Positions 1 to 64,000 of a stretch of 64,000 nt of DNA are shown here, in pieces. The stretch's first letter is position 1, and each line of letters opens with the position of its first letter. The notes below the pieces were generated by a model. The model saw only the letters and a list, made by a program, of their open reading frames with translations, was not told the origin of the DNA and ran no database searches. Made by a program: the position numbers and the translations under genes. The stretch is from Blastocladiella emersonii ATCC 22665 (lineage: Eukaryota > Fungi > Blastocladiomycota): contig JANHCV010000011.1 in assembly GCA_025594325.1 (NCBI GenBank), positions 1,240,001-1,304,000 of the forward strand. Direction: 5' to 3'.

Positions 1-3000
1 GGTCCTTGGTCTTCTCGGGCTTTGGCAACCCGAGGCGAGGCGGATGGATGGTGGGCCGACTGCAACGCGAACGACGACGGACAGCTTGAGTTGAGCGTGG
101 CCGACCGAGGCGGAACGCGGCGAGCGGCGGCGACGGCGACACGATGCGATGCGGAAGGACGAGCGGGCGTGTGCTGGTGGTTGCAGTCGAACCTGGCCGC
201 CGAGGCCGAGACCGAGACGAGCCGTTGTGCCCGCCATGATCTCGTTGACGGCACTCGCGCACGCTTAATCTTCTTGAAGGCAAAGGCCGCCGCCGAGCGA
301 CTCGACGATGCGGTACGACAGCATGACCTTGTTGGGTACACGCGCGCTGCGGTACCTTGGTGGATCAAGCTACGCGAAAGTGAGTGTGAGTTTCTTTTAA
401 TAGCGACGACAGAAAGGGCGGGACGCGGTACCTTGAACGGGCCGCGAAGCACTGCCATGGCCTCGGCCTGACTTGGGTGCTGCATGACGTGAAGCTGTCG
501 GCAGCCCGAGCAAGTGAACAGGTCGCTGAGCGCGCGCGTGGTCTTGAACTCGACGAGGATGCACGCACGCGCGGATGACAATGTCGAAGAAGATGATCTA
601 CACGCGCGGCAGGCGAGGGTCTCGAGGTGAGCCACGCGGTGGGGACCAGTCAAGAGTCGCGGGCATCGGTGCCGCGCCGTACCTGCTGCTGCTGATACTT
701 GTGAGGACCTGCGCTTGGGCTTGAACACACGGGTGCACCAGTGCAGAGCGGGCGATGCATTCCCAAAAGCTGCACAAGCGTTGATGTGGTGGGCGACCAC
801 CGCCGCCGGACGCTGCGAGGGGTCAATGGGCCGTTGCACAGTCACGTACTCTTTGCGCCGCCACTCGATTCGCCGCCCTTCGTTAGCCCCCTCCGCACGG
901 CCGAGCTCCCTTTTGCCTGACCGCGCCACACAGCGGGCCCGCTGCACCATGCGTTCGCAGCGAACGAGCGCATGGTGGGGGAGGTGTGGGCGGTGCTTAC
1001 GGCGGGGGTGCAGGAGCTCGTTTCCCCCGCAGCAAAGAAGGGGCGTGCCGAGGGAGAGGTGCTAGGGCCGGGCGTGTACGCCGGCTCTGCACCAGGACGT
1101 CTATCTACACGCAGGCGAGCGAGCGAGCGAGCGAAGGGGGCGGTCGCGGCCACGGCCACGGCGGGCGACCGCGTTACTGCGCCGTCGTGAGGCGTACCGG
1201 CCACCACGAGCGGACGATCGACGCCGTGGCCACGGTGGACGCCGCGACGACGGCCTTGATGCCGATGGTCAATGAGGAGGAGAATGACGGCGACCGTCAG
1301 CTGACGCGGGTCAAGTCGTCGAGTGCCGCCAATCCGTCTACAGTCAGGCGCGCGCAAGTGAGTGGGCGGAGTGAGTGGGCGGTCGGTGGCTTCTGAATGT
1401 CCGCGCTATGAGCGTACCCTCGTTGATACCGCCGTCACCGATGAGGTAGACCCGCCGGACTCGAACTTGAACAGCGCGCGCGTTGGGATCATGAATGCCG
1501 GCGCTCGTCGGCGCGACATGACGCGGCCCCAGCGAGCGAGCGACGCACGATCTTGGCCTGCTGCAGCTGCAGCTGCAGGTACTGGACTAGGAGAACTACT
1601 CGAACCGCGCTGCGAGCCCGAGTAGTGTCTACACAAGCACAAGCGCAAGGGTGAGTTGTTGGGCTGCGACGCCGGAAGTTCCGATTGTAGTATGTTATCT
1701 TGGTGTGCCGCGATGACATCTGAATTCCGAGTAATCGACGCGGCGCGCGCGCACGTCGTGCACCTGGCATTGTTCAGCCGCGCCGTCGCCGCGTGCTCAC
1801 CACGACCATCGAGCTCTGCGCCGCGACCACACACATGGCACGCGCGAGGGACGCTACGGAATATAGTGCGGGTTCCACCACGTGCCGGACTAAGAAGTGT
1901 TTGAGCCGGGGCTCCCCCAAGCAGTGCGTACTGGGCGTCGTCCCTCGGCGTGTCATGCGAATGGCCGCGGCGCCGCGCGACCCGACGCGGCGAGCGAGCG
2001 GCAGCTGCTGCTGCTGCGACGTGTACCACCCATGGAGAACCGCCGCCCGAGACGTGCGTGACGGACTGACTTCACCGCGTCGCGTAGACGTGGTCCTCGC
2101 CCCTTCTACAACCTCGCCATGCAGGCGCTCTCGGTGCGCCCGCTCAAGGGCATCGCCGCCATCTCGGCCCAACCACGAGGACCGCTCGACGCACTCGTTT
2201 TCTGCGCAGCGACCCTGGTGCACACGATTTGGGCGGCCCGCTGTGGCTCATGGCGCAAGGCCTGCTGACCGAGTCCGTCGTCCAGGACGAGCCTATTCCG
2301 CTGCGGGTCATCGGGTTCATCCCGTTCCCGCACCCGCTTCCGCTCACGGGCTCGGCCAGGTCCAGGTCTAGGTCCTCGCCCGCGAGCGCGACGGCGTCTA
2401 TGCGCTCGCATGCCCCGCCTACCCGGCCAAGGTGAACTCGCTGCTCCTGCTGCTGCGAGGCAAAAAGCCGGCAGCGGTGAGTCTCGCGTCTTCAATGCTG
2501 CCCGCCAAGGAGACGCGTGCCGTCCTCACGCAGGTCGCGTTTCTTCATGCTCGACGCGTGCCAGTGGGACGACGCACTCGCGCCGCTCAAGGAGGTCCAC
2601 CTCGGGCCGAAGTACCTGATGCACATGGCCGACCCAGACCATCCGCGGTACGGGCACGAGAACAAGGAGATGGGCATGTTCCTCGCCGAGGCCAAGACGG
2701 TCGAGTCGTGTGGGGCTATCGGTACGGTTTCTTTCGCCCATCGATCTCAGAGCGGATTCTCACGCACGTCCGCTCACTCTAGTCAACCTCGCCATGCACA
2801 AGCTTTGCGGCGGCAAGCTCTCCTTGCTTGACCCGGCCTCCGTCGCGGCGCATCGCGTCGCTCCGTGCTTCGCTGGACACCTGCGTCGACCGCCGGTTCC
2901 TGCTCACGTACCTCGACGCGTGGCGGTCCACGTCCGACGCCGTGAACCCGGCCGTCGAGGTCGTCCGGCTGCACCTGCTGCTGAAGCTGGACCGCGGCGT

Positions 3001-4448
3001 GCGGGGGTTGGTGGCGCAGAGTCGACTCGTGTGCGACCACTTGCAGCCCATTGACGATCTCGACCGGCTCGTTGACGACCTCGCCGCGCGCGGTCACGCG
3101 TTTGCCAAGTCGCTCGTCGCGCAGCGCGCCAGCGACGTGCGCCGCGTACTCGACCTGTGGCAGTCGCTCGTTGACTCGACGCCGCCTTCAACCGCAGCGC
3201 CAGGTAGCGAGCCACACTGGGTCTCGGTCCCCGACATTGCGCAGCTGCTCGCCGACCTCGATTACGCCGCCAGCCATGTGTCCGACATCCAGTGGCTCCT
3301 CGCGCGCGACCGCGCTCTCGCGTCGCACGTCCTGCGCACCTGGATCCCGACGACTGATGAGGCGCGGCTCGCGGAGCTCGGCCACGCCTAGCTCGTTGCG
3401 TACCTCGAGGACTCGAACGGGCCGCGCGAAGTGCTCGTCCGCGCGTACCTCGCCGAGGGCTGGAGCATCGCCAACTGGCTCAATAAGTACCGCGCGGCCA
3501 GTGTCCCGTCTCAAGCCGCGGTCCCCGACTTTCTCGCTGCGCAGCGGCCTGCATCCGAGGTGCGCGGACAGCTGGTCGCCGTCCACGGCGTGCGTGCGCC
3601 GGCTCGTAACATAAGTCGGCGACTTTTGCGTCCGCGCAGCGGGTGTGCGAAACCGAGGAGGTGCCGTTCGAGGTCGTGGTTGACGCGTTCCTCAAGATGG
3701 ACGGGCGGTACGGGTTGTTCCTGGCGCCGCGTCCGACTGATCGCTCACTGTTAACCGGGTTGTAGCGGCACACACTCGAGCTTCTTCGTGTCGTTTGGTC
3801 GCTGTCAGGAACGTGGACATGGTCGACTTTCGCGAGCTCGCCAACGTGCTGCCCGGTGACTGGGCGCTCGAGGGCGCGGCGCCGCTGCTCATGTACGAGA
3901 TCGCGCAGCTCGCGCGCCGGCACCGTTGGAGCACCATGGTCGTCAAGTCGCTCGAGTGCCAGCCAACATGACGGTACGCGGCTCTCACTCGACCTCACAC
4001 TCAGATACGTCGCTAACACCGTGTCACGCGTCAGACCAAGCTCGCCATGCTCGCCGCAGCGCAGCAGCAGCCATCTGCGCCGCGTGCGGGCGCGCCATCG
4101 ACCACACAGACGGACGCGTTTGTCGTGACGCACCACGGTCCTTAGGTCTTCCACGCACCGTGCGCGCCGCGGACCGTCAAGTCTAGCCAAACTTTGCGTT
4201 GAATAGATCACGCTCTTCTCTCATCCTGCGCACGATCCATGGAAGCGGTTTCCGCTCAGCGGGGCCGAGCGATCGATGGGCTCGATTCAACTCAGTCCGT
4301 GCGATGCTTCTTGATAGTTTCAACGATGGCCGGACACAGGACAGGTGGGTCAAGCTCGGCCGGAGAAAGCGGTCAGTGCGTCCGTTGCGTGCACATGTGC
4401 GGGCGCGAATGTGAAAATGTCTCGCACGTCACGCGACCGCGGGACGCG
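1..4448 (+). repeat. Left arm of giant inverted repeat (open-ended at the window start)
   Basis: Position x is the reverse complement of position 9061-x. Every ORF in the track has an identical mirror (e.g. 2828..3391+ / 5670..6233-). 1-10 ggtccttggt pairs with 9051-9060 accaaggacc. The arm ends at ...gaccgcgggacgcg (4448). Confidence 0.97.
2090..3990 (+). pseudogene. Decayed spliced gene of unknown family inside the left arm
   Basis: Protein-like segments (FFMLDACQWDDALAPLKEVHLGPKYL...; LDTCVDRRFLLTYLDAW...ELGHA*LVAYLEDSNG; VPFEVVVDAFLKMDG; VDFRELANVLPGDWALEG) lie in shifting frames. There is a canonical intron at 2722-2782 (gtacgg...gctcac...ctag), an in-frame TAG at 3389-3391 and frameshifts. 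Boundaries are approximate; more relic ORF lies upstream. Confidence 0.55.
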
Positions 4449-4612
4449 AGTTGCGTCGAGTGCACGGATCCAGCATCCCCCGCGTCCCGGCGTGCAAGCC
4501 GAGCGGTGCCTGATACAGGCAACGTGCGAGACGTTGCCAAGACTTGCTGGGTTTTCGTTTTCCGCGCCAGTCGGCTGAAGCAAAAGAAAGAGGAGCACGC
4601 GACGCGCCGGAA
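4449..4612. other. 164-bp unique spacer of the palindrome, containing short hairpins
   Basis: Arm complementarity stops at 4448/4613. The spacer holds tgcctg-ata-caggca (4507-4521), ggcaacgt-gcgag-acgttgcc (4518-4538) and caag-a-cttg (4538-4546). Confidence 0.9.
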
Positions 4613-7600
4613 CGCGTCCCGCGGTCGCGTGACGTGCGAGACATTTTCACATTCGCGCCCGCACATGTGCACGCAACGGACGCACTGACCGCTTTCTCCG
4701 GCCGAGCTTGACCCACCTGTCCTGTGTCCGGCCATCGTTGAAACTATCAAGAAGCATCGCACGGACTGAGTTGAATCGAGCCCATCGATCGCTCGGCCCC
4801 GCTGAGCGGAAACCGCTTCCATGGATCGTGCGCAGGATGAGAGAAGAGCGTGATCTATTCAACGCAAAGTTTGGCTAGACTTGACGGTCCGCGGCGCGCA
4901 CGGTGCGTGGAAGACCTAAGGACCGTGGTGCGTCACGACAAACGCGTCCGTCTGTGTGGTCGATGGCGCGCCCGCACGCGGCGCAGATGGCTGCTGCTGC
5001 GCTGCGGCGAGCATGGCGAGCTTGGTCTGACGCGTGACACGGTGTTAGCGACGTATCTGAGTGTGAGGTCGAGTGAGAGCCGCGTACCGTCATGTTGGCT
5101 GGCACTCGAGCGACTTGACGACCATGGTGCTCCAACGGTGCCGGCGCGCGAGCTGCGCGATCTCGTACATGAGCAGCGGCGCCGCGCCCTCGAGCGCCCA
5201 GTCACCGGGCAGCACGTTGGCGAGCTCGCGAAAGTCGACCATGTCCACGTTCCTGACAGCGACCAAACGACACGAAGAAGCTCGAGTGTGTGCCGCTACA
5301 ACCCGGTTAACAGTGAGCGATCAGTCGGACGCGGCGCCAGGAACAACCCGTACCGCCCGTCCATCTTGAGGAACGCGTCAACCACGACCTCGAACGGCAC
5401 CTCCTCGGTTTCGCACACCCGCTGCGCGGACGCAAAAGTCGCCGACTTATGTTACGAGCCGGCGCACGCACGCCGTGGACGGCGACCAGCTGTCCGCGCA
5501 CCTCGGATGCAGGCCGCTGCGCAGCGAGAAAGTCGGGGACCGCGGCTTGAGACGGGACACTGGCCGCGCGGTACTTATTGAGCCAGTTGGCGATGCTCCA
5601 GCCCTCGGCGAGGTACGCGCGGACGAGCACTTCGCGCGGCCCGTTCGAGTCCTCGAGGTACGCAACGAGCTAGGCGTGGCCGAGCTCCGCGAGCCGCGCC
5701 TCATCAGTCGTCGGGATCCAGGTGCGCAGGACGTGCGACGCGAGAGCGCGGTCGCGCGCGAGGAGCCACTGGATGTCGGACACATGGCTGGCGGCGTAAT
5801 CGAGGTCGGCGAGCAGCTGCGCAATGTCGGGGACCGAGACCCAGTGTGGCTCGCTACCTGGCGCTGCGGTTGAAGGCGGCGTCGAGTCAACGAGCGACTG
5901 CCACAGGTCGAGTACGCGGCGCACGTCGCTGGCGCGCTGCGCGACGAGCGACTTGGCAAACGCGTGACCGCGCGCGGCGAGGTCGTCAACGAGCCGGTCG
6001 AGATCGTCAATGGGCTGCAAGTGGTCGCACACGAGTCGACTCTGCGCCACCAACCCCCGCACGCCGCGGTCCAGCTTCAGCAGCAGGTGCAGCCGGACGA
6101 CCTCGACGGCCGGGTTCACGGCGTCGGACGTGGACCGCCACGCGTCGAGGTACGTGAGCAGGAACCGGCGGTCGACGCAGGTGTCCAGCGAAGCACGGAG
6201 CGACGCGATGCGCCGCGACGGAGGCCGGGTCAAGCAAGGAGAGCTTGCCGCCGCAAAGCTTGTGCATGGCGAGGTTGACTAGAGTGAGCGGACGTGCGTG
6301 AGAATCCGCTCTGAGATCGATGGGCGAAAGAAACCGTACCGATAGCCCCACACGACTCGACCGTCTTGGCCTCGGCGAGGAACATGCCCATCTCCTTGTT
6401 CTCGTGCCCGTACCGCGGATGGTCTGGGTCGGCCATGTGCATCAGGTACTTCGGCCCGAGGTGGACCTCCTTGAGCGGCGCGAGTGCGTCGTCCCACTGG
6501 CACGCGTCGAGCATGAAGAAACGCGACCTGCGTGAGGACGGCACGCGTCTCCTTGGCGGGCAGCATTGAAGACGCGAGACTCACCGCTGCCGGCTTTTTG
6601 CCTCGCAGCAGCAGGAGCAGCGAGTTCACCTTGGCCGGGTAGGCGGGGCATGCGAGCGCATAGACGCCGTCGCGCTCGCGGGCGAGGACCTAGACCTGGA
6701 CCTGGCCGAGCCCGTGAGCGGAAGCGGGTGCGGGAACGGGATGAACCCGATGACCCGCAGCGGAATAGGCTCGTCCTGGACGACGGACTCGGTCAGCAGG
6801 CCTTGCGCCATGAGCCACAGCGGGCCGCCCAAATCGTGTGCACCAGGGTCGCTGCGCAGAAAACGAGTGCGTCGAGCGGTCCTCGTGGTTGGGCCGAGAT
6901 GGCGGCGATGCCCTTGAGCGGGCGCACCGAGAGCGCCTGCATGGCGAGGTTGTAGAAGGGGCGAGGACCACGTCTACGCGACGCGGTGAAGTCAGTCCGT
7001 CACGCACGTCTCGGGCGGCGGTTCTCCATGGGTGGTACACGTCGCAGCAGCAGCAGCTGCCGCTCGCTCGCCGCGTCGGGTCGCGCGGCGCCGCGGCCAT
7101 TCGCATGACACGCCGAGGGACGACGCCCAGTACGCACTGCTTGGGGGAGCCCCGGCTCAAACACTTCTTAGTCCGGCACGTGGTGGAACCCGCACTATAT
7201 TCCGTAGCGTCCCTCGCGCGTGCCATGTGTGTGGTCGCGGCGCAGAGCTCGATGGTCGTGGTGAGCACGCGGCGACGGCGCGGCTGAACAATGCCAGGTG
7301 CACGACGTGCGCGCGCGCCGCGTCGATTACTCGGAATTCAGATGTCATCGCGGCACACCAAGATAACATACTACAATCGGAACTTCCGGCGTCGCAGCCC
7401 AACAACTCACCCTTGCGCTTGTGCTTGTGTAGACACTACTCGGGCTCGCAGCGCGGTTCGAGTAGTTCTCCTAGTCCAGTACCTGCAGCTGCAGCTGCAG
7501 CAGGCCAAGATCGTGCGTCGCTCGCTCGCTGGGGCCGCGTCATGTCGCGCCGACGAGCGCCGGCATTCATGATCCCAACGCGCGCGCTGTTCAAGTTCGA

Positions 7601-9060
7601 GTCCGGCGGGTCTACCTCATCGGTGACGGCGGTATCAACGAGGGTACGCTCATAGCGCGGACATTCAGAAGCCACCGACCGCCCACTCACTCCGCCCACT
7701 CACTTGCGCGCGCCTGACTGTAGACGGATTGGCGGCACTCGACGACTTGACCCGCGTCAGCTGACGGTCGCCGTCATTCTCCTCCTCATTGACCATCGGC
7801 ATCAAGGCCGTCGTCGCGGCGTCCACCGTGGCCACGGCGTCGATCGTCCGCTCGTGGTGGCCGGTACGCCTCACGACGGCGCAGTAACGCGGTCGCCCGC
7901 CGTGGCCGTGGCCGCGACCGCCCCCTTCGCTCGCTCGCTCGCTCGCCTGCGTGTAGATAGACGTCCTGGTGCAGAGCCGGCGTACACGCCCGGCCCTAGC
8001 ACCTCTCCCTCGGCACGCCCCTTCTTTGCTGCGGGGGAAACGAGCTCCTGCACCCCCGCCGTAAGCACCGCCCACACCTCCCCCACCATGCGCTCGTTCG
8101 CTGCGAACGCATGGTGCAGCGGGCCCGCTGTGTGGCGCGGTCAGGCAAAAGGGAGCTCGGCCGTGCGGAGGGGGCTAACGAAGGGCGGCGAATCGAGTGG
8201 CGGCGCAAAGAGTACGTGACTGTGCAACGGCCCATTGACCCCTCGCAGCGTCCGGCGGCGGTGGTCGCCCACCACATCAACGCTTGTGCAGCTTTTGGGA
8301 ATGCATCGCCCGCTCTGCACTGGTGCACCCGTGTGTTCAAGCCCAAGCGCAGGTCCTCACAAGTATCAGCAGCAGCAGGTACGGCGCGGCACCGATGCCC
8401 GCGACTCTTGACTGGTCCCCACCGCGTGGCTCACCTCGAGACCCTCGCCTGCCGCGCGTGTAGATCATCTTCTTCGACATTGTCATCCGCGCGTGCGTGC
8501 ATCCTCGTCGAGTTCAAGACCACGCGCGCGCTCAGCGACCTGTTCACTTGCTCGGGCTGCCGACAGCTTCACGTCATGCAGCACCCAAGTCAGGCCGAGG
8601 CCATGGCAGTGCTTCGCGGCCCGTTCAAGGTACCGCGTCCCGCCCTTTCTGTCGTCGCTATTAAAAGAAACTCACACTCACTTTCGCGTAGCTTGATCCA
8701 CCAAGGTACCGCAGCGCGCGTGTACCCAACAAGGTCATGCTGTCGTACCGCATCGTCGAGTCGCTCGGCGGCGGCCTTTGCCTTCAAGAAGATTAAGCGT
8801 GCGCGAGTGCCGTCAACGAGATCATGGCGGGCACAACGGCTCGTCTCGGTCTCGGCCTCGGCGGCCAGGTTCGACTGCAACCACCAGCACACGCCCGCTC
8901 GTCCTTCCGCATCGCATCGTGTCGCCGTCGCCGCCGCTCGCCGCGTTCCGCCTCGGTCGGCCACGCTCAACTCAAGCTGTCCGTCGTCGTTCGCGTTGCA
9001 GTCGGCCCACCATCCATCCGCCTCGCCTCGGGTTGCCAAAGCCCGAGAAGACCAAGGACC
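4613..9060 (-). repeat. Right arm of giant inverted repeat
   Basis: Starts cgcgtcccgcggtcgcgtgacgtgcgag (4613), the reverse complement of the left-arm end. The mirror continues to 9060, which pairs with position 1. Confidence 0.97.
5071..6971 (-). pseudogene. Mirror copy of the decayed gene in the right arm
   Basis: Identical reverse complement of 2090-3990, including the same stop and frameshifts. Confidence 0.55.
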
Positions 9061-9159
9061 AGCCGGCGCACGACGGGTACCGGCGGTCGCGAGTATGGGA
9101 AGCGTGTTGAACGACGAAAACATTCACCGCGGTCCATCTGTGACCCTCGTTACTTTGTT

Positions 9160-9372
9160 CTTGAACCACATGTCGAACGAGTGGTAGTCGGCGGCGTACC
9201 GTACCCGAGGTCAGCGAGCAGTTGCACAATGAATGTCACGGCGGAACGGGATCCAGCGCGGCTCGCTGCCCGGCGATGCGATGGCAGGCGGCGTCGAGTC
9301 GACGAGCGACTGCCAGAGGTCGGGCACGCAGCGCACGTCGCGGGCGCGCTGCGCGACGAGCGACTCGACAAA
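9160..9372 (-). pseudogene. Diverged fragment of the palindrome-borne gene
   Basis: gcaggcggcgtcgagtcgacgagcgactgccagaggtcgggcacgcagcgcacgtcgcgggcgcgctgcgcgacgagcgact aligns by eye with about 5790-5960 in the same orientation, with many substitutions. Confidence 0.75.
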
Positions 9373-10250
9373 AATGCACAAGTGGACTACAAACTCCGAA
9401 AAAGTGCGACCCCGTAGACTTGATTGAGTGCGGCTGGCTCACGATTACGGACGAACTCGCGCCATCGACCATCACCGCCGGTTTGAGCCGCTCCGATACC
9501 CTGAAGCACTGAAGCACAAACCTGTTGACATTCCCGGGCCGCACGCCAAGTTCTGGCGTATCAACCGGATCCGGTTCGAACGACCGCGCGTGGCTTGGAC
9601 GCAGAATGGGCATTTGGATACGCGATGCGCCACACACGTGATGGGTCACCATGCGCTTCCGCGTGCCATTTCGGGATCGCCAGAATATTTACGTCGCCGC
9701 ACCAACGACCCGGCAGTTGAACCTGGACCGTCTTTGTCAGCCAGGATATTCATATCAGCCCCGGAGAGTCGCAGACGCAGGTGGCCGAGGCTTTTCGTTC
9801 GGCTCCGAGCCCCTGGATGTGGCGCGTGGCTCAGCAGGGCCTGGCCGGATCAGCGGTCCGATCACAGCCCCATGAGGCGGCGCCGCCAAAAAAAGGATCC
9901 TGAGACTTTGATCCGGGCTTCGACTGTTTTCGCAGCATGCGCTCACGGATGCGCCTGGGGCTGGCGCCACGAGAACACAAGCAACGCGACGGCGTATCTG
10001 GTGCTCCCGATGGCACGGATGCTGGTGCCCAGCTCGCCGTACGCGCGGATCCGGAACAATCGACGCGGGCTGCCGTGGCGCTAGAGGGCAATGAGTGGGT
10101 CCGCATGCCCATGAAACGGTGTCGCGTATCAGGCCCGGCATCACGCGTCGTGCTGCGCATGTCATGCGCGTGCAAACGTTTTTGGCCGCGTCCGTTACTG
10201 GACTCGGTACAGAGCACGTCGTCGCTGAAGCGTTTTGTAGGCCGAGGACA

Positions 10251-10317
10251 ATAAAGAGGCCGCGCCGCCCGCCTTCAATCCTGGCAAGCATGTCACATCC
10301 TTAGAGAGCTGGCCTCG
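10251..10317 (+). promoter_or_regulatory. Candidate core promoter shared by the DUF7029-like paralogs
   Basis: ATAAAG at 10251 and TAGAGAGCTGGCCTCG at 10302-10317. The same 16-mer (62325-62340, minus) and ATAAAAG (62391-62397, minus) precede the paralog. Confidence 0.5.
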
Positions 10318-10437
10318 TCCATCCACAGCATCTAGATCGTCCGCCCGGAGCCCACCTGAGTCTTTCAACCCTCCTCGAACCTCCTACACTCCACCACCGC
10401 CTACATCTCTCGCACGCGCTGCTAGACCGTAGAAACC

Positions 10438-12431
10438 ATGGTCGCCGCCACCACGAACCTCTCGCTCGCCCTCGTGGCCACGGCGACCCTCGCCCTCCTC
10501 GCCGCATCGGCCGCCGATCCTGTGCTCGCCACCTCGGCCGCCAATGCCCGCGAGATCCCTCTCCCGATCCCCGAGGCCGAGTACATTCGCAAGCCCGCCA
10601 ACCCCGCCGACGACAAGTTTGTCCTCCGCGCCCACGAGGTACGCTTATTCTCGAGCAACTACACCTGTAACACTACGAGACGCTGAACCAACGCACGCAC
10701 GCACAATCGCGATCGTAGAATGGCGAGTTCATGGGCAGCGCGCTCGGCGCGACCAAGGCCAAGCAGGCCATGAACATGATGCACCCGATGCCCGTCAAGC
10801 GCAACAGCTTCGCGCCCGTCATGACCGTCAAGGCCATGTACGGCGCCGAGGTGCCGTCGCGCGAGAACGTGTTCGGCAAGCCGGCCATGATGGTCGCGAG
10901 CTGCGACCTCAACACCAAGATGGCGTCCGTCAACCTCGACAACTTCCCGCAGATCACCAAGGTCGAGTGCTCGGCCGAGTCGGTGACGCTCACCTTCGAC
11001 GACGCGGCGACGGCCGCGGCCGCCAGCGCCGAGTGGGCCAAGACGCAGGGCAAGTGGGCCGTGATCGTCGGCGGCGAGTGGAAGTGCGACGGCGCCGAGG
11101 AGATTGCCACGCGCGAGGTCACGGCCGCGCCCAAGGCCGCCGCTGACGGCACCGGCAAGGTCGTCCTGGCCACCAAGAAGATGGCCGTCGAGGACGTGGT
11201 CGCCGATTTCTCGCTCAAGGTCGCGCAGCACGACATGCCGTCGTCGTCGGGCGCGAACCTCGCCCGCCGCGACCTCTCCAACTCGGTCAGCTGGGACCTC
11301 GCCGTCAACTGGGACAAGAAGAAGCGCAAGCCGCTGAAGCCGTTCATCTCGCTGCTCAACACGTCCGTGGCCGAGCTCGGCGCCGACATCTCGCTGCACG
11401 GCCGCGCGACGTTCAGCCTCGAGGCCACGGGCAGCATCACGTCGCTCAAGACGTACCGCGTTGCGCTGTCGGGCGACATTGGCGCCAACCTCGACCTGTT
11501 CCTGCGCGCGCACAAGGAGCACAAGGCCGACCTGTTCTCGGTCGAGGTGTTCGTCCTGCCGCTGACCCCGTTCTACATTCCCGGCATTTTCTCCATGTCG
11601 CCCGAGCTGCGCCTCAAGGCGGCCGCCACGTACGAGCTGGCGGCGTCGCTCAAGCTGTCGGCGGGCCTCGAGCTCAGCTACCCGTTCGTGTGGAGCGTCG
11701 AGTCCAAGACGGGCCTGTTCGGCAAGCCGATCGCCAAGGCCGAGGGCGACATGCGCCTCCGCCCGCACCCGCCGACGCTCTCGGGCCAGGTCAGCGCGGG
11801 CATCGCGGCGCACGTCATCCCCGCGTTCGGCGTGGGTCTCCGGTTCTGGCGCATCCCGATCTTTGACCTGGCGCTCGAGCTCGATAACTCGATCGGTATG
11901 ACCATGTCGGCGGGCGGCAAGGCCGGTCTGGGGAACGACGGCAAGCCGGGCGCGTCGGGCGGCATCAACGTCGAGGTCGCGCACGAGCACTCGCTCGACT
12001 TCCGCATCCGCTCGGTCATCGCCAACAAGGCCTTCAACATCTGGTCCTCGGGCAAGCAGCCGCTGCCCGCGCTCAGCTTCAAGCTCGGCGGCGACCCTAA
12101 CCAGCGCATCGACGGCTCCCCGATCGCCCAGCCAACGGCCACGTCGACGGCGGGAGCCCCGCCTCGCTCGACGCCCATCAAGCCGGTGACGCGCGTCAAC
12201 CGCAAACACCCCCTCTTCAACGGCGGCAAGTCCAAGCCCACGTCCGGCGCCCCGTCCACGGCCCCGTCCACGGCCACGGCCACCGCAGCGAAGCCCGCTC
12301 CGACCCCGAAGCGCGGCTACCGCGATTTCGTCGAGCCCGGCAAAAGGTCGAGCACGCGTGCGGACCGTGGGACTGCCCGCCCGAGCCCAAGTCCGACTCG
12401 CCGCCCGAAGCGTGGCGACGCGAACGTTTGA
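10438..12431 (+). CDS. Secreted beta-rich protein, DUF7029/DUF7223-like, with Pro/Thr-rich tail (exons 10438-10638, 10719-12431)
   Basis: Hydrophobic signal peptide; 80-nt GT-AG intron restores the frame; strong GC3 bias. VNLDNFPQITKVECSAESVTLTFDD...W and LTPFYIPGIFSMSPELRL resemble fungal DUF7029 and DUF7223 as I recall them. Kex2-like LARR|D site. Confidence 0.75.
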
Positions 12432-13249
12432 GCGTGGCCGCCGACATCAGTCGGGCCTTTGCTGCTGTTGATTCTGATAGTTTGAATAATAAAATGTGTC
12501 TACTTGATCAGCCTCCCCTTCAGTCGAGACAAACCAGTTGAATGAGTGTGCTCAAAGGCGAACTCCGAGTGGCACATCGATCAATCATCAAGCGAGCGAT
12601 GGACACGGCAATTGGGTCATCGGCCGCCTCCTCTCATTCGAGTCGCAGACGGCACCGCTAATGCTTGAAAGTGGCGATGGCGTTGCGCGCAAAGCCTTGA
12701 ACTCGACCTTACACAACGTCGTCGCGGGCGAGTCCTAAGCACAAGTATGGCGTCGCAGCATTCGGACAGCGGGCGTAATGATCGAGCTGCTAAGCTCAGC
12801 AAACGCCTGTCAGCAAGCTTTGCACACGGTGCGAACCGTACAAGTACTTTACGCACCGCCCGACCGAAAGCGCGTGGTTACTGCTCACGTGAGTGGCGCG
12901 GCGCGTAAAGTCTGGCGGCGCGGTCCCGTCTCGAGCGAGTGGAACTCGAGGTGCAGGGCCGTCGTAAGAGTGTATCATCTCAAGACAAGGCTCGAACATT
13001 GACTATTTCAATCTAATTGTGCGTGAACCACAATATAAGCATCAGTCGCATGAGGGACACGTGTGCCGTGGCGGGTGGGTTCCCACGCTGCCGCGGCGCG
13101 CCAGCTTGCCCGGTCGCGCCACGCCATCGCGACGAGTTCGATGCGACTCTGTGTAAATACCCACCAGCACTGCCTCGTTGCTTCCTGGTCGCTCCGCACG
13201 GTCACGCAGCCCGGTTCCTGGTCATGCGGGCCCGACGGGCTTTCCACGT

Positions 13250-14950
13250 TCGAGCCTCCCACATTCAATGTCCGGGAGTTGTTTCTGCGCCTTGATTTTA
13301 GCTCCATGTCCTGGGCTGATCAAATTGCACTCCTCGGTGCCCTCGTGGACTCGGTCTTTGCCCCACAGCTCTCGCTACGCCGTGTTCCATCAACTGCCCT
13401 CCATCATTACCGACTGTTGTCCGCTCCTGCTTCAAGTCGAGCGACCCGGTCCGAGCTCCAGGTCCTCGACTGGCTCGTGGCCAACGGCTGGACCAACACC
13501 GCGGCCGCACGCAAGGGCCCGCTTGCAGCCCGGATCGTTTACTGCGGCCCGGCTGCCTTTGCCCTCCGTGCTTGCCCGCCACAAGCACATCGTTCTCGAG
13601 GGCGTGACGCCGGCCTACCCGCACCACTTTGGCTCGCGCGGTGGCCACGACCGCGTCATCATGTGGTTTTGGATTCCGCCCTTTGTCTCTCCCGCCCAGC
13701 TCGCGGTGATTCTCGAGCCGGGCCTGCTTGATGATACCTTCGCTTGGAGATGGGACCGTGCCATTGCATTCGCCTCGCAGAATTTTCCCCCGAGTGTTTG
13801 GGTCCGGTCCGCGCGCACCTTGGCGAGGAAAAGTGGCTGCAATCGATTGAAAAAAAGGTACGCGCGTTGCCCCGCCGCTAGTGTACGATTGCTCGGGCCA
13901 AGGTTGATGTCCTGTTGTTGTTGTTATGTAGAGGTTTCCTTGTGTGATCGACAACCCGTGCTTCGTCGGGTGCAGCAGCAGCGACAAGGACGAGCTCCCA
14001 GTGCCTTTTTCCGGCGACTCACGCACAGGCACTCCTCCGCTTCACTCGCGAGTCGAGCCTCGGCGATTTCTCTGGCATCTTTGCCGAGGCCATCCTCAAG
14101 TGCGCCTACAAGTACCAGGACTCTGCCGCCAAGGCGCTCACGCGTTTTCTCGGCTGCAACGTGGTCGCGGACCCAGTCGATCTCGTTGCGATCGCAAGCA
14201 GAGTGTTCCAGCGCCTTGGCGGAACAACCAAGTTCCTGGACTCTTGACTGTGCCCGGCACCTGGTTTTGCTTGGCACGGTCGCTTTTGGCGGCTCAACGA
14301 GTACGAGTACGAGCGCCGCCGCCCGCGCGCTTGACATTGTGGCCGAGACGGGCACCGCGTCGTGCTGGCTCGAGGAGATGCTCTGGGCAACCGCGTGCCT
14401 GCCCGAGTCAACGACCTGTGGCGGTGTTGCGCCGGCCCTTGCGCAGGGCGCCGATTGCTGCCCATGTTCTTGCACCACCCCGCTCAGCGCGACGTGCTCG
14501 CTTCCCTGCTCAAACGCTTCCCGTCAGCGGTGCGTGGCGTCGGAATCAAGCGTGCGCTGATTGTTCCGCGCACAATGGCCCTCGACCGCCGCACGCTTGT
14601 TTCCGACTTGGTTCGCGCTCTCGCCAGGAGTCTCAAACTACTTGCTGCACCCTTAATGAGACGAGCGACAGCCGCGGGCCAGCGCGGTACCTGTTCGAGT
14701 CGTTTGCTTGCGCGGATCCACAGTGGGTGCGCGACTTTTTCTTGAGGCACACGCACCCATTCCGCCGCAAATCTTTGACGTCTTGGCCAACGCGACGCCG
14801 CTTGACGAGGTTGAGCTCGCCCAGCTCGCAGACCTGGCCGGTGTTGTTGACGACGACAATCCGCCGCCAAAGCAGTCGCACCTCGCTCGTGCCTGGGGTT
14901 ACCTATCCCAAGTTGTTGGCAGTTTGATCCCGCGTGCCGCCGCGCCCTAA
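13250..14950 (+). pseudogene. Frameshifted gene relic(s), possibly ankyrin-like
   Basis: Protein-like pieces in alternating frames (LQVLDWLVANGW; VIMWFWIPPFVSPAQLAVILEPGLLDD; VLASLLKRFPSAV...; ARLFLEAHAPIPPQIFDVL...*) with weak codon bias. The family is a guess. Confidence 0.35.
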
Positions 14951-15254
14951 CATGATACACTAAACCTTTGCTTTTCGCCCGTCGCGCACACCTTTGATAT
15001 ATCAGGGATATGCTGCGCGTGAGGTGGCGACACCCCGAACGGGATATCCATCCATCATTCTCGAACGCGTTCAGTGGTTCTTTTCCCGTCGTCGCTCTAA
15101 GAGCCGTCGTTGACCTTGTTCGAAATGGTCGAGGGAACCCATGCGGGTTGCGTCACTTCAATGTTCATCGGCGCTGGACGAGCAAAGTGTCCCCTCCGCT
15201 CTCGCCGATGATGGGTTTGATGCGGACGGCGGCCGCCACCATGACTACGAGGTT

Positions 15255-15456
15255 GATGGACGCGCCGAGATATCACGTGCGCGTGTCTCACGCGTGCGGC
15301 AGTGTCTCGCACTCTTGCAACCACGCGCCGTCCCCCTCAAAAGCGTTGCGACGCGATGGAAAACAGCCCCGCACTGAGTCGAGTGAGCTAGAACACGTAG
15401 GACCCCGGACCCACAAAGTCCCGCCGCCTGCGATGGACGGAGCGCTTAGCTTTTGT
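15255..15456 (+). repeat. 202-bp dispersed repeat, copy 1
   Basis: Aligns without length change to 60179-60380. The last ~100 bp differ at one position. GATGGACG occurs at the start and near the end. Confidence 0.9.
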
Positions 15457-15669
15457 TTCGGAACGACCTTATTTTGCCACCGACCCGTGTTGGGTGAATC
15501 TTTCTTGGCTAGGTTCTTCGCGAGGTCGGGATTCGAGACTCGCCGCGTCGCCATTTCGGGCGCTGAAGTCGAGCCCGCCCAGTTCATCATTTTTTTTGCG
15601 CAGTCAACTACTCGATGAAAACACACGGTACCCACGGCACCATGTGCTGAGAGCGCTGGATCAGCGAAG

Positions 15670-16109
15670 CGAGCCACTAGTGCGTTCGAAGTGCCCCTCA
15701 CATGACCGCGTTGCGCCACTTCTCCTCTCTCGCCCGCTCAAATCAAGGGATGGCCCTCACTTTCCCGAGAGCCAGTAAAACGTCGAGGTGAAGGAAGTAG
15801 AAGGGGGGTGTATACAGGATCAAACTTCACACTCGGACTCGCGCGGCGCGCGCACACCGGACCCGCGCGTCGCGTCACTCGACGCGGCCGCGGCCGCGGC
15901 CACCACGACCTTACGCCGACGTGGCGGGCTTGGCGAGGTACTTCTCGATGTCGCCGGCAATATCCTCGGGATTGGTGAGCGACGTGTAGCGGTTGACGAC
16001 GTTGCCGTCGCGGTCGACCAGGAACTTCTCTACACAGACCAGGCGAAGTCGCGGGTGTTAGCCGAAGTCGCGGAGCGTGTCGAGTGTGCCGAACATGCCG
16101 AAATTCCAC
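15670..16109 (-). pseudogene. Truncated duplicate of the GPX 3' end (WNF, intron 16030-16098, last exon 15911-16029, 3' flank)
   Basis: Direct repeat of about 18610-19040. The last exon reads EKFLVDRDGNVVNRYTSLTNPEDIAGDIEKYLAKPATSA*. Homology stops at 16109-16110. Confidence 0.85.
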
Positions 16110-16360
16110 TGTTCACCATGTGATTGACGCGGAAACATGTCCACCGCACAATGACACCCAAACCCTTGGCTTCCCGACCACCGCAGCCTGCGGTGTTTGG
16201 GGCTGCAGCAGCCGCTGAAAGCTGCCAACTCGACCTTTGCACCGCAGCCCCGCTTCTCTCTCTTTCCTTGATCTGACCCATTTTGCAACGTATCAACAAC
16301 ACGCAACCAAAGCTTAGTCCCAGCGCCGCCAGCTTCATCGATCTCTCGCACACGCCAGCC

Positions 16361-17794
16361 ATGAGCTTCAACGTCGGTGGCCAGAACGCCACGCCCGTGC
16401 GACCCGGCAACCCTCTTGTTCCTATGCAAACGCCCAACATCGGTCCAGCCGGTCCGGCTGCGTCGGGCACTGCCGCCGGCGTGGGTAGCGGGAACGCCTC
16501 TGGCGCCAGACAGACTTCAGCGGAGGCTGGCGTTTTGACTTTGGGTCCCAACAGCGCGGTCAGCTCATGTCCGCTGGTCTTTCAGAATTTGGTCATTTCC
16601 AGCACCACCCGCGAGATTCCCATTGTCGATCTCGTCACCAAGCACGGTCTGTGCAAAAATGGCAAGCCCGTTTCGGCCGACGCACCCGTCTCGGACAAGC
16701 ACTGCGGACTTATGGCCAATCTCGAGCAGCAGCTCGCTCAATTCTCGCTCAAAGGATGCATCACGCTCTCCGAGGGCTCGTCCACTGGCACGCCACTCAA
16801 GTTACTTTGCTCAAACGACTTTGGCGTCCCCGCCGACCCGAACGGTTTTCCTGTTCCGCGCGACCTTCTTTCAGCGGGAGGTGCGATCCGACTTGACGTA
16901 CCCGCTGCTGGTTCCAACCCGTCTGCACTTATGAAATTCGTCCCGACCGGTACCACGTCCGCCGAATGTGCACCAATTTGCGCCAAGAATGCACTCGGCG
17001 GTGCTGCGCTGACGATGCAGGACCTTCCTACAATCGGCGCACAGGACAAACCCGAGGGTGCCACAGCCTTTCTTCATGGTTGTCTTGTCTACAGCAAGAA
17101 CAACTCCGAGGCGTGCAGCTGGCTCAACTTGGCCCCGCTGTTATCTCGCAATGGAACCGTTTCCCGCCTTGGCGTTATGAGCTTTGTCCACTGCGGCAAC
17201 GCGACGTCCGACATTTACAAAGCCTCCAGCGCTCTTTCCATGCTTTCACTGACCCCACCAACGGCAACGAACAACGGCAGCGGACCTAACGACGTAACGA
17301 CTGACCCTTCCGATTCAACCTCAACCGGCCAACTTGGCGGGCTCGCTATCGTTGGGATTGCTGCAGGAGCAGTCGTTGCACTTGTGCTTGGGGTACGCTC
17401 TCAGTTCCATCGTGTTCGGTTACGAGTTGTTTCCGTTGCTCACCCTACAACTGTGTAGGTTGTCTTCGTTGTCGTCTACCGTCGCCGCAAGGCAAACCAA
17501 CGGTTTGCAACGCTCAGCAAGCACAATTCGGACGTGTCTCCTCGGGCATCTGAACCATCGGCGGCAGCAATCACAATCGAGCGCGCGGACGAGCAGCTGC
17601 GCCTGTCACGAGCGCCGTTCCCTACGGCCCACTCGACGGAGTCGACGCTTTACCTTCCAGGTGCCCCGCTGGCCGATACGGATGCGCTTCTTATTCTGCC
17701 TGGACCGGAAACACCTACAACGCCTACGACGCCTCGGCGGGCGCCTGTGCTCCAGGGCGTCGTCACGCGCGAGGCCGCGGAGAACCGCACCTAG
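16361..17794 (+). CDS. Single-pass membrane protein with Cys-containing ectodomain (exons 16361?-17392, 17459-17794; true start uncertain)
   Basis: Splicing the 66-nt gtacgc...tgtgtag intron completes a TM helix GGLAIVGIAAGAVVALVLG|VVFVVVY followed by RRRK. No signal peptide is seen from 16361. Confidence 0.6.
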
Positions 17795-18841
17795 GACGCG
17801 ATTTGGTCGATATAGAAGAGTTCTTTGTGTTCATCATGAGATGGCCGGTGATTTGATACCTCAGAGAGGCTTGGATCAGCTTGAGCGGGAGACCACGAGC
17901 CGCAGCTCGGCAGCGTGAGACGCGCCGATCAAACACGTGATGTGCGAGACACGCGGCTGGCCGAGCCGCGGCGCGCGTGTCGCTTTAGGCACCGAGTAAG
18001 GTCTTAGCAGGGGTGTTGGTCTTACGCTCACGCAATGCTGTTCCTATGAAGGCCTTGATGCGCAAGGATATACGAGCTTTCCCGTTTCGCCCGCTGCATG
18101 CTCACTCGCGTGACGAAAGCCTCTTTCGCAACCATATCGGTTGATGGGCTTTCTCGCACTTCCTGGTTTGAGAGCACTGGTTTGATCAGCACATCAGCGC
18201 GCCCTGGCCAAACGTCCCCCTCGATCCTCATGTTGCCTGGGCGCAACGCGAGATTTAAGGCACAGCCGGTTGGTGCGTGTACAGCAATGGCATAGATTCA
18301 CGTCGATGCAGACGATTGGATGATGAGGGCGATTGCAACCATCCTCCTTCTCCCGCTTGATTGTCCACCTTCTGCACGATAGACTCCCGGTCTCGAACAG
18401 CAGTGGAGGATGTGTTCTCAATCAACTTTGGACTCTGCTAGCATGCGCACCGTGTTGTGTAACAACTGGTTGCACGAGAACCCGCGGACCAGTCGGCGGC
18501 GATCCTTGGACTTTTTTGATGACGATTTAGACGTTGGCCCTGATGGCCCTGATGCGGCTTCACGGTCTTGCTCGGCCTGCTCGACTTACGCGACAGTTGC
18601 TGATTAGCGAGTCATGAACGCGTTCGAGGTGCCCCTCACATGACCGTGTTGCGCCACTTCTCCCTTCGCTCGCTTAAAAAAAGCGTTTGTCTCCTCTTTC
18701 TCGAGCGCGAGCAATACCTCGAGGTGGGAGAAGTAGAAGGGGGATGTATACAGGATCAAACGTCACACTCGGACTCGCGCGGGGCGCGCGATCACTAACT
18801 CGCGCGTCGCGTCACTCGACTCGGCCGCGGCCACCACGACC

Positions 18842-19636
18842 TTACGCCGACGTGGCGGGCTTGGCGAGGTACTTCTCGATGTCGCCGGCAATGTCCTCGG
18901 GCTTGGTGAGCGACGTGTAGCGGTTGACGACGTTGCCGTCGCGGTCGACCAGGAACTTCTCTACACAGACCAGGCGAAGTCGCGGGCGTTAGCCGAAGTC
19001 GCGGAGCGTGTCGAGTGTGCCGAACATGCCAAAGTTCCACTTCACCGATTTCAAAAACATGCTACTCTTCTGCGACTTGAGGTACTTGTAGACGGGGTGC
19101 TCGTTCTCGCCGTTGACGTCGACCTTGGCCATGACGGGGAAGCTGACGCCGTAGTTGAGGCGGCACGTGGTGACGATCTCCTCCTCGGTGCCGGGCTCCT
19201 GGCCGCCGAACTGGTTGCACGGGAACCCGATCACCTGCAGGCCTTGGTCCTTGTACTTCTTGTTGAGGGCCTCGAGGCCGTCGTACTGCGGGGTGAAGCC
19301 GCACTTGGAGGCCACGTTGACGATCAGGACCACCTTGCCCTGGAAGTCGGAGAACTTGACCTCGTTCTTGCGCGCGTCGAGCGCCGTCAGGGCGTAGAAG
19401 GGGGACGTGGTCATGGTGGCTGACGAGGTCGCGGCGGGCACGGGCGGGTCGGTTAGCGCACGCGGCTTGGTGGCGGTGGGGGAGGTAGTGGTGGTGGTAG
19501 CGGGGTGGCGGATGGGGTAGACGACGCGCGGGGCCGAGTTGGGGGAGGGGAAGAGGTGGGCCGAGAGCAGCGCGACGAGCACGCCGACGGCGACGTGGCG
19601 CCAGTCGAGCTTCTCGAGGAGCGTGGAGGCGGGCAT
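18842..19636 (-). CDS. GPX: Glutathione peroxidase family protein, Cys-type (thioredoxin-dependent GPX-like); exons 19636-19030, 18960-18842
   Basis: Motifs GKVVLIVNVASKCGFTPQY, GFPCNQFGGQEPG and KWNF|EKFLVDRDG. A 69-nt GC-AG intron. Hydrophobic N-terminal extension, with a second in-frame ATG at 19414. Confidence 0.93.
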
Positions 19637-20242
19637 GAAGTTGCTGCAAGTCGGTGCCGCGCGTCGTCGAGGATCGAGAGTGAGGGAGAGGAGGGGAGGG
19701 AGGTCAGGCCGCGCAGGTCGAGTTGGGGGCAGCCGGTGCGGGTGCTCGCTCACCTTGTGGTTGTTGTTGGTTCGTAGGGATCCGTTGCATACAACTGTAT
19801 CGTTGGGTTGCGGGGAGAGAGAGGGAGGGGGGCGCGTACCGAGGGCCCTCTTATGGTGGTGGAGCGAGTGGGCGGCGGCGCGGAGCATGGTGGCGAGGGC
19901 GGTCGGCCGGTCGGGTCGGGGTCGGATGCGGATGAGCTCAGCTGCTTGCGGGCGCCGGAAGCTGCTCGGTCACTGAAAAGTCAATCCTTCGGTCCGAACG
20001 ACGCGAGGGGAGGGACCGACGTCATTATGTACGTGGCGGTGGCGGGCAGCGAACCGGGGCGAAGCTTCGCGGCTCAACGCGCGTGGTGTGGTCGGTCAGC
20101 GCGGCGGTTCGATGCCGATCCCGCCCGCCGAGCTCACGCGTTGGTCGGTGTCTCACGCACACGTGGGAAAAACAAAGTGTCTCACGGCTCATCAACGCGT
20201 CTCACACAGCCTAGCTATACATTTCCACCCCACTCTGAGCTC

Positions 20243-22006
20243 TCACGCCCACTGCCGCTCGACGCCGGCCTCCGCATACTCTGCCGCGTGCATGACGCGC
20301 GCCTCGTCACCCACGACGCCGCTCCACTCGCGGTCGTGGAGCTTTCCCGCCCAGTTCTCGCCCGAGCTCGACGGCCACGTATTGAGCAGCAGGTGCGTCC
20401 CGCGCTCGGGCACCTTGACGCGCGGGGCACCAGGAAGCACCGCCGCCGGCGCGCCGTGGTCGGCGACGGCGAACACGGGCCGGCCGTCGACGCGCCAGAC
20501 GACCGCGTGCCTTGTCCACCCGACCGCGTACGAGTGCAGCGCCTCGGTCGCGTCCCACCCGCACCGCACGCGGCGAGGCAGCCCGCCGCCCGCCTGCACC
20601 GCGTTGTCCTCGAACAGGTTCAGCTGCACCGTCCGCGGCAGGTTGCCCGTCACCTCGACGATGTCGATCTCCTGCACCGGGTCCGCCGACCGGTACGTGA
20701 ACGCGGCCGAGACGACGCCCGACGCGCGAGCCGCGCGGAGCGTCGCGTGCAGCCACACCACCTCGTTGCGCGCGCCGGCGGTGGCAGTTGCGGGCGCAGG
20801 GGCCTGCGAGTCGTGCGCGTGCGAGCGCGCGTGGTGATGCGGGAGGTGCACGCCGATCTTGCCGAGGAGCGAGGTGATGGACCCGCGCTTCTCCTTCTTG
20901 CCCGCCGCGTGCTGCTGCCCTTGGCCGCCCGCCGCCGCTCCGCCGACGACCTGCGGCGGCGCAATCTCGACAGCGCTGCGCACCTCGGCCGCGAAATACG
21001 GCTTATCCTTATGCGCCCTGGCACCCGCGCTCGCGCACCGCGTGACCTCGATCACGAGCCGCCCGCCGCCCATCGCCGCATCGTGCACCGCGACCGCGTT
21101 GTCGGGCCGGAACTGCGCGAGGTTGGCCGCGAACGAGTGCGTGCTGCGGTCCCACGCGTGGCCCGGGAACGTGCCGCCGTGATCGTGCGTGCGGCTGCCG
21201 CACGGCGCGCGCGGCGTGGCGGTTGTGGGGGAGAGGCCGAGCAGGGCGAGCGACCGCGCGTCCATTTCCTCGGACCACGCGCACCGAGCGTTGGGGGATG
21301 ACGTCCACACCGAAAAGTCGGCCAGGCCGTGGCACTCGCCGCGGTCCTGCCACTCGTCCACGTCCGGCAGGACCATGAGCGCGCGGCCGGGCGTCCCCGA
21401 AACGGTAGGCGCGGTCCACACGGGCGACGCGAACTTGGCGAGCCGCGTGACGCCGAGCGCGGCCGCGGGGTCCGCGAACTCGAGCCACACGTCGGCGCGG
21501 ACGCACACGAGCGACTCGGCCGGCTCCATGTCGTTGCGCATGAACCCCTCGGCAGGAGGCGGGCGCACGAGGAACTGGCCGACCCAGACCGGGTTCGCGC
21601 CAGATACCGCCGTCCCCCACGCGTACGCGCGGCCGTCCTCGAGCAGCGTGCGTCCGCCGACGACTGCGCGCACGCTCGCGGCGGGCTGTGTGGCGGCCCA
21701 TGCACGCGGCGCGAGGCGCAGCGCCAGGAAACCGTAGCCGAGGTCGCGCGGGACCGACGCGTGCATCCACTCGTTGGTCGCGACGGGCGACTGCGCGTAC
21801 CCCGCCGCCCACTCGGTCTGGATCACGGTCGCACCGTCGGATGGCGGGCCCACCGTGTAGCTGCCCGGAACGGTAGCAGCGGTGGAGCCGGCGGGCGCGA
21901 CGGGGAGCGCGCGCGAGCTGTCGGCCGAGCGCAGGTCGAACTGCGCGCCGACGATGACCATGTCGGCGCTGTGCATGGGATGTTGAAGGTTCATGGTGCC
22001 TAGCAT
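20243..22006 (-). CDS. Protein with C-terminal glycoside hydrolase family 16 domain and unknown N-terminal region
   Basis: QEIDIVE catalytic motif, SGVVSAAFTY, HSYAVGWTRHAVVWRVDG, LLLNTW...WAG. A TATAAAA-like box about 55 nt upstream of ATG 22006 supports this start. Confidence 0.75.
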   Translation of the reverse strand: MLGTMNLQHPMHSADMVIVGAQFDLRSADSSRALPVAPAGSTAATVPGSYTVGPPSDGATVIQTEWAAGYAQSPVATNEWMHASVPRDLGYGFLALRLAPRAWAATQPAASVRAVVGGRTLLEDGRAYAWGTAVSGANPVWVGQFLVRPPPAEGFMRNDMEPAESLVCVRADVWLEFADPAAALGVTRLAKFASPVWTAPTVSGTPGRALMVLPDVDEWQDRGECHGLADFSVWTSSPNARCAWSEEMDARSLALLGLSPTTATPRAPCGSRTHDHGGTFPGHAWDRSTHSFAANLAQFRPDNAVAVHDAAMGGGRLVIEVTRCASAGARAHKDKPYFAAEVRSAVEIAPPQVVGGAAAGGQGQQHAAGKKEKRGSITSLLGKIGVHLPHHHARSHAHDSQAPAPATATAGARNEVVWLHATLRAARASGVVSAAFTYRSADPVQEIDIVEVTGNLPRTVQLNLFEDNAVQAGGGLPRRVRCGWDATEALHSYAVGWTRHAVVWRVDGRPVFAVADHGAPAAVLPGAPRVKVPERGTHLLLNTWPSSSGENWAGKLHDREWSGVVGDEARVMHAAEYAEAGVERQWA

Positions 22007-22209
22007 GGTGTTGTTGCGTGGGGAGGGAGGGAGAGGACGCTCCGCGAGGGCAGTGTCCGTTTTTATACCCTCGGCGAGCGCGCGGCACCGCTGAGCCGCA
22101 CCACCCTGAGCCGCACCACCGACCAACGCGAAGTGAAACGCGCTCCCCCTTCGAGACTTAGACGTCAAAGAAGCGCATCTGATTCTTCTACTCTGCACAC
22201 ACAGCCTGG

Positions 22210-23617
22210 CTAGCCCGTGAAGGCCTGCACCTGGAACGACTTGAACGTGGTCATGGCGCGCGCGACAAACGCCTCGATGTGGAAGATGGGCTTCGACCCC
22301 TGGCACATGGTGTTCTCCTACACGCACGAACGCGAGGGCCACTTCAGTCTTCCGTCACTGCGGGATGCGCGAGGAGTGATACGCACGTAGTGGGCGGCGT
22401 GGTGGATGATCTGGCCGCGGATCGGTTCCGGGACGCGCGACGCGATCTGCATCGCCAGCGTCTACACAGTGGCGTACACGGGCGAGTGAGCCATCGTTCT
22501 ACTCCACGGCAGGAGAGAGCGCAAAAGTACCTTGACAATGACGGGTGGTGGGATGCAGTGCACGAGCAGGTCGTACAACTTGGGGCGCACCGCGGCGAGT
22601 CGCTCGGCCGTCTGCTCGGCCAGAATGAGCCCAGCGATCTCGGAAATGTACGTCTCCCAGTCGTACTCGGTCCCGGACATGTCGGCCGACGCCGCGAGCG
22701 TGCTACAAGCCGAGCGTGAGTTCACCGACGCTTGCCATGAAACGCTGAGCGAAGCGTACCCTGGGGAGCCGTTGGTCACGTACACGGCCTCGAGGGTCAA
22801 GATCGCGCGGCGCAGGTTGCGCTTGCACTCGCCAGCGAGCCGCGTCGCCACCTCGGGCGCGAGCGAGAAGCCTTGCCGCCGGGCAACCGAGTTGAGCACC
22901 TTCACAATCTACTCGACGGGGAAACGCGATACGTCAGTCCTCGTATGATCGGGGAAAGGCGAAACCCGCGCACCTCGTCCTCGCGCGGCGCCGGGACACG
23001 GAGCATCAGGCACCGACTCTGGACGGCGGGGATGATCTTGGACGTGGACGTGCAGCACATGATGATGCGCAGGTTGCCCATGTACTTTTCCATGGTGCGG
23101 CGCAGCGCGTGCTGGGCGGGCAGCGAGAGCGAGTCGGCCTCGGAGATGACAACGACCTTGAACCGCTTGGCCGCGCCCGTGTCAATGTTCTGCGTCTGCG
23201 CCAGCTCCTTGATCAGGTCCTGCACCACGAGCCGGTCGTTGTTGCCCGCGTCGCTCGGGTTGATCTCAATGTGGTAGTTGGACACGAGCAGGCTGATGTC
23301 GATCTTGCGGTTCGACGGCGTCACCAGCGTGCGGTGGTCGATCTTCACCTTGTCGACGCCCGCGCCGAACAGCGCGCGCAGCGTCGCCATGATCCGGGTC
23401 CGCTTCCCCGCACCCGACGGGCCGTACACGAGCGTGTGCGGGAAGTCGCCCTCCTGCGCCTATACAAGTGTCGGTACACGGGTTGGCATCGGCGATCCCG
23501 CAGGTTACGAGGAGCAGCGGCGAGCCCTACCAGTCGGTCGAGGTGCTCCGAGATGTGCGGGTGGTAGTCGAGCGCCGCGAGCGTCGCGGGACGGTACTTG
23601 TCGACCCAGAGTGCCAT
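22210..23617 (-). CDS. RFC3: Replication factor C small subunit (human RFC3 / yeast Rfc5 type), multi-exon
   Basis: MALWVDKYRP, YGPSGAGKRTRI, HIEINPSDAGNNDR, FKVVVISEAD, QHALRRTMEKY, SRCL, CKRNLRRAILTLE, GSKPIFHIEAF; pieces join through GT-AG introns. Confidence 0.95.
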
Positions 23618-24589
23618 GGTAGATGCGTTGCGTCAAGTGCGGATGCTCCGGAGTAATGCAGCGTCTCTGCAGGGAGGAGAAGGCGAAGGGGGCGGGTGCG
23701 ACGCGCGACCGAGCAGCATCGAGTCATCACATGATTGACCAACGCGACGGCGATTCGTCGCCGCCGCGAGTTCGCCGCGGTCCTGGCTCCCAAACGCCAC
23801 ATGCAACATGAAGAATCGAATGGTAAAACTTGCACTTAACTTGCTGCCTTCGCTCGTGCTCGCCAACTTGGCCAGCTTCATTGACGCGCGCCAGCTCTCG
23901 CGGCTGCGGCAGACCTGCGTCGATCTGAGCCGGTTTCCCGCCAACGCGTCCGTTCCCAGCGAGCATATCCAGTGGGCCATACGCAACCAATCATATTCGC
24001 TCTTAGAGCAACCTCTCGCCGAGGAGGACGCGGAGCGTGTGGCAACCACGCTGGCTCATGGTGCCATCGACTTGTGTGACGTGGACACGCTTCGTATTGT
24101 TCTTGATCTGTCCCGTCAATCTTCGGACGCGGTGGACTTGTATCTTTCCGAAATGCTCTGTTTCGCAGTCACACAAGGCCACCTCGGCCGGCCCCAAGCG
24201 CTGGAAATCGCTCGAATGCTTCTAAGCGATCCGCAAACTGTCGATCTTTGGGAGGACCCGCCGTTGACGTACCATTTCTCCTCGTTTTGCGCTGTCGCAG
24301 CGACCGTCGACATGGACGCGTTTGCGGCCGCGTTTCCTCGGCGCGCTTTTCTAATAGCGTTGATCCTTGGTGACAAATTGCGGGTCAGCCGACTTTTTGA
24401 TGCCGTCCAGGACATTTTTTCGCACGGTGTGTGGAATCCTTGGTTTCGGATCGAATACTTGCTCACCTATGCTGTTCTCGTTGACAACGAAGCAGTCGCA
24501 GAACTTGTCCTCGACAGTCTTTTACAATATCGGGTTTAGCGCAAAGGTTTTGCTACGGACGATTGGACCTTCAAAGCGTTCCCGTGTCC

Positions 24590-25165
24590 GACCTTTTGTG
24601 CGTGGCGGCGAGGCGCAGTCCGAGGTTCCGAAGGAGCGGGCGTGACGCGGCGTCGTTTCTGCGCGGGCGGACCATTCTCATCTGCAGGTGGCTCGACGCG
24701 TCGTTTGGCCGGCTTACGAGGGGCTGCGGCAGCAGAGGAAGAGGAAGCGAGCGCTGCACCGTGCACCGTGCCTTGAGGCGAAGCGAGGGGAGGCGAAGTG
24801 GCAGAAGACGCGCTCGAGGGAGCGGTTCCCACGGTCGCCGACGCTGCGGGGCCGCTCGAGTTACGGCCGGTCGTGCGGGCCTTCGCGCCAGCAGGCTTCC
24901 TGGCATGCGAAGGTGCACGAGGAGCACTCCCAGCGGCACTCGAAGCATCGGGAGCGGCAGCGGGAGGGTCGCGCGATTGAGCGCCAGAGGCCCGAATGCG
25001 CGCGGACCGGCGCGCGGGTTCGGGCTGCATAGGATTCATGTTTAGGGCTTAAAATGATGATTGTATTCAGTGTTGCTTCATGGAGACCAACTTCTCGACG
25101 AGGGGAGGAGGGGAGAAGAAATCCGGCGCGACACAGCGATCCACAGCGATCCACAGCGATCCAAG
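24590..25165 (-). other. Inserted fragment: 5' flank and first exon of an unrelated gene
   Basis: Antisense ORF MNPMQPEPARRSARIRASG...RKPAKRR...KRRR from ATG 25039, preceded by a pyrimidine-rich leader. It has no counterpart in the intact paralog. Ends are approximate. Confidence 0.55.
25132..25161 (+). repeat. (CACAGCGATC)x3 tandem repeat
   Basis: Read directly; it sits at the right junction of the insertion. Confidence 0.9.
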
Positions 25166-26530
25166 CCACACGACGCGTCTGGATTTCCGGCAAGCCGCGA
25201 AAAATCCATGGAGACCTCTAGTTCTGTCTCATGCAAGCGTGTTCCTCATTCTGAACACTGTTCCGGGCAAAGTCAGCAACGCGCTCGGACGCGGCGATGC
25301 TGTGGGCCTGCGTGCCCAGTTGGTTGCTCACCGACACGTCGAATTTTGCAACTCGATGCATGGACCCGAAGCAGCAACTCTCCTGAGCCTAGCATGGAAA
25401 CTTGGTGAGTTGGCATGTCACGACTGCATGATTAAAGAGGCAGCTGCGCTGTGGAACAAGCTCCCAGTGTGTGTTTTGGAGCCGTTCGAAGCCGCGTGCA
25501 AGGAGGCGATTCCCGCGCACGCCGAGCACCTGCTCAGATGTATTCACAAGATGAGCAATGCCGTACGCCTTGAGATTCTTAAGTCGTTCCGAGCGATCGC
25601 GAAGGCGGTCGCCGCAGATGCAAACCTGGTCATGCTCAAGTGGCCCTTGCTCACGGCCCGCCCGAAAATCATCAAGTCCGTTGCAAAGCTCGTACCCAGC
25701 GGCCGCGAACAGCTTGACGTCAGCGCGGCCGAGTTGCTTTCGCGCGTCCCAGCTTCCCCTCGCCAAGTTTCTCTTCAGCTTCAAACTGAGACGGTGGATT
25801 AGCTCCCGCACGAGTTCGGCACTGGATCGCAGATCGAAAAGCAGGCAGCGCTAAAGGGGTCGGTGACCGGCTGTGCCATCAACACAGGAATGATCGAGTA
25901 CTTGCTTCGCGACCCCGAGCTGGATCCGTCGTACAACGAGAACGAGCTTCTCAAGCACGTCCGGACCCGTGTTCACCCTTCGATTGAGACCCTGCTCCTC
26001 AGCGACCCGCGCGTCTCGGCCGTTGAGCGCGCGCGCTTCGCGCAGCACTAACCTTGCTGTTGTTGCTCCTCAATTTTTCACCGAGAAATACAAATTAAAT
26101 TTATGTTGCGTCCCGAGGTGCTAGTACGTGCCGGAGATCTTCATCAGCTAGCCCATCACGATTTCGGGCGTCGACGCCCTCTGAACGTCGCAAACTGGCA
26201 CGCGTCGGAGCCTGCGCCACATTCACGTGAGTGGCGCAACGCGTCGCTGCCAGCAAGGTGAGAGCGATGAGTGTCTTGTGCTCACGTAAATGCCTCTTAA
26301 GGAGAGTGAGAGCGTTTGCAGGCGCGGGAGACAGTTTGGACGCGTCCGAGTGCCCCATGGTCGGTGCGAGACGAGGTGCGAGACACGTCCCGAATGCACC
26401 TTGCTCGCGCCACGCTACGCACCAGCTGCGTACCTTGCCTTTTCGACCATGCCATGTTCTATACTCAGACGTCAAACGTAACCTAATGCATTTCACTCAC
26501 GGAGCGGCCGGCCACATGGAGGTCCCGCCC

Positions 26531-29500
26531 ATGGAGCATCGCGCCGCCGTCGAACGGCAACATGAACGGACCTTACGACCCGGTTTCATACGATGGGTCT
26601 TCTTGATCGCTATTTTGCTGCTTTCGAGCGTAACCCGCGCTCAGGCGTACCAAAACTTGACGCTCGGGCTCATCCTTCCAAGCCCCGCGACGCTCGCGGT
26701 GTCTCATCCGGGGTACACGAGCATCATGGAGAACACGCTCAAAGTCGTTCGATTCATCATGGATGACCTGAATAATGGAACGGCGCATTCGGCCGGGTAC
26801 CACTTCAACCTGGTCTTTGGGGACAGCAAGTACGGGCGACTTGGCGCAGTGGAGGCCGCCATCGATCTTCAGTCTAAGGGTGCTCTCGCTCTCCTTGGCG
26901 AGTGGAGCTCGTCGAACACGATTCCGATTGCGCTGACGTGTACGTCACCGTGGCCCTGAACTTGACCGCGCCTCTGCCTAACCCAAACGTTGCGCTAGCG
27001 ACAAGCTTCAACACGATTCTCTGCTCGGGATCAGCGTCGTCTGACGAGCTGAGCTCGGCCATCAACTACCCGCTGTTCATTCGAACGATTTCGGCCGACT
27101 CGTACGTTTTCCCTCTCCAGCGTTCCTGACTGCAGACTTACCGTGAGCCTCGTGAATGAATAGGTACCAGGGCGTCGTGATGGCCCGCATCGCTCGCAAC
27201 TTCAACTGGATGTCGGTGAACTTTCTGGTCCTCGGCGAGGATCCGGTACGCAGCGGCAGTGCCACGACCTCGACTAGATGACTGATCACTCACGCTTTGT
27301 GATTGTGTAGTACGCAGTCTCGCTGTCCAGGGCATTCCAGGACACGGCCGCGACGCTCGGTATCACTATCGCGAGGACGTACATTGTCCAGAACTCTTGG
27401 TCCTTTGACGACTACCGAGCTCTCGTCTCGCAGCTCGCCGACAGCCCTTCGCGCATCAACGTCCTGTTCGGGCACCCGGACCCCATCTACCCGCTTCCAC
27501 TTCTTGCGCGGCGAGCCGGTTTCGGCCCCGAGTGGGTCTGGTTTGGCTGCGAGTCGCTGTCCATCATGGATTCCACCTTCTTGCGGGCGCGCGGCCTGAC
27601 TCCCGCCGAGCTCGCTTACTACGAGGGCCTCATGATCGCGTGGCCCGCCGAGCTCGCGCCCGGGTCGCCGCGCTTCGACTCGGTCGTGGCCAAGTGGCAG
27701 CGCACGTACAACGACACGGTGATCAAGGAGACGGCCTACGCGCTCTTCATGGGCAGCTGCCTCGACGTACTCGTCAACACGTTCATCGATCTCGTCCGCC
27801 GCGTCGGCCTCGCGCCCGTCGTCAACCGGACGCATAAGCTGGACCTCGCCGACTTTGTCGTCAACCGCGACAGCGTGTCCGGGTTCATCGACTTCGCGGC
27901 CAACGGGGACCGCAACGGGTATTCGCCGTGCTCGTGTGATTTGAGAAATCAATTAACCCGACTCGACGTATAGGGAGTTCCAGGTGCTCAACTTCCAGAA
28001 CAGCGCGTACGTTCCCGTCTACTCGGTCCGCAACGGCACGTTCAGCACCCTCGCGCCCATCAAGTTCGCCGACGGCTCGAGCGTGATCCCGGACTGGCGG
28101 CCCAAGTACGTCGAGATCCTGCCCGACGAGCGCTCCGCCGGCGTCATCATCGTGTCCACGTTGACGGGACTCGTCATCGCGGCCGTGGTCGTCGCATGGG
28201 TCGCCATCGTCGTGAACCGCAAGTCGAAGCGCGTGCGGCACCTCGGGCTGCCCTTCACGGCCGTGCTGTGTATCGGCATCGTCATGTGCCTCTCGGCTTC
28301 CTTCCTCATGGCGGGCCGTCCGACCCCGCTCAAGTGCGAGGCCCAGTACTGGGTCATGATCCTCGGCTACTCGCTCACGCTGTCGTCGCTCTGGATCCGG
28401 TCATACCGTCTCTGGAAGATCTTCGAGTACGTCCCCGAGTCTTTCATGACCTTGTCGCGTCGCATCAACTGACCTGCCACGCGTTCGTGTAGCAAGTACG
28501 TTCGAAATCTCGAGCTCGAGCACATGGTCAACGCGATCGCTCACCAGTTTCTTGTAGCCGTGTCCTGACAAAGTCGACGGCCGTACGCACCCGGCCGCTG
28601 CTGTTCCGCATGCTCGCGCTGCCCGTGTTGCAGATCATTCTGCTGATCATCCACTCGGCCACGTCCCCATTGCAAGCGGCTCCGCTCATCTCGGGGTCGA
28701 CGATCCAGTACCAGTGCCAGGCGTTGTCTGCTGGCGGCACGGCCCTGCTTTACGTTGCGGCAGGAATCGACGGGTGCGTTCGCTGGGCACTCGACGGCCA
28801 TGATGAACTTGCTGACTCTTGTCGTGCGAAACAGGGTGCTCCTCGTGCTCCTCGCGTACCTCTCGTTCAAGATCCGTCGGATCCACGTACGTCTACTGGC
28901 GGGCCAGCCAAAGTGTCAACTTACTTATGACGCACGTTTCCGCCTAGTCCTCGTACCAGGACACCATGTGGATCGCGTACTTAATGCACCACCTCCTCGT
29001 ACGTCCCGCTTGCGGTTTCGGCCGGCGCATCCTCTCACCGCCACGACTCCGGCGTCTAGATTGCGGCGTGCATCGCTATCCCCGTCATCGTGCTGTTCAG
29101 CACCGCGACGATCGTGACCTACTACGTGCGCGCCGTCGCGGTCATTTACACCAACGTCGCCATCTTCTCGTCCATGGTCGCGCGCCACATCTTCGCGCTG
29201 CCCGATAGCGCGAACCAGGACCCGAACGCGGCCATGCTCGAGACTCAAGACGGCGCCGGCGGTCCAGGATCCGGCGGAGGTCAGGAGACGTCGTCCGCTG
29301 GCGGTTCGACGGCTCAGCGAGTACGTTGAGTGTGATGATCGCACTGCTTCGACACCCGTTGACGACCTGGTCCCGTGTAGAACGTTCTCTCGGGCGTGTA
29401 TCCCGTCAAGTCAACTACGGGCTTCCTGCGGCGGTGGCAGAACCGCGATGTCGTCCTACTGTCCGCCGAGGGCCTGCTCGTCGTGGCCAGCATCGAGCGG

Positions 29501-29767
29501 CAGCATCCTGGCCAGAGTTTCTCGGTCAAGCAGCTCATCCTCGAGGCTGATCCCGTCGACATGGAGCTGTGCGTCGTTCTCGCACATCCAGGAACCGACG
29601 CGTTCGCGATCCAGTTCAACTCGGCGGCCGAGCGGACCAAGTGGGTCGCGGCGTTCCAGGCGTGCGGGACCTCGGGCAAGTCGACGCCCACGTCGAGCGC
29701 CATGAGCAGGCTTCGCGTCAAGTCGAACGCGATACGGTCGAGCGTGACGTCGGGAGGGCAACATTAG
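26531..29767 (+). CDS. Class C (GABA-B-like) GPCR: signal peptide, Venus-flytrap domain, 7TM, C-terminal PH-like domain; about 10 exons
   Basis: ALLGEWSSSNTIPIA, SGSASSDELSS..NYPLFIRTISAD|SYQG and GFIDFAANGDRNG are ANF_receptor-like. RKSKRVRHLGLPF...C...W...GYSLTLSSLWIRSYRLWKIF is 7tm_3-like. The tail ends FAIQFNSAAERTKWVAAFQ. The start ATG could be 26486, 26517 or 26531. Confidence 0.85.
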
Positions 29768-29957
29768 TAGGTTCAATACATACTTGGCGTGGCCGTGCCC
29801 TCGATCTGGTTCCTGATAGCTCGGATGATGCAGTGACATGAGGGCAAAAGCTTCGCTCCAAGAAATGAGGTTGCGCCGCTCAGCAACGGCGTGTACCTCG
29901 ATCGTGACGCGGCAAGACATGGCAACAAGACGAGTATACTCAAAGGGAAAACTGAAT

Positions 29958-31928
29958 TTACGACGTTGACCTCGCTGGCGACGATCCCAAAGAGGTGGGC
30001 GGCGCCGTTACCGTGCGAGCCGCCGCCGCGGCCGCTGCTTCGCGCGCCGCGAGCTGGTCCTTGAAGTGGTTGGTCGTGACGTCGGCGAGGAGGCCAGGCA
30101 GGCAGCGGTGGACGTGCCACCAGTCCTTGACGACGGGCAATAGGACCTCGGCGTACTGCGGGTCGGGGATCCCGCGGAGCTCCCACTGCTCGGCGGCGCC
30201 GTCGCGGACCAGCTCGAGCTCGAGGGTTGCCGACGGATCACCAGTGCCCGTACCCGGGGGCGCGTCTGCGCGGGTAGCGAACCGCGAGCGGAGCGTGATG
30301 GAGTTGGGACTCGTGCGGCGCATGTCGAAGCCGAACGCGGACTGCACGAGGTTCGCGGTCCACGACGACCAGTCGGCGGGGTCCTCGAACTCGGCAGCAC
30401 AGTCCTCGTCCACGCGTTTCCGTTTCCGGCTCGCGTCCTGGCTCGCGGCGAGCGCGGCGGCAGCAGCGGCCTCGGCCTCGACGCGCGCGAGTTTCTGAGC
30501 GAGGTCGCGGGAGCTGGCCTCGAGGTCGGCGGTACGGCGCTCGAGAACGGAAATCTCCTGCGCACGGCCGCCATCCGCATCGTCGGCAGCGGCGGCACCG
30601 AGCGCACGAACGCGGTCGCGCAGCGACGCCACCTGGCCCTCGGCGGCATCCCGCGCGACCTCGGCGACGCGGCGCGCGGAGTACTCGGACCAGTACCGCG
30701 TGTCGGCGTCGGCAGCCGCGGTCTTCGCCGCGGCGAGCTCGGCGCGCAAAGTCGCGCGCTGGCGGTCGAGGAACGCGGCGCGGTCGCTCGCGGTGCGGGC
30801 GGTGTGGGTCGCCGCCTCGAGCTCGGCGCGGAGTGCGGTGACCGTGGTCGTGGTCGCGGGCGCGTCGCCGGTGGGGATCGGGGCCGCAGCGGCAGCCGTG
30901 GCGACGGCCTCGCGCGCCTTGGCGAGCTCAGCCGACAACTCCGCGACGCGGGCTTCGGCGTCGACGAGCGCGCGGCGCAGGTCGGCGGCAGCGCGCGCGT
31001 CGGCGGCGAGCATCGCCTTCTCCTCCTCGAGGACGCGGACCTGGCGCGTGGCGGCGTCAAGGTCGCCTGCCGTGGCGCGGAGCCGCGCGACCTCGGCCTC
31101 GAGCTGGCGCAGGTGCTCGACGCCGTGGTGGATCTCGGACCGCTGCGCGGTGACGCGGCCGTACAGGAGCTGGTTACGGGTCGCGGCGACGAGCTGGGCG
31201 CGCACGTCGTCGAGCTCGGCCTCGAGCTTGCGGTTGGCGGCGAGCGTGTCCGAGTTCTTTTGCGCGAGCGCCACGTTGTCGGCCTGCACGCGGACCAGCT
31301 CGCGCTCGGTGGTGGTGAGCGTGTCGACGAGGAGGACACGTTCGCGGTCGTCGGCGCGGTGCTCGGCAGCGAGGGCGGACTCAAGGTCGACGACGCGGCC
31401 GGCGAGGGCGTCCAGCGACGCCGTGAGGTCCGTGACGCGGCGCGACTCGCGCGCCTTGACGAGCTCGAGCTCCGACTCGAGCGTTTTGATGCGGTCGGCC
31501 GCGGTCTGCGTCTCGGTGTACAGCATGTTGCGCTGCTCCGTGATGCTGGCGTCGCGCGCCTTGAGGGCGGCCACCTCCCTGGCGGACGCGTCAGCAGTCA
31601 GCTGCACGGCGGCGAGCTCGGCGGCGTGGCGCGACGCGGCGGCGAGCTGCTCGCCCTCGGCGACACGCAGCTTCTCGCGCAACGCGGCAATCTCGGACTG
31701 GTCTACTCGTCCGCGCACCGAGTGAGCGCTGACCGTCACCGACACAGGTTACACTATGTTAGACGTACACGACACGACGGCACTCGCAGAAACGGTCTGA
31801 GCGGCATCGACGTGCAACAGCGTACGCTTCACGAGCGCGGCGACCGAGGACAGGGTGCCGCTCGCAATCACCGAGGCTGGCGGCCCGGCGCCAGGGGCCG
31901 TGGGACGCGGCGTGCGGTCATGTTCCAT
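29958..31928 (-). CDS. MAD1: Spindle checkpoint protein MAD1 (exons 31928-31826, 31702-29958)
   Basis: Long coiled coil plus C-terminal RWD-like segment LVQSAFGFDMRRTSPNSITLRSRFA...CLPGLLADVTTNHF, matching the MAD1 pattern GY/F+D...+RL.S.YA...IPAFL++T. A GTACGC...GAGTAG intron keeps the frame. Confidence 0.75.
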
Positions 31929-32280
31929 GGTTGCTGATTGCGTTGCAGGGAGTGAGAAGACTGGCAGGGGAAGGGTGGTGATGGGAGGGGAGGCGGAAAG
32001 GCGCGGCGCCGCTCCGGCTGGGGGGCGACCTTCGACTCGCCGCAACTCACCTGACGCCCACCCGAGATGAACGACGCGATAACGGTTGCCCGCGAGCGGC
32101 CAAGTCATTCAAGCTCGCAAGTGAGAAAAAAAAATAGGTGCGAGTGTATCGAGAAGCATTATGAACGCGAGCCCAAATCAACGACGTGGGCGGACCACCT
32201 CCACAGCGCAGCGCCCTGCTTGCTTCTGACCCGGACGCCCAACACCACCAAGGCACACACTTGCGCGAGAAGAAGCAATA

Positions 32281-32338
32281 GAGCAACACTCGCGCGGGAG
32301 ACGCGCATCTTTTCATGGCGCCTGCGCGGGTGCTGCTC
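32281..32338 (+). repeat. Hairpin element copy A (within a ~1-kb degenerate unit)
   Basis: gagcaacactcgcgcgggag-acgcgcatcttttcatgg-cgcctgcgcgggtgctgctc. Confidence 0.8.
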
Positions 32339-33327
32339 GTTGCACTCGTCACGCGCGCGTGGTCGATGGAGCAAGGGCGCTAGGGCGAGAGCAGACCACG
32401 GCGAACGGTCGCAACGTTGCGCATCTTGGTTGCAAAAGAGTTTGTGGTGAGCTCAAGATAACTGGGCGACAAGGAGAAAGTGAGGTTCCGTCGCGCGATG
32501 TCACAGGGGATAACGCGACCATCATCGCGCGCGAAACGGAATCCTTGACAATCCCGAGCATGAAGTAGTTGACTCGAACTTTGAGAGCTTGATGCTTTGC
32601 ATGCGGTTTCGCTACAGCACGTGAAGCGAAGGTGAGCGGTTGGGCTGCGTGTCAGGCACAGCCGGGTGGTATAGGTTGTACGCTAGGGACTGACTCGTTT
32701 TCTCCTATGAGCTTTCCAGGTCGTATGCCCGAGGTATGCTGAACTACAGACGCGTGAAATGAGCCCAAGAGTATTCGACACGCAGATTGAGCGAAGACTG
32801 CTTAGGAAGACGATTCGTGGCGTCGTGCGCATGCTTCCGACATCTCTCCCGCTCCTGGTCGGCACTCAGCAGTCAGGAAACTCGCGGTACAGCCATCTGG
32901 CAGCCGTAGCAAGCAGGTCGCGTTGAGTGTTGTGACTCTGTTGATCGACGATGTGTGACGGCTGGACATGATTTCAGCAAGTTGGAGGTGCGTAAGATGC
33001 GTTTAGTAGTTACATGGTGCTTGTCGCGTGTGGGATGGGGGAGTCACGGCCGGCGCGGCGCGCGGCGGCAATTTCCTTCGGTCTGCTTCTTCGCAGGAAA
33101 CGGCGAGCCCGTCACCGGTTCGCCTCACGACAGGGCCGCGACAGAGGATCGGTGATGATTCGTAACGATTGCGCAAGGAGGGAGAGATCTATTAGAACGC
33201 ACGTCAAAAGCACGGGTCGGCATCCCGCGCCAAGGGCCAACCACACCACGACCGCAGCGCCTTCTCTGCTTACACTCTGACGCTCCACGAGAACAGAAAC
33301 CACGCGTACGCGACGCAAAGCGAGCGA

Positions 33328-33381
33328 GCAGCACTCGCGCAGGCGACGCGTAGCTTTTCACGGCGCTCGCGCGAGTGCTGC
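33328..33381 (+). repeat. Hairpin element copy B
   Basis: gcagcactcgcgcaggcg-acgcgtagcttttcacgg-cgctcgcgcgagtgctgc. Confidence 0.85.
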
Positions 33382-34360
33382 TGGTACAGGAGCCGCGTAC
33401 GCGAGGTTGATGGTCTTAGGGCGCTAGGCTGGGAGCAAAGTGCAAGCTTCCGCGGCCAGCCACTTGCTCGCAGCACGATTTCGATCCCGCCCCCGGGTTC
33501 ACGACACACTGCGCTTCGTCGCAATCGTCGCTCTTTCCCGAGGTTCCCGCCCGACTTCTGGAACTGCGTGCACAGCTGCGATCGTCTCGCGCCTGGGCAC
33601 ACCTTGCGCGCCGCGACGATGGCGTTAATAGGTAGTCTCGGTGCCAGACTCTACGGCCACATGGTCGGCGTGGGTGGCCTCGGGCATTCGGAGAAATGAC
33701 CTCGGCCGACCGACCGTGGGTAGACGTACGTCGCGGGTCAGCAGGCGCTGGGTAGGGCCGCCTCGGCCCACTGCAGGCATCCCGCCGCTCCCCACGAGAA
33801 TACGGTCTGGCAACGAGACTAGTTAATAGGTTCGTCGACCTGCTCGCAAGACGAGCGCCAAGGGTTTATCTCTCCCCCCCCCCTGCTCGAGTTTTCAACG
33901 TGAAGGCGACCGTTCTCTCACATCTCGTCACGCGTAGGTTGATCGAGGAGCACTGTTTCGACCCGCATCCGTGCCTATCGCCACGCCGGTTGATCAACGA
34001 GGCCAAACTCGTGCGCATCAAGGGGTTGCGAATGAAACAATGCAGAGGAATCAAGGCCTAAGAACATCAGGAAAGGCGGAGGGGATGAGCGAGTCTGCTT
34101 CCAAACGGAAGCAGCGCGCTTTGCCCAATCATCCCGCCCATCACACTCGCGACCGCTTCTCGTATTTGGCGAACGGCAAGCTAGATCAAGTTCTCGAGAG
34201 CGAGTCTCCATCGCTGAGAAGCAATCATGCAGGTGTATCGACGACCACAATTGCAGCGCGAGCCCTGCTCACGAGTGCCACGGCCAGTACCCACACCGCC
34301 CAACTCGATCTCATAGCCCAGCAACACAAAAGGAGCCCGCGCGACGATCAGCAAGAGAGA

Positions 34361-34414
34361 GCAGCACTCGCGCGGGCGACGCGCGGCTTTTCACGGCGCC
34401 CGCGCGGGTGCTGC
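34361..34414 (+). repeat. Hairpin element copy C
   Basis: gcagcactcgcgcgggcg-acgcgcggcttttcacgg-cgcccgcgcgggtgctgc (17 of 18 Watson-Crick pairs plus one T.G). Confidence 0.9.
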
Positions 34415-34849
34415 TGGTTCAAGACGTCGCGCGCGCGTGGTTGGCGATCCAGGGGCATCGGAGTGAGAGGTGAGCGTAACATACAGCCGCGACTTGTACT
34501 TGGCGAGAATTGTCGAGTGTCCCGGTGGCCAAAGGGCTCGTGAAGAACGAGTCCACACCGCACGTTCGATTTGGCCGAGTCCCTAGCCAGCAAGCTGTAA
34601 CATGCGCGGAAGCGGACGTTTGCAGTAAGCAGGTCCCACTTGACTAAACGGCGAACAACGCGGTGAGCGTGCGGGCGGACCCCAGCGCCGATCAATGCGT
34701 GAGCACGTACTGAGTCTTGGTCGCCTCGCTCTCCATTCGCGCCCTTCGTCGGCGGCGCCTGTTAGCGCAAATAGTCTGGTCGAGCTGCTATAACCGAGTT
34801 CGGGCTCGCACTCGTCCGACGGCTGCAGCTGGCTCTCAGGCACCGATTA

Positions 34850-35800
34850 ACGGGGCCGTTCCAGGCTACGTTTGACAGCAGGCTTTTAGCGTCAGCGAAC
34901 GTGCACCGGGAATCAATGCTAGGGACAGCAGCAAGCGAGGAGCGGGCGTGGTAAAGTTATGCGTACCGTGTTTGACGTCACCGTTCAAAATGCCCTCAGG
35001 CGCAAGATAAGGCGCGCTTCAAGCGGCCAAGTTGGCGAACGCGTGACGCCAAGCGCGTTCATGTCAATTGATCGATCACGCTGATGCGATTGCAGCAAGT
35101 TGAAGATAAGCAAGAAGCGATAGGGAGATGCATGGCGGTGGTGGTGTGCACGATGCGGGAGCGGCAGCGACTTGCGGCGCGACGCGTCGCCTTCAGCCAC
35201 CCTGTGACGCGACCGCCGTCCGGCTGCAGCTACACCGTCCCTCACCCTCGTGATGGCGGCCTCACGACGAATAAGTATCAATCCTAACACACGCTTTGAG
35301 ATCGCTGAGCAGCAAGCGTACAAGTATATCGAGAATCACCGCACGAGTCGCTCGCTCGCTCACGTCCACGACCACGCTCCGCACTGCCAGCGTCGTTCCC
35401 GACACCCGAGCGCCAGCAAAGCCCACGCGCGCGCAACAATCAGCAAGAGAGCAGCACTCGCGCGGGCGACGCGCGGCTTTTCACGGCGCCCATGCGAGCG
35501 CTGCTGGTTCGAGACGTCGCGCGCGCGTGGTCAATGGAGCAAGGGCATCAGAGTGAGGGGTGAGCGTAGTGTCCCGCCGCGTCTTGGAGAGGATCTGAAT
35601 CTTGGAAAACGATGTCAAGGCGAGTTGACGAGATTCTTGGCGAGCCTACATTCGGTGGACATGAGTCTCCTCGGGTGCGTGCAACCTTGAGCCACGTCGC
35701 GAGCGTACTAAAGCCATGCAGCCGTACGCGAAAGATTCGCTTCTGTCGCGCCGGTCCTTGGACGAAATTGTGGAGCCATGTTGTGGATCGTGACCACAAA
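34850..35800 (+). repeat. Degenerate segment homologous to 45150-46090 in inverted orientation
   Basis: Shared blocks, e.g. gattgcagcaagttgaagataagcaagaagcgatagggagatgcatggcg (35088 onward) vs the reverse complement of 45795-45855, and gctagg...ggagcg.gcgtgg.aa...atgcgtac (34918 onward) vs the reverse complement of 45972-46020. A partial further copy lies at about 36100-36220. Confidence 0.7.
35451..35504 (+). repeat. Hairpin element copy D
   Basis: gcagcactcgcgcgggcg-acgcgcggcttttcacgg-cgcccatgcgagcgctgc. Confidence 0.85.
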
Positions 35801-36293
35801 GTTCGAGACGACCGTGAACAGCTGGACCGAATATCGATGCGGACATCCTCAGCAAGACATACAGAACGAGAGGCGGCTGAGTGATGGAGCGTGGTGGCAA
35901 ACGCTCGGCCCGTAGTACCGCCAGGCCCAGCGGGCCTCGAATTCCAGTACTGCACAAGCTTGATGGTCTCATCCTTGTCCATATCAATGACTGGTTGCAC
36001 GACGCACTTCGCTCAACTTTCCAGGCCTTTCTCGCTGTCCAGATCACCCTGCCACGGGCGAGCTCACCGGCTCAACGACAATGGTTCGCGTCCCGCGTAG
36101 TGTTGCAGGAAGTAGAGGATAAGCAAGAAGCGATTTGAAGTCTACATGGCGTTCAGAGTTCACGATGGGGGAGAAGGGGTGAGCTGCGACGCGTTGCTCC
36201 AGCTTCAGCCACGCACGCGTATCTCCTCAACTTCAGGCCGCCAAGCGCAAGAGTATCTCATAGCAGTAAGCTCCTCTATATGTGTGTGTATCG

Positions 36294-37380
36294 CTACGGT
36301 CGCGGCAGCATCCTGCCCGGCGGATCGAGCACGGACGTCGTGAGCCTGCTGCGCGCCGCGGCCTCGTCGTCATCCTCGGATGGCGGCGGTGGCCGCCTTG
36401 GCGACGTTGCTCCATTGCTGCTGTTGCTGCGCGTCGAGAAGAGGGACGCCATGGACCCCGACGACTCGGTCCCACTGCCGCCGTTGTTGCCTGAGCCCCA
36501 CAGCCACGCAGGCACGAGCCCTCGCCTCCTCGACGGCGTCGCGGTCGCGTCTCCCGACGGCGAGCCAGCAAGAGCCGCGCGGCGCCCACCGGGCGGTGTG
36601 CCCGGTACCGGCGTCCCAGCGGTCGCGGCGACGGCGCGATCGACGACGCGCTCGAGGAGCGTCGCGCGGGCGTGGATCCGCTCGGCGCGGTCGAGCAGGG
36701 CGTCGAGGGCGGGCAGGCGGGCGCGGATGGATTCCTCTACACGCCGCAAACGAGTAAGCTCGTGATGCACGGGCGAGACCCGGATGACGGTACCGAGCAG
36801 CTGACAATGGTTCCACTGCGCGACCGCGTCCTGCATGGCGACGGACGCGTGCAGCACGCGGTCGTGCGCCGTCACGTTCATTTGCTTGAGCGAGGTCAGG
36901 TCGCCGGCGAGCACTACACAACCCACAGTCGTCAGCATCTCACGCTCAATGCAGTGTACGAGCCCAAGCCGCACACGAGACATGCCGCTCAAACGCATGA
37001 ATCGTCGCGGTCCCCGACCGCGCCATGGCGCTGACGACGGCGGGCGGGACCGTCGCGCGGCGGTCGTCTTCGGGTGGCGGTTCCCGCCCGTCGTCGTCCT
37101 CATCGTCTGCGACGTCCGAGCTCGACGACGACGCGGGCGGCGGAAGGACCGGCAAGCTCTCGTAGCTGTCGTGTCTCGACGGGGTGGTAGACGCGAGCGA
37201 CGTGATGCGAGGGCGCACGGGGAGGTGTCGTGGGGACGCCGGGAGCGGCGTGGTGCTCGCGAGCGGGAGGAGGTCGAGCGGGACCGCCGCGGCGGCGACG
37301 ACGTCGGCGTCGGCGTCGGGTAGCGCTGGTGCTGGTGGTGGCAATGCATTGACTTCATTCATGGCGTTCATGTGCTCCAT
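36294..37380 (-). CDS. Coiled-coil protein resembling BLOC-1 subunit 2 (BLOS2), probably 3 exons
   Basis: After removing two GT-AG introns: AFERHVSLLAGDLTSLKQMN...AMQDAVAQWNHCQLLEESIRARLPALDALLDRAERIHARATLLERVV, in register with the BLOC1S2 helix pattern as I recall it. Low-complexity termini. Confidence 0.45.
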
Positions 37381-37490
37381 GGTCCCTTGCAGAAGAGAGC
37401 GGGCGGCGAAGGCGGCGAAGGCGACGCGCCGGTTACGAGTCCGCCGCATCGCGTGATGTCGGCCCTCTCCCGCCTATCACGACCACCGCC

Positions 37491-39754
37491 ATGGATTCCG
37501 CACCACCCGCTTCGGCCGCGCCCGGCGACTCGCCGCAACGCACGTCGTGGCTGACGCTCGACACGGTGCTGCCGCTGGTCGCGGCGGATGCGACCAACGA
37601 GGAGAAGATTGCCGGGCTCCTCGCGCTGCCGCAGGTCCTCGATGCGCGCGAGGCTGGCGACGTGCGCCGGCTCCACGCCGCGCTCGACTTTCGGTATATC
37701 CGGAGGCTGCTCAAGGCCAAGAAGGGTGCGTTCGGTCAGCCGTGGAGGTGCGGGACGATGCTGACCCGACTCCGTGTAGGCGAGGACCAGGCCGCACTGC
37801 AGTCCGTCGCGCTCAACGTCCTCTCGGTCCTCGCGGGCGACCACGAGGTAGCCCTGTCGGCCGAGCTCGGGAGCTGTCTGCTGCTCGCCGTGCAGCTCCT
37901 AGCAGGGTACGCCCCTCTCCCGCACTCTCCCTTGCAACTCAAGGACCCATGTCGAACTGACCCATGCAGGGTGTAGCTCGCCCGATGCGACGGTGCGGGC
38001 GGACGCGCTCGACGTGGTGCAGCGCATGGCGGGGCACGGCGACAGGGACACGGCGGTCGCGCTGCTCGCGGCGCCCGGGTTGCTCGTCGATGCGTTTCTA
38101 CTGATGCCTGGTACGTTTCGTCTCGCCCTCTCTCGACAACCGTCAACTCACTTTTTCTCGCACTCTAGACGACCGCCGGGACGCGTTCCGCAGCTTCCTC
38201 GTCGCGCTCTCGGACCACGCCGGCGCGCGGGTGCACCCGGTCCTCGGTCTGCTGAACCAGCTGCGGTCGCGGCTCGAGTCCACCGCCAACCCCGACGGCA
38301 GGGCGCACCAGCTCGCGCTCCTCGACACGCTGACGGCGCTGCTCGAGCACCTCGAGTCGGCGTCGGGCTCGCCGCGGCAGCGGCGGCCGGCGACCCCCGC
38401 CGCCGGCAAGGACGACGCCATGGAAGTGGACAGCGACGACGAGTCCGATGACGAAGCTGACGACGAGTCCGCGCCCTCGCTCGACCTGAAAACGCTCCTC
38501 CCGCTCCTCCTACGGACGCGCGGCGCGCCCGTCCTGCTGACCCGCCGCGCGCTCCGTCTCGCCGCCGCGTGGCTCGCGGTCTGGCGCGGCGCCGCTGCGG
38601 CGTGCGACGCGACGACGTGGACGGTCCTCGCGAACGCGGCGGCCGTGGACCTGCAGCTGGCGCTCGACGCGCTCGACCCGATGAGCGTCCCGGGCGGCGA
38701 CTCCCAGGAAGCCGCATCGATCGCAGCGGCGTGCTGGGTGATCGAGCGCCTCGTCGACGCGCTGGTGCGCGACCACGTGTCCCTCGCGGGCCCCGCGCTC
38801 CTCGCGTGGCGCCGGCACACGGGCGACCTGGTCCTCGCGCTCGCGGCGTACCTGGAGCCGTTCGCGTCGGAAATCGGTGCGGGGAACCGCAAGGACCCGT
38901 TCGATGCGCTCGTGGTGGCCCTCGCGCGGCTGACGTGCCAGCTCGTGTGCGAGGCCGACGACGACGCCGAGACGCCCGACGCGGTGCTCGCGGTCCTCCC
39001 GCTGCTCGTGTACCTCGCGACCGACCCGCACGCGCCCGCGGCCGCGGCACCGTGGGCCGCCGCGTGTCTCGCGCGCGTGTCGGCGGACGAGACTGTCGCA
39101 GCAGACCTCCGCGCGCGCCACGCGCGGTCCAAGGTCGCGGCCCGGCTCGCGGCGCCGCAGGTGTGGGCGGTCCAGCCCGGCCCGCCGCCGCGCGTCGACT
39201 GGGATACCGCGACGCATCTTGCCAGCACGTTGCTCAATGGGCTGCTCCTCCACCCGGGTTCGGCGGAGGAGGGCGGGGCGGCGGTGATGGCCGAGGTCGC
39301 GGCTATCGTCTGCCGCGCTGACGTCCCGCGCGCGGTCCGCACGATGCTCGGCCGGCGCGCTGGGTCCGCGGCTTCGCCGACGGCGGCAGCGCGCGCGGTC
39401 GCGGCCGCCGACGCTGCGGGGCAGGCGCTCGGGACGGTCGCGGCGTACGCGACCATGGCGGCGTCGCGGTCCCCTTCACCCCTCGCGGGCGACGCGCCGC
39501 GCAAGATCGCGGACCTCGTGCTCGCGTTCCTCGGTGCGGCGTGGCGGTCGGGCGCGGGCGAGTCGCTGGGCGACCTGGTCGCGCTGGTGCTCGACGGGAC
39601 GGCGGCGGTCGCGGGGGCGTCGCGCGAGGCCGCGGCGGGGTGGCGCAGCGCGGTCGAGGCGGCCAAGATGGACGGCGGTGCGCTGGCCAAGGTGCGGGTG
39701 CCCCGCGGCGGCGAGGTCGGCGGGGTGGTCAAGGTGCTCGGGCTGCTGGATTGA
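37491..39754 (+). CDS. Neurochondrin-like alpha-solenoid (ARM-type) protein, multi-exon
   Basis: TNEEKIAGLLALPQVL...RRLHAALDFRYIRRLLKAK...ALQSVALNVLSVL resembles the neurochondrin N-terminus. Ala/Leu-rich helical body with strong GC3 bias. Head-to-head with the gene at 37380 (110-bp gap). Confidence 0.6.
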
Positions 39755-40847
39755 ATACACGTAGGTTTGGGTCAGGGATGCGGTGCACGGCGCAGCAGCG
39801 GCCGCAGCGCTTGCTCGGACGGGCCGCGAGCTTGCTTGTTACACGCGCGGCAGGTTCCCACGCCCACACCTTGCGAGCTGAGCGCTCGAAGAGAGGAAGG
39901 CCGGGGACTGCTTCGCGCGGAGAGCGAGGGGCGAGGTCCGCGGCCTCCACCTGCCCGATCCGGGAAGACGGCCGTACACGAGCTCTCCCTCCCCCCTCGC
40001 AAATCCCGAACAACCGTCGCCCGACCTGACACCGTTGCACCGCTGCACTCGCTCGGACCATTGCTGCCCGATCAGGTGCGTCGCCCTCCCCCCCGCTCTC
40101 CCTCACGAACGGCCGGCGCGAGGCTGTCCGTGGTCGCGACCGTCACCGCGGACCTCCTCGGCCCCGCGCGCGGACACCCCTCGCTCGCAGCACCGCAATC
40201 GGCCGCTGCTGCCTTGTTCCGCGAGAGCGCCACGCGGGCCCGCTGCTCGCGTCGCGTCGCGGCCGTGTCGTGAGTCGAATTCGGTCGGCAGCGAGGCGCC
40301 TCGCAACAAGGTTTGCTGCCGCCGCCTCCGCCATCCCCGCTCCTCTCGCATGGCCAGTGAGCTCTAACCGCCATCTCGGAATCTTCTGTAGCCAGCCGGT
40401 ACGCGTCGTCGTCCGCGTGCCACGCTGCTGCGCCGTTGCGGAGAAGGAGAAGGGGAAGCTGACGCCGCCGCGAGCGAGCGTTGCTGTAGCACACCGCGGT
40501 CCCGCGCTCACTTGCGCATTGCGATTCATTCCTGGCTCTCGCCGCCCTTGCCGACGTGGTAAATTTGTGCCACCATCGCGCGAGAGAAGAGAAGAGTGAC
40601 GGGCCGCCCTCCCGCCACAAGCAGCCATCTCCGAGCTCCCACGCCGCCCGGCGCCGCCGCCCTCTCCTCTCCCCCCTCGGCCCGCCTTCGCCACCCGCCC
40701 TCTCCTCCTCCCACCACCATCGCCTCGGCGACCTCGCACGCACTTGCTGCAACGTAATCAACACCCGACGCACGCACGCGAGTGCCAACGAGGCTGCCTA
40801 GACCCTCCGCCGCCTGCACCTCGCCCAGCCCATCACCCACGCTCTGC

Positions 40848-43593
40848 ATGACGAGCTCGCAGCCGCCTCCACTCATGAACCTCCCCCCATCCGACGACAT
40901 GGCCGCGGCTGCGCCACCCGACTTTGTCGCCGAGCCGCTGCACCACCGCTCGCTGACCAACTCGTCGGGCATCTCGGTCGGCGACATTTCGTCGACGGAC
41001 GACGAGGCCGACGCCAACGACGCCAACGACGGGTTCCTGGGCCCCTCGCGCTCCCTCGCATCGGGCCCCGCGCCCTCCATCTCGGGCGGCAGCAGCCTCG
41101 GCTCGCGGTCCGGCGCCGCCCTCGCCGCGCAGATCCACGCCCGCGCGGGCGTCGCGCCGGGTGCGCGGGCGACGCCACCCCTCCGGCCGGCTGGGCCTGC
41201 CGCCGCGCCGAGTCTGCGCGACGGGATGCCTGGGAACGGCGGCGGGGAGGGCTCGTCGCTCAAGGCGCTCGCCGACTTTCTCGCGCGCACCGGGCCCGAG
41301 GACTTTCTCCCGCAACCCGGCGCCCTCGCCAAGGACCCCAAGGAGGACCCCATGTACAAGCGCATCCTCAAGGGCCTGAAAAAGGGCGGCGACTCCAGCT
41401 CCGACGACCTCGCAGGCGGCGGTGGCCGCTCCGGCAGCAAGTCCAAGCGCAAGGGCTCCAGTGCGGGCGCGATCGCCGAGGGCGGCCCGCTCATGTCGCC
41501 CGGCGGCGAGAAGCGCAAGTTCGTCATGCTGCCCGTGCGGTACGGCGACCTCGACGTTTTTGCGGGATCCGGCCCGCAGTCCCTGCACGCCCCCTCCATC
41601 TCGTCCGGCGGATCCGGATCCGTCTCCGCCGCGTACCCGAGCGGCAGCAGCTACGAGTCTACCGGGTCCGCTGCCGCCCTCCCGCCGCCGCCCGCTGGTG
41701 CTCCCGCGCTCGGCCGCAGCGGGTCTCTGACCTCGACCAACTCGGGCATCCGCAAGCTCGAGGAGCTCATGCGCCGGTCCGCCGTCCTCGACTCCATGTC
41801 GCTCAAGTCCACGTCGTCCGGGTACAACAACAGTGGGAGTGGGAGTGGGAATAACTCGTCGTCGTCGGACCACGCGCACCAGCAGCAGCATCGCGGCGCG
41901 GGTGTGCACGACGCGTACCGCGGGTCATGGGGCACCATCGACTCGCAGCCGACGACTATCGGTGGGACGCCCGCCGGGTCGGATGTCGGGTTCCACGACG
42001 GTACGGGTTTCTCTCAACGCGTCGAGCGAAGTTCCGCGAAACTGATCCCCCGCTCGCACGTGTCTAGGCCAACAACAGCAACAGCAACACCCACCCTCCT
42101 TCTCGCGCGCCCCGCCGTCGACGCTCTCCATCGCCTCGGCCACGGGCGGCGCTGGCGGGCCCGGCCTGATCCGCTCGCTCGTCCAGGCCGCCGGCGTGTC
42201 GCCGACGCGCGCCACCTTCGACACCGCGTCCACGTCTACACCGCCGCCACCCGCGCCCGTGTCGGTCCACGCCACGGGCAACACGGACACGTCGTCGTCG
42301 CACCAGCTGCCGCAGCCCGAGTCCGCGTCGTCCCCGCGCCGCAAGGTGCGGCACGTGCAGACCCAGACGTCCGCGGCGGCCGCGCGGTCGTCCGTCTCGG
42401 GCGATCCCGCCGCCGGAGCTGGTGAGAACGGAGAAGAGGACTCGCAGCTCATGGCGGTGCTGCAGTCGCAGAACGCGTCGCTGCAGAGCAACGTGTCGAC
42501 GCTGAACACGGAGGTGTCGACTTTGCAGGCCGACAACGCGGCGCTCGTCGCGCGCATCCACTCCCTCGAGAAAGAAGCCGGCGCGGCGCGCACCTACGCG
42601 TCGAGCATCGAGATGCAGTACCAGGAGCTCCGCGGCATGTACACTTCGCTCGCCGACCAGCACGGCGCGGCCACCGACCACGCCGAGGCGCTCGAGACCG
42701 AGAGCGCCACGCACCGGTCGCACGTCGAGTACCTCGAGAAGCAGCTCGCGCACCACGCCGCGCTCCTCCAGTCGCTCGAGCAGACGCTCCTCGCCGAGCG
42801 CCAGCAGCACGCCGCTCAGAACGACGAGTTCGAGCGGCTCTCCCGCGCCGCCTACGCCAAGATGAAGCAGCTGATTCTCGAGCGCATCGACCTCGTCAAC
42901 GAAATCGACGTCTGGCGCGCCAAACTCCGCGAGGCCAACCACCGCGCCGCGGAGCGGCAGGTCGACGAGATGCTCGGCACCGCTGGGTTTTTGGGTGGGA
43001 GTGGGTCCCCGTCCACGTCGTCTACCCACTCCACGGGCGCGCCGCAGGTCCTCGTCCCACAGTCCACCGGCGGATCCAACGGCGGCACCGGCCGCGCACA
43101 GACCGCGTCCCCCGGCGCTCCCGCCGCCGGGTACTACCACCACCACGCGCACGCGTATCATCAGCACCTCCCGCACACGCCCTCGGCGCTCCACCCGATG
43201 CACACGGGCGGCAGCTCCGCTAGTGGGAACGGGCTTGGCCTCATGCCCGCGCCCGGCGGCAGCGACGTGTCCGTCGGAAGTGGCGGCGCGGGCGGGTACT
43301 ACCACCAGAACATGTACGCGCACGGCGGCGGCGGCGGCGGGATGGTCGGCGCGGCGCCAACGGGACCGCAATCAGCATCGGCCGCGGCAGCAGCAGCAGC
43401 GGCGGCGGCGGCAGCGAAACGGGTCCAGTTCAACGACCCCGCAGCCGCGGGAGCAGGAGGTGCGGGCGGGATGGCGGCGCTCGGCGCGACGCTCGCGGGC
43501 ATCCAGTCGTTTGCGCCGTACGACGCGCCACCACAAGTGCAGCAAGGGCACCGTCGCGGCGGGTCGCTGTCCAACGGCAACGGCGCGCAGTAA
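40848..43593 (+). CDS. Large low-complexity protein with a central-to-C-terminal coiled coil (exons 40848-42000, 42068-43593)
   Basis: A 67-nt gtacgg...tctag intron joins the two long ORFs in frame. Short motif SLKALADFLARTGPEDF; heptad region of about 170 aa. Confidence 0.75.
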
Positions 43594-45437
43594 CGGCTTC
43601 TCGTTTCTCTCACCACTCCCTCACCACCATCATTGTACGACTAGAGTCCTCCCCTCCCCTCCCCTCCCCTCCCATCACTGGCGTGCCTGTACGATCGATG
43701 CTCTGCTCTGCCCGCTGCTCCTCCCGTTCGTGTGTCCTGATCGCTGGTGCGCTTGTGTGTGCACGCGGCGACGCGGGGCACGCTCGCTCGCTCATTGCCG
43801 TTGCCGTTTTTGTGTTCGATCTCCTCCTTCGCTGCTCTGTTGTTGTTGTTCTCAATCCGTTCGCTCTCTGTTCTGTTCTGCTCTGTTCCCGCTCGTGACG
43901 ATATATGCTGCAAGCATCTCAGAGTTGCCACGGGCCGCAATGAGGGGACGCGAGCGTGGACTCGCTTGGCGGTCCGCGTGCCGGCGGAAGCTCGTCCTGT
44001 GCAAGGTTTGCTACCCTTGGTGCCGACAGCATTCCATCGACGAGAGCAGGAGCAGGTCGTAGCGGATCCATAGCGAGAATCAGCTTGCCAGCGAGTGCGC
44101 TGCGGGACGCGACGCGACGCGAGAATCTGGTCGGCCCTTGACGACGGCCATCTCGCCGACAAGTTCGAGTAGGCGAGCAAGTCGAGCCGCTGACGCTCCC
44201 CGTGTGTGTAGTTCGAAGCAACCTCGAATCCAGTTGGATGCGGAGCAGGCGCCCGGATCGAGCTTGGCGCGCGGCGGGGAGTTGTGCTTCGCTCACCCGA
44301 GCGAGCATTTGGAGAACGGCGAAGGAGCGACATGGATGAGCGCAGCGAAATAAAGCGCAGTATATCTTGTCAACGTGCCCGGCACAACCGGAGCGGGGCT
44401 GCAAGCGCGGTGAACGAGGGGCCGGCCGAGTGCGATGGTCATGAGGCGTGACCCTGGGTTGGAGCCAGGCTCGGAGCCCCGCCGCTCACCTCGCCGCGGC
44501 CGCCGCACCCTTCACGTGCTCTTCACCTCACGGTAGAGACTCCAGACTTGATGCATTCGCATGTCATGATCGCATGAAGATCCATGGGCTGGCTCAACGC
44601 GCGCTGGCTGCTTGCCGCCGGCTTTGCCTTGAGAACTAGACTGCCGCGCTGCCGCGTTCGCTGAGCGAGAGCGTTCGCCGTACAGCGAACCGGGCCACGT
44701 TGGGTATCTTGTAAAGAGCCAACTGCGCTGCTATCGCGCATGCTGGTGTTGAGTGATCTATGATTCCGGACCCCCGCGGTGCGTTGCCCGCATCACCGGC
44801 CCGCACTCGTCCCCCGTCAGCGGTGCCCCCCGCTGCCCCGCCGCGGCTCACGCACACTTTCGCTCGTGTGACTCGCACCCGATAGATCGCCATCAATCGA
44901 GCGCATCCTGGCATTTTGAACCAGGCCGGATCGGTGAGAACGAACTCATCTGGGTACGCGCGCATGAGTCGCGCCGATTGGCGCTGATGTGAATGGGATG
45001 ATGGCTAACGGCAAATGCTGTCATGCCAGCCGCAAGGGCAGACACATTTTGCAAGGCCTAAGCAGGTCGCATGCACTCGGTTCACCTGTTCGCGGCACCA
45101 GGAGCTTTCTCATGTTGACCAAACGCGACAACGTACTGACACCTGGCCTTGCTGCTCTGTTTTGCCCTTCTTTGCGCGCCAATTTACTGACGATATTCTC
45201 TTCCGTACGGAAGAGTTCCACTGGCTGGTCCGCTCGATCAATCTCATCGCACATAGCTACCCGAACGGTCCGCTGCTGCCTCCCCGTGCCGTTCGGCTTC
45301 GATCGTTCACGCTCCGCGCATTACCAACCGTGTAGCTCTCTAGACTTCCAAGGCTAGATGTGGTGGTACGCTGCAATGTCCTCCCACCCTGTCGTCCATG
45401 CACCATCAGCCCCGCACGCGCACGACGTCTCTTACCA

Positions 45438-45490
45438 GCAGCACTTGCACAGGCGGCGTGAAAAAGTCGGGCCGCCCGCGCGGGTGCTGC
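45438..45490 (-). repeat. Hairpin element copy E (inverted)
   Basis: Reverse complement reads gcagcacccgcgcgggcg-gcccgactttttcacgc-cgcctgtgcaagtgctgc. Confidence 0.8.
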
Positions 45491-46634
45491 TCTCTCGCTG
45501 ATTGTCGCGCGCGCGCGCGCGTTCTTCCGACAGTGCTGGGCGACGGGGTCAAGCACGACGGTGCGGAGCGTGGTCGCGGACGCGTGGACGGGACTCGCGT
45601 GGCGATGATGATCTTCGATATACCTGCATGCTTTTTGCTCAACAAGCTCGATGCTTTCGTGGGGACTTGGTTTGACGCGAGGCCGCCTTCATCAGCGTGA
45701 TGGGCGGAGCTGGTGCAGCGGGACGGTCGCGTCCACAGTGGAAGCTGAAAACGGCGCGTCGCGCCACGGGACGCTGCCGCTCTGGCATCGCGCTCACTTC
45801 CGACGCCATGCATCACCCTATTGCTTCTTGCTTATCTTTAACTTGCTGCAATCAACTTCGAGTGACACATCTGTGATACGGACGCGCGTTTCGTGACGCA
45901 CTTTCGAAGTGAGCCGCTCGAGCTATGCCCGCGTTTGTGCCTGTTGATCCCGTACCACCTGAAGCCGTTCCTGTACGCATGCTCTTTCCACGCGCGCTCC
46001 CCCCGCTCTTCGCTCCTAGCGTTCCTTGGTTTGCAATCGTTGACCCCGCGAGCCTGCTTTAAATAGCATTCCAGCCTTACTATCAATGGGTGTCAAAGGA
46101 CCGGTTGCCCCTGGCAGACGAGTGTGGGCTCAACTTTGATTGAGTGGCATGCTCAAAGCGTTGCGATTGTGACCGCCGCTGTCGCGCTACGCAAACGGGG
46201 AGCGGGTTCAGGGCGAGCAGGCTCAGGATGGATCGGCCATGGCTGCTCGAATCTCGCCTCCGCGCCAAGAAGGTCCCATCCGCTGGTGATAGGCTGGGCC
46301 AAGAGAACATGCTTCTTGCCGAACCACGGTCTTCCCAATCCGACATCTCGGTGCGTGCTCACTAATATGCCACGGTATCGACCTGCAAACTCACCCACCA
46401 ACTCGACCACACCGCTTCTATCGTATCTAGAACATCCTTGGAATGATAAATCCGCTTGTACTCGGAAACGTCCTAACCAAGTCGACCGAGCTATTCGAGA
46501 GCATTACTTTGGGACGACTCTGACGGTTTCCCGCAGCTGACAGTCCTCGAATTCATGCCGCGGAAGATCGCTGCGCGCTGTCCTCACTCTGGCGCCATCG
46601 CACCTCAACCGCGCGCGCGCGACATCTCAAATCA

Positions 46635-46690
46635 GCAGCACCCGCGCGGGCGCCGTGAAAAAAACTACGCGCCGCCCGCGCGAGTGCTGC
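46635..46690 (-). repeat. Hairpin element copy F (inverted)
   Basis: Reverse complement reads gcagcactcgcgcgggcg-gcgcgtagtttttttcacgg-cgcccgcgcgggtgctgc; the stem is identical to copy C. Confidence 0.88.
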
Positions 46691-47062
46691 TCCCTTGCTG
46701 ATCGTCGCGCGCGCGATTTTCGCTGGTGCTGGGCGTCGGGGTCAAGTTTGACGATGCGCCGTTGTCGCAATGGGGTTGGCTTGTCGATTGTGAGATTGCT
46801 CTGTGGTATTCATAGCTTCACTTGCTTTGTTCTGCTCGTGGGCGTCGATGCGTGTTAGGCTCGCTTCTGAGCTCGTGCCATACCCGCAACGCGCGAGTTT
46901 CGGACGCGCCGCGAGCCACATGTGTGGCGCAACGCGTTGACGCGATCTCGAACATCCGCGTTCGTGCTCGGTCCGCAAGAAAGGAGTTGGTACGCATACA
47001 GAGAACGCATAACACTATCAATTTGAAATACACACATCCCATTGCACCAATCACGACGTTCA

Positions 47063-48709
47063 TCAACGCTGGATGTACCGGGCGCGCTTGACTGCGGCCA
47101 CGCGCGGATCACGCAGAAGGCGGGCCTCGGTGAAGGCAAAGCCCTCCTGCCGCACAAATTTGAGCAGCTCGTTGTCGTTTTGCGATGGATCAATGTCCGG
47201 ATCACGGAAAAGGTACTCGATGACCGCTTGATTGCCAGGACTCTGCATCGCCCCGAAAAGCGTCACGTCTTTCTCCTCCAACAAAGACTGGCCGTACTCG
47301 TGGAGGAGCCACTCGATTGTCTCGATCTGACGCTGATAGGACTGCCGGTACCTGAGCTTTGGTACGCGGTAGAGAAGATAGGCGGAGCGGACTTGGAGCA
47401 GCTCTGGCGCGTCAGGGAGCTCGCCATGAACCGCTTCAAGGAGCTTCGGACGAGCGGTGAGCAAGAGCCAGCGCAAGACAACAAGATTCGCGTCGCCAGC
47501 GACCCACTTGGCGATCGCCGGGAGGGAAGCAACAAGGCGTGCACGCACACGGGGACCAAGCTGAAGGAGTCGCACGAAGAGATACTCGGCATGTGCGGTA
47601 TTACGGTCCTGGCAAGCAGCTCGGAAGGCCACTTTGGCATAAAATGGACATCTTGACCACATCAGGGAATAGGCCGCATTGACGATGCAGTTGTAGCACT
47701 CGAGGTTGCCGAGCCGCCAAGCCAAAGTGAAGAGTGTCGATTCGCCAAACCAGTTCTGAAAGAACTCCTGACCGAGAAGGTGAAGCTGCGCGTTGAGCGC
47801 AACAACGTCGCCGAGAACAAGTGCATGGCAAAGTGCCGCCAGTTCATTACTAAGGAAGATTCGAGCGCCGCGGTGGGTCACAAACTGGCGCACACGGTCA
47901 ATGTGGCCGTATCGACAGATCCTAGTAACAGTAGAGCGCGCATAATCTTCGATCCAGTTTGGAAGCTCTGGATGGTCGGCAAGTCGACCAAGAATGGCCT
48001 CGGTTACGGCTTCATTATTGAGAATGACGGCTTGGGCGAGCAGCCACGACGGCTCCGTCCAGCAATCCCTGCTCTCGAAGTACGACAGACACCGCTCCCA
48101 AGCTGTATCAAGTAAGGACTTGGCTCGCGGGTGCCCAGCCAAAATAGCGAGCGGGACGGCTGCTAGCGGGTTCGTCTTGGCAATTTCGTCGATGTCAGCC
48201 GCTGCAGCGACAATACACAGCGATGGAAGATGCAACTCGTTTGCAGCATCGATAGACATACGAAGCTGTCGTGGACGAGAAAGGAGCACTCGAGCAAGCT
48301 CAACCGCACCGGAGCGGCCATGATTGACGTACTGTACGGCGAGCTCAAAGTCGGCATTGTCGTGACAGGATGACAACACGCCCGAAAAGCGTGAAGTTGG
48401 GTCGAACAGGACGCAAAGAGTTTCAGTATCGAGTAAATCGACGGCTCCAACGAGGAGCGCACGAGCAGCGGCCATCTCGTTGCCCTTGTCGGGGACGAGG
48501 CCCTGCTCAATGAAAATCAAGCGCAGGGCAGTACATGGACGGCGGCGAAGTGCCCATTCAACGCGCTCCTTGACATCGGACGTGGTCGCCGGAAGGCGGC
48601 TCAGGTCGGTGCAGGTCTGCCGCAGCCGCGACAGCTGCCGCGCGTCAAGGTATGCAGCGAGGTTGGCAAGAATGAGCGAAGGCAGCAAGTTAAGTTTGAG
48701 TTTGTCCAT
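47063..48709 (-). CDS. F-box-like N-terminus + ankyrin-like helical repeats, intact single exon (548 aa)
   Basis: LNLLPSLILANLAAYLDARQLSRLRQTC is an F-box pattern. The C-terminal IEYLFRDPDIDPSQNDNELL resembles the DPS..DN ankyrin variant of zoosporic fungi. Low codon bias. Confidence 0.75.
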   Translation of the reverse strand: MDKLKLNLLPSLILANLAAYLDARQLSRLRQTCTDLSRLPATTSDVKERVEWALRRRPCTALRLIFIEQGLVPDKGNEMAAARALLVGAVDLLDTETLCVLFDPTSRFSGVLSSCHDNADFELAVQYVNHGRSGAVELARVLLSRPRQLRMSIDAANELHLPSLCIVAAAADIDEIAKTNPLAAVPLAILAGHPRAKSLLDTAWERCLSYFESRDCWTEPSWLLAQAVILNNEAVTEAILGRLADHPELPNWIEDYARSTVTRICRYGHIDRVRQFVTHRGARIFLSNELAALCHALVLGDVVALNAQLHLLGQEFFQNWFGESTLFTLAWRLGNLECYNCIVNAAYSLMWSRCPFYAKVAFRAACQDRNTAHAEYLFVRLLQLGPRVRARLVASLPAIAKWVAGDANLVVLRWLLLTARPKLLEAVHGELPDAPELLQVRSAYLLYRVPKLRYRQSYQRQIETIEWLLHEYGQSLLEEKDVTLFGAMQSPGNQAVIEYLFRDPDIDPSQNDNELLKFVRQEGFAFTEARLLRDPRVAAVKRARYIQR

Positions 48710-49138
48710 TTGTGTTCATGTGTGAGGATGAGGTTCAGTAGAGCGAACGTGAAGTATGACGGGAGACATTCTTGATCCCGTCGCGAGCAAAATGAGGAAC
48801 CCCGAAAAATGTGGCGCCACGCGGTCACCTGAGCGGCGCGACGCGTCTCCCACCAACTGTCTCGCAGGAGCACCGACCACGCGTGCAATCCGGGGCACTT
48901 GCCCCGCGCGCACTTTCCGGGACCCCGATTAACGGCGACACTTGCCGCTCGTCGGCTTTGATGGGGTCGATCGGGGCCGCCATGGTCACGCCCACGCGTT
49001 CATCATACGCGAGGGAGTTCGCCCCCTGCCTCCCTCGCACTCCCGCCCCAAATCGCACAACACCATGGATCAGGCTTGTTAAGATCAGTCCGCGTTTCCT
49101 CGCTGCCCATCAACGAAACACTCCATGCATTCACGACC

Positions 49139-49315
49139 ATGGCGTCAATCGCGATCCAGGACAAGCTGGCCGAGGCCGGCGGGCTTGTCTCGTTCGCGAC
49201 GCTCATGCTCACCGTGTGCGGGCGCGTCTCGGTGTGGTTCACGGCCGACCTCGTCTGGTCGTTCAAGGACGCCCTGCGCATCATGTACCTGGTCTCGTGC
49301 GGCCCCGTATTATGA
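49139..49315 (+). pseudogene. Internally deleted fragment paralogous to the 7TM gene at 50005
   Basis: MASIAIQDKLAEAGGLVSFATLML/TVCGRVSVWFTADLVWSFKDALRIMYLVS vs MAPVAIRDQLSEAGGLVSFATLVTML...(~45 aa)...TGCGRVLVLFAADFVWSIKDALRIAYLVS. Confidence 0.8.
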
Positions 49316-50004
49316 CAACGATACACAAAAACCACCACGGGCTCAAGAACTTTACTTGGCCCGCCCAAAACCATGGACGAGATCATGCCGAAGTTCCCAA
49401 AGTTGCGGCTAATGAGCAGCACGGCGCCAGCTGCAGCGCCGCCCGGTAGGAGGTGGAGCAAGTGAACGCCGCCGCCGACGTCGAGTGGCAGGCCCGTTCC
49501 ACCGCAGGGTTTGCTATTCATGTCTTTTGGCTCATAAGTTCAAGAGCAGCTCTCTCATAAAAGTAAATGTTCATTGCATCAAGTTTTATTTGCTACATAG
49601 TACTTGGCGTGGGATGGGAAGAGCTGGAAACACGAAGCGCTTAGCAGCCGGCGATCACCTGATTTCGCAACACGTCTCGCACCCCGTCTCGCATCCCAGC
49701 CCGGGAGACACGCGCCTTGCGTTCCGTCCTGTGCATCTCCATGCGGTGATCGAAAGGGAGGAAAATGGGACACGCGGGCTCGAGCGGAGGCGCGAAACTG
49801 TCATCCGAAAAACCCGTGCGGGGAGACTTGGTGGGAGACGAGTGCGCTCGGTATTGTCAATCCAGATATCCAGTTCCGAGTGCCACCAGAGCAGAGCCAC
49901 GAGTCCGCTCACTCGATCCTGCGAGTATTGATCACAAACGAACTTTGACCATGCAAAGCTGATGAAAGCTTCCCGCTGAGATCTACAGCATTAAACCTCA
50001 TGCA

Positions 50005-51756
50005 ATGGCGCCCGTTGCAATTCGAGACCAACTGTCCGAGGCCGGGGGACTTGTTTCATTCGCAACCCTCGTCACGATGCTCGCACACGAGTTCGGCGAC
50101 AAACGCAGTCCAGCACGAACCTTCGAACAAGGCTGGCTGCGTTGGATGCTTGCACTTGACACGCTGGCGTTTGGTGTCTATTACACAGCCACAACGTCGG
50201 GAACAGAGCTGACGGGCTGCGGTCGCGTCCTGGTTCTGTTTGCAGCCGACTTCGTGTGGTCCATCAAGGACGCGCTGCGGATCGCCTACCTCGTTTCTCG
50301 TGGCCTTACGATCTGCCATAACGAATCCCTGGCCGCAGCGAGGGTTTCGGGCGCCGTGTCGCTTGCTCTGTTCTGGATACTCCTCGCGCACGCCTTCGCC
50401 CTTTCTGACAACGACTTGACGGCATGCACAGCGCGTCTCTCCGCTTCACCAAGCACATTCATTGTTCCTGGGTGGCCAGCATACGTCTTGTCGTCGTTCT
50501 GGATCCTGTGCGAGCTTTCCATTGCCTTAGTACTCGTCAAATCAATTGTCAAACGCTTGCGTGCGCGCTTCGCGCTCGGAGCAACTTCTCGTCAAGACAC
50601 CCAAACGCTGGCCGATGTGTCTCGCACCAACTCTTTGGGAGCTTTGCCTCATCGAACCGCAACCAGGCAGCAAACACACGTCTCGAGGCTCCCTTCCATC
50701 GCAGTACCTTTGGCAGCAAGCGTCGCACCGGTCGACCTGCAAACCAGCGGCGACGCCCATGATCGCCTCCAATCACACGGAGACCGGCGTCGGTCATCAA
50801 CAACTCCGCTGGTGGTTCGACCATCTAGCCTTGGACCCGTCCATGGCTCCTTCATGGAAACGAAGGCAACCTATGCTTTCACCGTGCAGCAACACACGTC
50901 TAGCGTTTTGGCGTCGCATCCGCCGAGACCCGTCGCCCCAGGCGACTCTTGTCGCACTTCAACGATTCCTGGAACTCCGCCGTCTGCGTCACCGCCGGCA
51001 GCAGTTGTAGGCCATGTTGCACGGGAGCTTGCGAAAGCTTTACTTGCTCGCGAAGAGGGCCGCCTACTTTTTAGCATCATACTGATGATCTACGCGTCGT
51101 GTTCATCGATTGTGGGCACGACCGTTGGTCCCACGTCAGGCGCATTTTCGAGCCTGCCTGTCATGGTTTACGCGCAGCTCCTTCTCTATCTCAGCTCGCT
51201 GATATGCAATGATCGCCCACGTTCGAACAGCTCGAATGATACGGTCAATGGTCTCGCGGAGGCAGCTGCCATCAGGTCCGCGGGCGTCGGCGCCGCGACG
51301 AGACGTAAACGACGCGCGACCGTGGCCGTCGTCCAAACTGGACGGCAATCTCCCTTGCCGGACCATCGAACCAGCGCCTCGCTTGATCCCGCCACCGCTG
51401 TTCCTGCGTGGACCAGCAAGCTTGGCACGTTCGGGATCGACGCGATCCAGTCGTGCGGTCCAACGTTTCGGACCTCGGCCATCGACATCGCGCTCACGGC
51501 CGCGGCCACGGCGGTCGCGGCGGCGGCACAGTCGACCGAGACCTCCTCAGTACATCTTGAAGATCCACCCGGGCCAGCGCTGACAGACGTCAACGCGCCC
51601 GGGTCGGCCGAATCAAGTGGACCCCTTCGCAGCGACGTTAGCCCTGGATCGATGATGGGCGCGGATCAGCGCCGTATGCGCGCGGCGCGCGTGCTCAACA
51701 GTCACTCAACTGCAGGCGTCGGGCCCGGTCGGAGCGGAACTATCGAGCATGGCTAA
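50005..51756 (+). CDS. Seven-transmembrane (GPCR-like) protein with long third intracellular loop
   Basis: Five hydrophobic segments in the first ~180 aa, a ~170-aa Ser/Pro/Arg-rich loop, two more segments (LLFSIILMIYASCSSIVG; LPVMVYAQLLLYLSSLI), then a disordered tail. Intronless. Confidence 0.6.
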   Translation: MAPVAIRDQLSEAGGLVSFATLVTMLAHEFGDKRSPARTFEQGWLRWMLALDTLAFGVYYTATTSGTELTGCGRVLVLFAADFVWSIKDALRIAYLVSRGLTICHNESLAAARVSGAVSLALFWILLAHAFALSDNDLTACTARLSASPSTFIVPGWPAYVLSSFWILCELSIALVLVKSIVKRLRARFALGATSRQDTQTLADVSRTNSLGALPHRTATRQQTHVSRLPSIAVPLAASVAPVDLQTSGDAHDRLQSHGDRRRSSTTPLVVRPSSLGPVHGSFMETKATYAFTVQQHTSSVLASHPPRPVAPGDSCRTSTIPGTPPSASPPAAVVGHVARELAKALLAREEGRLLFSIILMIYASCSSIVGTTVGPTSGAFSSLPVMVYAQLLLYLSSLICNDRPRSNSSNDTVNGLAEAAAIRSAGVGAATRRKRRATVAVVQTGRQSPLPDHRTSASLDPATAVPAWTSKLGTFGIDAIQSCGPTFRTSAIDIALTAAATAVAAAAQSTETSSVHLEDPPGPALTDVNAPGSAESSGPLRSDVSPGSMMGADQRRMRAARVLNSHSTAGVGPGRSGTIEHG

Positions 51757-51951
51757 CGGATTGGTTCCTGCGGCCAGCGTCCGTGGTCGGCACAATGGCC
51801 GCGGTGCCGATGACGCGATGCTGCCATGTAACGTGTTTGCACTTCTGAGCGCGAAGGGTTGAAAGCGAGGTTGCTGCGCAAGCGAGACTCAGCCCAATAC
51901 TCGTGCTGGATCTTGAAGAATGAATACAGACACTGGTTGGAGAAAAAACGG

Positions 51952-53209
51952 CGCGACACGAGCGTGGCGAGTAGAGTATATCTGACAGGAACGACACAAA
52001 TGCAACACGATCACGACGAGGCACCCTCGGTGCAGCGGCGCCAGACGAGCTGGTAGGTCTCGGACGTGGTGCCGGTCGACGGCGAGCGGCCGAGCGAGGC
52101 GCGGCTCGTGGGCGTGGTGGGCGTGCCCGAGATCTCGGAGGCGGACTGGACCTGGAAGCGGGCGGGCCCGCCGCACGGCGACCAGTTGAGGGCGGGGGCG
52201 GCCTGGCGCAGCGACACGGGCGCGACGGCGGACGGCGACCCCTGCGGGCGGAACGTGAAGGCGGTCGGCCCGCTGCCGCCGCCGGTCGAGACGAGCGCGC
52301 GGTGCACGGCCGCGGTGCCCGGCGGGGTCTGCGCGCCGCCCTCGTAGGTGGCCGCCTGCACGGCGACCTGGTACCCGCGCGGCACGTCGAGGTCGAAGCC
52401 GTAGTCGCACTGCGCGCTCGGCCCGGCGCCGCCCGCGAAGCCCTGGCCGGGACCGCCGCTGCCGCCCGGCCCGCCGCTGCCGCCGAGCGACGACTGGAAG
52501 TTGTAGAAGATGACGCTGATATAGCTGTTGTCACCAGCCGTGATGATGATGATGGGCGCGTTCACGTTGCTGCCGCCCGGCCCGCCCGCGCCGCCCGGCC
52601 CACCGGGACCGCCCGTGTTGCTGCCGGGACCACCGCCACCACCACCACCACCGCGAGGGCAGCCCGACCCAGAGTAGGCGAGGCCGCTCGTGCGCAGCGG
52701 GCCCGGCGGCGGCGCCGTGAGTCCGCCCGCACCGCCCGCACCGCTTCCGGGAGCACCGGGGACCTGCCGCTTCGACAGCGAGCGCGGCGACTCGTACGGC
52801 GGCGGCGGGTACGGCGGCGGGTACGGCTTGGGCGACGGCGGCGGCGGAGGCGGGCGCTCGGTCTCGGTCGGCTGCACCGAGGACGAGGACGAGGACGAGG
52901 TCGTGGTCGGCGTAGGCGTGGGCGTAGGGGTTGGCGTAGGGGTCGGTGTAGGCGTAGGCGTAGTGACGGGCGGCGGACGCTCCGTCTCAGTCGGCTGCAC
53001 CGACGAGGACGACGAGGACGTCGTGGTGGGCTTGGGCGGCGGCGACGGCGGCGTGTAGGGCGCGGGCGGGCGGCGCTTGCCCCCATCAGGCAGTGCCACG
53101 GCCACCGACGGCGCGCCGACGAGCGCGACGCCGAGCAGCGCGACCACCAGCGCCGCGAGAACCGAAAGCCCGAGCGGGCGCGAGCCGCGGCGCGTCTTGT
53201 CGGCGGCGG
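51952..53209 (-). repeat. Left arm of 1258-bp inverted repeat flanking biotin synthase
   Basis: Position x pairs with 109576-x. Differences found: 52104/57472 (silent AGC/AGT) and 53200/56376. Weaker similarity extends about 50 bp outward. Confidence 0.95.
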
Positions 53210-53222
53210 AAGAAGAGTACAT
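52011..53222 (-). CDS. Secreted Pro/Thr-rich + Gly-rich protein with DUF4360 domain, copy 1
   Basis: Signal sequence; SPPP/(PT)n/YPPP stalk; LSKR|Q site; LAYSGSGCP.G, ISVIFYNF, CDYGFDLDVPRGYQ, WSPCGG and LVWRRC match DUF4360 as I recall it. TATAA at 53310-53314. Confidence 0.85.
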   Translation of the reverse strand: MYSSSAADKTRRGSRPLGLSVLAALVVALLGVALVGAPSVAVALPDGGKRRPPAPYTPPSPPPKPTTTSSSSSSVQPTETERPPPVTTPTPTPTPTPTPTPTPTPTTTSSSSSSSVQPTETERPPPPPPSPKPYPPPYPPPPYESPRSLSKRQVPGAPGSGAGGAGGLTAPPPGPLRTSGLAYSGSGCPRGGGGGGGGPGSNTGGPGGPGGAGGPGGSNVNAPIIIITAGDNSYISVIFYNFQSSLGGSGGPGGSGGPGQGFAGGAGPSAQCDYGFDLDVPRGYQVAVQAATYEGGAQTPPGTAAVHRALVSTGGGSGPTAFTFRPQGSPSAVAPVSLRQAAPALNWSPCGGPARFQVQSASEISGTPTTPTSRASLGRSPSTGTTSETYQLVWRRCTEGASS

Positions 53223-53933
53223 GGTGTGTGTGTGTTTGTTTGGACTCGGTCGCAGTTGCTGGTGAGGTGCAGGAGCAGTCACAGGGTAGGCCGGGGGCGC
53301 GGCCGCTACTTATACCGACCGCGGTGCGGTCTCAGCGGCGGCGCGACGGGCCCCGGATGCGGAAGGTGGGCCTCGGATCGCGACGGTGCCGGCGTGGGCG
53401 GTGTCTCGGCGCCATCACATCGGCCGCCGATCCGCAGCGACGGCACCGAAGCCTGCCCGAACGAGCGGCGGGCCTTGGCGGTCTCGGTGCCAGCCGGCGT
53501 CGCGCGGGTATCGCGTGGGCGGCCAGACATGGGTTCTCGGCAGGTGGCAGCGTCTCAGATGCATGGAGTGTCGCGGCGGGGTGCCTCGGCGGGCCCGCGT
53601 GAAAAGGGAGGGAAGGCGAGCGAGCGAGCGAGCGTGCTCGGCAGGGCGCGACGCGTCTCTCAGGGGTCACCTGTTCGCCGACGCGTCCCGAGCGCGCGGA
53701 GTCGGCTCGGCCGCGAGGCGTTACGATCGCATCATGTGACGTTCCGCACGGCGTGCCGATCGGTCCCCAACGGGGCTTGCCACCGGCGCGTCCCCAAACG
53801 CGCGCTAACAGCCGAGCCGACCGGGCGGCGACTTTACGCCAACCCAAAGTGCAAGGGGCCGCCCTCGCACCCCTTCTCTCTCCCTTCATCAACGATCGCT
53901 CTGACTTGCTACGCATCAACCACCACCACCGCC

Positions 53934-55303
53934 ATGTTCCCGACCCGCCAGCTCGTCCCAAGACTCGCCGCCGCTGCCTCGCGGTCGGCGACGCGTGCCG
54001 CTTCGCGCGCTGCTCCGCGAACCCTCGCCGCCGCGTCGATCCCGCGAGTCGCCGGCCTGCACTCGTCGACGACCCAGAACGCCGTCGAGGCGCCCGCCGC
54101 GACCACCGCTACTACGGCTTCGGTCCCGCCACCTGCCCCCGTCGATCGCCGCCAGGACGGTCGCGCGCAGAGCGGCGCCGCCTTCCACGCGCTCAACCAC
54201 ACGGGTCTGCGCTACAACTGGACCCGCGAGGAGATTGCCGCCATCTACAACTCGCCGATCATGGACCTGCTCTTCTACGGCGTACGGCTCGCACTCCCTA
54301 CGACGGATCACTCGGCCACGCTACTAACCTTGTAAATCGAACAGTCCTACGTCCACCGCCACCACCACGACCCGCTCGCCGTGCAGCAGTGCACGCTGCT
54401 CTCCATCAAGACGGGCGGCTGCTCCGAGGACTGCTCCTACTGCCCGCAGTCGTCCAAGCACTCGACCAGCGTCAAGGCGTCCAAGATGCTCGGCGAGGAC
54501 GAGGTGCTGTCGGCCGCGCGCCGCGCCAAGGAGGCCGGCTCCACCCGCTTCTGCATGGGCGCCGCCTGGCGCAGCGCCCAGGGCCGCAAGACCAACTTCA
54601 AGCAGGTCCTCAACTACGTGACCGAGATCCGCGGCATGGGCATGGAGGTGTGCTGCACCCTCGGCATGCTCGACGCCGAGCAGGCCAAGCAGCTCAAGGA
54701 CGCCGGCCTCTCCGCCTACAACCACAACCTCGACACCTCGCGCGAGTTCTACCCCAAGATCATCACCACCCGCTCCTACGACGACCGCCTCGACACCCTC
54801 GCCAACGTCCGCGACGCCGGCATCCACGTGTGCTCGGGCGGCATCATTGGTCTCGGCGAGTCGGCCGACGACCGCGTCGGCATGCTGCACACTCTCTCGA
54901 CGCTGCCCAAGCACCCCGAGTCGGTCCCCGTCAACGCCCTCGTCGCCGTCCAGGGCACCCCGCTCGAGAAGCAGGACCCCGTGCCCGTCTGGGACCTCGT
55001 CCGCATGATCGCCACCGCCCGCATCGTCATGCCCGGGTCCATGGTCCGCCTCTCGGCTGGCCGCGTCCGTCTCTCCATGACCGAGCAGACCCTGTGCTTC
55101 ATGGCCGGCGCCAACTCCATCTTCACCGGCGAGAAGCTCCTTACCACTGACAACAACGACTGGGACACGGACAAGGCCATGTTCGACACGCTCGGTACGC
55201 TCTCTCATCTCTCCTCCTCCGCTTTCGCGGCGCCGAAACTAACTCTTCATACCCCGCATCATCAGGTCTCATTGGCCTCAAGCCCGACCTCGTCAAGAAC
55301 TAG
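53934..55303 (+). CDS. BIO2: Biotin synthase with mitochondrial presequence (exons 53934-54281, 54345-55194, 55266-55303)
   Basis: [23 protein letters not shown] (CxxxCxxC radical SAM), [55 protein letters not shown]; two GT-AG introns. Confidence 0.97.
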
Positions 55304-55314
55304 CTGCAACCATC

Positions 55315-56050
55315 TCATTCCCAGTTCCCCATCCCCCGCCAATAGATCCATTCTGTCCCACTCGAGCAAGCCTCGCCCTCGACGTAGCCGACGCGCATCG
55401 CCGCGTACGACGGGATGGGCTGCTGCTGCCGCTGCATGCCGCGGCAGCGGTTGAGCACGGCGGCCGCGTTGGTGAGCATAGTACGGCTGGCGCGGCCGGC
55501 GGCCATGGCCTTGTCATCGTCCTTAAACGTGTCAAGCGTGCCGCTGGTCGGGACCATGGTCTGCTGCGCGAGTTGCGCGCCGAGCGATCTGCGCCGCAGT
55601 GGTCCACCGCACAAACAGCACGCCGTGCGTCTTGCTGCCAGCGAGCTTCTCGGACGTGTCCGACGCGACGCGATGCTGGGGCTCGGACCACTCGATCTCT
55701 GACCGCACGCACTCACGGACCAGCAAGCGCGAGAGCACGAGGATCATCTGCATCCGGTCGTCGAAACGCCAGCTGGGGTCCTTCTCTGTGAGCCCGCGTG
55801 AGACGCAGCGGTGCTTGTTGAGCAGCATCAAGTAGTTGATCCTTGACAACAGAAACGCTGGTGACATCGCACACGGCGTACTACTCGAAGCCGAGCGTGA
55901 CCAATGATGCTTTTTAAGAGAGCGTCTCCAGATGGCGGAAAGGAGGCCGAGGTGCAGGTGCTGCACCAACTGCTGGTTGTCCGTGACCGTCGCCTCTGAC
56001 ACGAGCCGTACTGGGAGCGTGCTGCGTTGTGCTCGCGGCCAGCGCGCAGG
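55315..56050 (-). pseudogene. Frameshifted coding relic inside the inverted-repeat spacer
   Basis: LLSRINYLMLLNKHRCV...MILVLSRLLVRECVRSEIEW continues in another frame as QQTMVPTSGTLDTFKDDDKAM. No family recognised. Confidence 0.3.
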
Positions 56051-56362
56051 ACCGAGGCTCAGTGCGCGCTCATGGCGTCGTGCAGGGTACAGCTCGAGTG
56101 TCAGTGGGCATTCTGTGTGGGTTGCCGAACCGCGAGCGCAATCAAGCGACGAGCTTGGTCGCGAGCTGGGACGCAAGACGCGTCAAAAAAAAACACGTGG
56201 CTGAGTTCGACGCGGCCGACGCGTCCCTCTCCTGTTCGGCGCCCGCAAACCGATCGACCGGCCGCGAATATCGTGGGCCTCAGTTGACCGATGTACACTA
56301 TGCAATTGCTAGGAGAACCGTAACGCCATGACAGGCGCGAATGACCGCTCGAACCGAGCGAC

Positions 56363-57565
56363 ACCGCCGCCGCCGCCAAGACGCGCCGCGGCTCGCGCCC
56401 GCTCGGGCTTTCGGTTCTCGCGGCGCTGGTGGTCGCGCTGCTCGGCGTCGCGCTCGTCGGCGCGCCGTCGGTGGCCGTGGCACTGCCTGATGGGGGCAAG
56501 CGCCGCCCGCCCGCGCCCTACACGCCGCCGTCGCCGCCGCCCAAGCCCACCACGACGTCCTCGTCGTCCTCGTCGGTGCAGCCGACTGAGACGGAGCGTC
56601 CGCCGCCCGTCACTACGCCTACGCCTACACCGACCCCTACGCCAACCCCTACGCCCACGCCTACGCCGACCACGACCTCGTCCTCGTCCTCGTCCTCGGT
56701 GCAGCCGACCGAGACCGAGCGCCCGCCTCCGCCGCCGCCGTCGCCCAAGCCGTACCCGCCGCCGTACCCGCCGCCGCCGTACGAGTCGCCGCGCTCGCTG
56801 TCGAAGCGGCAGGTCCCCGGTGCTCCCGGAAGCGGTGCGGGCGGTGCGGGCGGACTCACGGCGCCGCCGCCGGGCCCGCTGCGCACGAGCGGCCTCGCCT
56901 ACTCTGGGTCGGGCTGCCCTCGCGGTGGTGGTGGTGGTGGCGGTGGTCCCGGCAGCAACACGGGCGGTCCCGGTGGGCCGGGCGGCGCGGGCGGGCCGGG
57001 CGGCAGCAACGTGAACGCGCCCATCATCATCATCACGGCTGGTGACAACAGCTATATCAGCGTCATCTTCTACAACTTCCAGTCGTCGCTCGGCGGCAGC
57101 GGCGGGCCGGGCGGCAGCGGCGGTCCCGGCCAGGGCTTCGCGGGCGGCGCCGGGCCGAGCGCGCAGTGCGACTACGGCTTCGACCTCGACGTGCCGCGCG
57201 GGTACCAGGTCGCCGTGCAGGCGGCCACCTACGAGGGCGGCGCGCAGACCCCGCCGGGCACCGCGGCCGTGCACCGCGCGCTCGTCTCGACCGGCGGCGG
57301 CAGCGGGCCGACCGCCTTCACGTTCCGCCCGCAGGGGTCGCCGTCCGCCGTCGCGCCCGTGTCGCTGCGCCAGGCCGCCCCCGCCCTCAACTGGTCGCCG
57401 TGCGGCGGGCCCGCCCGCTTCCAGGTCCAGTCCGCCTCCGAGATCTCGGGCACGCCCACCACGCCCACGAGTCGCGCCTCGCTCGGCCGCTCGCCGTCGA
57501 CCGGCACCACGTCCGAGACCTACCAGCTCGTCTGGCGCCGCTGCACCGAGGGTGCCTCGTCGTGA
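56363..57565 (+). CDS. DUF4360 secreted protein, copy 2; start codon unresolved
   Basis: Same protein as copy 1 from KTRRGSRP onward. An in-frame TGA lies at 56342-56344 with no ATG after it. A start at ATG 56291 or 56300 works only if 56320-56358 (gtaacg...tgac...ag, 39 nt) is an intron. Confidence 0.65.
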   Translation, partial: TAAAAKTRRGSRPLGLSVLAALVVALLGVALVGAPSVAVALPDGGKRRPPAPYTPPSPPPKPTTTSSSSSSVQPTETERPPPVTTPTPTPTPTPTPTPTPTPTTTSSSSSSSVQPTETERPPPPPPSPKPYPPPYPPPPYESPRSLSKRQVPGAPGSGAGGAGGLTAPPPGPLRTSGLAYSGSGCPRGGGGGGGGPGSNTGGPGGPGGAGGPGGSNVNAPIIIITAGDNSYISVIFYNFQSSLGGSGGPGGSGGPGQGFAGGAGPSAQCDYGFDLDVPRGYQVAVQAATYEGGAQTPPGTAAVHRALVSTGGGSGPTAFTFRPQGSPSAVAPVSLRQAAPALNWSPCGGPARFQVQSASEISGTPTTPTSRASLGRSPSTGTTSETYQLVWRRCTEGASS

Positions 57566-57624
57566 TCGTGTTGCATTTGTGTCGTTCCTGTCAGATATAC
57601 TCTACTCGCCACGCTCGTGTCGCG
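56367..57624 (+). repeat. Right arm of 1258-bp inverted repeat
   Basis: Reverse complement of 51952-53209. Confidence 0.95.
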
Positions 57625-57660
57625 TCTTTTCTTTCTCCAACCAGTGTCTCTATTTATCAA

Positions 57661-58318
57661 TCAGGGTCCAGCGAGCGTCTCAGCGAGCATCGAGCTCAGC
57701 CACGACGGAACACTCGCCGCTGTGCTGCCTGTTTCGTGAGCCGCCGTCGCTGTCCGCCCGCCCGCTTGCACTTGCGGTGTCGACGCGCCGTCCGCCGACG
57801 TACTCGACGACGAGCGTTCCACACTCGGTGAGGAGGCGGTCGGGCTCAGTGTCCGCGAGGGATCCACGCTCGCCGCCTGCGACTCGATCGCCTCGACCTC
57901 AGCGCCCGGACCCTACTCGTCCATCGCTGTTCGTCAGTCGCGCCGCCAGGAGCTGAGATTGACCGAGAGTGCGTACCAGGTTGAGCAGCATCGCGTCGCA
58001 CACCGCGTCCGCGTGCGCGAGCTTCTCGAGCATCTTGACCGTGTACGTCTCCGGCCCGCAGTGCGTCAGCTGGTCGAGCCCGCTACACGGACAAGCGCAC
58101 GCAACTCATCAGGTCCATGCGATCCGCCGTGGAGACGCGGAGCGCGTACTTGAAGGTGCCCTGGTTGAAGTGCACGATCACCTCGGAGCACAGCCGGAAG
58201 ATGTCCTACGCCTCGCTCGCCGATCAGCGCCTGGTGGTTCACGGTCGTGGCAACCCAAGCTTACATCGACGGTTTGCGCCAAGTCGGACAGGTTGCTTTC
58301 ATTCGGATACGTTGACAT
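57661..58318 (-). CDS. Small 4-exon protein resembling Mediator tail subunit Med2/Med29 (exons 58318-58265, 58205-58150, 58082-57977, 57912-57661)
   Basis: Three canonical introns (59, 67 and 64 nt) give an open frame. TVDDIFRLCSEVIVHFNQ and MLEKLAHADAVCDAMLLNL resemble yeast Med2 CFDDILKVGAEMMMQQQ and LKEKVKLFHGILDDLETSL. The gene model is more certain than the family. Confidence 0.55.
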
Positions 58319-58642
58319 GGTGGGTGAGCGGGTCAGAGTAGCGCCCATCGTTCGCGCGGCGCGACGACGTGTCGAGCTTCCGCCGACCGCCCTCGCTCTC
58401 TCTCCCTCAAACGCTCGCCCGTAATGTAAACCAATGAAACCTTCATCACGACCACACTGGACCTCGCTCAACATGTGTGTGTGCTCGTGGCTCTCCGTAC
58501 ACCCGCGACCTGGACCTAAACCGGCACTCGCGCGGCCCATAGCTTCGGCCAGGCCGACGACAGCAGCGGGACCGGCTCCGACGACGACGACAATGAGTTT
58601 GATCCCACACGGCCGCGCGGCGGTGGTGGCGACGACGACGTA

Positions 58643-59710
58643 GTGACCAGCTCGAGCGAGCCCGACTCGGACGACAACACGGACCTCCACCGCCCGCGAC
58701 CCGCTACGACCATGGTGACGCGGGCGCGGGCGAGGCTGCCGCCTGCTCCTGCTCCTCCTCCTCAGCTGCATCGGATGAAGTCGGGCGCAGCGGCGCTCGC
58801 GGCTATCGGTGCTGCGTTGCCGAGGATGGGGTTGTTTGTGCCGACAGCGACCGCGCGACCGCCTCCTTCCGCGTCTCGGTGCAAACGCTCGCTAGTGTTC
58901 GCTTGATGTCCGCGTTCTAAGACAATCGGTGCGTGTAGACCGATGAACGTGGCGCAGATCTCGGCGCTCGCGGCCGACACCGACTCGGACCTGTCGACAA
59001 TCCCTACGCCGTCGTCGGGTCACCCGTCCGACGGCGACGAGCCCGACGACGCGATCCAGCAACCACAACCGCCATCTCCTCCCACTCTCGCGCCCACCGT
59101 GTCCATGTTCGACTACCAGTCGGCGCTACGACCTCATCTACCGGCTGACCGCGACGCGTGGCTCGCGTCAATGGTTCGTATCGCTGTACGCCGTCGTTCT
59201 CAACGACTGACTGACTCTCAAACGCGCGCGTCGTAGGTCTACTGCCCGACACTCCCCGAGACCAACGATCCAACCGTCTCGCCCGCGATCCGTGCGCTGC
59301 GCCGCCAGGTCCGCGCGCGGTGGCGAGCCGTCGCGCGCCAGTTCCGCGTCTACCGCCCGCACGATCTGAAGATGGCCGAGTCGAGCGGCAATAGCTGTAG
59401 TACTGTCACGCTCGCAAGTCCCGACCGCGTCGGCGCAGTCGTGCTCGACGGTCCCGACACTGGTGGAGCAGCAGTTGAAGCGGATCCTGTACGTCTGCCG
59501 AAACGCCCTCGGACAGTACAAGACGTGCCAATTCCTGGCGATTTCGCGCCCGACCTCGCGCTGCGGTGGCGCCTCGAGCTCGAAATTAACGTCTCGTGCG
59601 AGTCATCCTCGCCGTTTCCGGGCAGCGGCAGCGACGATTTCGCACACAGTGTGGCCAGGCCGATGCGCGAGCGGCGGCGATCGCGGTCGGGAACCGTTTA
59701 TCTCGCGTAG
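58643..59710 (+). CDS. Hypothetical spliced protein, mostly low complexity
   Basis: ORF pieces 58643.., 58943.. and 59237..59710 with plausible splice sites; segment LPETNDPTVSPAIRALRRQVRARWRAVARQFRVYRPHDL. Confidence 0.3.
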
Positions 59711-60178
59711 AAATATAGAAGTCTTGGGAGTCCTTGGTCGTCGCTGTGAACGTGGCCATGGTCATGGCGGTGTGGACGATCCTTCGCGCAAGCCGTAACT
59801 CTTTGAACAAGGAAAACCAAATACATTTATCAAACTATCAGAAACCAACAATCAATAGGAACAACTACAACCTCAAGTCGCTCGTCACGCTCAGGCGCTG
59901 GCGCCGGCGCGCTTACCGCCACGGGGCGGCTCGAGGAAGTCGTGGTAGCTGCCCTAACTCGTACTTAACTGAGATTGGGGCAGGTCTGGGTTGGGGCAGC
60001 TGGGGCCAGGTCAAAAACGCGGCGAGCAACACCTTTGAGGATTTGAGCGAGCGTCACTTACACGCGCGTCAGGCGGGGAGGAATGTTGCCGGCCGAGCAA
60101 GGTGGGACCCACACCCGCTGATCAACAGAACAGCTTGGTGCGAGTGGCTGTGCGAGTAGCGGCCATGGCCACGGTGGC

Positions 60179-60380
60179 GATGGACGCGTCGAGATATCAC
60201 GTGCGCGCGTCTCACGCGTGCGGCCGTGTCTCGCACTTTTGCAGATGCGCGCCATCCCCCTCAAAAGCGTTGGCACGCGTTGGAAAACAGCCCCGCACTG
60301 AGTCGAGTGAGCTAGAACACGTAGGACCCCGGACCCACAAAGTCCCGCCGCTTGCGATGGACGGAGCGCTTAGCTTTTGT
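60179..60380 (+). repeat. 202-bp dispersed repeat, copy 2
   Basis: Direct repeat of 15255-15456; GCGATGGACG at the start and near the end. Confidence 0.9.
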
Positions 60381-60623
60381 CTCGACGTGCATAAATTTTA
60401 CCTCACTGCTTGCTGTTGCGAGATCAGTCGTATCGCAGCACTAGTTACTAAATTTCAACTCATTTCTCTCTAACTTGGCTTTGACTTCCATCCAGCGTCA
60501 CAGCTCGCGGTTGACGTTCAAGTAGTTGCCTCCGGCCTACAGTTGATCAGGATTTTCCAAGTTACAAGTCTCGCAGAACCACTTTCATTACAAATGACAT
60601 CAAAGCCTTGCACGCGCGGACAC

Positions 60624-62297
60624 CTAGACACCGGCCTTGATGGCCTTCCGCGCGCCGATCTGCTCGACCGCCCCCTTGGCCTTGAAGCTGAGCGCGGGGA
60701 GCGGCAGCTTGCCTGTGCCCCAGATGTGGAAGTCCTTGTTGGCGACCTTGGAGCGGATGTGGAAGTCGAGCGAGTGCTCGTGGCTGACGTCGACGTTGAT
60801 GTCGCCAGCGGAACGGGGCGAGCCGCCGACCGACGCCTTGGCGCTGGAACTCATGGCCATGCCAATCGACGAGTCGAGCTCGAGAGCCAGATCAAACACC
60901 GGCACCTTCCAGATACGCAGGCCGACGCCGAACGCGGGGATGACGTGCGCAGAGATGCCGGCGCTCACATCAGCGGAAAGCGACGGCGTGTGCGGCGTGA
61001 CGCTCATCTTGCCGACGGCCTTGCCGACGGGCTTGGCGAACAGGCCGTTCTGCGACTCGACGCTCCACTCGAACGGGTACGACATCTCGAGGCCCGCCGA
61101 CAGCTTGAGCGAGGCCGCCATCTCGTACGTCGCGGCCGCCTTGACGCGCATCTCGGGCGACATGGACAGGATGCCCGGGATGCTGAAGGGCGTGAGCGGC
61201 AGGACGAACACCTCGACCGAGAACAGGTCGGCCTTGTGCTCCTTGAACGTGCGCAGGAACAGGTCGAGGTTGCCGGCCAGGTCGCCGGCGAGGGCCACGC
61301 GGTACGTCTTGAGCGACGTGATGCTGCCGGTCGCCTCGAGACTGAACGTCGCGCGGCCGTGGACCGAGATATCCGCGCCGAGCTCGGCGATCGACGAGTT
61401 GAGAAGCGCGACGAACGGCTTGAGCGGCTTGCGGGCCTTCTTGTCCCAGTTGACGTTGAGGTCCCAGCTGACCTGCTTCTTGGCGACGTCGCGGCGGACG
61501 AGGCCGGCCTCGGCCTCGATCTCGGGCAGGTCGTGCTGCGCGACCGACAGCGAGAACTCGTCGATCACGTCCTCGGCCTGGACCTGCTTGGACGCGAGGA
61601 CGACCTTGGCGCCGTTGGCCGCGGGCTTCTGCGCGGCCGTGATCTCGCGCACGCTGATCTCCTCCTTGCCGTCGCACTTCCACTCGCGGCCAACGAGAAC
61701 CGCCCAGGTATCGGTCGTCTTACCCCACTCGGCGCTCGCCGAGGCCGCGGCCGCCGCGTCGTCGAACGTGAGCGTGACCGAGCCCGTGGCGCACTCGACG
61801 GCCGTGATCTGCGGGAAGTTGTCGAGGACGATGGTCGGCACCTTGGTCTTGAGGTCGCACTTGGCCAGCATGAAGGCCGGCTTGCCGAACACGTTCTCGT
61901 GCGACGGCACGTCGGCGACGTACGCGGCCTTGACGTCCTTGACGGGCGCGAAACTCGAGCGCGGGATCGGGAGAGGGTGCATCGGGACCGGCTTGGCCTG
62001 CGCCGCGCCGCGCGAGCGGCCCATGTACTCGCCGTTCTGTGGAGATCGAGGGAGAATGAGTGAGTGGGTGTCGCGAACGGGCGTCGGTGAACATCGACGT
62101 ACCTTGCCGGTGCGCAGCACATACGAGTCGTCGGCGGGGTTCACGGGCTTGACGACGAACTCCTCAGCGGGGATCGGTAGCGGGATGTCGCGGGCACTGC
62201 CCGAGGCAGCGGCGTGGGCCGGATCGGCCGAGCCAGCGAGGAGCGCGAGGGCGGCGGTAGCCACGAAGGCGAGCGAGAGGGCGGGTGGAGCGACCAT
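60624..62297 (-). CDS. Secreted DUF7029/DUF7223-like protein, paralog 2 (exons 62297-62103, 62036-60624)
   Basis: Colinear with 10438-12431, with the same intron position (VLRTGK|NGEY vs VLRAHE|NGEF). Lacks the Pro/Thr tail. Confidence 0.78.
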   Translation of the reverse strand: MVAPPALSLAFVATAALALLAGSADPAHAAASGSARDIPLPIPAEEFVVKPVNPADDSYVLRTGKVRRCSPTPVRDTHSLILPRSPQNGEYMGRSRGAAQAKPVPMHPLPIPRSSFAPVKDVKAAYVADVPSHENVFGKPAFMLAKCDLKTKVPTIVLDNFPQITAVECATGSVTLTFDDAAAAASASAEWGKTTDTWAVLVGREWKCDGKEEISVREITAAQKPAANGAKVVLASKQVQAEDVIDEFSLSVAQHDLPEIEAEAGLVRRDVAKKQVSWDLNVNWDKKARKPLKPFVALLNSSIAELGADISVHGRATFSLEATGSITSLKTYRVALAGDLAGNLDLFLRTFKEHKADLFSVEVFVLPLTPFSIPGILSMSPEMRVKAAATYEMAASLKLSAGLEMSYPFEWSVESQNGLFAKPVGKAVGKMSVTPHTPSLSADVSAGISAHVIPAFGVGLRIWKVPVFDLALELDSSIGMAMSSSAKASVGGSPRSAGDINVDVSHEHSLDFHIRSKVANKDFHIWGTGKLPLPALSFKAKGAVEQIGARKAIKAGV

Positions 62298-63002
62298 GGT
62301 CTATGCGGGCGATCTACGAGCGGTCGAGGCCAGCTCTCTACTGCTGGTTGCTAAGGAGCAAGAGTCGAGGTCGCGGGGGGGTCCGCCGCCCTTTTATCAC
62401 GCCCGGTCGTCCTCACTTTCAGGCCGCGTACTTGCCGACTGCGGCGCCTCCGTGCGCTTGATGCTCATCATGCAAGTCCGCACGGCGGCGTTTGCACGCG
62501 CAGGTGAGGCGGAAGGTGTTTCAGGCGCGACTCCGGCGCCACGAGGCAAACTAATTTCTGCTCCGCTGCGCCCTACGTGTCCGCGGGGCCGCGTTACAGA
62601 TCCATTGATACAGGGTTTATTTCCTGGTCATCGCCGGTGTATGGGGCGAGGACGGCTTGGCGTACAAGCGCGCTGGGGTCGGATCGGGTCCCTGAGCAGG
62701 CACTCGCAAGACTGCGCGCGTGTAAATTCTGTGCTGCGACGTGGAAGTGGAAGTACGGAAGCGGTTATCTTTGCGCATCGCGGCTTCCGATTCTCGCGGC
62801 GAGTTGGCGGGCGTGATCGGAACTGATCTGGTGCCGGGTCGCGTCGAACATGTCCGCGTGACCATTGCGTTCCGCGATTGGTCGCTTGCGCCTCCGCCTT
62901 CGCCTCACGACACTCAAACAGCAGCAGCAGCAGGTACGTCAAATACAGAAACGGGAGGGATATATTCAACCGCGACACGACTCATCGCCGACCCGGCGCG
63001 CC

Positions 63003-64000
63003 TCACAGCCGCTGGAACTTGAGCTGCACCTTGGCCGGGTGGAGGAGCACGCCCGACGACGACGTGGGCGTGCCCTTGACGGCGTTCTCGTCGCCGACGA
63101 CCGACCACGAGTAGCGCGACAGCATCATGCTGAGGATGACGCGCTGCTCGATGAGCGAGAACTGCTGGCCGAGGCACAGGCGCTGGCCGCCGCCGAACGG
63201 GACCCACGAGAAGCCGTGCGCGGACGGCATCATCGGGATCGTGCCTGACGCGTCGACCTTGCCGGCCTCTTTCTCGACCGTCGACGCGGACCGGTTCATG
63301 GACGCCGACAAGCCGCCGGCGGCGGCGACCGACTCGGGCGGCGTGTAGCTGGCCCAGCGCTCGGGGACGAACTTGTCGGCGTCGGCGCCCCAGTACTTTT
63401 GGTTGCGGTGGACGCCGAAGATGTCGACGTGGATCGGCGTGTCCTTGGGGATCGCGGTGGTGCCGAGGTTGACGGGTTTCGCGGCGCGGCGCAGCGGGAG
63501 ACCCGTCACGGACGGGTACAGGCGCAGGGACTCCTTGATGATGAAGGTCAGGTAGTCCATGCCCGCCTGCTCCTGCGTCGTCGGGTACGGGAACTCGGCG
63601 GCCGGCGTCGCCGGGTCCATGGTGCCCATGATCTTGGCCACCTCGGCGCGCGCCTTGGCCTGGACCTCAGGGTGCAGGCCGAGGTAGTACAGGACCGTCG
63701 TGAGCGCGGCCGTCGTGGTATCGTGGCCCTAGACGCGACGTGACGCGACGCACGTGTGAGACATCAGCGCGAGATCGAGACGAGCGAGCATGCTAAGCGT
63801 ACCGCGACAAAGAAGATGACGACGTTGGACCGGAGATCCTGGCGCGTGAAGGTGGCGTCGTTGACCGAAACCTCGAGCATACGCTCGAGCAGGTCCATCT
63901 CCTTCTCGTCCTTGGTCTCGCCGCGGGCGAGGCGCTCGCGGACGTCGCGCTCCTTGGCGTCGATCACCGAGTAGATGAACTCGTCGAACTTGTCGATGCG
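63003..64000 (-). CDS. Cytochrome P450, 3' part (gene continues beyond the window); intron 63729-63802
   Basis: FFVA|GHDTT (I-helix), KESLRLYP (ExxR), FVPERW, PFGGGQRLCLGQQF (heme Cys). Confidence 0.95.

Follow-up and report, generated by a model that had tools for sequence, protein, structure and literature searches.

The first 9,060 bp of a 64,000-bp stretch of the genome of Blastocladiella emersonii ATCC 22665 (contig JANHCV010000011.1, positions 1,240,001 to 1,304,000 of the forward strand; hereafter the window) form two inverted arms that face each other across a short spacer and carry a dead gene. This arrangement raises the question of whether the locus is a true chromosomal palindrome or a product of the assembly and, if it is real, how its arms came to be identical.

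Extent and position of the palindrome

In the window, a repeat search identified positions 1-4448 and 4613-9060 as 100% complementary arms lying 164 nt apart, as stated in the first-pass annotation, which had put the arms at 4,448 bp or more. The left arm appears cut at base 1 because the window begins inside the repeat. When the extent of the repeat was measured in 35.8 kb of JANHCV010000011.1 around the locus, the full arms proved to be about three times larger, with 13,362 bp each and not a single mismatch. The left arm spans window positions -8913 to 4448 (JANHCV010000011.1:1231087-1244448; its inner 4,448 bp correspond to positions 1 to 4448) and the right arm positions 4613 to 17974. Gapless extension to -8928..4448 and 4613..17989 added three mismatches, all of them in the outermost 15 bp. 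With the 164-bp spacer at 4449 to 4612, the palindrome totals 26,888 bp in the assembled sequence. Inverted arms that are identical over 13,362 bp cannot have arisen by chance.

The palindrome (JANHCV010000011.1:1231087-1257974) is located 1.23 to 1.26 Mb into a contig of 1,500,809 bp, between flanks that are unique and different on each side: the left flank contains a Robl_LC7 gene among others, and the right flank contains genes for a glutathione peroxidase (GPX), a GH16 protein and RFC. The window start is thus no contig end, which the first-pass annotation had named, in combination with an MDA library, as a sign of an artefact; the library was an unamplified PacBio HiFi library. No terminal deletion, new telomere or dicentric product adjoins the palindrome, which is interstitial between gene-bearing flanks.

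Genes and gene relics in the arms

Each arm carries one intact gene, H9P43_008438 at 10438-12431 on the forward strand and its identical twin H9P43_008435 at window positions -3370 to -1377 on the reverse strand. The encoded DUF7029/DUF7223 protein of 637 amino acids has a signal-peptide-like N-terminus and is probably secreted, and GC3 values of the gene are 0.94-1.00. An exact database look-up of a 566-aa open reading frame from this gene gave no entry, since an intron interrupts the real gene; the case was resolved through a homologue search. The first-pass annotation had seen nothing constrained at the protein level, which holds for positions 1-9060 but not for the full arms with their one live gene each.

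The inner part of each arm is occupied by a gene relic, termed G, the decayed remains of a gene paralogous to one for a Vps3/Vps39-like CNH-domain protein. The left copy lies at 1961-4186 on the forward strand and the right copy, its mirror image, at 4875-7100 on the reverse strand. In the left copy, a frameshift is located between the open reading frames 2710-3054 and 2828-3391, an in-frame stop codon is present at 3389-3391, and the reading frame ends at 4186. Both lesions, the frameshift and the nonsense codon, fall in conserved sequence and are identical in the two arms, and the two copies are oriented tail-to-tail with their reading-frame ends 688 bp apart, so that the earlier description of a dead gene with the same lesions in both copies was borne out. 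The annotated models H9P43_008436 (443 aa, 1961-3971, left relic) and H9P43_008437 (400 aa, 5090-7029, right relic) are pseudogene fragments read through invented introns. A search of solved structures with a full-length relative of G gave no match.

Two further gene fragments were found. The diverged member of the G family that had been noted at 9160-9372 could be placed at about 9170-9372 on the reverse strand; this short, older fragment matches the family at 85% of nucleotides and 76% of amino acids and, lying inside the right arm, is present twice (mirror copy at window positions -311 to -109). The segment 15682-16117 repeats the 3′ end of the adjacent glutathione peroxidase gene and is 89% identical to 18620-19046. 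It is part of the outer 5.5 kb of the arm (12432-17974), which has neither an annotated gene nor codon periodicity. Rfam and tRNA scans of the window yielded nothing, and a Pfam search with ten open reading frames of the arms gave nothing above noise.

Diverged margins and a paralogous palindrome

The inverted homology does not end with the identical arms. It continues for about 300 bp past both outer arm ends with approximately 70-76% identity and with indels, so that the right margin at 17975-18333 is the inverted homologue of window positions -9214 to -8914. The local alignment score of these margins was 115, compared to a maximum of 34 for shuffled sequence, and their core of 119 bp at 76% identity (E = 3e-19) had no other match in the sequence examined. 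The presence of diverged inverted margins of about 300 bp indicates that the inverted repeat is old and that its core was homogenised recently. With margins at 70-76% and a core at 100% identity, the arms are more alike than the age of the duplication predicts, that age being read from the margins and a paralogue rather than from an orthologue.

The paralogue in question, the 95%-identical locus J on JANHCV010000010.1, is itself a palindrome, with 11.8-kb arms and a different centre that contains only one copy of gene G. Its arms differ in 47 alignment columns. Of these, 46 are confined to the initial 6 bp or to the outer ~330 bp, and a single one falls in the interior of ~11.4 kb. Locus J thus shows the same pattern as the contig 11 palindrome, a near-perfect core with eroded ends. 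When the two loci were compared at 4,940 sites at which the arms of J agree, they differed at 205 (4.1%), whereas the contig 11 arms differ from each other at none. Identity within a locus combined with divergence between loci is the pattern of concerted evolution, although the comparison with J, a paralogue and not an orthologue, separates concerted evolution only partly from independent palindrome formation. In their outer parts, the arms at contig 11 are different from those of J. Related segments occur at four or more loci. Which parts of the segment are present varies from locus to locus, and two of these loci are not palindromic. The short repeat at 7056-7285 is multi-copy in J and is of no use for choosing the ancestral arm.

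The centre of symmetry

The spacer and the adjoining right arm are collinear with positions 15230-15690 of J at about 90% identity, and this homology starts 6 nt left of the spacer. In the third paralogues on contigs 3 and 9, consulted in order to polarise the centre, homology ends before the spacer region. We also considered the spacer as the eroded centre of a once continuous palindrome; this was ruled out, since only 22 of 82 positions match their mirror positions and mirror symmetry is thus lacking. The left arm ends in the six nucleotides GACGCG (4443-4448 on the forward strand), which are inverted and complementary to CGCGTC at 4613-4618; J has GAAGCG at the corresponding site. In J the microhomology therefore comprises three exact nucleotides, or a match at five of six positions, which is reached by chance in about 1 of 100 tries and was seen at one junction only. 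GACGCG/CGCGTC is a candidate fold-back microhomology.

Origin of the palindrome

We consider it likely that the locus is a real interstitial chromosomal palindrome of 26.9 kb, which represents an old inverted duplication with recently homogenised arms. Of the three readings offered by the first-pass annotation, namely a recent fold-back, arm-to-arm conversion, or an artefact, the diverged margins and the pattern in J favour recent arm-to-arm homogenisation, with the amendment that an older repeat was homogenised, and the other two readings are disfavoured. In the proposed scenario, the inverted duplication would have arisen long ago at the contig 11 locus, and the arms would then have been copied onto each other by intrachromosomal recombination, either through arm-to-arm gene conversion or in one long break-induced copying event. 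This copying would have made 13,362 bp letter-identical, while the outermost ~300 bp, past the reach of the conversion tracts, would have drifted to ~70-76%. The anatomy of the centre would be that of a fold-back junction, with an asymmetric 164-bp loop, which in the paralogue forms one continuous stretch with the right-arm sequence, and with a candidate 6-nt inverted microhomology at the boundary. The lesions of the dead gene may be older than the duplication, or this copying may have carried them into both arms. Both the recombination mechanism and the polarity of the event at the centre are deduced from sequence patterns, and a single long, recent copying event would leave the same pattern as conversion. 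The palindrome probably has no dedicated function. Its consequences would be two always-identical copies of one live gene for a secreted protein, a centre prone to rearrangement, and possibly inversion of the spacer.

The alternative that best withstands the data is a single, very recent fold-back or template switch that created the whole second arm of 13.4 kb, with neither a prior repeat nor ongoing conversion. Such an event would explain why 13,362 bp, some of it clearly unconstrained DNA, show no difference between the arms. It would also explain the asymmetric spacer with its candidate short inverted microhomology, as seen at fold-back junctions, and the single copy of gene G at the centre of J. 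A de novo copy is, however, not expected to be bordered by ~300 bp of degenerate inverted homology outside both arm ends, and a perfect core between eroded ends recurs in J. Furthermore, a plain fold-back at a break leads to a dicentric or terminal product and not to an interstitial palindrome between two unique flanks; for an interstitial position with both flanks, either recombination must have acted a second time or an inverted repeat must already have been present. We regard a de novo origin of the second arm as improbable.

An old, re-copied inverted repeat must also be weighed against an assembly artefact, in which fold-back chimeric reads or a mis-join in the assembly graph would give a palindromic appearance to a single real copy or to two copies at dispersed sites. 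Perfectly identical arms and a low-input library are compatible with such an error; moreover, the arms of 13.4 kb exceed the mean HiFi read length of 10.5 kb, so that reads reaching from the spacer into a unique flank must be few. Look-up of two spacer-spanning open reading frames, as a route to an independent assembly containing the spacer, found neither on record. Nevertheless, each outer arm end joins a different unique flank, an arrangement possible only with two copies, and the diverged margins constitute real two-copy sequence. The arms of J differ at their ends, which shows that J is not a chimeric read, and the DNA had not been amplified. Moreover, if the sequence truly continued in another way from the inner arm ends, a coverage of ~185x should have led to a break in the contig. 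An artefact is thus clearly unlikely. The deposited read sets are SRR19593111 (PacBio HiFi) and SRR12507012 (Illumina).

The convergence of the relic copies, tail-to-tail at the distance given above, would be suited to a putative functional hairpin-RNA locus in which convergent read-through of the G relics gives rise to long double-stranded RNA and to siRNAs against the G family. This is highly improbable, as an obvious target is lacking: the other copies of the G family found in the genome are decayed or short gene models with 77-87% DNA identity, and the full-length relatives that were found are all from other species and, with 34-40% protein identity, too distant for siRNA targeting. The long identical inverted ends and the related segments at four or more loci could also be accounted for by a mobile element whose terminal inverted repeats are giant, but this is hardly credible. 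The open reading frames that were scanned gave no Pfam match to transposases, integrases or polymerases, and repeat sequence makes up almost the entire unit, leaving a middle of just 164 bp. Furthermore, the ends grade into diverged homology where a sharp stop would be expected, and the related loci carry different subsets of segments, two of them in non-palindromic form.

Implications

A full-text literature search found no description of palindromes in B. emersonii, and the genome paper does not contain the word. The palindrome is a known kind of structure, found here on an ordinary chromosome of an early-diverging fungus, with full identity over 13.4 kb, a very short spacer, and margins that record its age. 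This suggests that long inverted repeats in general undergo arm-to-arm homogenisation, which would then not be a speciality of sex chromosomes. A more far-reaching idea, which we put forward tentatively and ourselves rather doubt, is that B. emersonii re-copies the arms of inverted repeats with unusual efficiency throughout its genome. If so, re-copying would give rise to letter-perfect palindromes by the dozen on ordinary chromosomes, and spacers down to 164 bp in length would be tolerated. In yeast and mammals, a palindrome of this geometry would be predicted to be fragile, and an atypical handling of hairpin or cruciform DNA would be implied. The contig 11 locus and J would then provide a natural system for studying the limits of conversion tracts and the instability of palindrome centres outside sex chromosomes. 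For mapping-based analyses of the B. emersonii genome, two-copy ambiguity is to be expected at the palindrome.

Comparison with known palindromes and fold-back duplications

Mammalian sex chromosomes are the best-known site of large, nearly identical palindromes, and arm-to-arm gene conversion is thought to protect genes there that are unable to recombine. The palindromes of primate and mouse sex chromosomes, such as P1-P8 of the human Y and the 26 of the human X chromosome, whose arms gene conversion keeps alike, resemble the Blastocladiella palindrome in having arms of more than 8 kb, at least 99.9% identity and a unique spacer; the 164 bp of the Blastocladiella spacer are in the known size range. 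They likewise carry a protein-coding gene in each arm, their identity within a palindrome is far above that to a related palindrome, and the centre of symmetry is where the differences between related palindromes cluster. For the human X palindromes, arms of 8-140 kb, identities of up to 99.99%, spacers of 77 bp to 358 kb and a concentration of rearrangements at the centre were described (PMC8327919). In contrast to these, the Blastocladiella palindrome is fungal, and the chromosome-scale contig that carries it is an ordinary one for which no sex linkage is known. Its arms are fully identical instead of 99.9-99.99% identical and consist mostly of noncoding or dead DNA. Furthermore, it was compared with a paralogue and not with an orthologue, and conversion is deduced rather than measured.

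Fold-back (hairpin-primed) inverted duplications, as known from human inv-dup-del chromosomes, palindromic amplification in yeast and the rDNA palindrome of Tetrahymena, share with the Blastocladiella locus the asymmetric single-copy spacer; their short inverted microhomology would have its counterpart in the candidate GACGCG/CGCGTC. At human fold-back junctions a spacer is accompanied by 2-8 bp of inverted microhomology, and 4-6 bp are enough in yeast (PMC3907307). Such products are, however, terminal or dicentric and are associated with a deletion or a new telomere, whereas the Blastocladiella palindrome is interstitial and has kept both of its original flanks.

Results

The perfect inverted repeat described in the first-pass annotation was recovered in the window, with arms at 1-4448 and 4613-9060 that are 100% complementary and lie 164 nt apart. 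The window begins inside this palindrome and the contig continues leftward, which removes the suspicion that the window start is a contig end. In the stretch of JANHCV010000011.1 joined from two loci (record 1226630-1262431), the window start is found at 1240001, letter for letter. When these 35.8 kb were compared with themselves, the inverted arms extended over -8928..4448 and 4613..17989 (negative positions lie left of the window start) with 3 mismatches and 0 gaps. As all three mismatches are confined to the outermost 15 bp, the perfect arms are -8913..4448 and 4613..17974, each 13,362 bp long, and the whole palindrome with its spacer comprises 26,888 bp (record 1231087-1257974). It is flanked by a Robl_LC7 gene and two others on the left and by GPX, GH16, and RFC genes on the right; thus, two distinct unique sequences join the outer arm ends. 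The window has a GC content of ~65%, its long ORFs are only scattered, and tRNA and Rfam scans of it gave zero hits; the last two features fit a eukaryote.

Outside the perfect core, inverted homology continues between the left flank (-9214..-8914) and the right flank (17975..18333), at roughly 70-76% identity with indels. The local score of this alignment was 115, compared to a maximum of 34 across 50 shuffles, and blastn detected a 119-bp core of 76% identity (E = 3e-19) but no further match of the margin sequence in the loci compared. Judged from these alignments, the inverted repeat is much older than its perfect core, which must then have been re-copied recently.

The palindrome was read from assembled sequence, and its arms are longer than the mean read of 10.5 kb in the underlying assembly (21 contigs, PacBio HiFi, LJA followed by purge_dups and Pilon; PMC9730499). 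An assembly artefact is nevertheless unlikely, as the palindrome lies inside the contig and its outer ends form two different junctions, its margins are truly diverged, and a related palindrome, the paralogous locus J (JANHCV010000010.1:1463851-1500687), has arms that are non-identical at their ends. Moreover, the HiFi library was unamplified (PMC9730499), so that an MDA library, proposed earlier as an artefact source, does not apply.

An ORF of 566 aa at 10731-12431 encodes DUF7029 and DUF7223 domains. Its best database match was a B. emersonii ATCC 22665 protein with 99% identity, whose 90% cluster has a second member encoded twice on JANHCV010000011.1. The corresponding 637-aa DUF7029/DUF7223 protein is encoded once per arm (H9P43_008435 and H9P43_008438), and the first exon of its gene has a hydrophobic, signal-peptide-like start. 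Live and dead sequences were told apart by GC at codon positions. Third-position GC was 0.94-1.00 in the DUF7029 gene and ~0.9 in GPX and GH16 but only ~0.85 in the relic of the dead gene G, and codon periodicity was absent at 12.4-18 kb, a pattern that leaves one live gene in each arm. A further DUF7029/DUF7223 gene at 60624-62297 (-) shows ~78% DNA identity to the arm gene, and the same contig encodes several members of the family (H9P43_008451, H9P43_008467).

The public annotation has a single 814-aa model at 18842-22006 (-) in which a glutathione peroxidase is fused to a GH16 glycoside hydrolase. Two genes have probably been merged here, as codon periodicity shows one coding block at 18.86-19.5 kb and another at 20.2-21.9 kb, separated by a gap. 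The glutathione peroxidase gene lies directly beyond the right arm, and its 3′ end (18620-19046) recurs inside that arm at 15682-16117 with 89% identity; the left arm therefore likewise holds a copy, at -7056..-6621.

Both arms carry the dead gene G with the same lesions, as had been noted: a frameshift and an in-frame stop are identical left and right. The frameshift separates '...DPASVA' from 'SLRASLD...', which are contiguous in the J paralogue, and the stop ('GHA*LVAYLE' versus 'GHAVLVAYLE' in J) lies in a block conserved in the aligned Catenaria protein. Both lesions thus fall in conserved sequence, and the annotated models skirt them through invented introns. The lesions of the J paralogue differ, with two compensating frameshifts around 'DIQWL...'. 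The reading frames of the two relics run to 4186 and 4875, which places the palindrome centre ~260 bp downstream of each relic.

In a full HMMER scan, the 187-aa ORF at 2828-3391 matched Blastocladiomycota proteins only, with no full-length B. emersonii member among the hits. The B. emersonii matches were short gene models of 400 aa (right arm), 534 aa (J), 468 aa (contig 3), and 97 aa (contig 9). The relatives of full length, which come from Catenaria, Allomyces, and B. britannica, are CNH-domain proteins of 1000-1100 aa with 34-40% identity; the 534-aa model aligns with residues 405-965 of the Catenaria protein. Language-model features (CNH, Vps39_1, zf-Vps39_C) provide a lead, and only a lead, that these relatives resemble Vps3/Vps39. 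All other copies found in the B. emersonii genome are likewise decayed or annotated as short models, with 77-87% DNA identity, and the family apparently survives there as fragments only. The diverged piece suspected near 9160-9372 indeed belongs to the G family; it is an older fragment at 9170-9372, of which contig 9 keeps a longer version.

Locus J has arms of 11.8 kb and a spacer of 8.4 kb containing one G copy (H9P43_007953, the 534-aa model). Of the 47 alignment columns in which its arms differ, one is an interior site (the only difference in ~11.4 kb), and the rest fall within the first 6 bp or cluster in the outer ~330 bp; J is therefore also a perfect core with eroded ends. At sites where both J arms agree, 205 of 4,940 differ from the window palindrome, showing that homogenisation acted within each locus separately. 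The two loci share 83-91% identity over window 4443-9100, rising to ~98%, non-coding DNA included, between window 9100-13044 and J 23500-27446. This step points to a recent ectopic exchange that took in the segment with the DUF7029 gene. The outer arm parts are unrelated. The arm segment has two more relatives, each present singly and not as a palindrome and each with a decayed G, at JANHCV010000003.1:333757-356014 (468-aa model) and JANHCV010000009.1:1417752-1438158 (97-aa model). The history of these loci is complex.

The two halves of the 164-bp spacer do not mirror each other: 22 of 82 mirrored positions match, a score reached by 105 of 500 shuffles. Together with the right arm the spacer aligns continuously with J 15230-15690 at ~90%, starting 6 nt left of the spacer with GACGCG (GAAGCG in J); the first bases of the right arm are CGCGTC. 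By its sequence, the centre resembles a fold-back junction, with a loop between candidate short inverted homologies. In J, the 428 bp left of the spacer homologue match nothing at the window locus, so that either the short-spacer or the long-spacer centre may be ancestral.

Discussion

No function of the palindrome is indicated. Hairpin RNA from the G relics directed against the G family, as raised in the first-pass annotation, is an improbable hypothesis, and the other family members found in this genome are themselves decayed or short. A full-text literature search found no paper on palindromes in B. emersonii. The window palindrome is a known kind of structure at a new locus, and its particular value lies in the combination of a 164-bp spacer, eroded margins, and J as a paralogous outgroup.

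The loop and candidate short inverted homology at its centre recall known fold-back junctions, which in human show 2-8 bp of inverted homology, while 4-6 bp suffice in yeast (PMC3907307). A simple fold-back product is terminal or dicentric, whereas the window palindrome is interstitial and hence needs a second step, for which recombination with the pre-existing outer inverted repeat is the proposed explanation. The difference between the window palindrome and J sits at the centre of symmetry, as do differences between primate X palindromes (PMC8327919).

Follow-up and report, generated by a model that had tools for sequence, protein, structure and literature searches.

Gene-bearing palindromes and inverted segmental duplications are found on mammalian sex chromosomes, where the identity of the arms is kept by arm-to-arm gene conversion. 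In the fungus Candida albicans, inversions arise by non-allelic homologous recombination between long inverted repeats, and an inversion of ~3.1 kb has been demonstrated (PMC6591007). The mating-type flip/flop of Ogataea polymorpha is likewise based on inverted-repeat recombination that inverts a segment, and orientation sets the expressed copy; switching is induced, and the two states express different genes through centromeric silencing (PMC5720833).

Here we analyzed a 64,000-nt window of the Blastocladiella emersonii ATCC 22665 genome, in which the biotin synthase gene BIO2 is enclosed by two inverted copies of a DUF4360 sequence. A repeat search and base-by-base comparison delimited two arms separated by a spacer of 3157 nt; the whole structure spans 5.7 kb. 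Its features, numbered from the first position of the window, are as follows.

51905-51951, no strand: left outer edge zone, ~80% identical to 57625-57672, with one indel
51943-53209: left arm of the inverted repeat, 1267 nt
52011-53222, minus strand: complete DUF4360 gene, 403 aa, with its ATG at 53222 and its stop ending at 52011
53223-53933, no strand: intergenic stretch from which the left DUF4360 gene and BIO2 diverge, with leader, motif and TATAA
53934-55303, plus strand: biotin synthase gene BIO2, Radical SAM and BATS domains, single copy in the genome
55373-56075, minus strand: relic of an orphan ORF (677 aa), frameshifted and with internal deletion; the intact relative lies on contig C20
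56291-56366, plus strand: non-homologous 5' flank of the right copy, with an ATG at 56291 in frame and then stops
56367-57565, plus strand: DUF4360 copy that lacks its 5' end and runs from codon 5 to the stop, with neither an in-frame ATG nor an internal Met
56367-57633: right arm of the inverted repeat, 1267 nt
57625-57672, no strand: right outer edge zone, partner of 51905-51951

Two inverted arms of very high identity thus flank a unique spacer at the BIO2 locus. As in the mammalian sex-chromosome palindromes, the arms are >99.8% identical and identity drops abruptly at the edge; however, those of B. emersonii measure only 1.27 kb and hold part of one gene, and one of them is start-less. 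The arrangement also resembles the case in C. albicans (PMC6591007), with kb-scale inverted repeats around a few kb of unique DNA on a fungal chromosome, although at the BIO2 locus inversion is no more than a potential. As in Ogataea (PMC5720833), homologous recombination across the BIO2-flanking repeats would invert the intervening DNA, but both states in B. emersonii would express the same protein.

The original prediction had described arms of 1258 nt (51952-53209) with two differences, one of them silent, around a 3157-nt spacer holding BIO2. These values proved exact, and the length of the spacer and its gene were confirmed; over the full 1267 nt, the arms show five mismatches (51945, 51949, 51951, 52104 and 53200). 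Codon 8 of the DUF4360 copies, near the inner edge of the arms, reads GAC or GCC (Asp/Ala, D8A), and codon 373 (52104/57472) reads AGC or AGT, a silent change with T at 57472 as the right-copy variant. The flanks decay as fast as had been stated. Homology stops immediately at the inner arm edge, at a junction that sits within a GCC repeat, and nothing of it is left in the inner flanks except the 6-nt ATGTAC. On the outer side, it continues for ~45 nt at ~80% identity, to 51905 and 57672, beyond which the sequences are unrelated. The left neighbour, predicted to be a membrane protein, is multi-pass by hydropathy. Genome-wide, the arm is present in only two copies, and paralogs are at most 73% identical. 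An Rfam scan of 51500-58200 gave no match. A larger, older mirrored block surrounding the repeat was considered and rejected, as blastn and tblastn comparisons of 36000-51942 with 57634-84000 returned no relevant match.

At its N-terminus, the protein encoded by the left DUF4360 gene carries a hydrophobic signal or anchor; it further comprises a stalk rich in Pro, Thr and Ser, which contains an internal repeat, and a DUF4360 domain (residues 269-397) that is broken up by a Gly-rich stretch. The Pfam family DUF4360 (PF14273) scored 64.8 bits (left copy) and 65.2 bits, where the gathering cut-off is 27, with matches covering profile positions 52-178 of 178, and a profile scan of the genome found three DUF4360 loci. 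An exact-product look-up of the left protein returned no record, and a PDB sequence search with its DUF4360 domain gave no significant match. Word-based searches with the whole protein and the domain region among proteins of 222-705 aa found only the paralog on contig C11 (H9P43_002730) and listed none of the proteins that the window encodes; this length range omits typical DUF4360 proteins of 200 aa, and the few matches therefore say little.

The arm boundary lies 13 nt past the A of the left-gene ATG and cuts through the coding sequence. The arms thus start a few codons into the DUF4360 gene, as had been proposed, and the left-copy promoter and ATG indeed lie in the spacer. The divergent intergenic region contains the leader CACACACC, the motif AAGTAGCGGCCGCGCC (53296-53311) and a TATAA (53314-53310). 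Both leader and motif also occur in the paralog on contig C11. The 5' leader, the ATG-TAC-TCT start and an upstream 16-mer are common to the left copy and this paralog, and the right copy has none of them. The 5' end of the left copy is the ancestral one.

The family leader, the promoter motif and a TATA box are all absent from the 5' flank of the right copy (56291-56366). Its ATG at 56291 is closed off by an in-frame TAA (56321-56323) and TGA (56342-56344) ahead of the right arm, in line with the earlier observation that only the left copy has a clear TATAA and ATG. Since neither promoter nor start codon came along, the right copy is most likely an untranslatable partial duplicate and a non-coding passenger. 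There is a poor intron candidate of 39 nt (56320-56358, GTAACG...GAG) whose removal would put the ATG at 56291 in frame with the arm, and through it the copy could in principle still be translated.

BIO2 consists of three exons (53934-54281, 54345-55194 and 55266-55303) and two introns of 63 and 71 nt with the pattern GTACG...ACTAAC...AG. When the exons were searched singly, Pfam identified PF04055 with 80.5 bits and PF06968 with 96.1 bits, and exon 2 contains the CxxxCxxC motif as CSEDCSYC, as in a biotin synthase. The spacer also holds the gene relic on the minus strand (55373-56075), which had been overlooked; its blocks are 74-90% identical to the relative on contig C20 at the nucleotide level. 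Pfam found no families in the relic gene, the relative on contig C20, the neighbours or the arms of a 1176-nt repeat.

A census of 294 kb of the same contig turned up three inverted repeats with near-identical arms, and no direct repeat of such similarity. The repeat around BIO2 is real and looks like an ordinary case of the many near-identical inverted duplications in this genome; near-zero divergence of the arms and sharp edges are common to them, and it is among the smallest. The data suggest that it is probably an inverted partial duplication that has been copy-corrected, with a start-less right copy and a passive, near-silent capacity to flip. About 1.3 kb of the DUF4360 secreted-protein gene, from codon 5 to ~100 nt beyond the stop, would have been copied in reverse orientation and inserted 3.2 kb off, on the far side of BIO2 and next to the relic of another gene. 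Recurrent intrachromosomal gene conversion between the arms would then hold the core near-identical, while the outermost ~45 nt would have escaped conversion and drifted to ~80% identity. When the arms interact, an occasional crossover would invert the 3157-nt spacer and, with it, BIO2, the promoters of both genes and the ATG of the DUF4360 gene. The encoded DUF4360 protein and BIO2 would not change from one isomer to the other, and flipping would for this reason be passive. The segment thus appears passively invertible, with an orientation that is functionally near-silent.

The core holds one difference in 1248 nt, compared with ~10 in 51 aligned columns of the outer zone (Fisher p = 4e-14), so that the arms are far more identical than the adjoining homologous DNA, as at the boundary of a conversion tract, albeit over a short diverged zone. 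This sharp step from ~99.9% to ~80% speaks for gene conversion acting on a short duplication of older date, as had been suggested before. Selection on the protein does not account for the near-identity of the arms because one of them is a start-less gene fragment; that this arm is nevertheless near-identical therefore points to copy-correction. Alternatively, the inverted duplication could have arisen very recently in one step, for instance when a template switch or the repair of a break took place at the (GCC)n run, and no conversion would have followed; the outer-zone divergence would then stem from error-prone synthesis near the breakpoint. Such an event fits with the sharpness of both repeat edges, with the position of the inner junction in the GCC repeat, and with a neighbouring 13.4-kb palindrome whose only three mismatches all lie within 15 nt of its outer edge. 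Yet ~10 differences and an indel in ~50 nt, followed by an exact 22-mer, resemble aged homology rather than a junction scar, and the mismatch at 52104 lies deep within the core; we thus regard a single recent step as unlikely. It is less probable by far that the structure is a false inverted duplication created during assembly. The assembly was purged and polished, which may be held in favour of such an artefact, but it was built from PacBio HiFi reads (SRR19593111; PMC9730499) with a mean length of ~10.5 kb at ~186x, so that the 5.7-kb structure is spannable. The five arm differences and the decaying edge also speak against an artefact, in agreement with the earlier argument, as do the unique spacer with its single-copy essential gene and the two unique outer flanks.

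Two further explanations grant the repeat more function than partial duplication with copy-correction does. Both DUF4360 copies might work, the right one being transcribed from a region shared divergently with the relic gene and its N-terminus rebuilt by the short intron from the ATG at 56291 (MYTMQLLGEP) or from a non-AUG start. The ATG-TAC at 56291 resembles the family ATG-TAC start, removal of 56320-56358 restores the frame, and the signal peptide lies inside the arm. However, the candidate intron measures 39 nt, compared with 63 and 71 nt in BIO2, and lacks the GTACG and ACTAAC signals; moreover, TATA box and family promoter motif are both missing next to the right copy, and its divergent partner is a frameshifted relic. 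Two working genes are accordingly quite improbable. The other explanation is a functional flip-flop expression site that switches at a useful frequency and in which the 3' UTR or the chromosomal neighbourhood makes the expression of DUF4360 or BIO2 depend on orientation. A promoter in the spacer next to promoterless coding arms is indeed the layout of invertible expression sites, and switching by inverted-repeat flip/flop exists in the fungus Ogataea (PMC5720833). The original prediction was also geometrically true: if the arms crossed over, BIO2 would be turned round and the promoter would come to lie in front of the other arm. Of the change in 3' UTR that it expected, the distal 3' UTR would differ, but the isomers would otherwise be equivalent. 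Its cassette finds no support as a switch: the right copy is start-less, the arms encode the same protein, and neither a recombinase nor a specific site was found. In and beside the element, Pfam analysis of the spacer and flank ORFs yielded only Radical_SAM/BATS and DUF4360, and no recombinase. Rather than giving different products, the two orientations would yield copies distinguished by a single Asp/Ala replacement and a silent codon change, and although inverted repeats are present as at the Ogataea mating-type locus, the alternatives here are the same gene. No silencing landmark was found either, the arms are being homogenised instead of kept different, and many similar repeats in the genome carry unrelated genes. 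A functional flip-flop expression site hence appears highly improbable. Little more credit is due to a site with coexisting isomers that differ in DUF4360 or BIO2 output, in which case the palindromes might perhaps represent reversible structural variation in B. emersonii; judged from the sequence, this is very unlikely.

By itself, the BIO2 repeat matters little, as a small and probably neutral feature whose two possible orientations would be equivalent. Its value lies in adding to a pattern that spans the genome: near-identical inverted duplications are unusually numerous in the B. emersonii assembly, and direct counterparts are absent in the 294 kb. In its main text, the genome paper never uses the terms inverted, palindrome, segmental or gene conversion. 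The BIO2 repeat is useful for this pattern because its start-less arm points to copy-correction, and its size of 5.7 kb lets single HiFi reads address orientation polymorphism directly.

A repeat search of the window placed two inverted arms of 1267 nt each at 51943-53209 and 56367-57633, with 3157 nt between them. Together with the domain matches of BIO2, this bears out the original prediction that a spacer of this length holds the biotin synthase gene. The genes and gene remnants outside the right arm are as follows.

52011-53222, reverse strand: left DUF4360 gene, ATG at 53222 to a stop codon ending at 52011; 403 aa; DUF4360 profile match
53934-54281, 54345-55194 and 55266-55303, forward strand: exons of BIO2, from single-exon searches
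55373-56075, reverse strand: relic of a 677-aa ORF, from block matches to the ORF on C20, another contig of the genome (L034:181-2214)

Base-by-base comparison of the arms revealed five mismatches in all, three at the outer edge (51945, 51949 and 51951), one in the core (52104) and one nine bases from the inner edge (53200). The earlier count of two differences in arms of 1258 nt, one of them silent, was exact: codon 8 reads GAC or GCC (Asp/Ala), and codon 373 reads AGC or AGT, which is silent. Rapid decay of the flanks had also been proposed. This holds for the inner side, where identity is at background level immediately past the arm end, but the outer flanks retain about 45 nt of further homology at ~80% identity, with one indel and an exact 22-mer, and the flanks compared are unrelated only beyond 51905/57672. 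The contrast between the core (1 difference in 1248 nt) and the edge (~10 in 51 columns) is much greater than chance would produce (Fisher p = 4e-14). A search for a larger mirrored block around the repeat found none.

The assembly (32.65 Mb, 21 contigs) was produced by the La Jolla Assembler from 6.37 Gb of PacBio HiFi reads averaging 10.5 kb, followed by haplotig purging and polishing (PMC9730499). An assembly artefact is unlikely, because the arms are not identical, homology fades at their edge, the spacer is unique, as is each flank, and single HiFi reads exceed the whole structure; the argument already made against an artefact is thus upheld.

BIO2 was assigned from exons searched singly. 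Exon 2 encodes the Radical_SAM and BATS domains with the motif CSEDCSYC, and the genome contains a single BATS domain. Both introns (63 and 71 nt) start with GTACG, contain ACTAAC and end in AG. Downstream, 55373-56075 matches the C20 ORF in several blocks at 74-90% identity; since the window version has internal deletions and requires two frames, we regard it as a relic. The C20 ORF yielded no family in a Pfam search, and the N-terminal part of its protein has three matches on contig C19 with identical scores and mixed orientation, near 63.5, 89.0 and 149.0 kb. Given the relic, the DNA from BIO2 to the right arm is, as read from its sequence, degraded duplicated material and not a dedicated promoter.

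The left DUF4360 protein opens with charged residues followed by a hydrophobic stretch (hydropathy segment at residues 13-47). Next come a stalk rich in Pro, Thr and Ser, which contains an internal repeat (repeat families D1 and D3), and a DUF4360 domain scoring 64.8 bits in the Pfam profile search (cut-off 27). DUF4360 adopts an elongated beta-sandwich fold with conserved disulfides; its fungal members have been described as secreted proteins (PMC10792529). Three loci in the genome exceed the Pfam cut-off, namely the two arms and a paralog on contig C11; C19 has weaker DNA matches. The sole relative returned by word search, the hypothetical protein H9P43_002730 of B. emersonii ATCC 22665, is this C11 paralog. 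When 5.8 billion protein clusters were searched by word over lengths of 222-705 aa, neither window copy, including that at 52011-53222 on the reverse strand, was recovered; both may be missing from the annotation or wrongly modelled in this stretch of 75-78% GC.

The left copy and the C11 paralog have homologous 5' regions. Both share the leader CACACACC and a start reading ATG-TA(C/T)-TCT-TC, and the 16-mer AAGTAGCGGCCGCGCC, which adjoins a TATAA, lies upstream of each (53296-53311 in the window; excerpt L003 for C11). The paralogs are ~70% identical apart from the conserved 16-mer and the leader with its ATG, which may represent a family-specific promoter element. The leader also seems to be present at the C19 locus, on the opposite strand.

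Comparison with the left copy and the C11 paralog showed that the right copy is missing the leader, the ATG start and the upstream 16-mer with its TATAA. Its arm begins at codon 5, a few codons after the gene start as predicted. Upstream lie in-frame stop codons (TAA at 56321-56323, TGA at 56342-56344) and two ATGs (56328 and 56341), both out of the gene's frame, and no Met occurs in the remainder of the protein. The proposal that only the left copy has a clear TATAA and ATG is therefore substantiated. A candidate intron at 56320-56358, the only rescue we could devise, would join an ATG at 56291 (MYTMQLLGEP) in frame to the right arm; however, at 39 nt it is far shorter than both BIO2 introns and has neither their GTACG nor their ACTAAC signal, so we give it low weight. 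Taken together, the codon-5 start, the upstream stops and the lack of leader, motif and Met identify the right copy, judged on sequence grounds, as a 5'-truncated duplicate with neither promoter motif nor start codon.

Such a duplicate most likely arose as an inverted copy of ~1.3 kb of the DUF4360 gene, placed 3.2 kb away; the inner junction falls in a GCC run. The start codon may never have been present in the right copy, or may since have been lost. As a start-less fragment should be under no selection on its product, its near-identity argues for copy-correction or extreme youth. Arm-to-arm gene conversion would have held the core identical, with the outer edge escaping.

Self-comparison of 294 kb of the contig (C3) found three near-identical repeats, all of them inverted and one of them spanning BIO2, so inverted repeats of this kind are frequent around the locus. 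The other two are:

C3:1179889-1181064 and C3:1191752-1192927: inverted repeat, 1176-nt arms, 1 mismatch, sharp edges, 10.7-kb spacer
C3:1231072-1244448 and 1244613-1257989: palindrome, 13,377-nt arms, 3 mismatches, 164-nt spacer

The arm ORFs of the former match no Pfam family. The latter, a near-perfect palindrome of 26.9 kb, covers window positions 1-17989 and 8928 nt before the window start; its only mismatches are clustered at the outer edge, none more than 15 nt from it, and the palindrome is too long for HiFi reads averaging 10.5 kb to span. The sole long direct repeat (C3:1128554-1130598 and C3:1155061-1157099, starting at window positions -111446 and -84939) is 2062 nt long at 92.7% identity. 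The words inverted, palindrome, segmental and gene conversion do not appear in the genome paper's main text (PMC9730499). We also observed an older inverted pair, 10513-12083 and 60681-62228, ~49 kb apart at 73-83% identity. The latter copy encodes a DUF7029/DUF7223 protein (60624-62297, reverse strand), and the former sits within the right arm of the palindrome, which brings this family to at least three copies here.

A crossover between the two arms would flip 53210-56366 along with the inner portion of each arm, so that the promoter and ATG would read into the opposite one. The Asp/Ala site, 9 nt from the inner edge, would nearly always move with the promoter and the arms are equivalent; the DUF4360 protein would thus be unchanged. 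The change would be confined to the downstream neighbour and to the part of the 3' UTR more than ~68 nt past the stop codon, and BIO2 would move with its own promoter and terminator. Pfam searches of ORFs in the spacer and flanks found no recombinase. The observation of the inverted repeat around BIO2 is confirmed, and its interpretation as a possible invertible cassette that hands the promoter to the other copy is partly supported: the geometry and the predicted change of 3' UTR and neighbour stand, but the protein would stay the same and no recombinase was found. Inversions between long inverted repeats are documented in Candida albicans (PMC6591007), and in Ogataea they serve as a true switch between two differing states (PMC5720833), whereas the two states of the BIO2 locus would not differ. 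Overall, the inverted repeat flanking BIO2 is a small, ordinary case of a known type.
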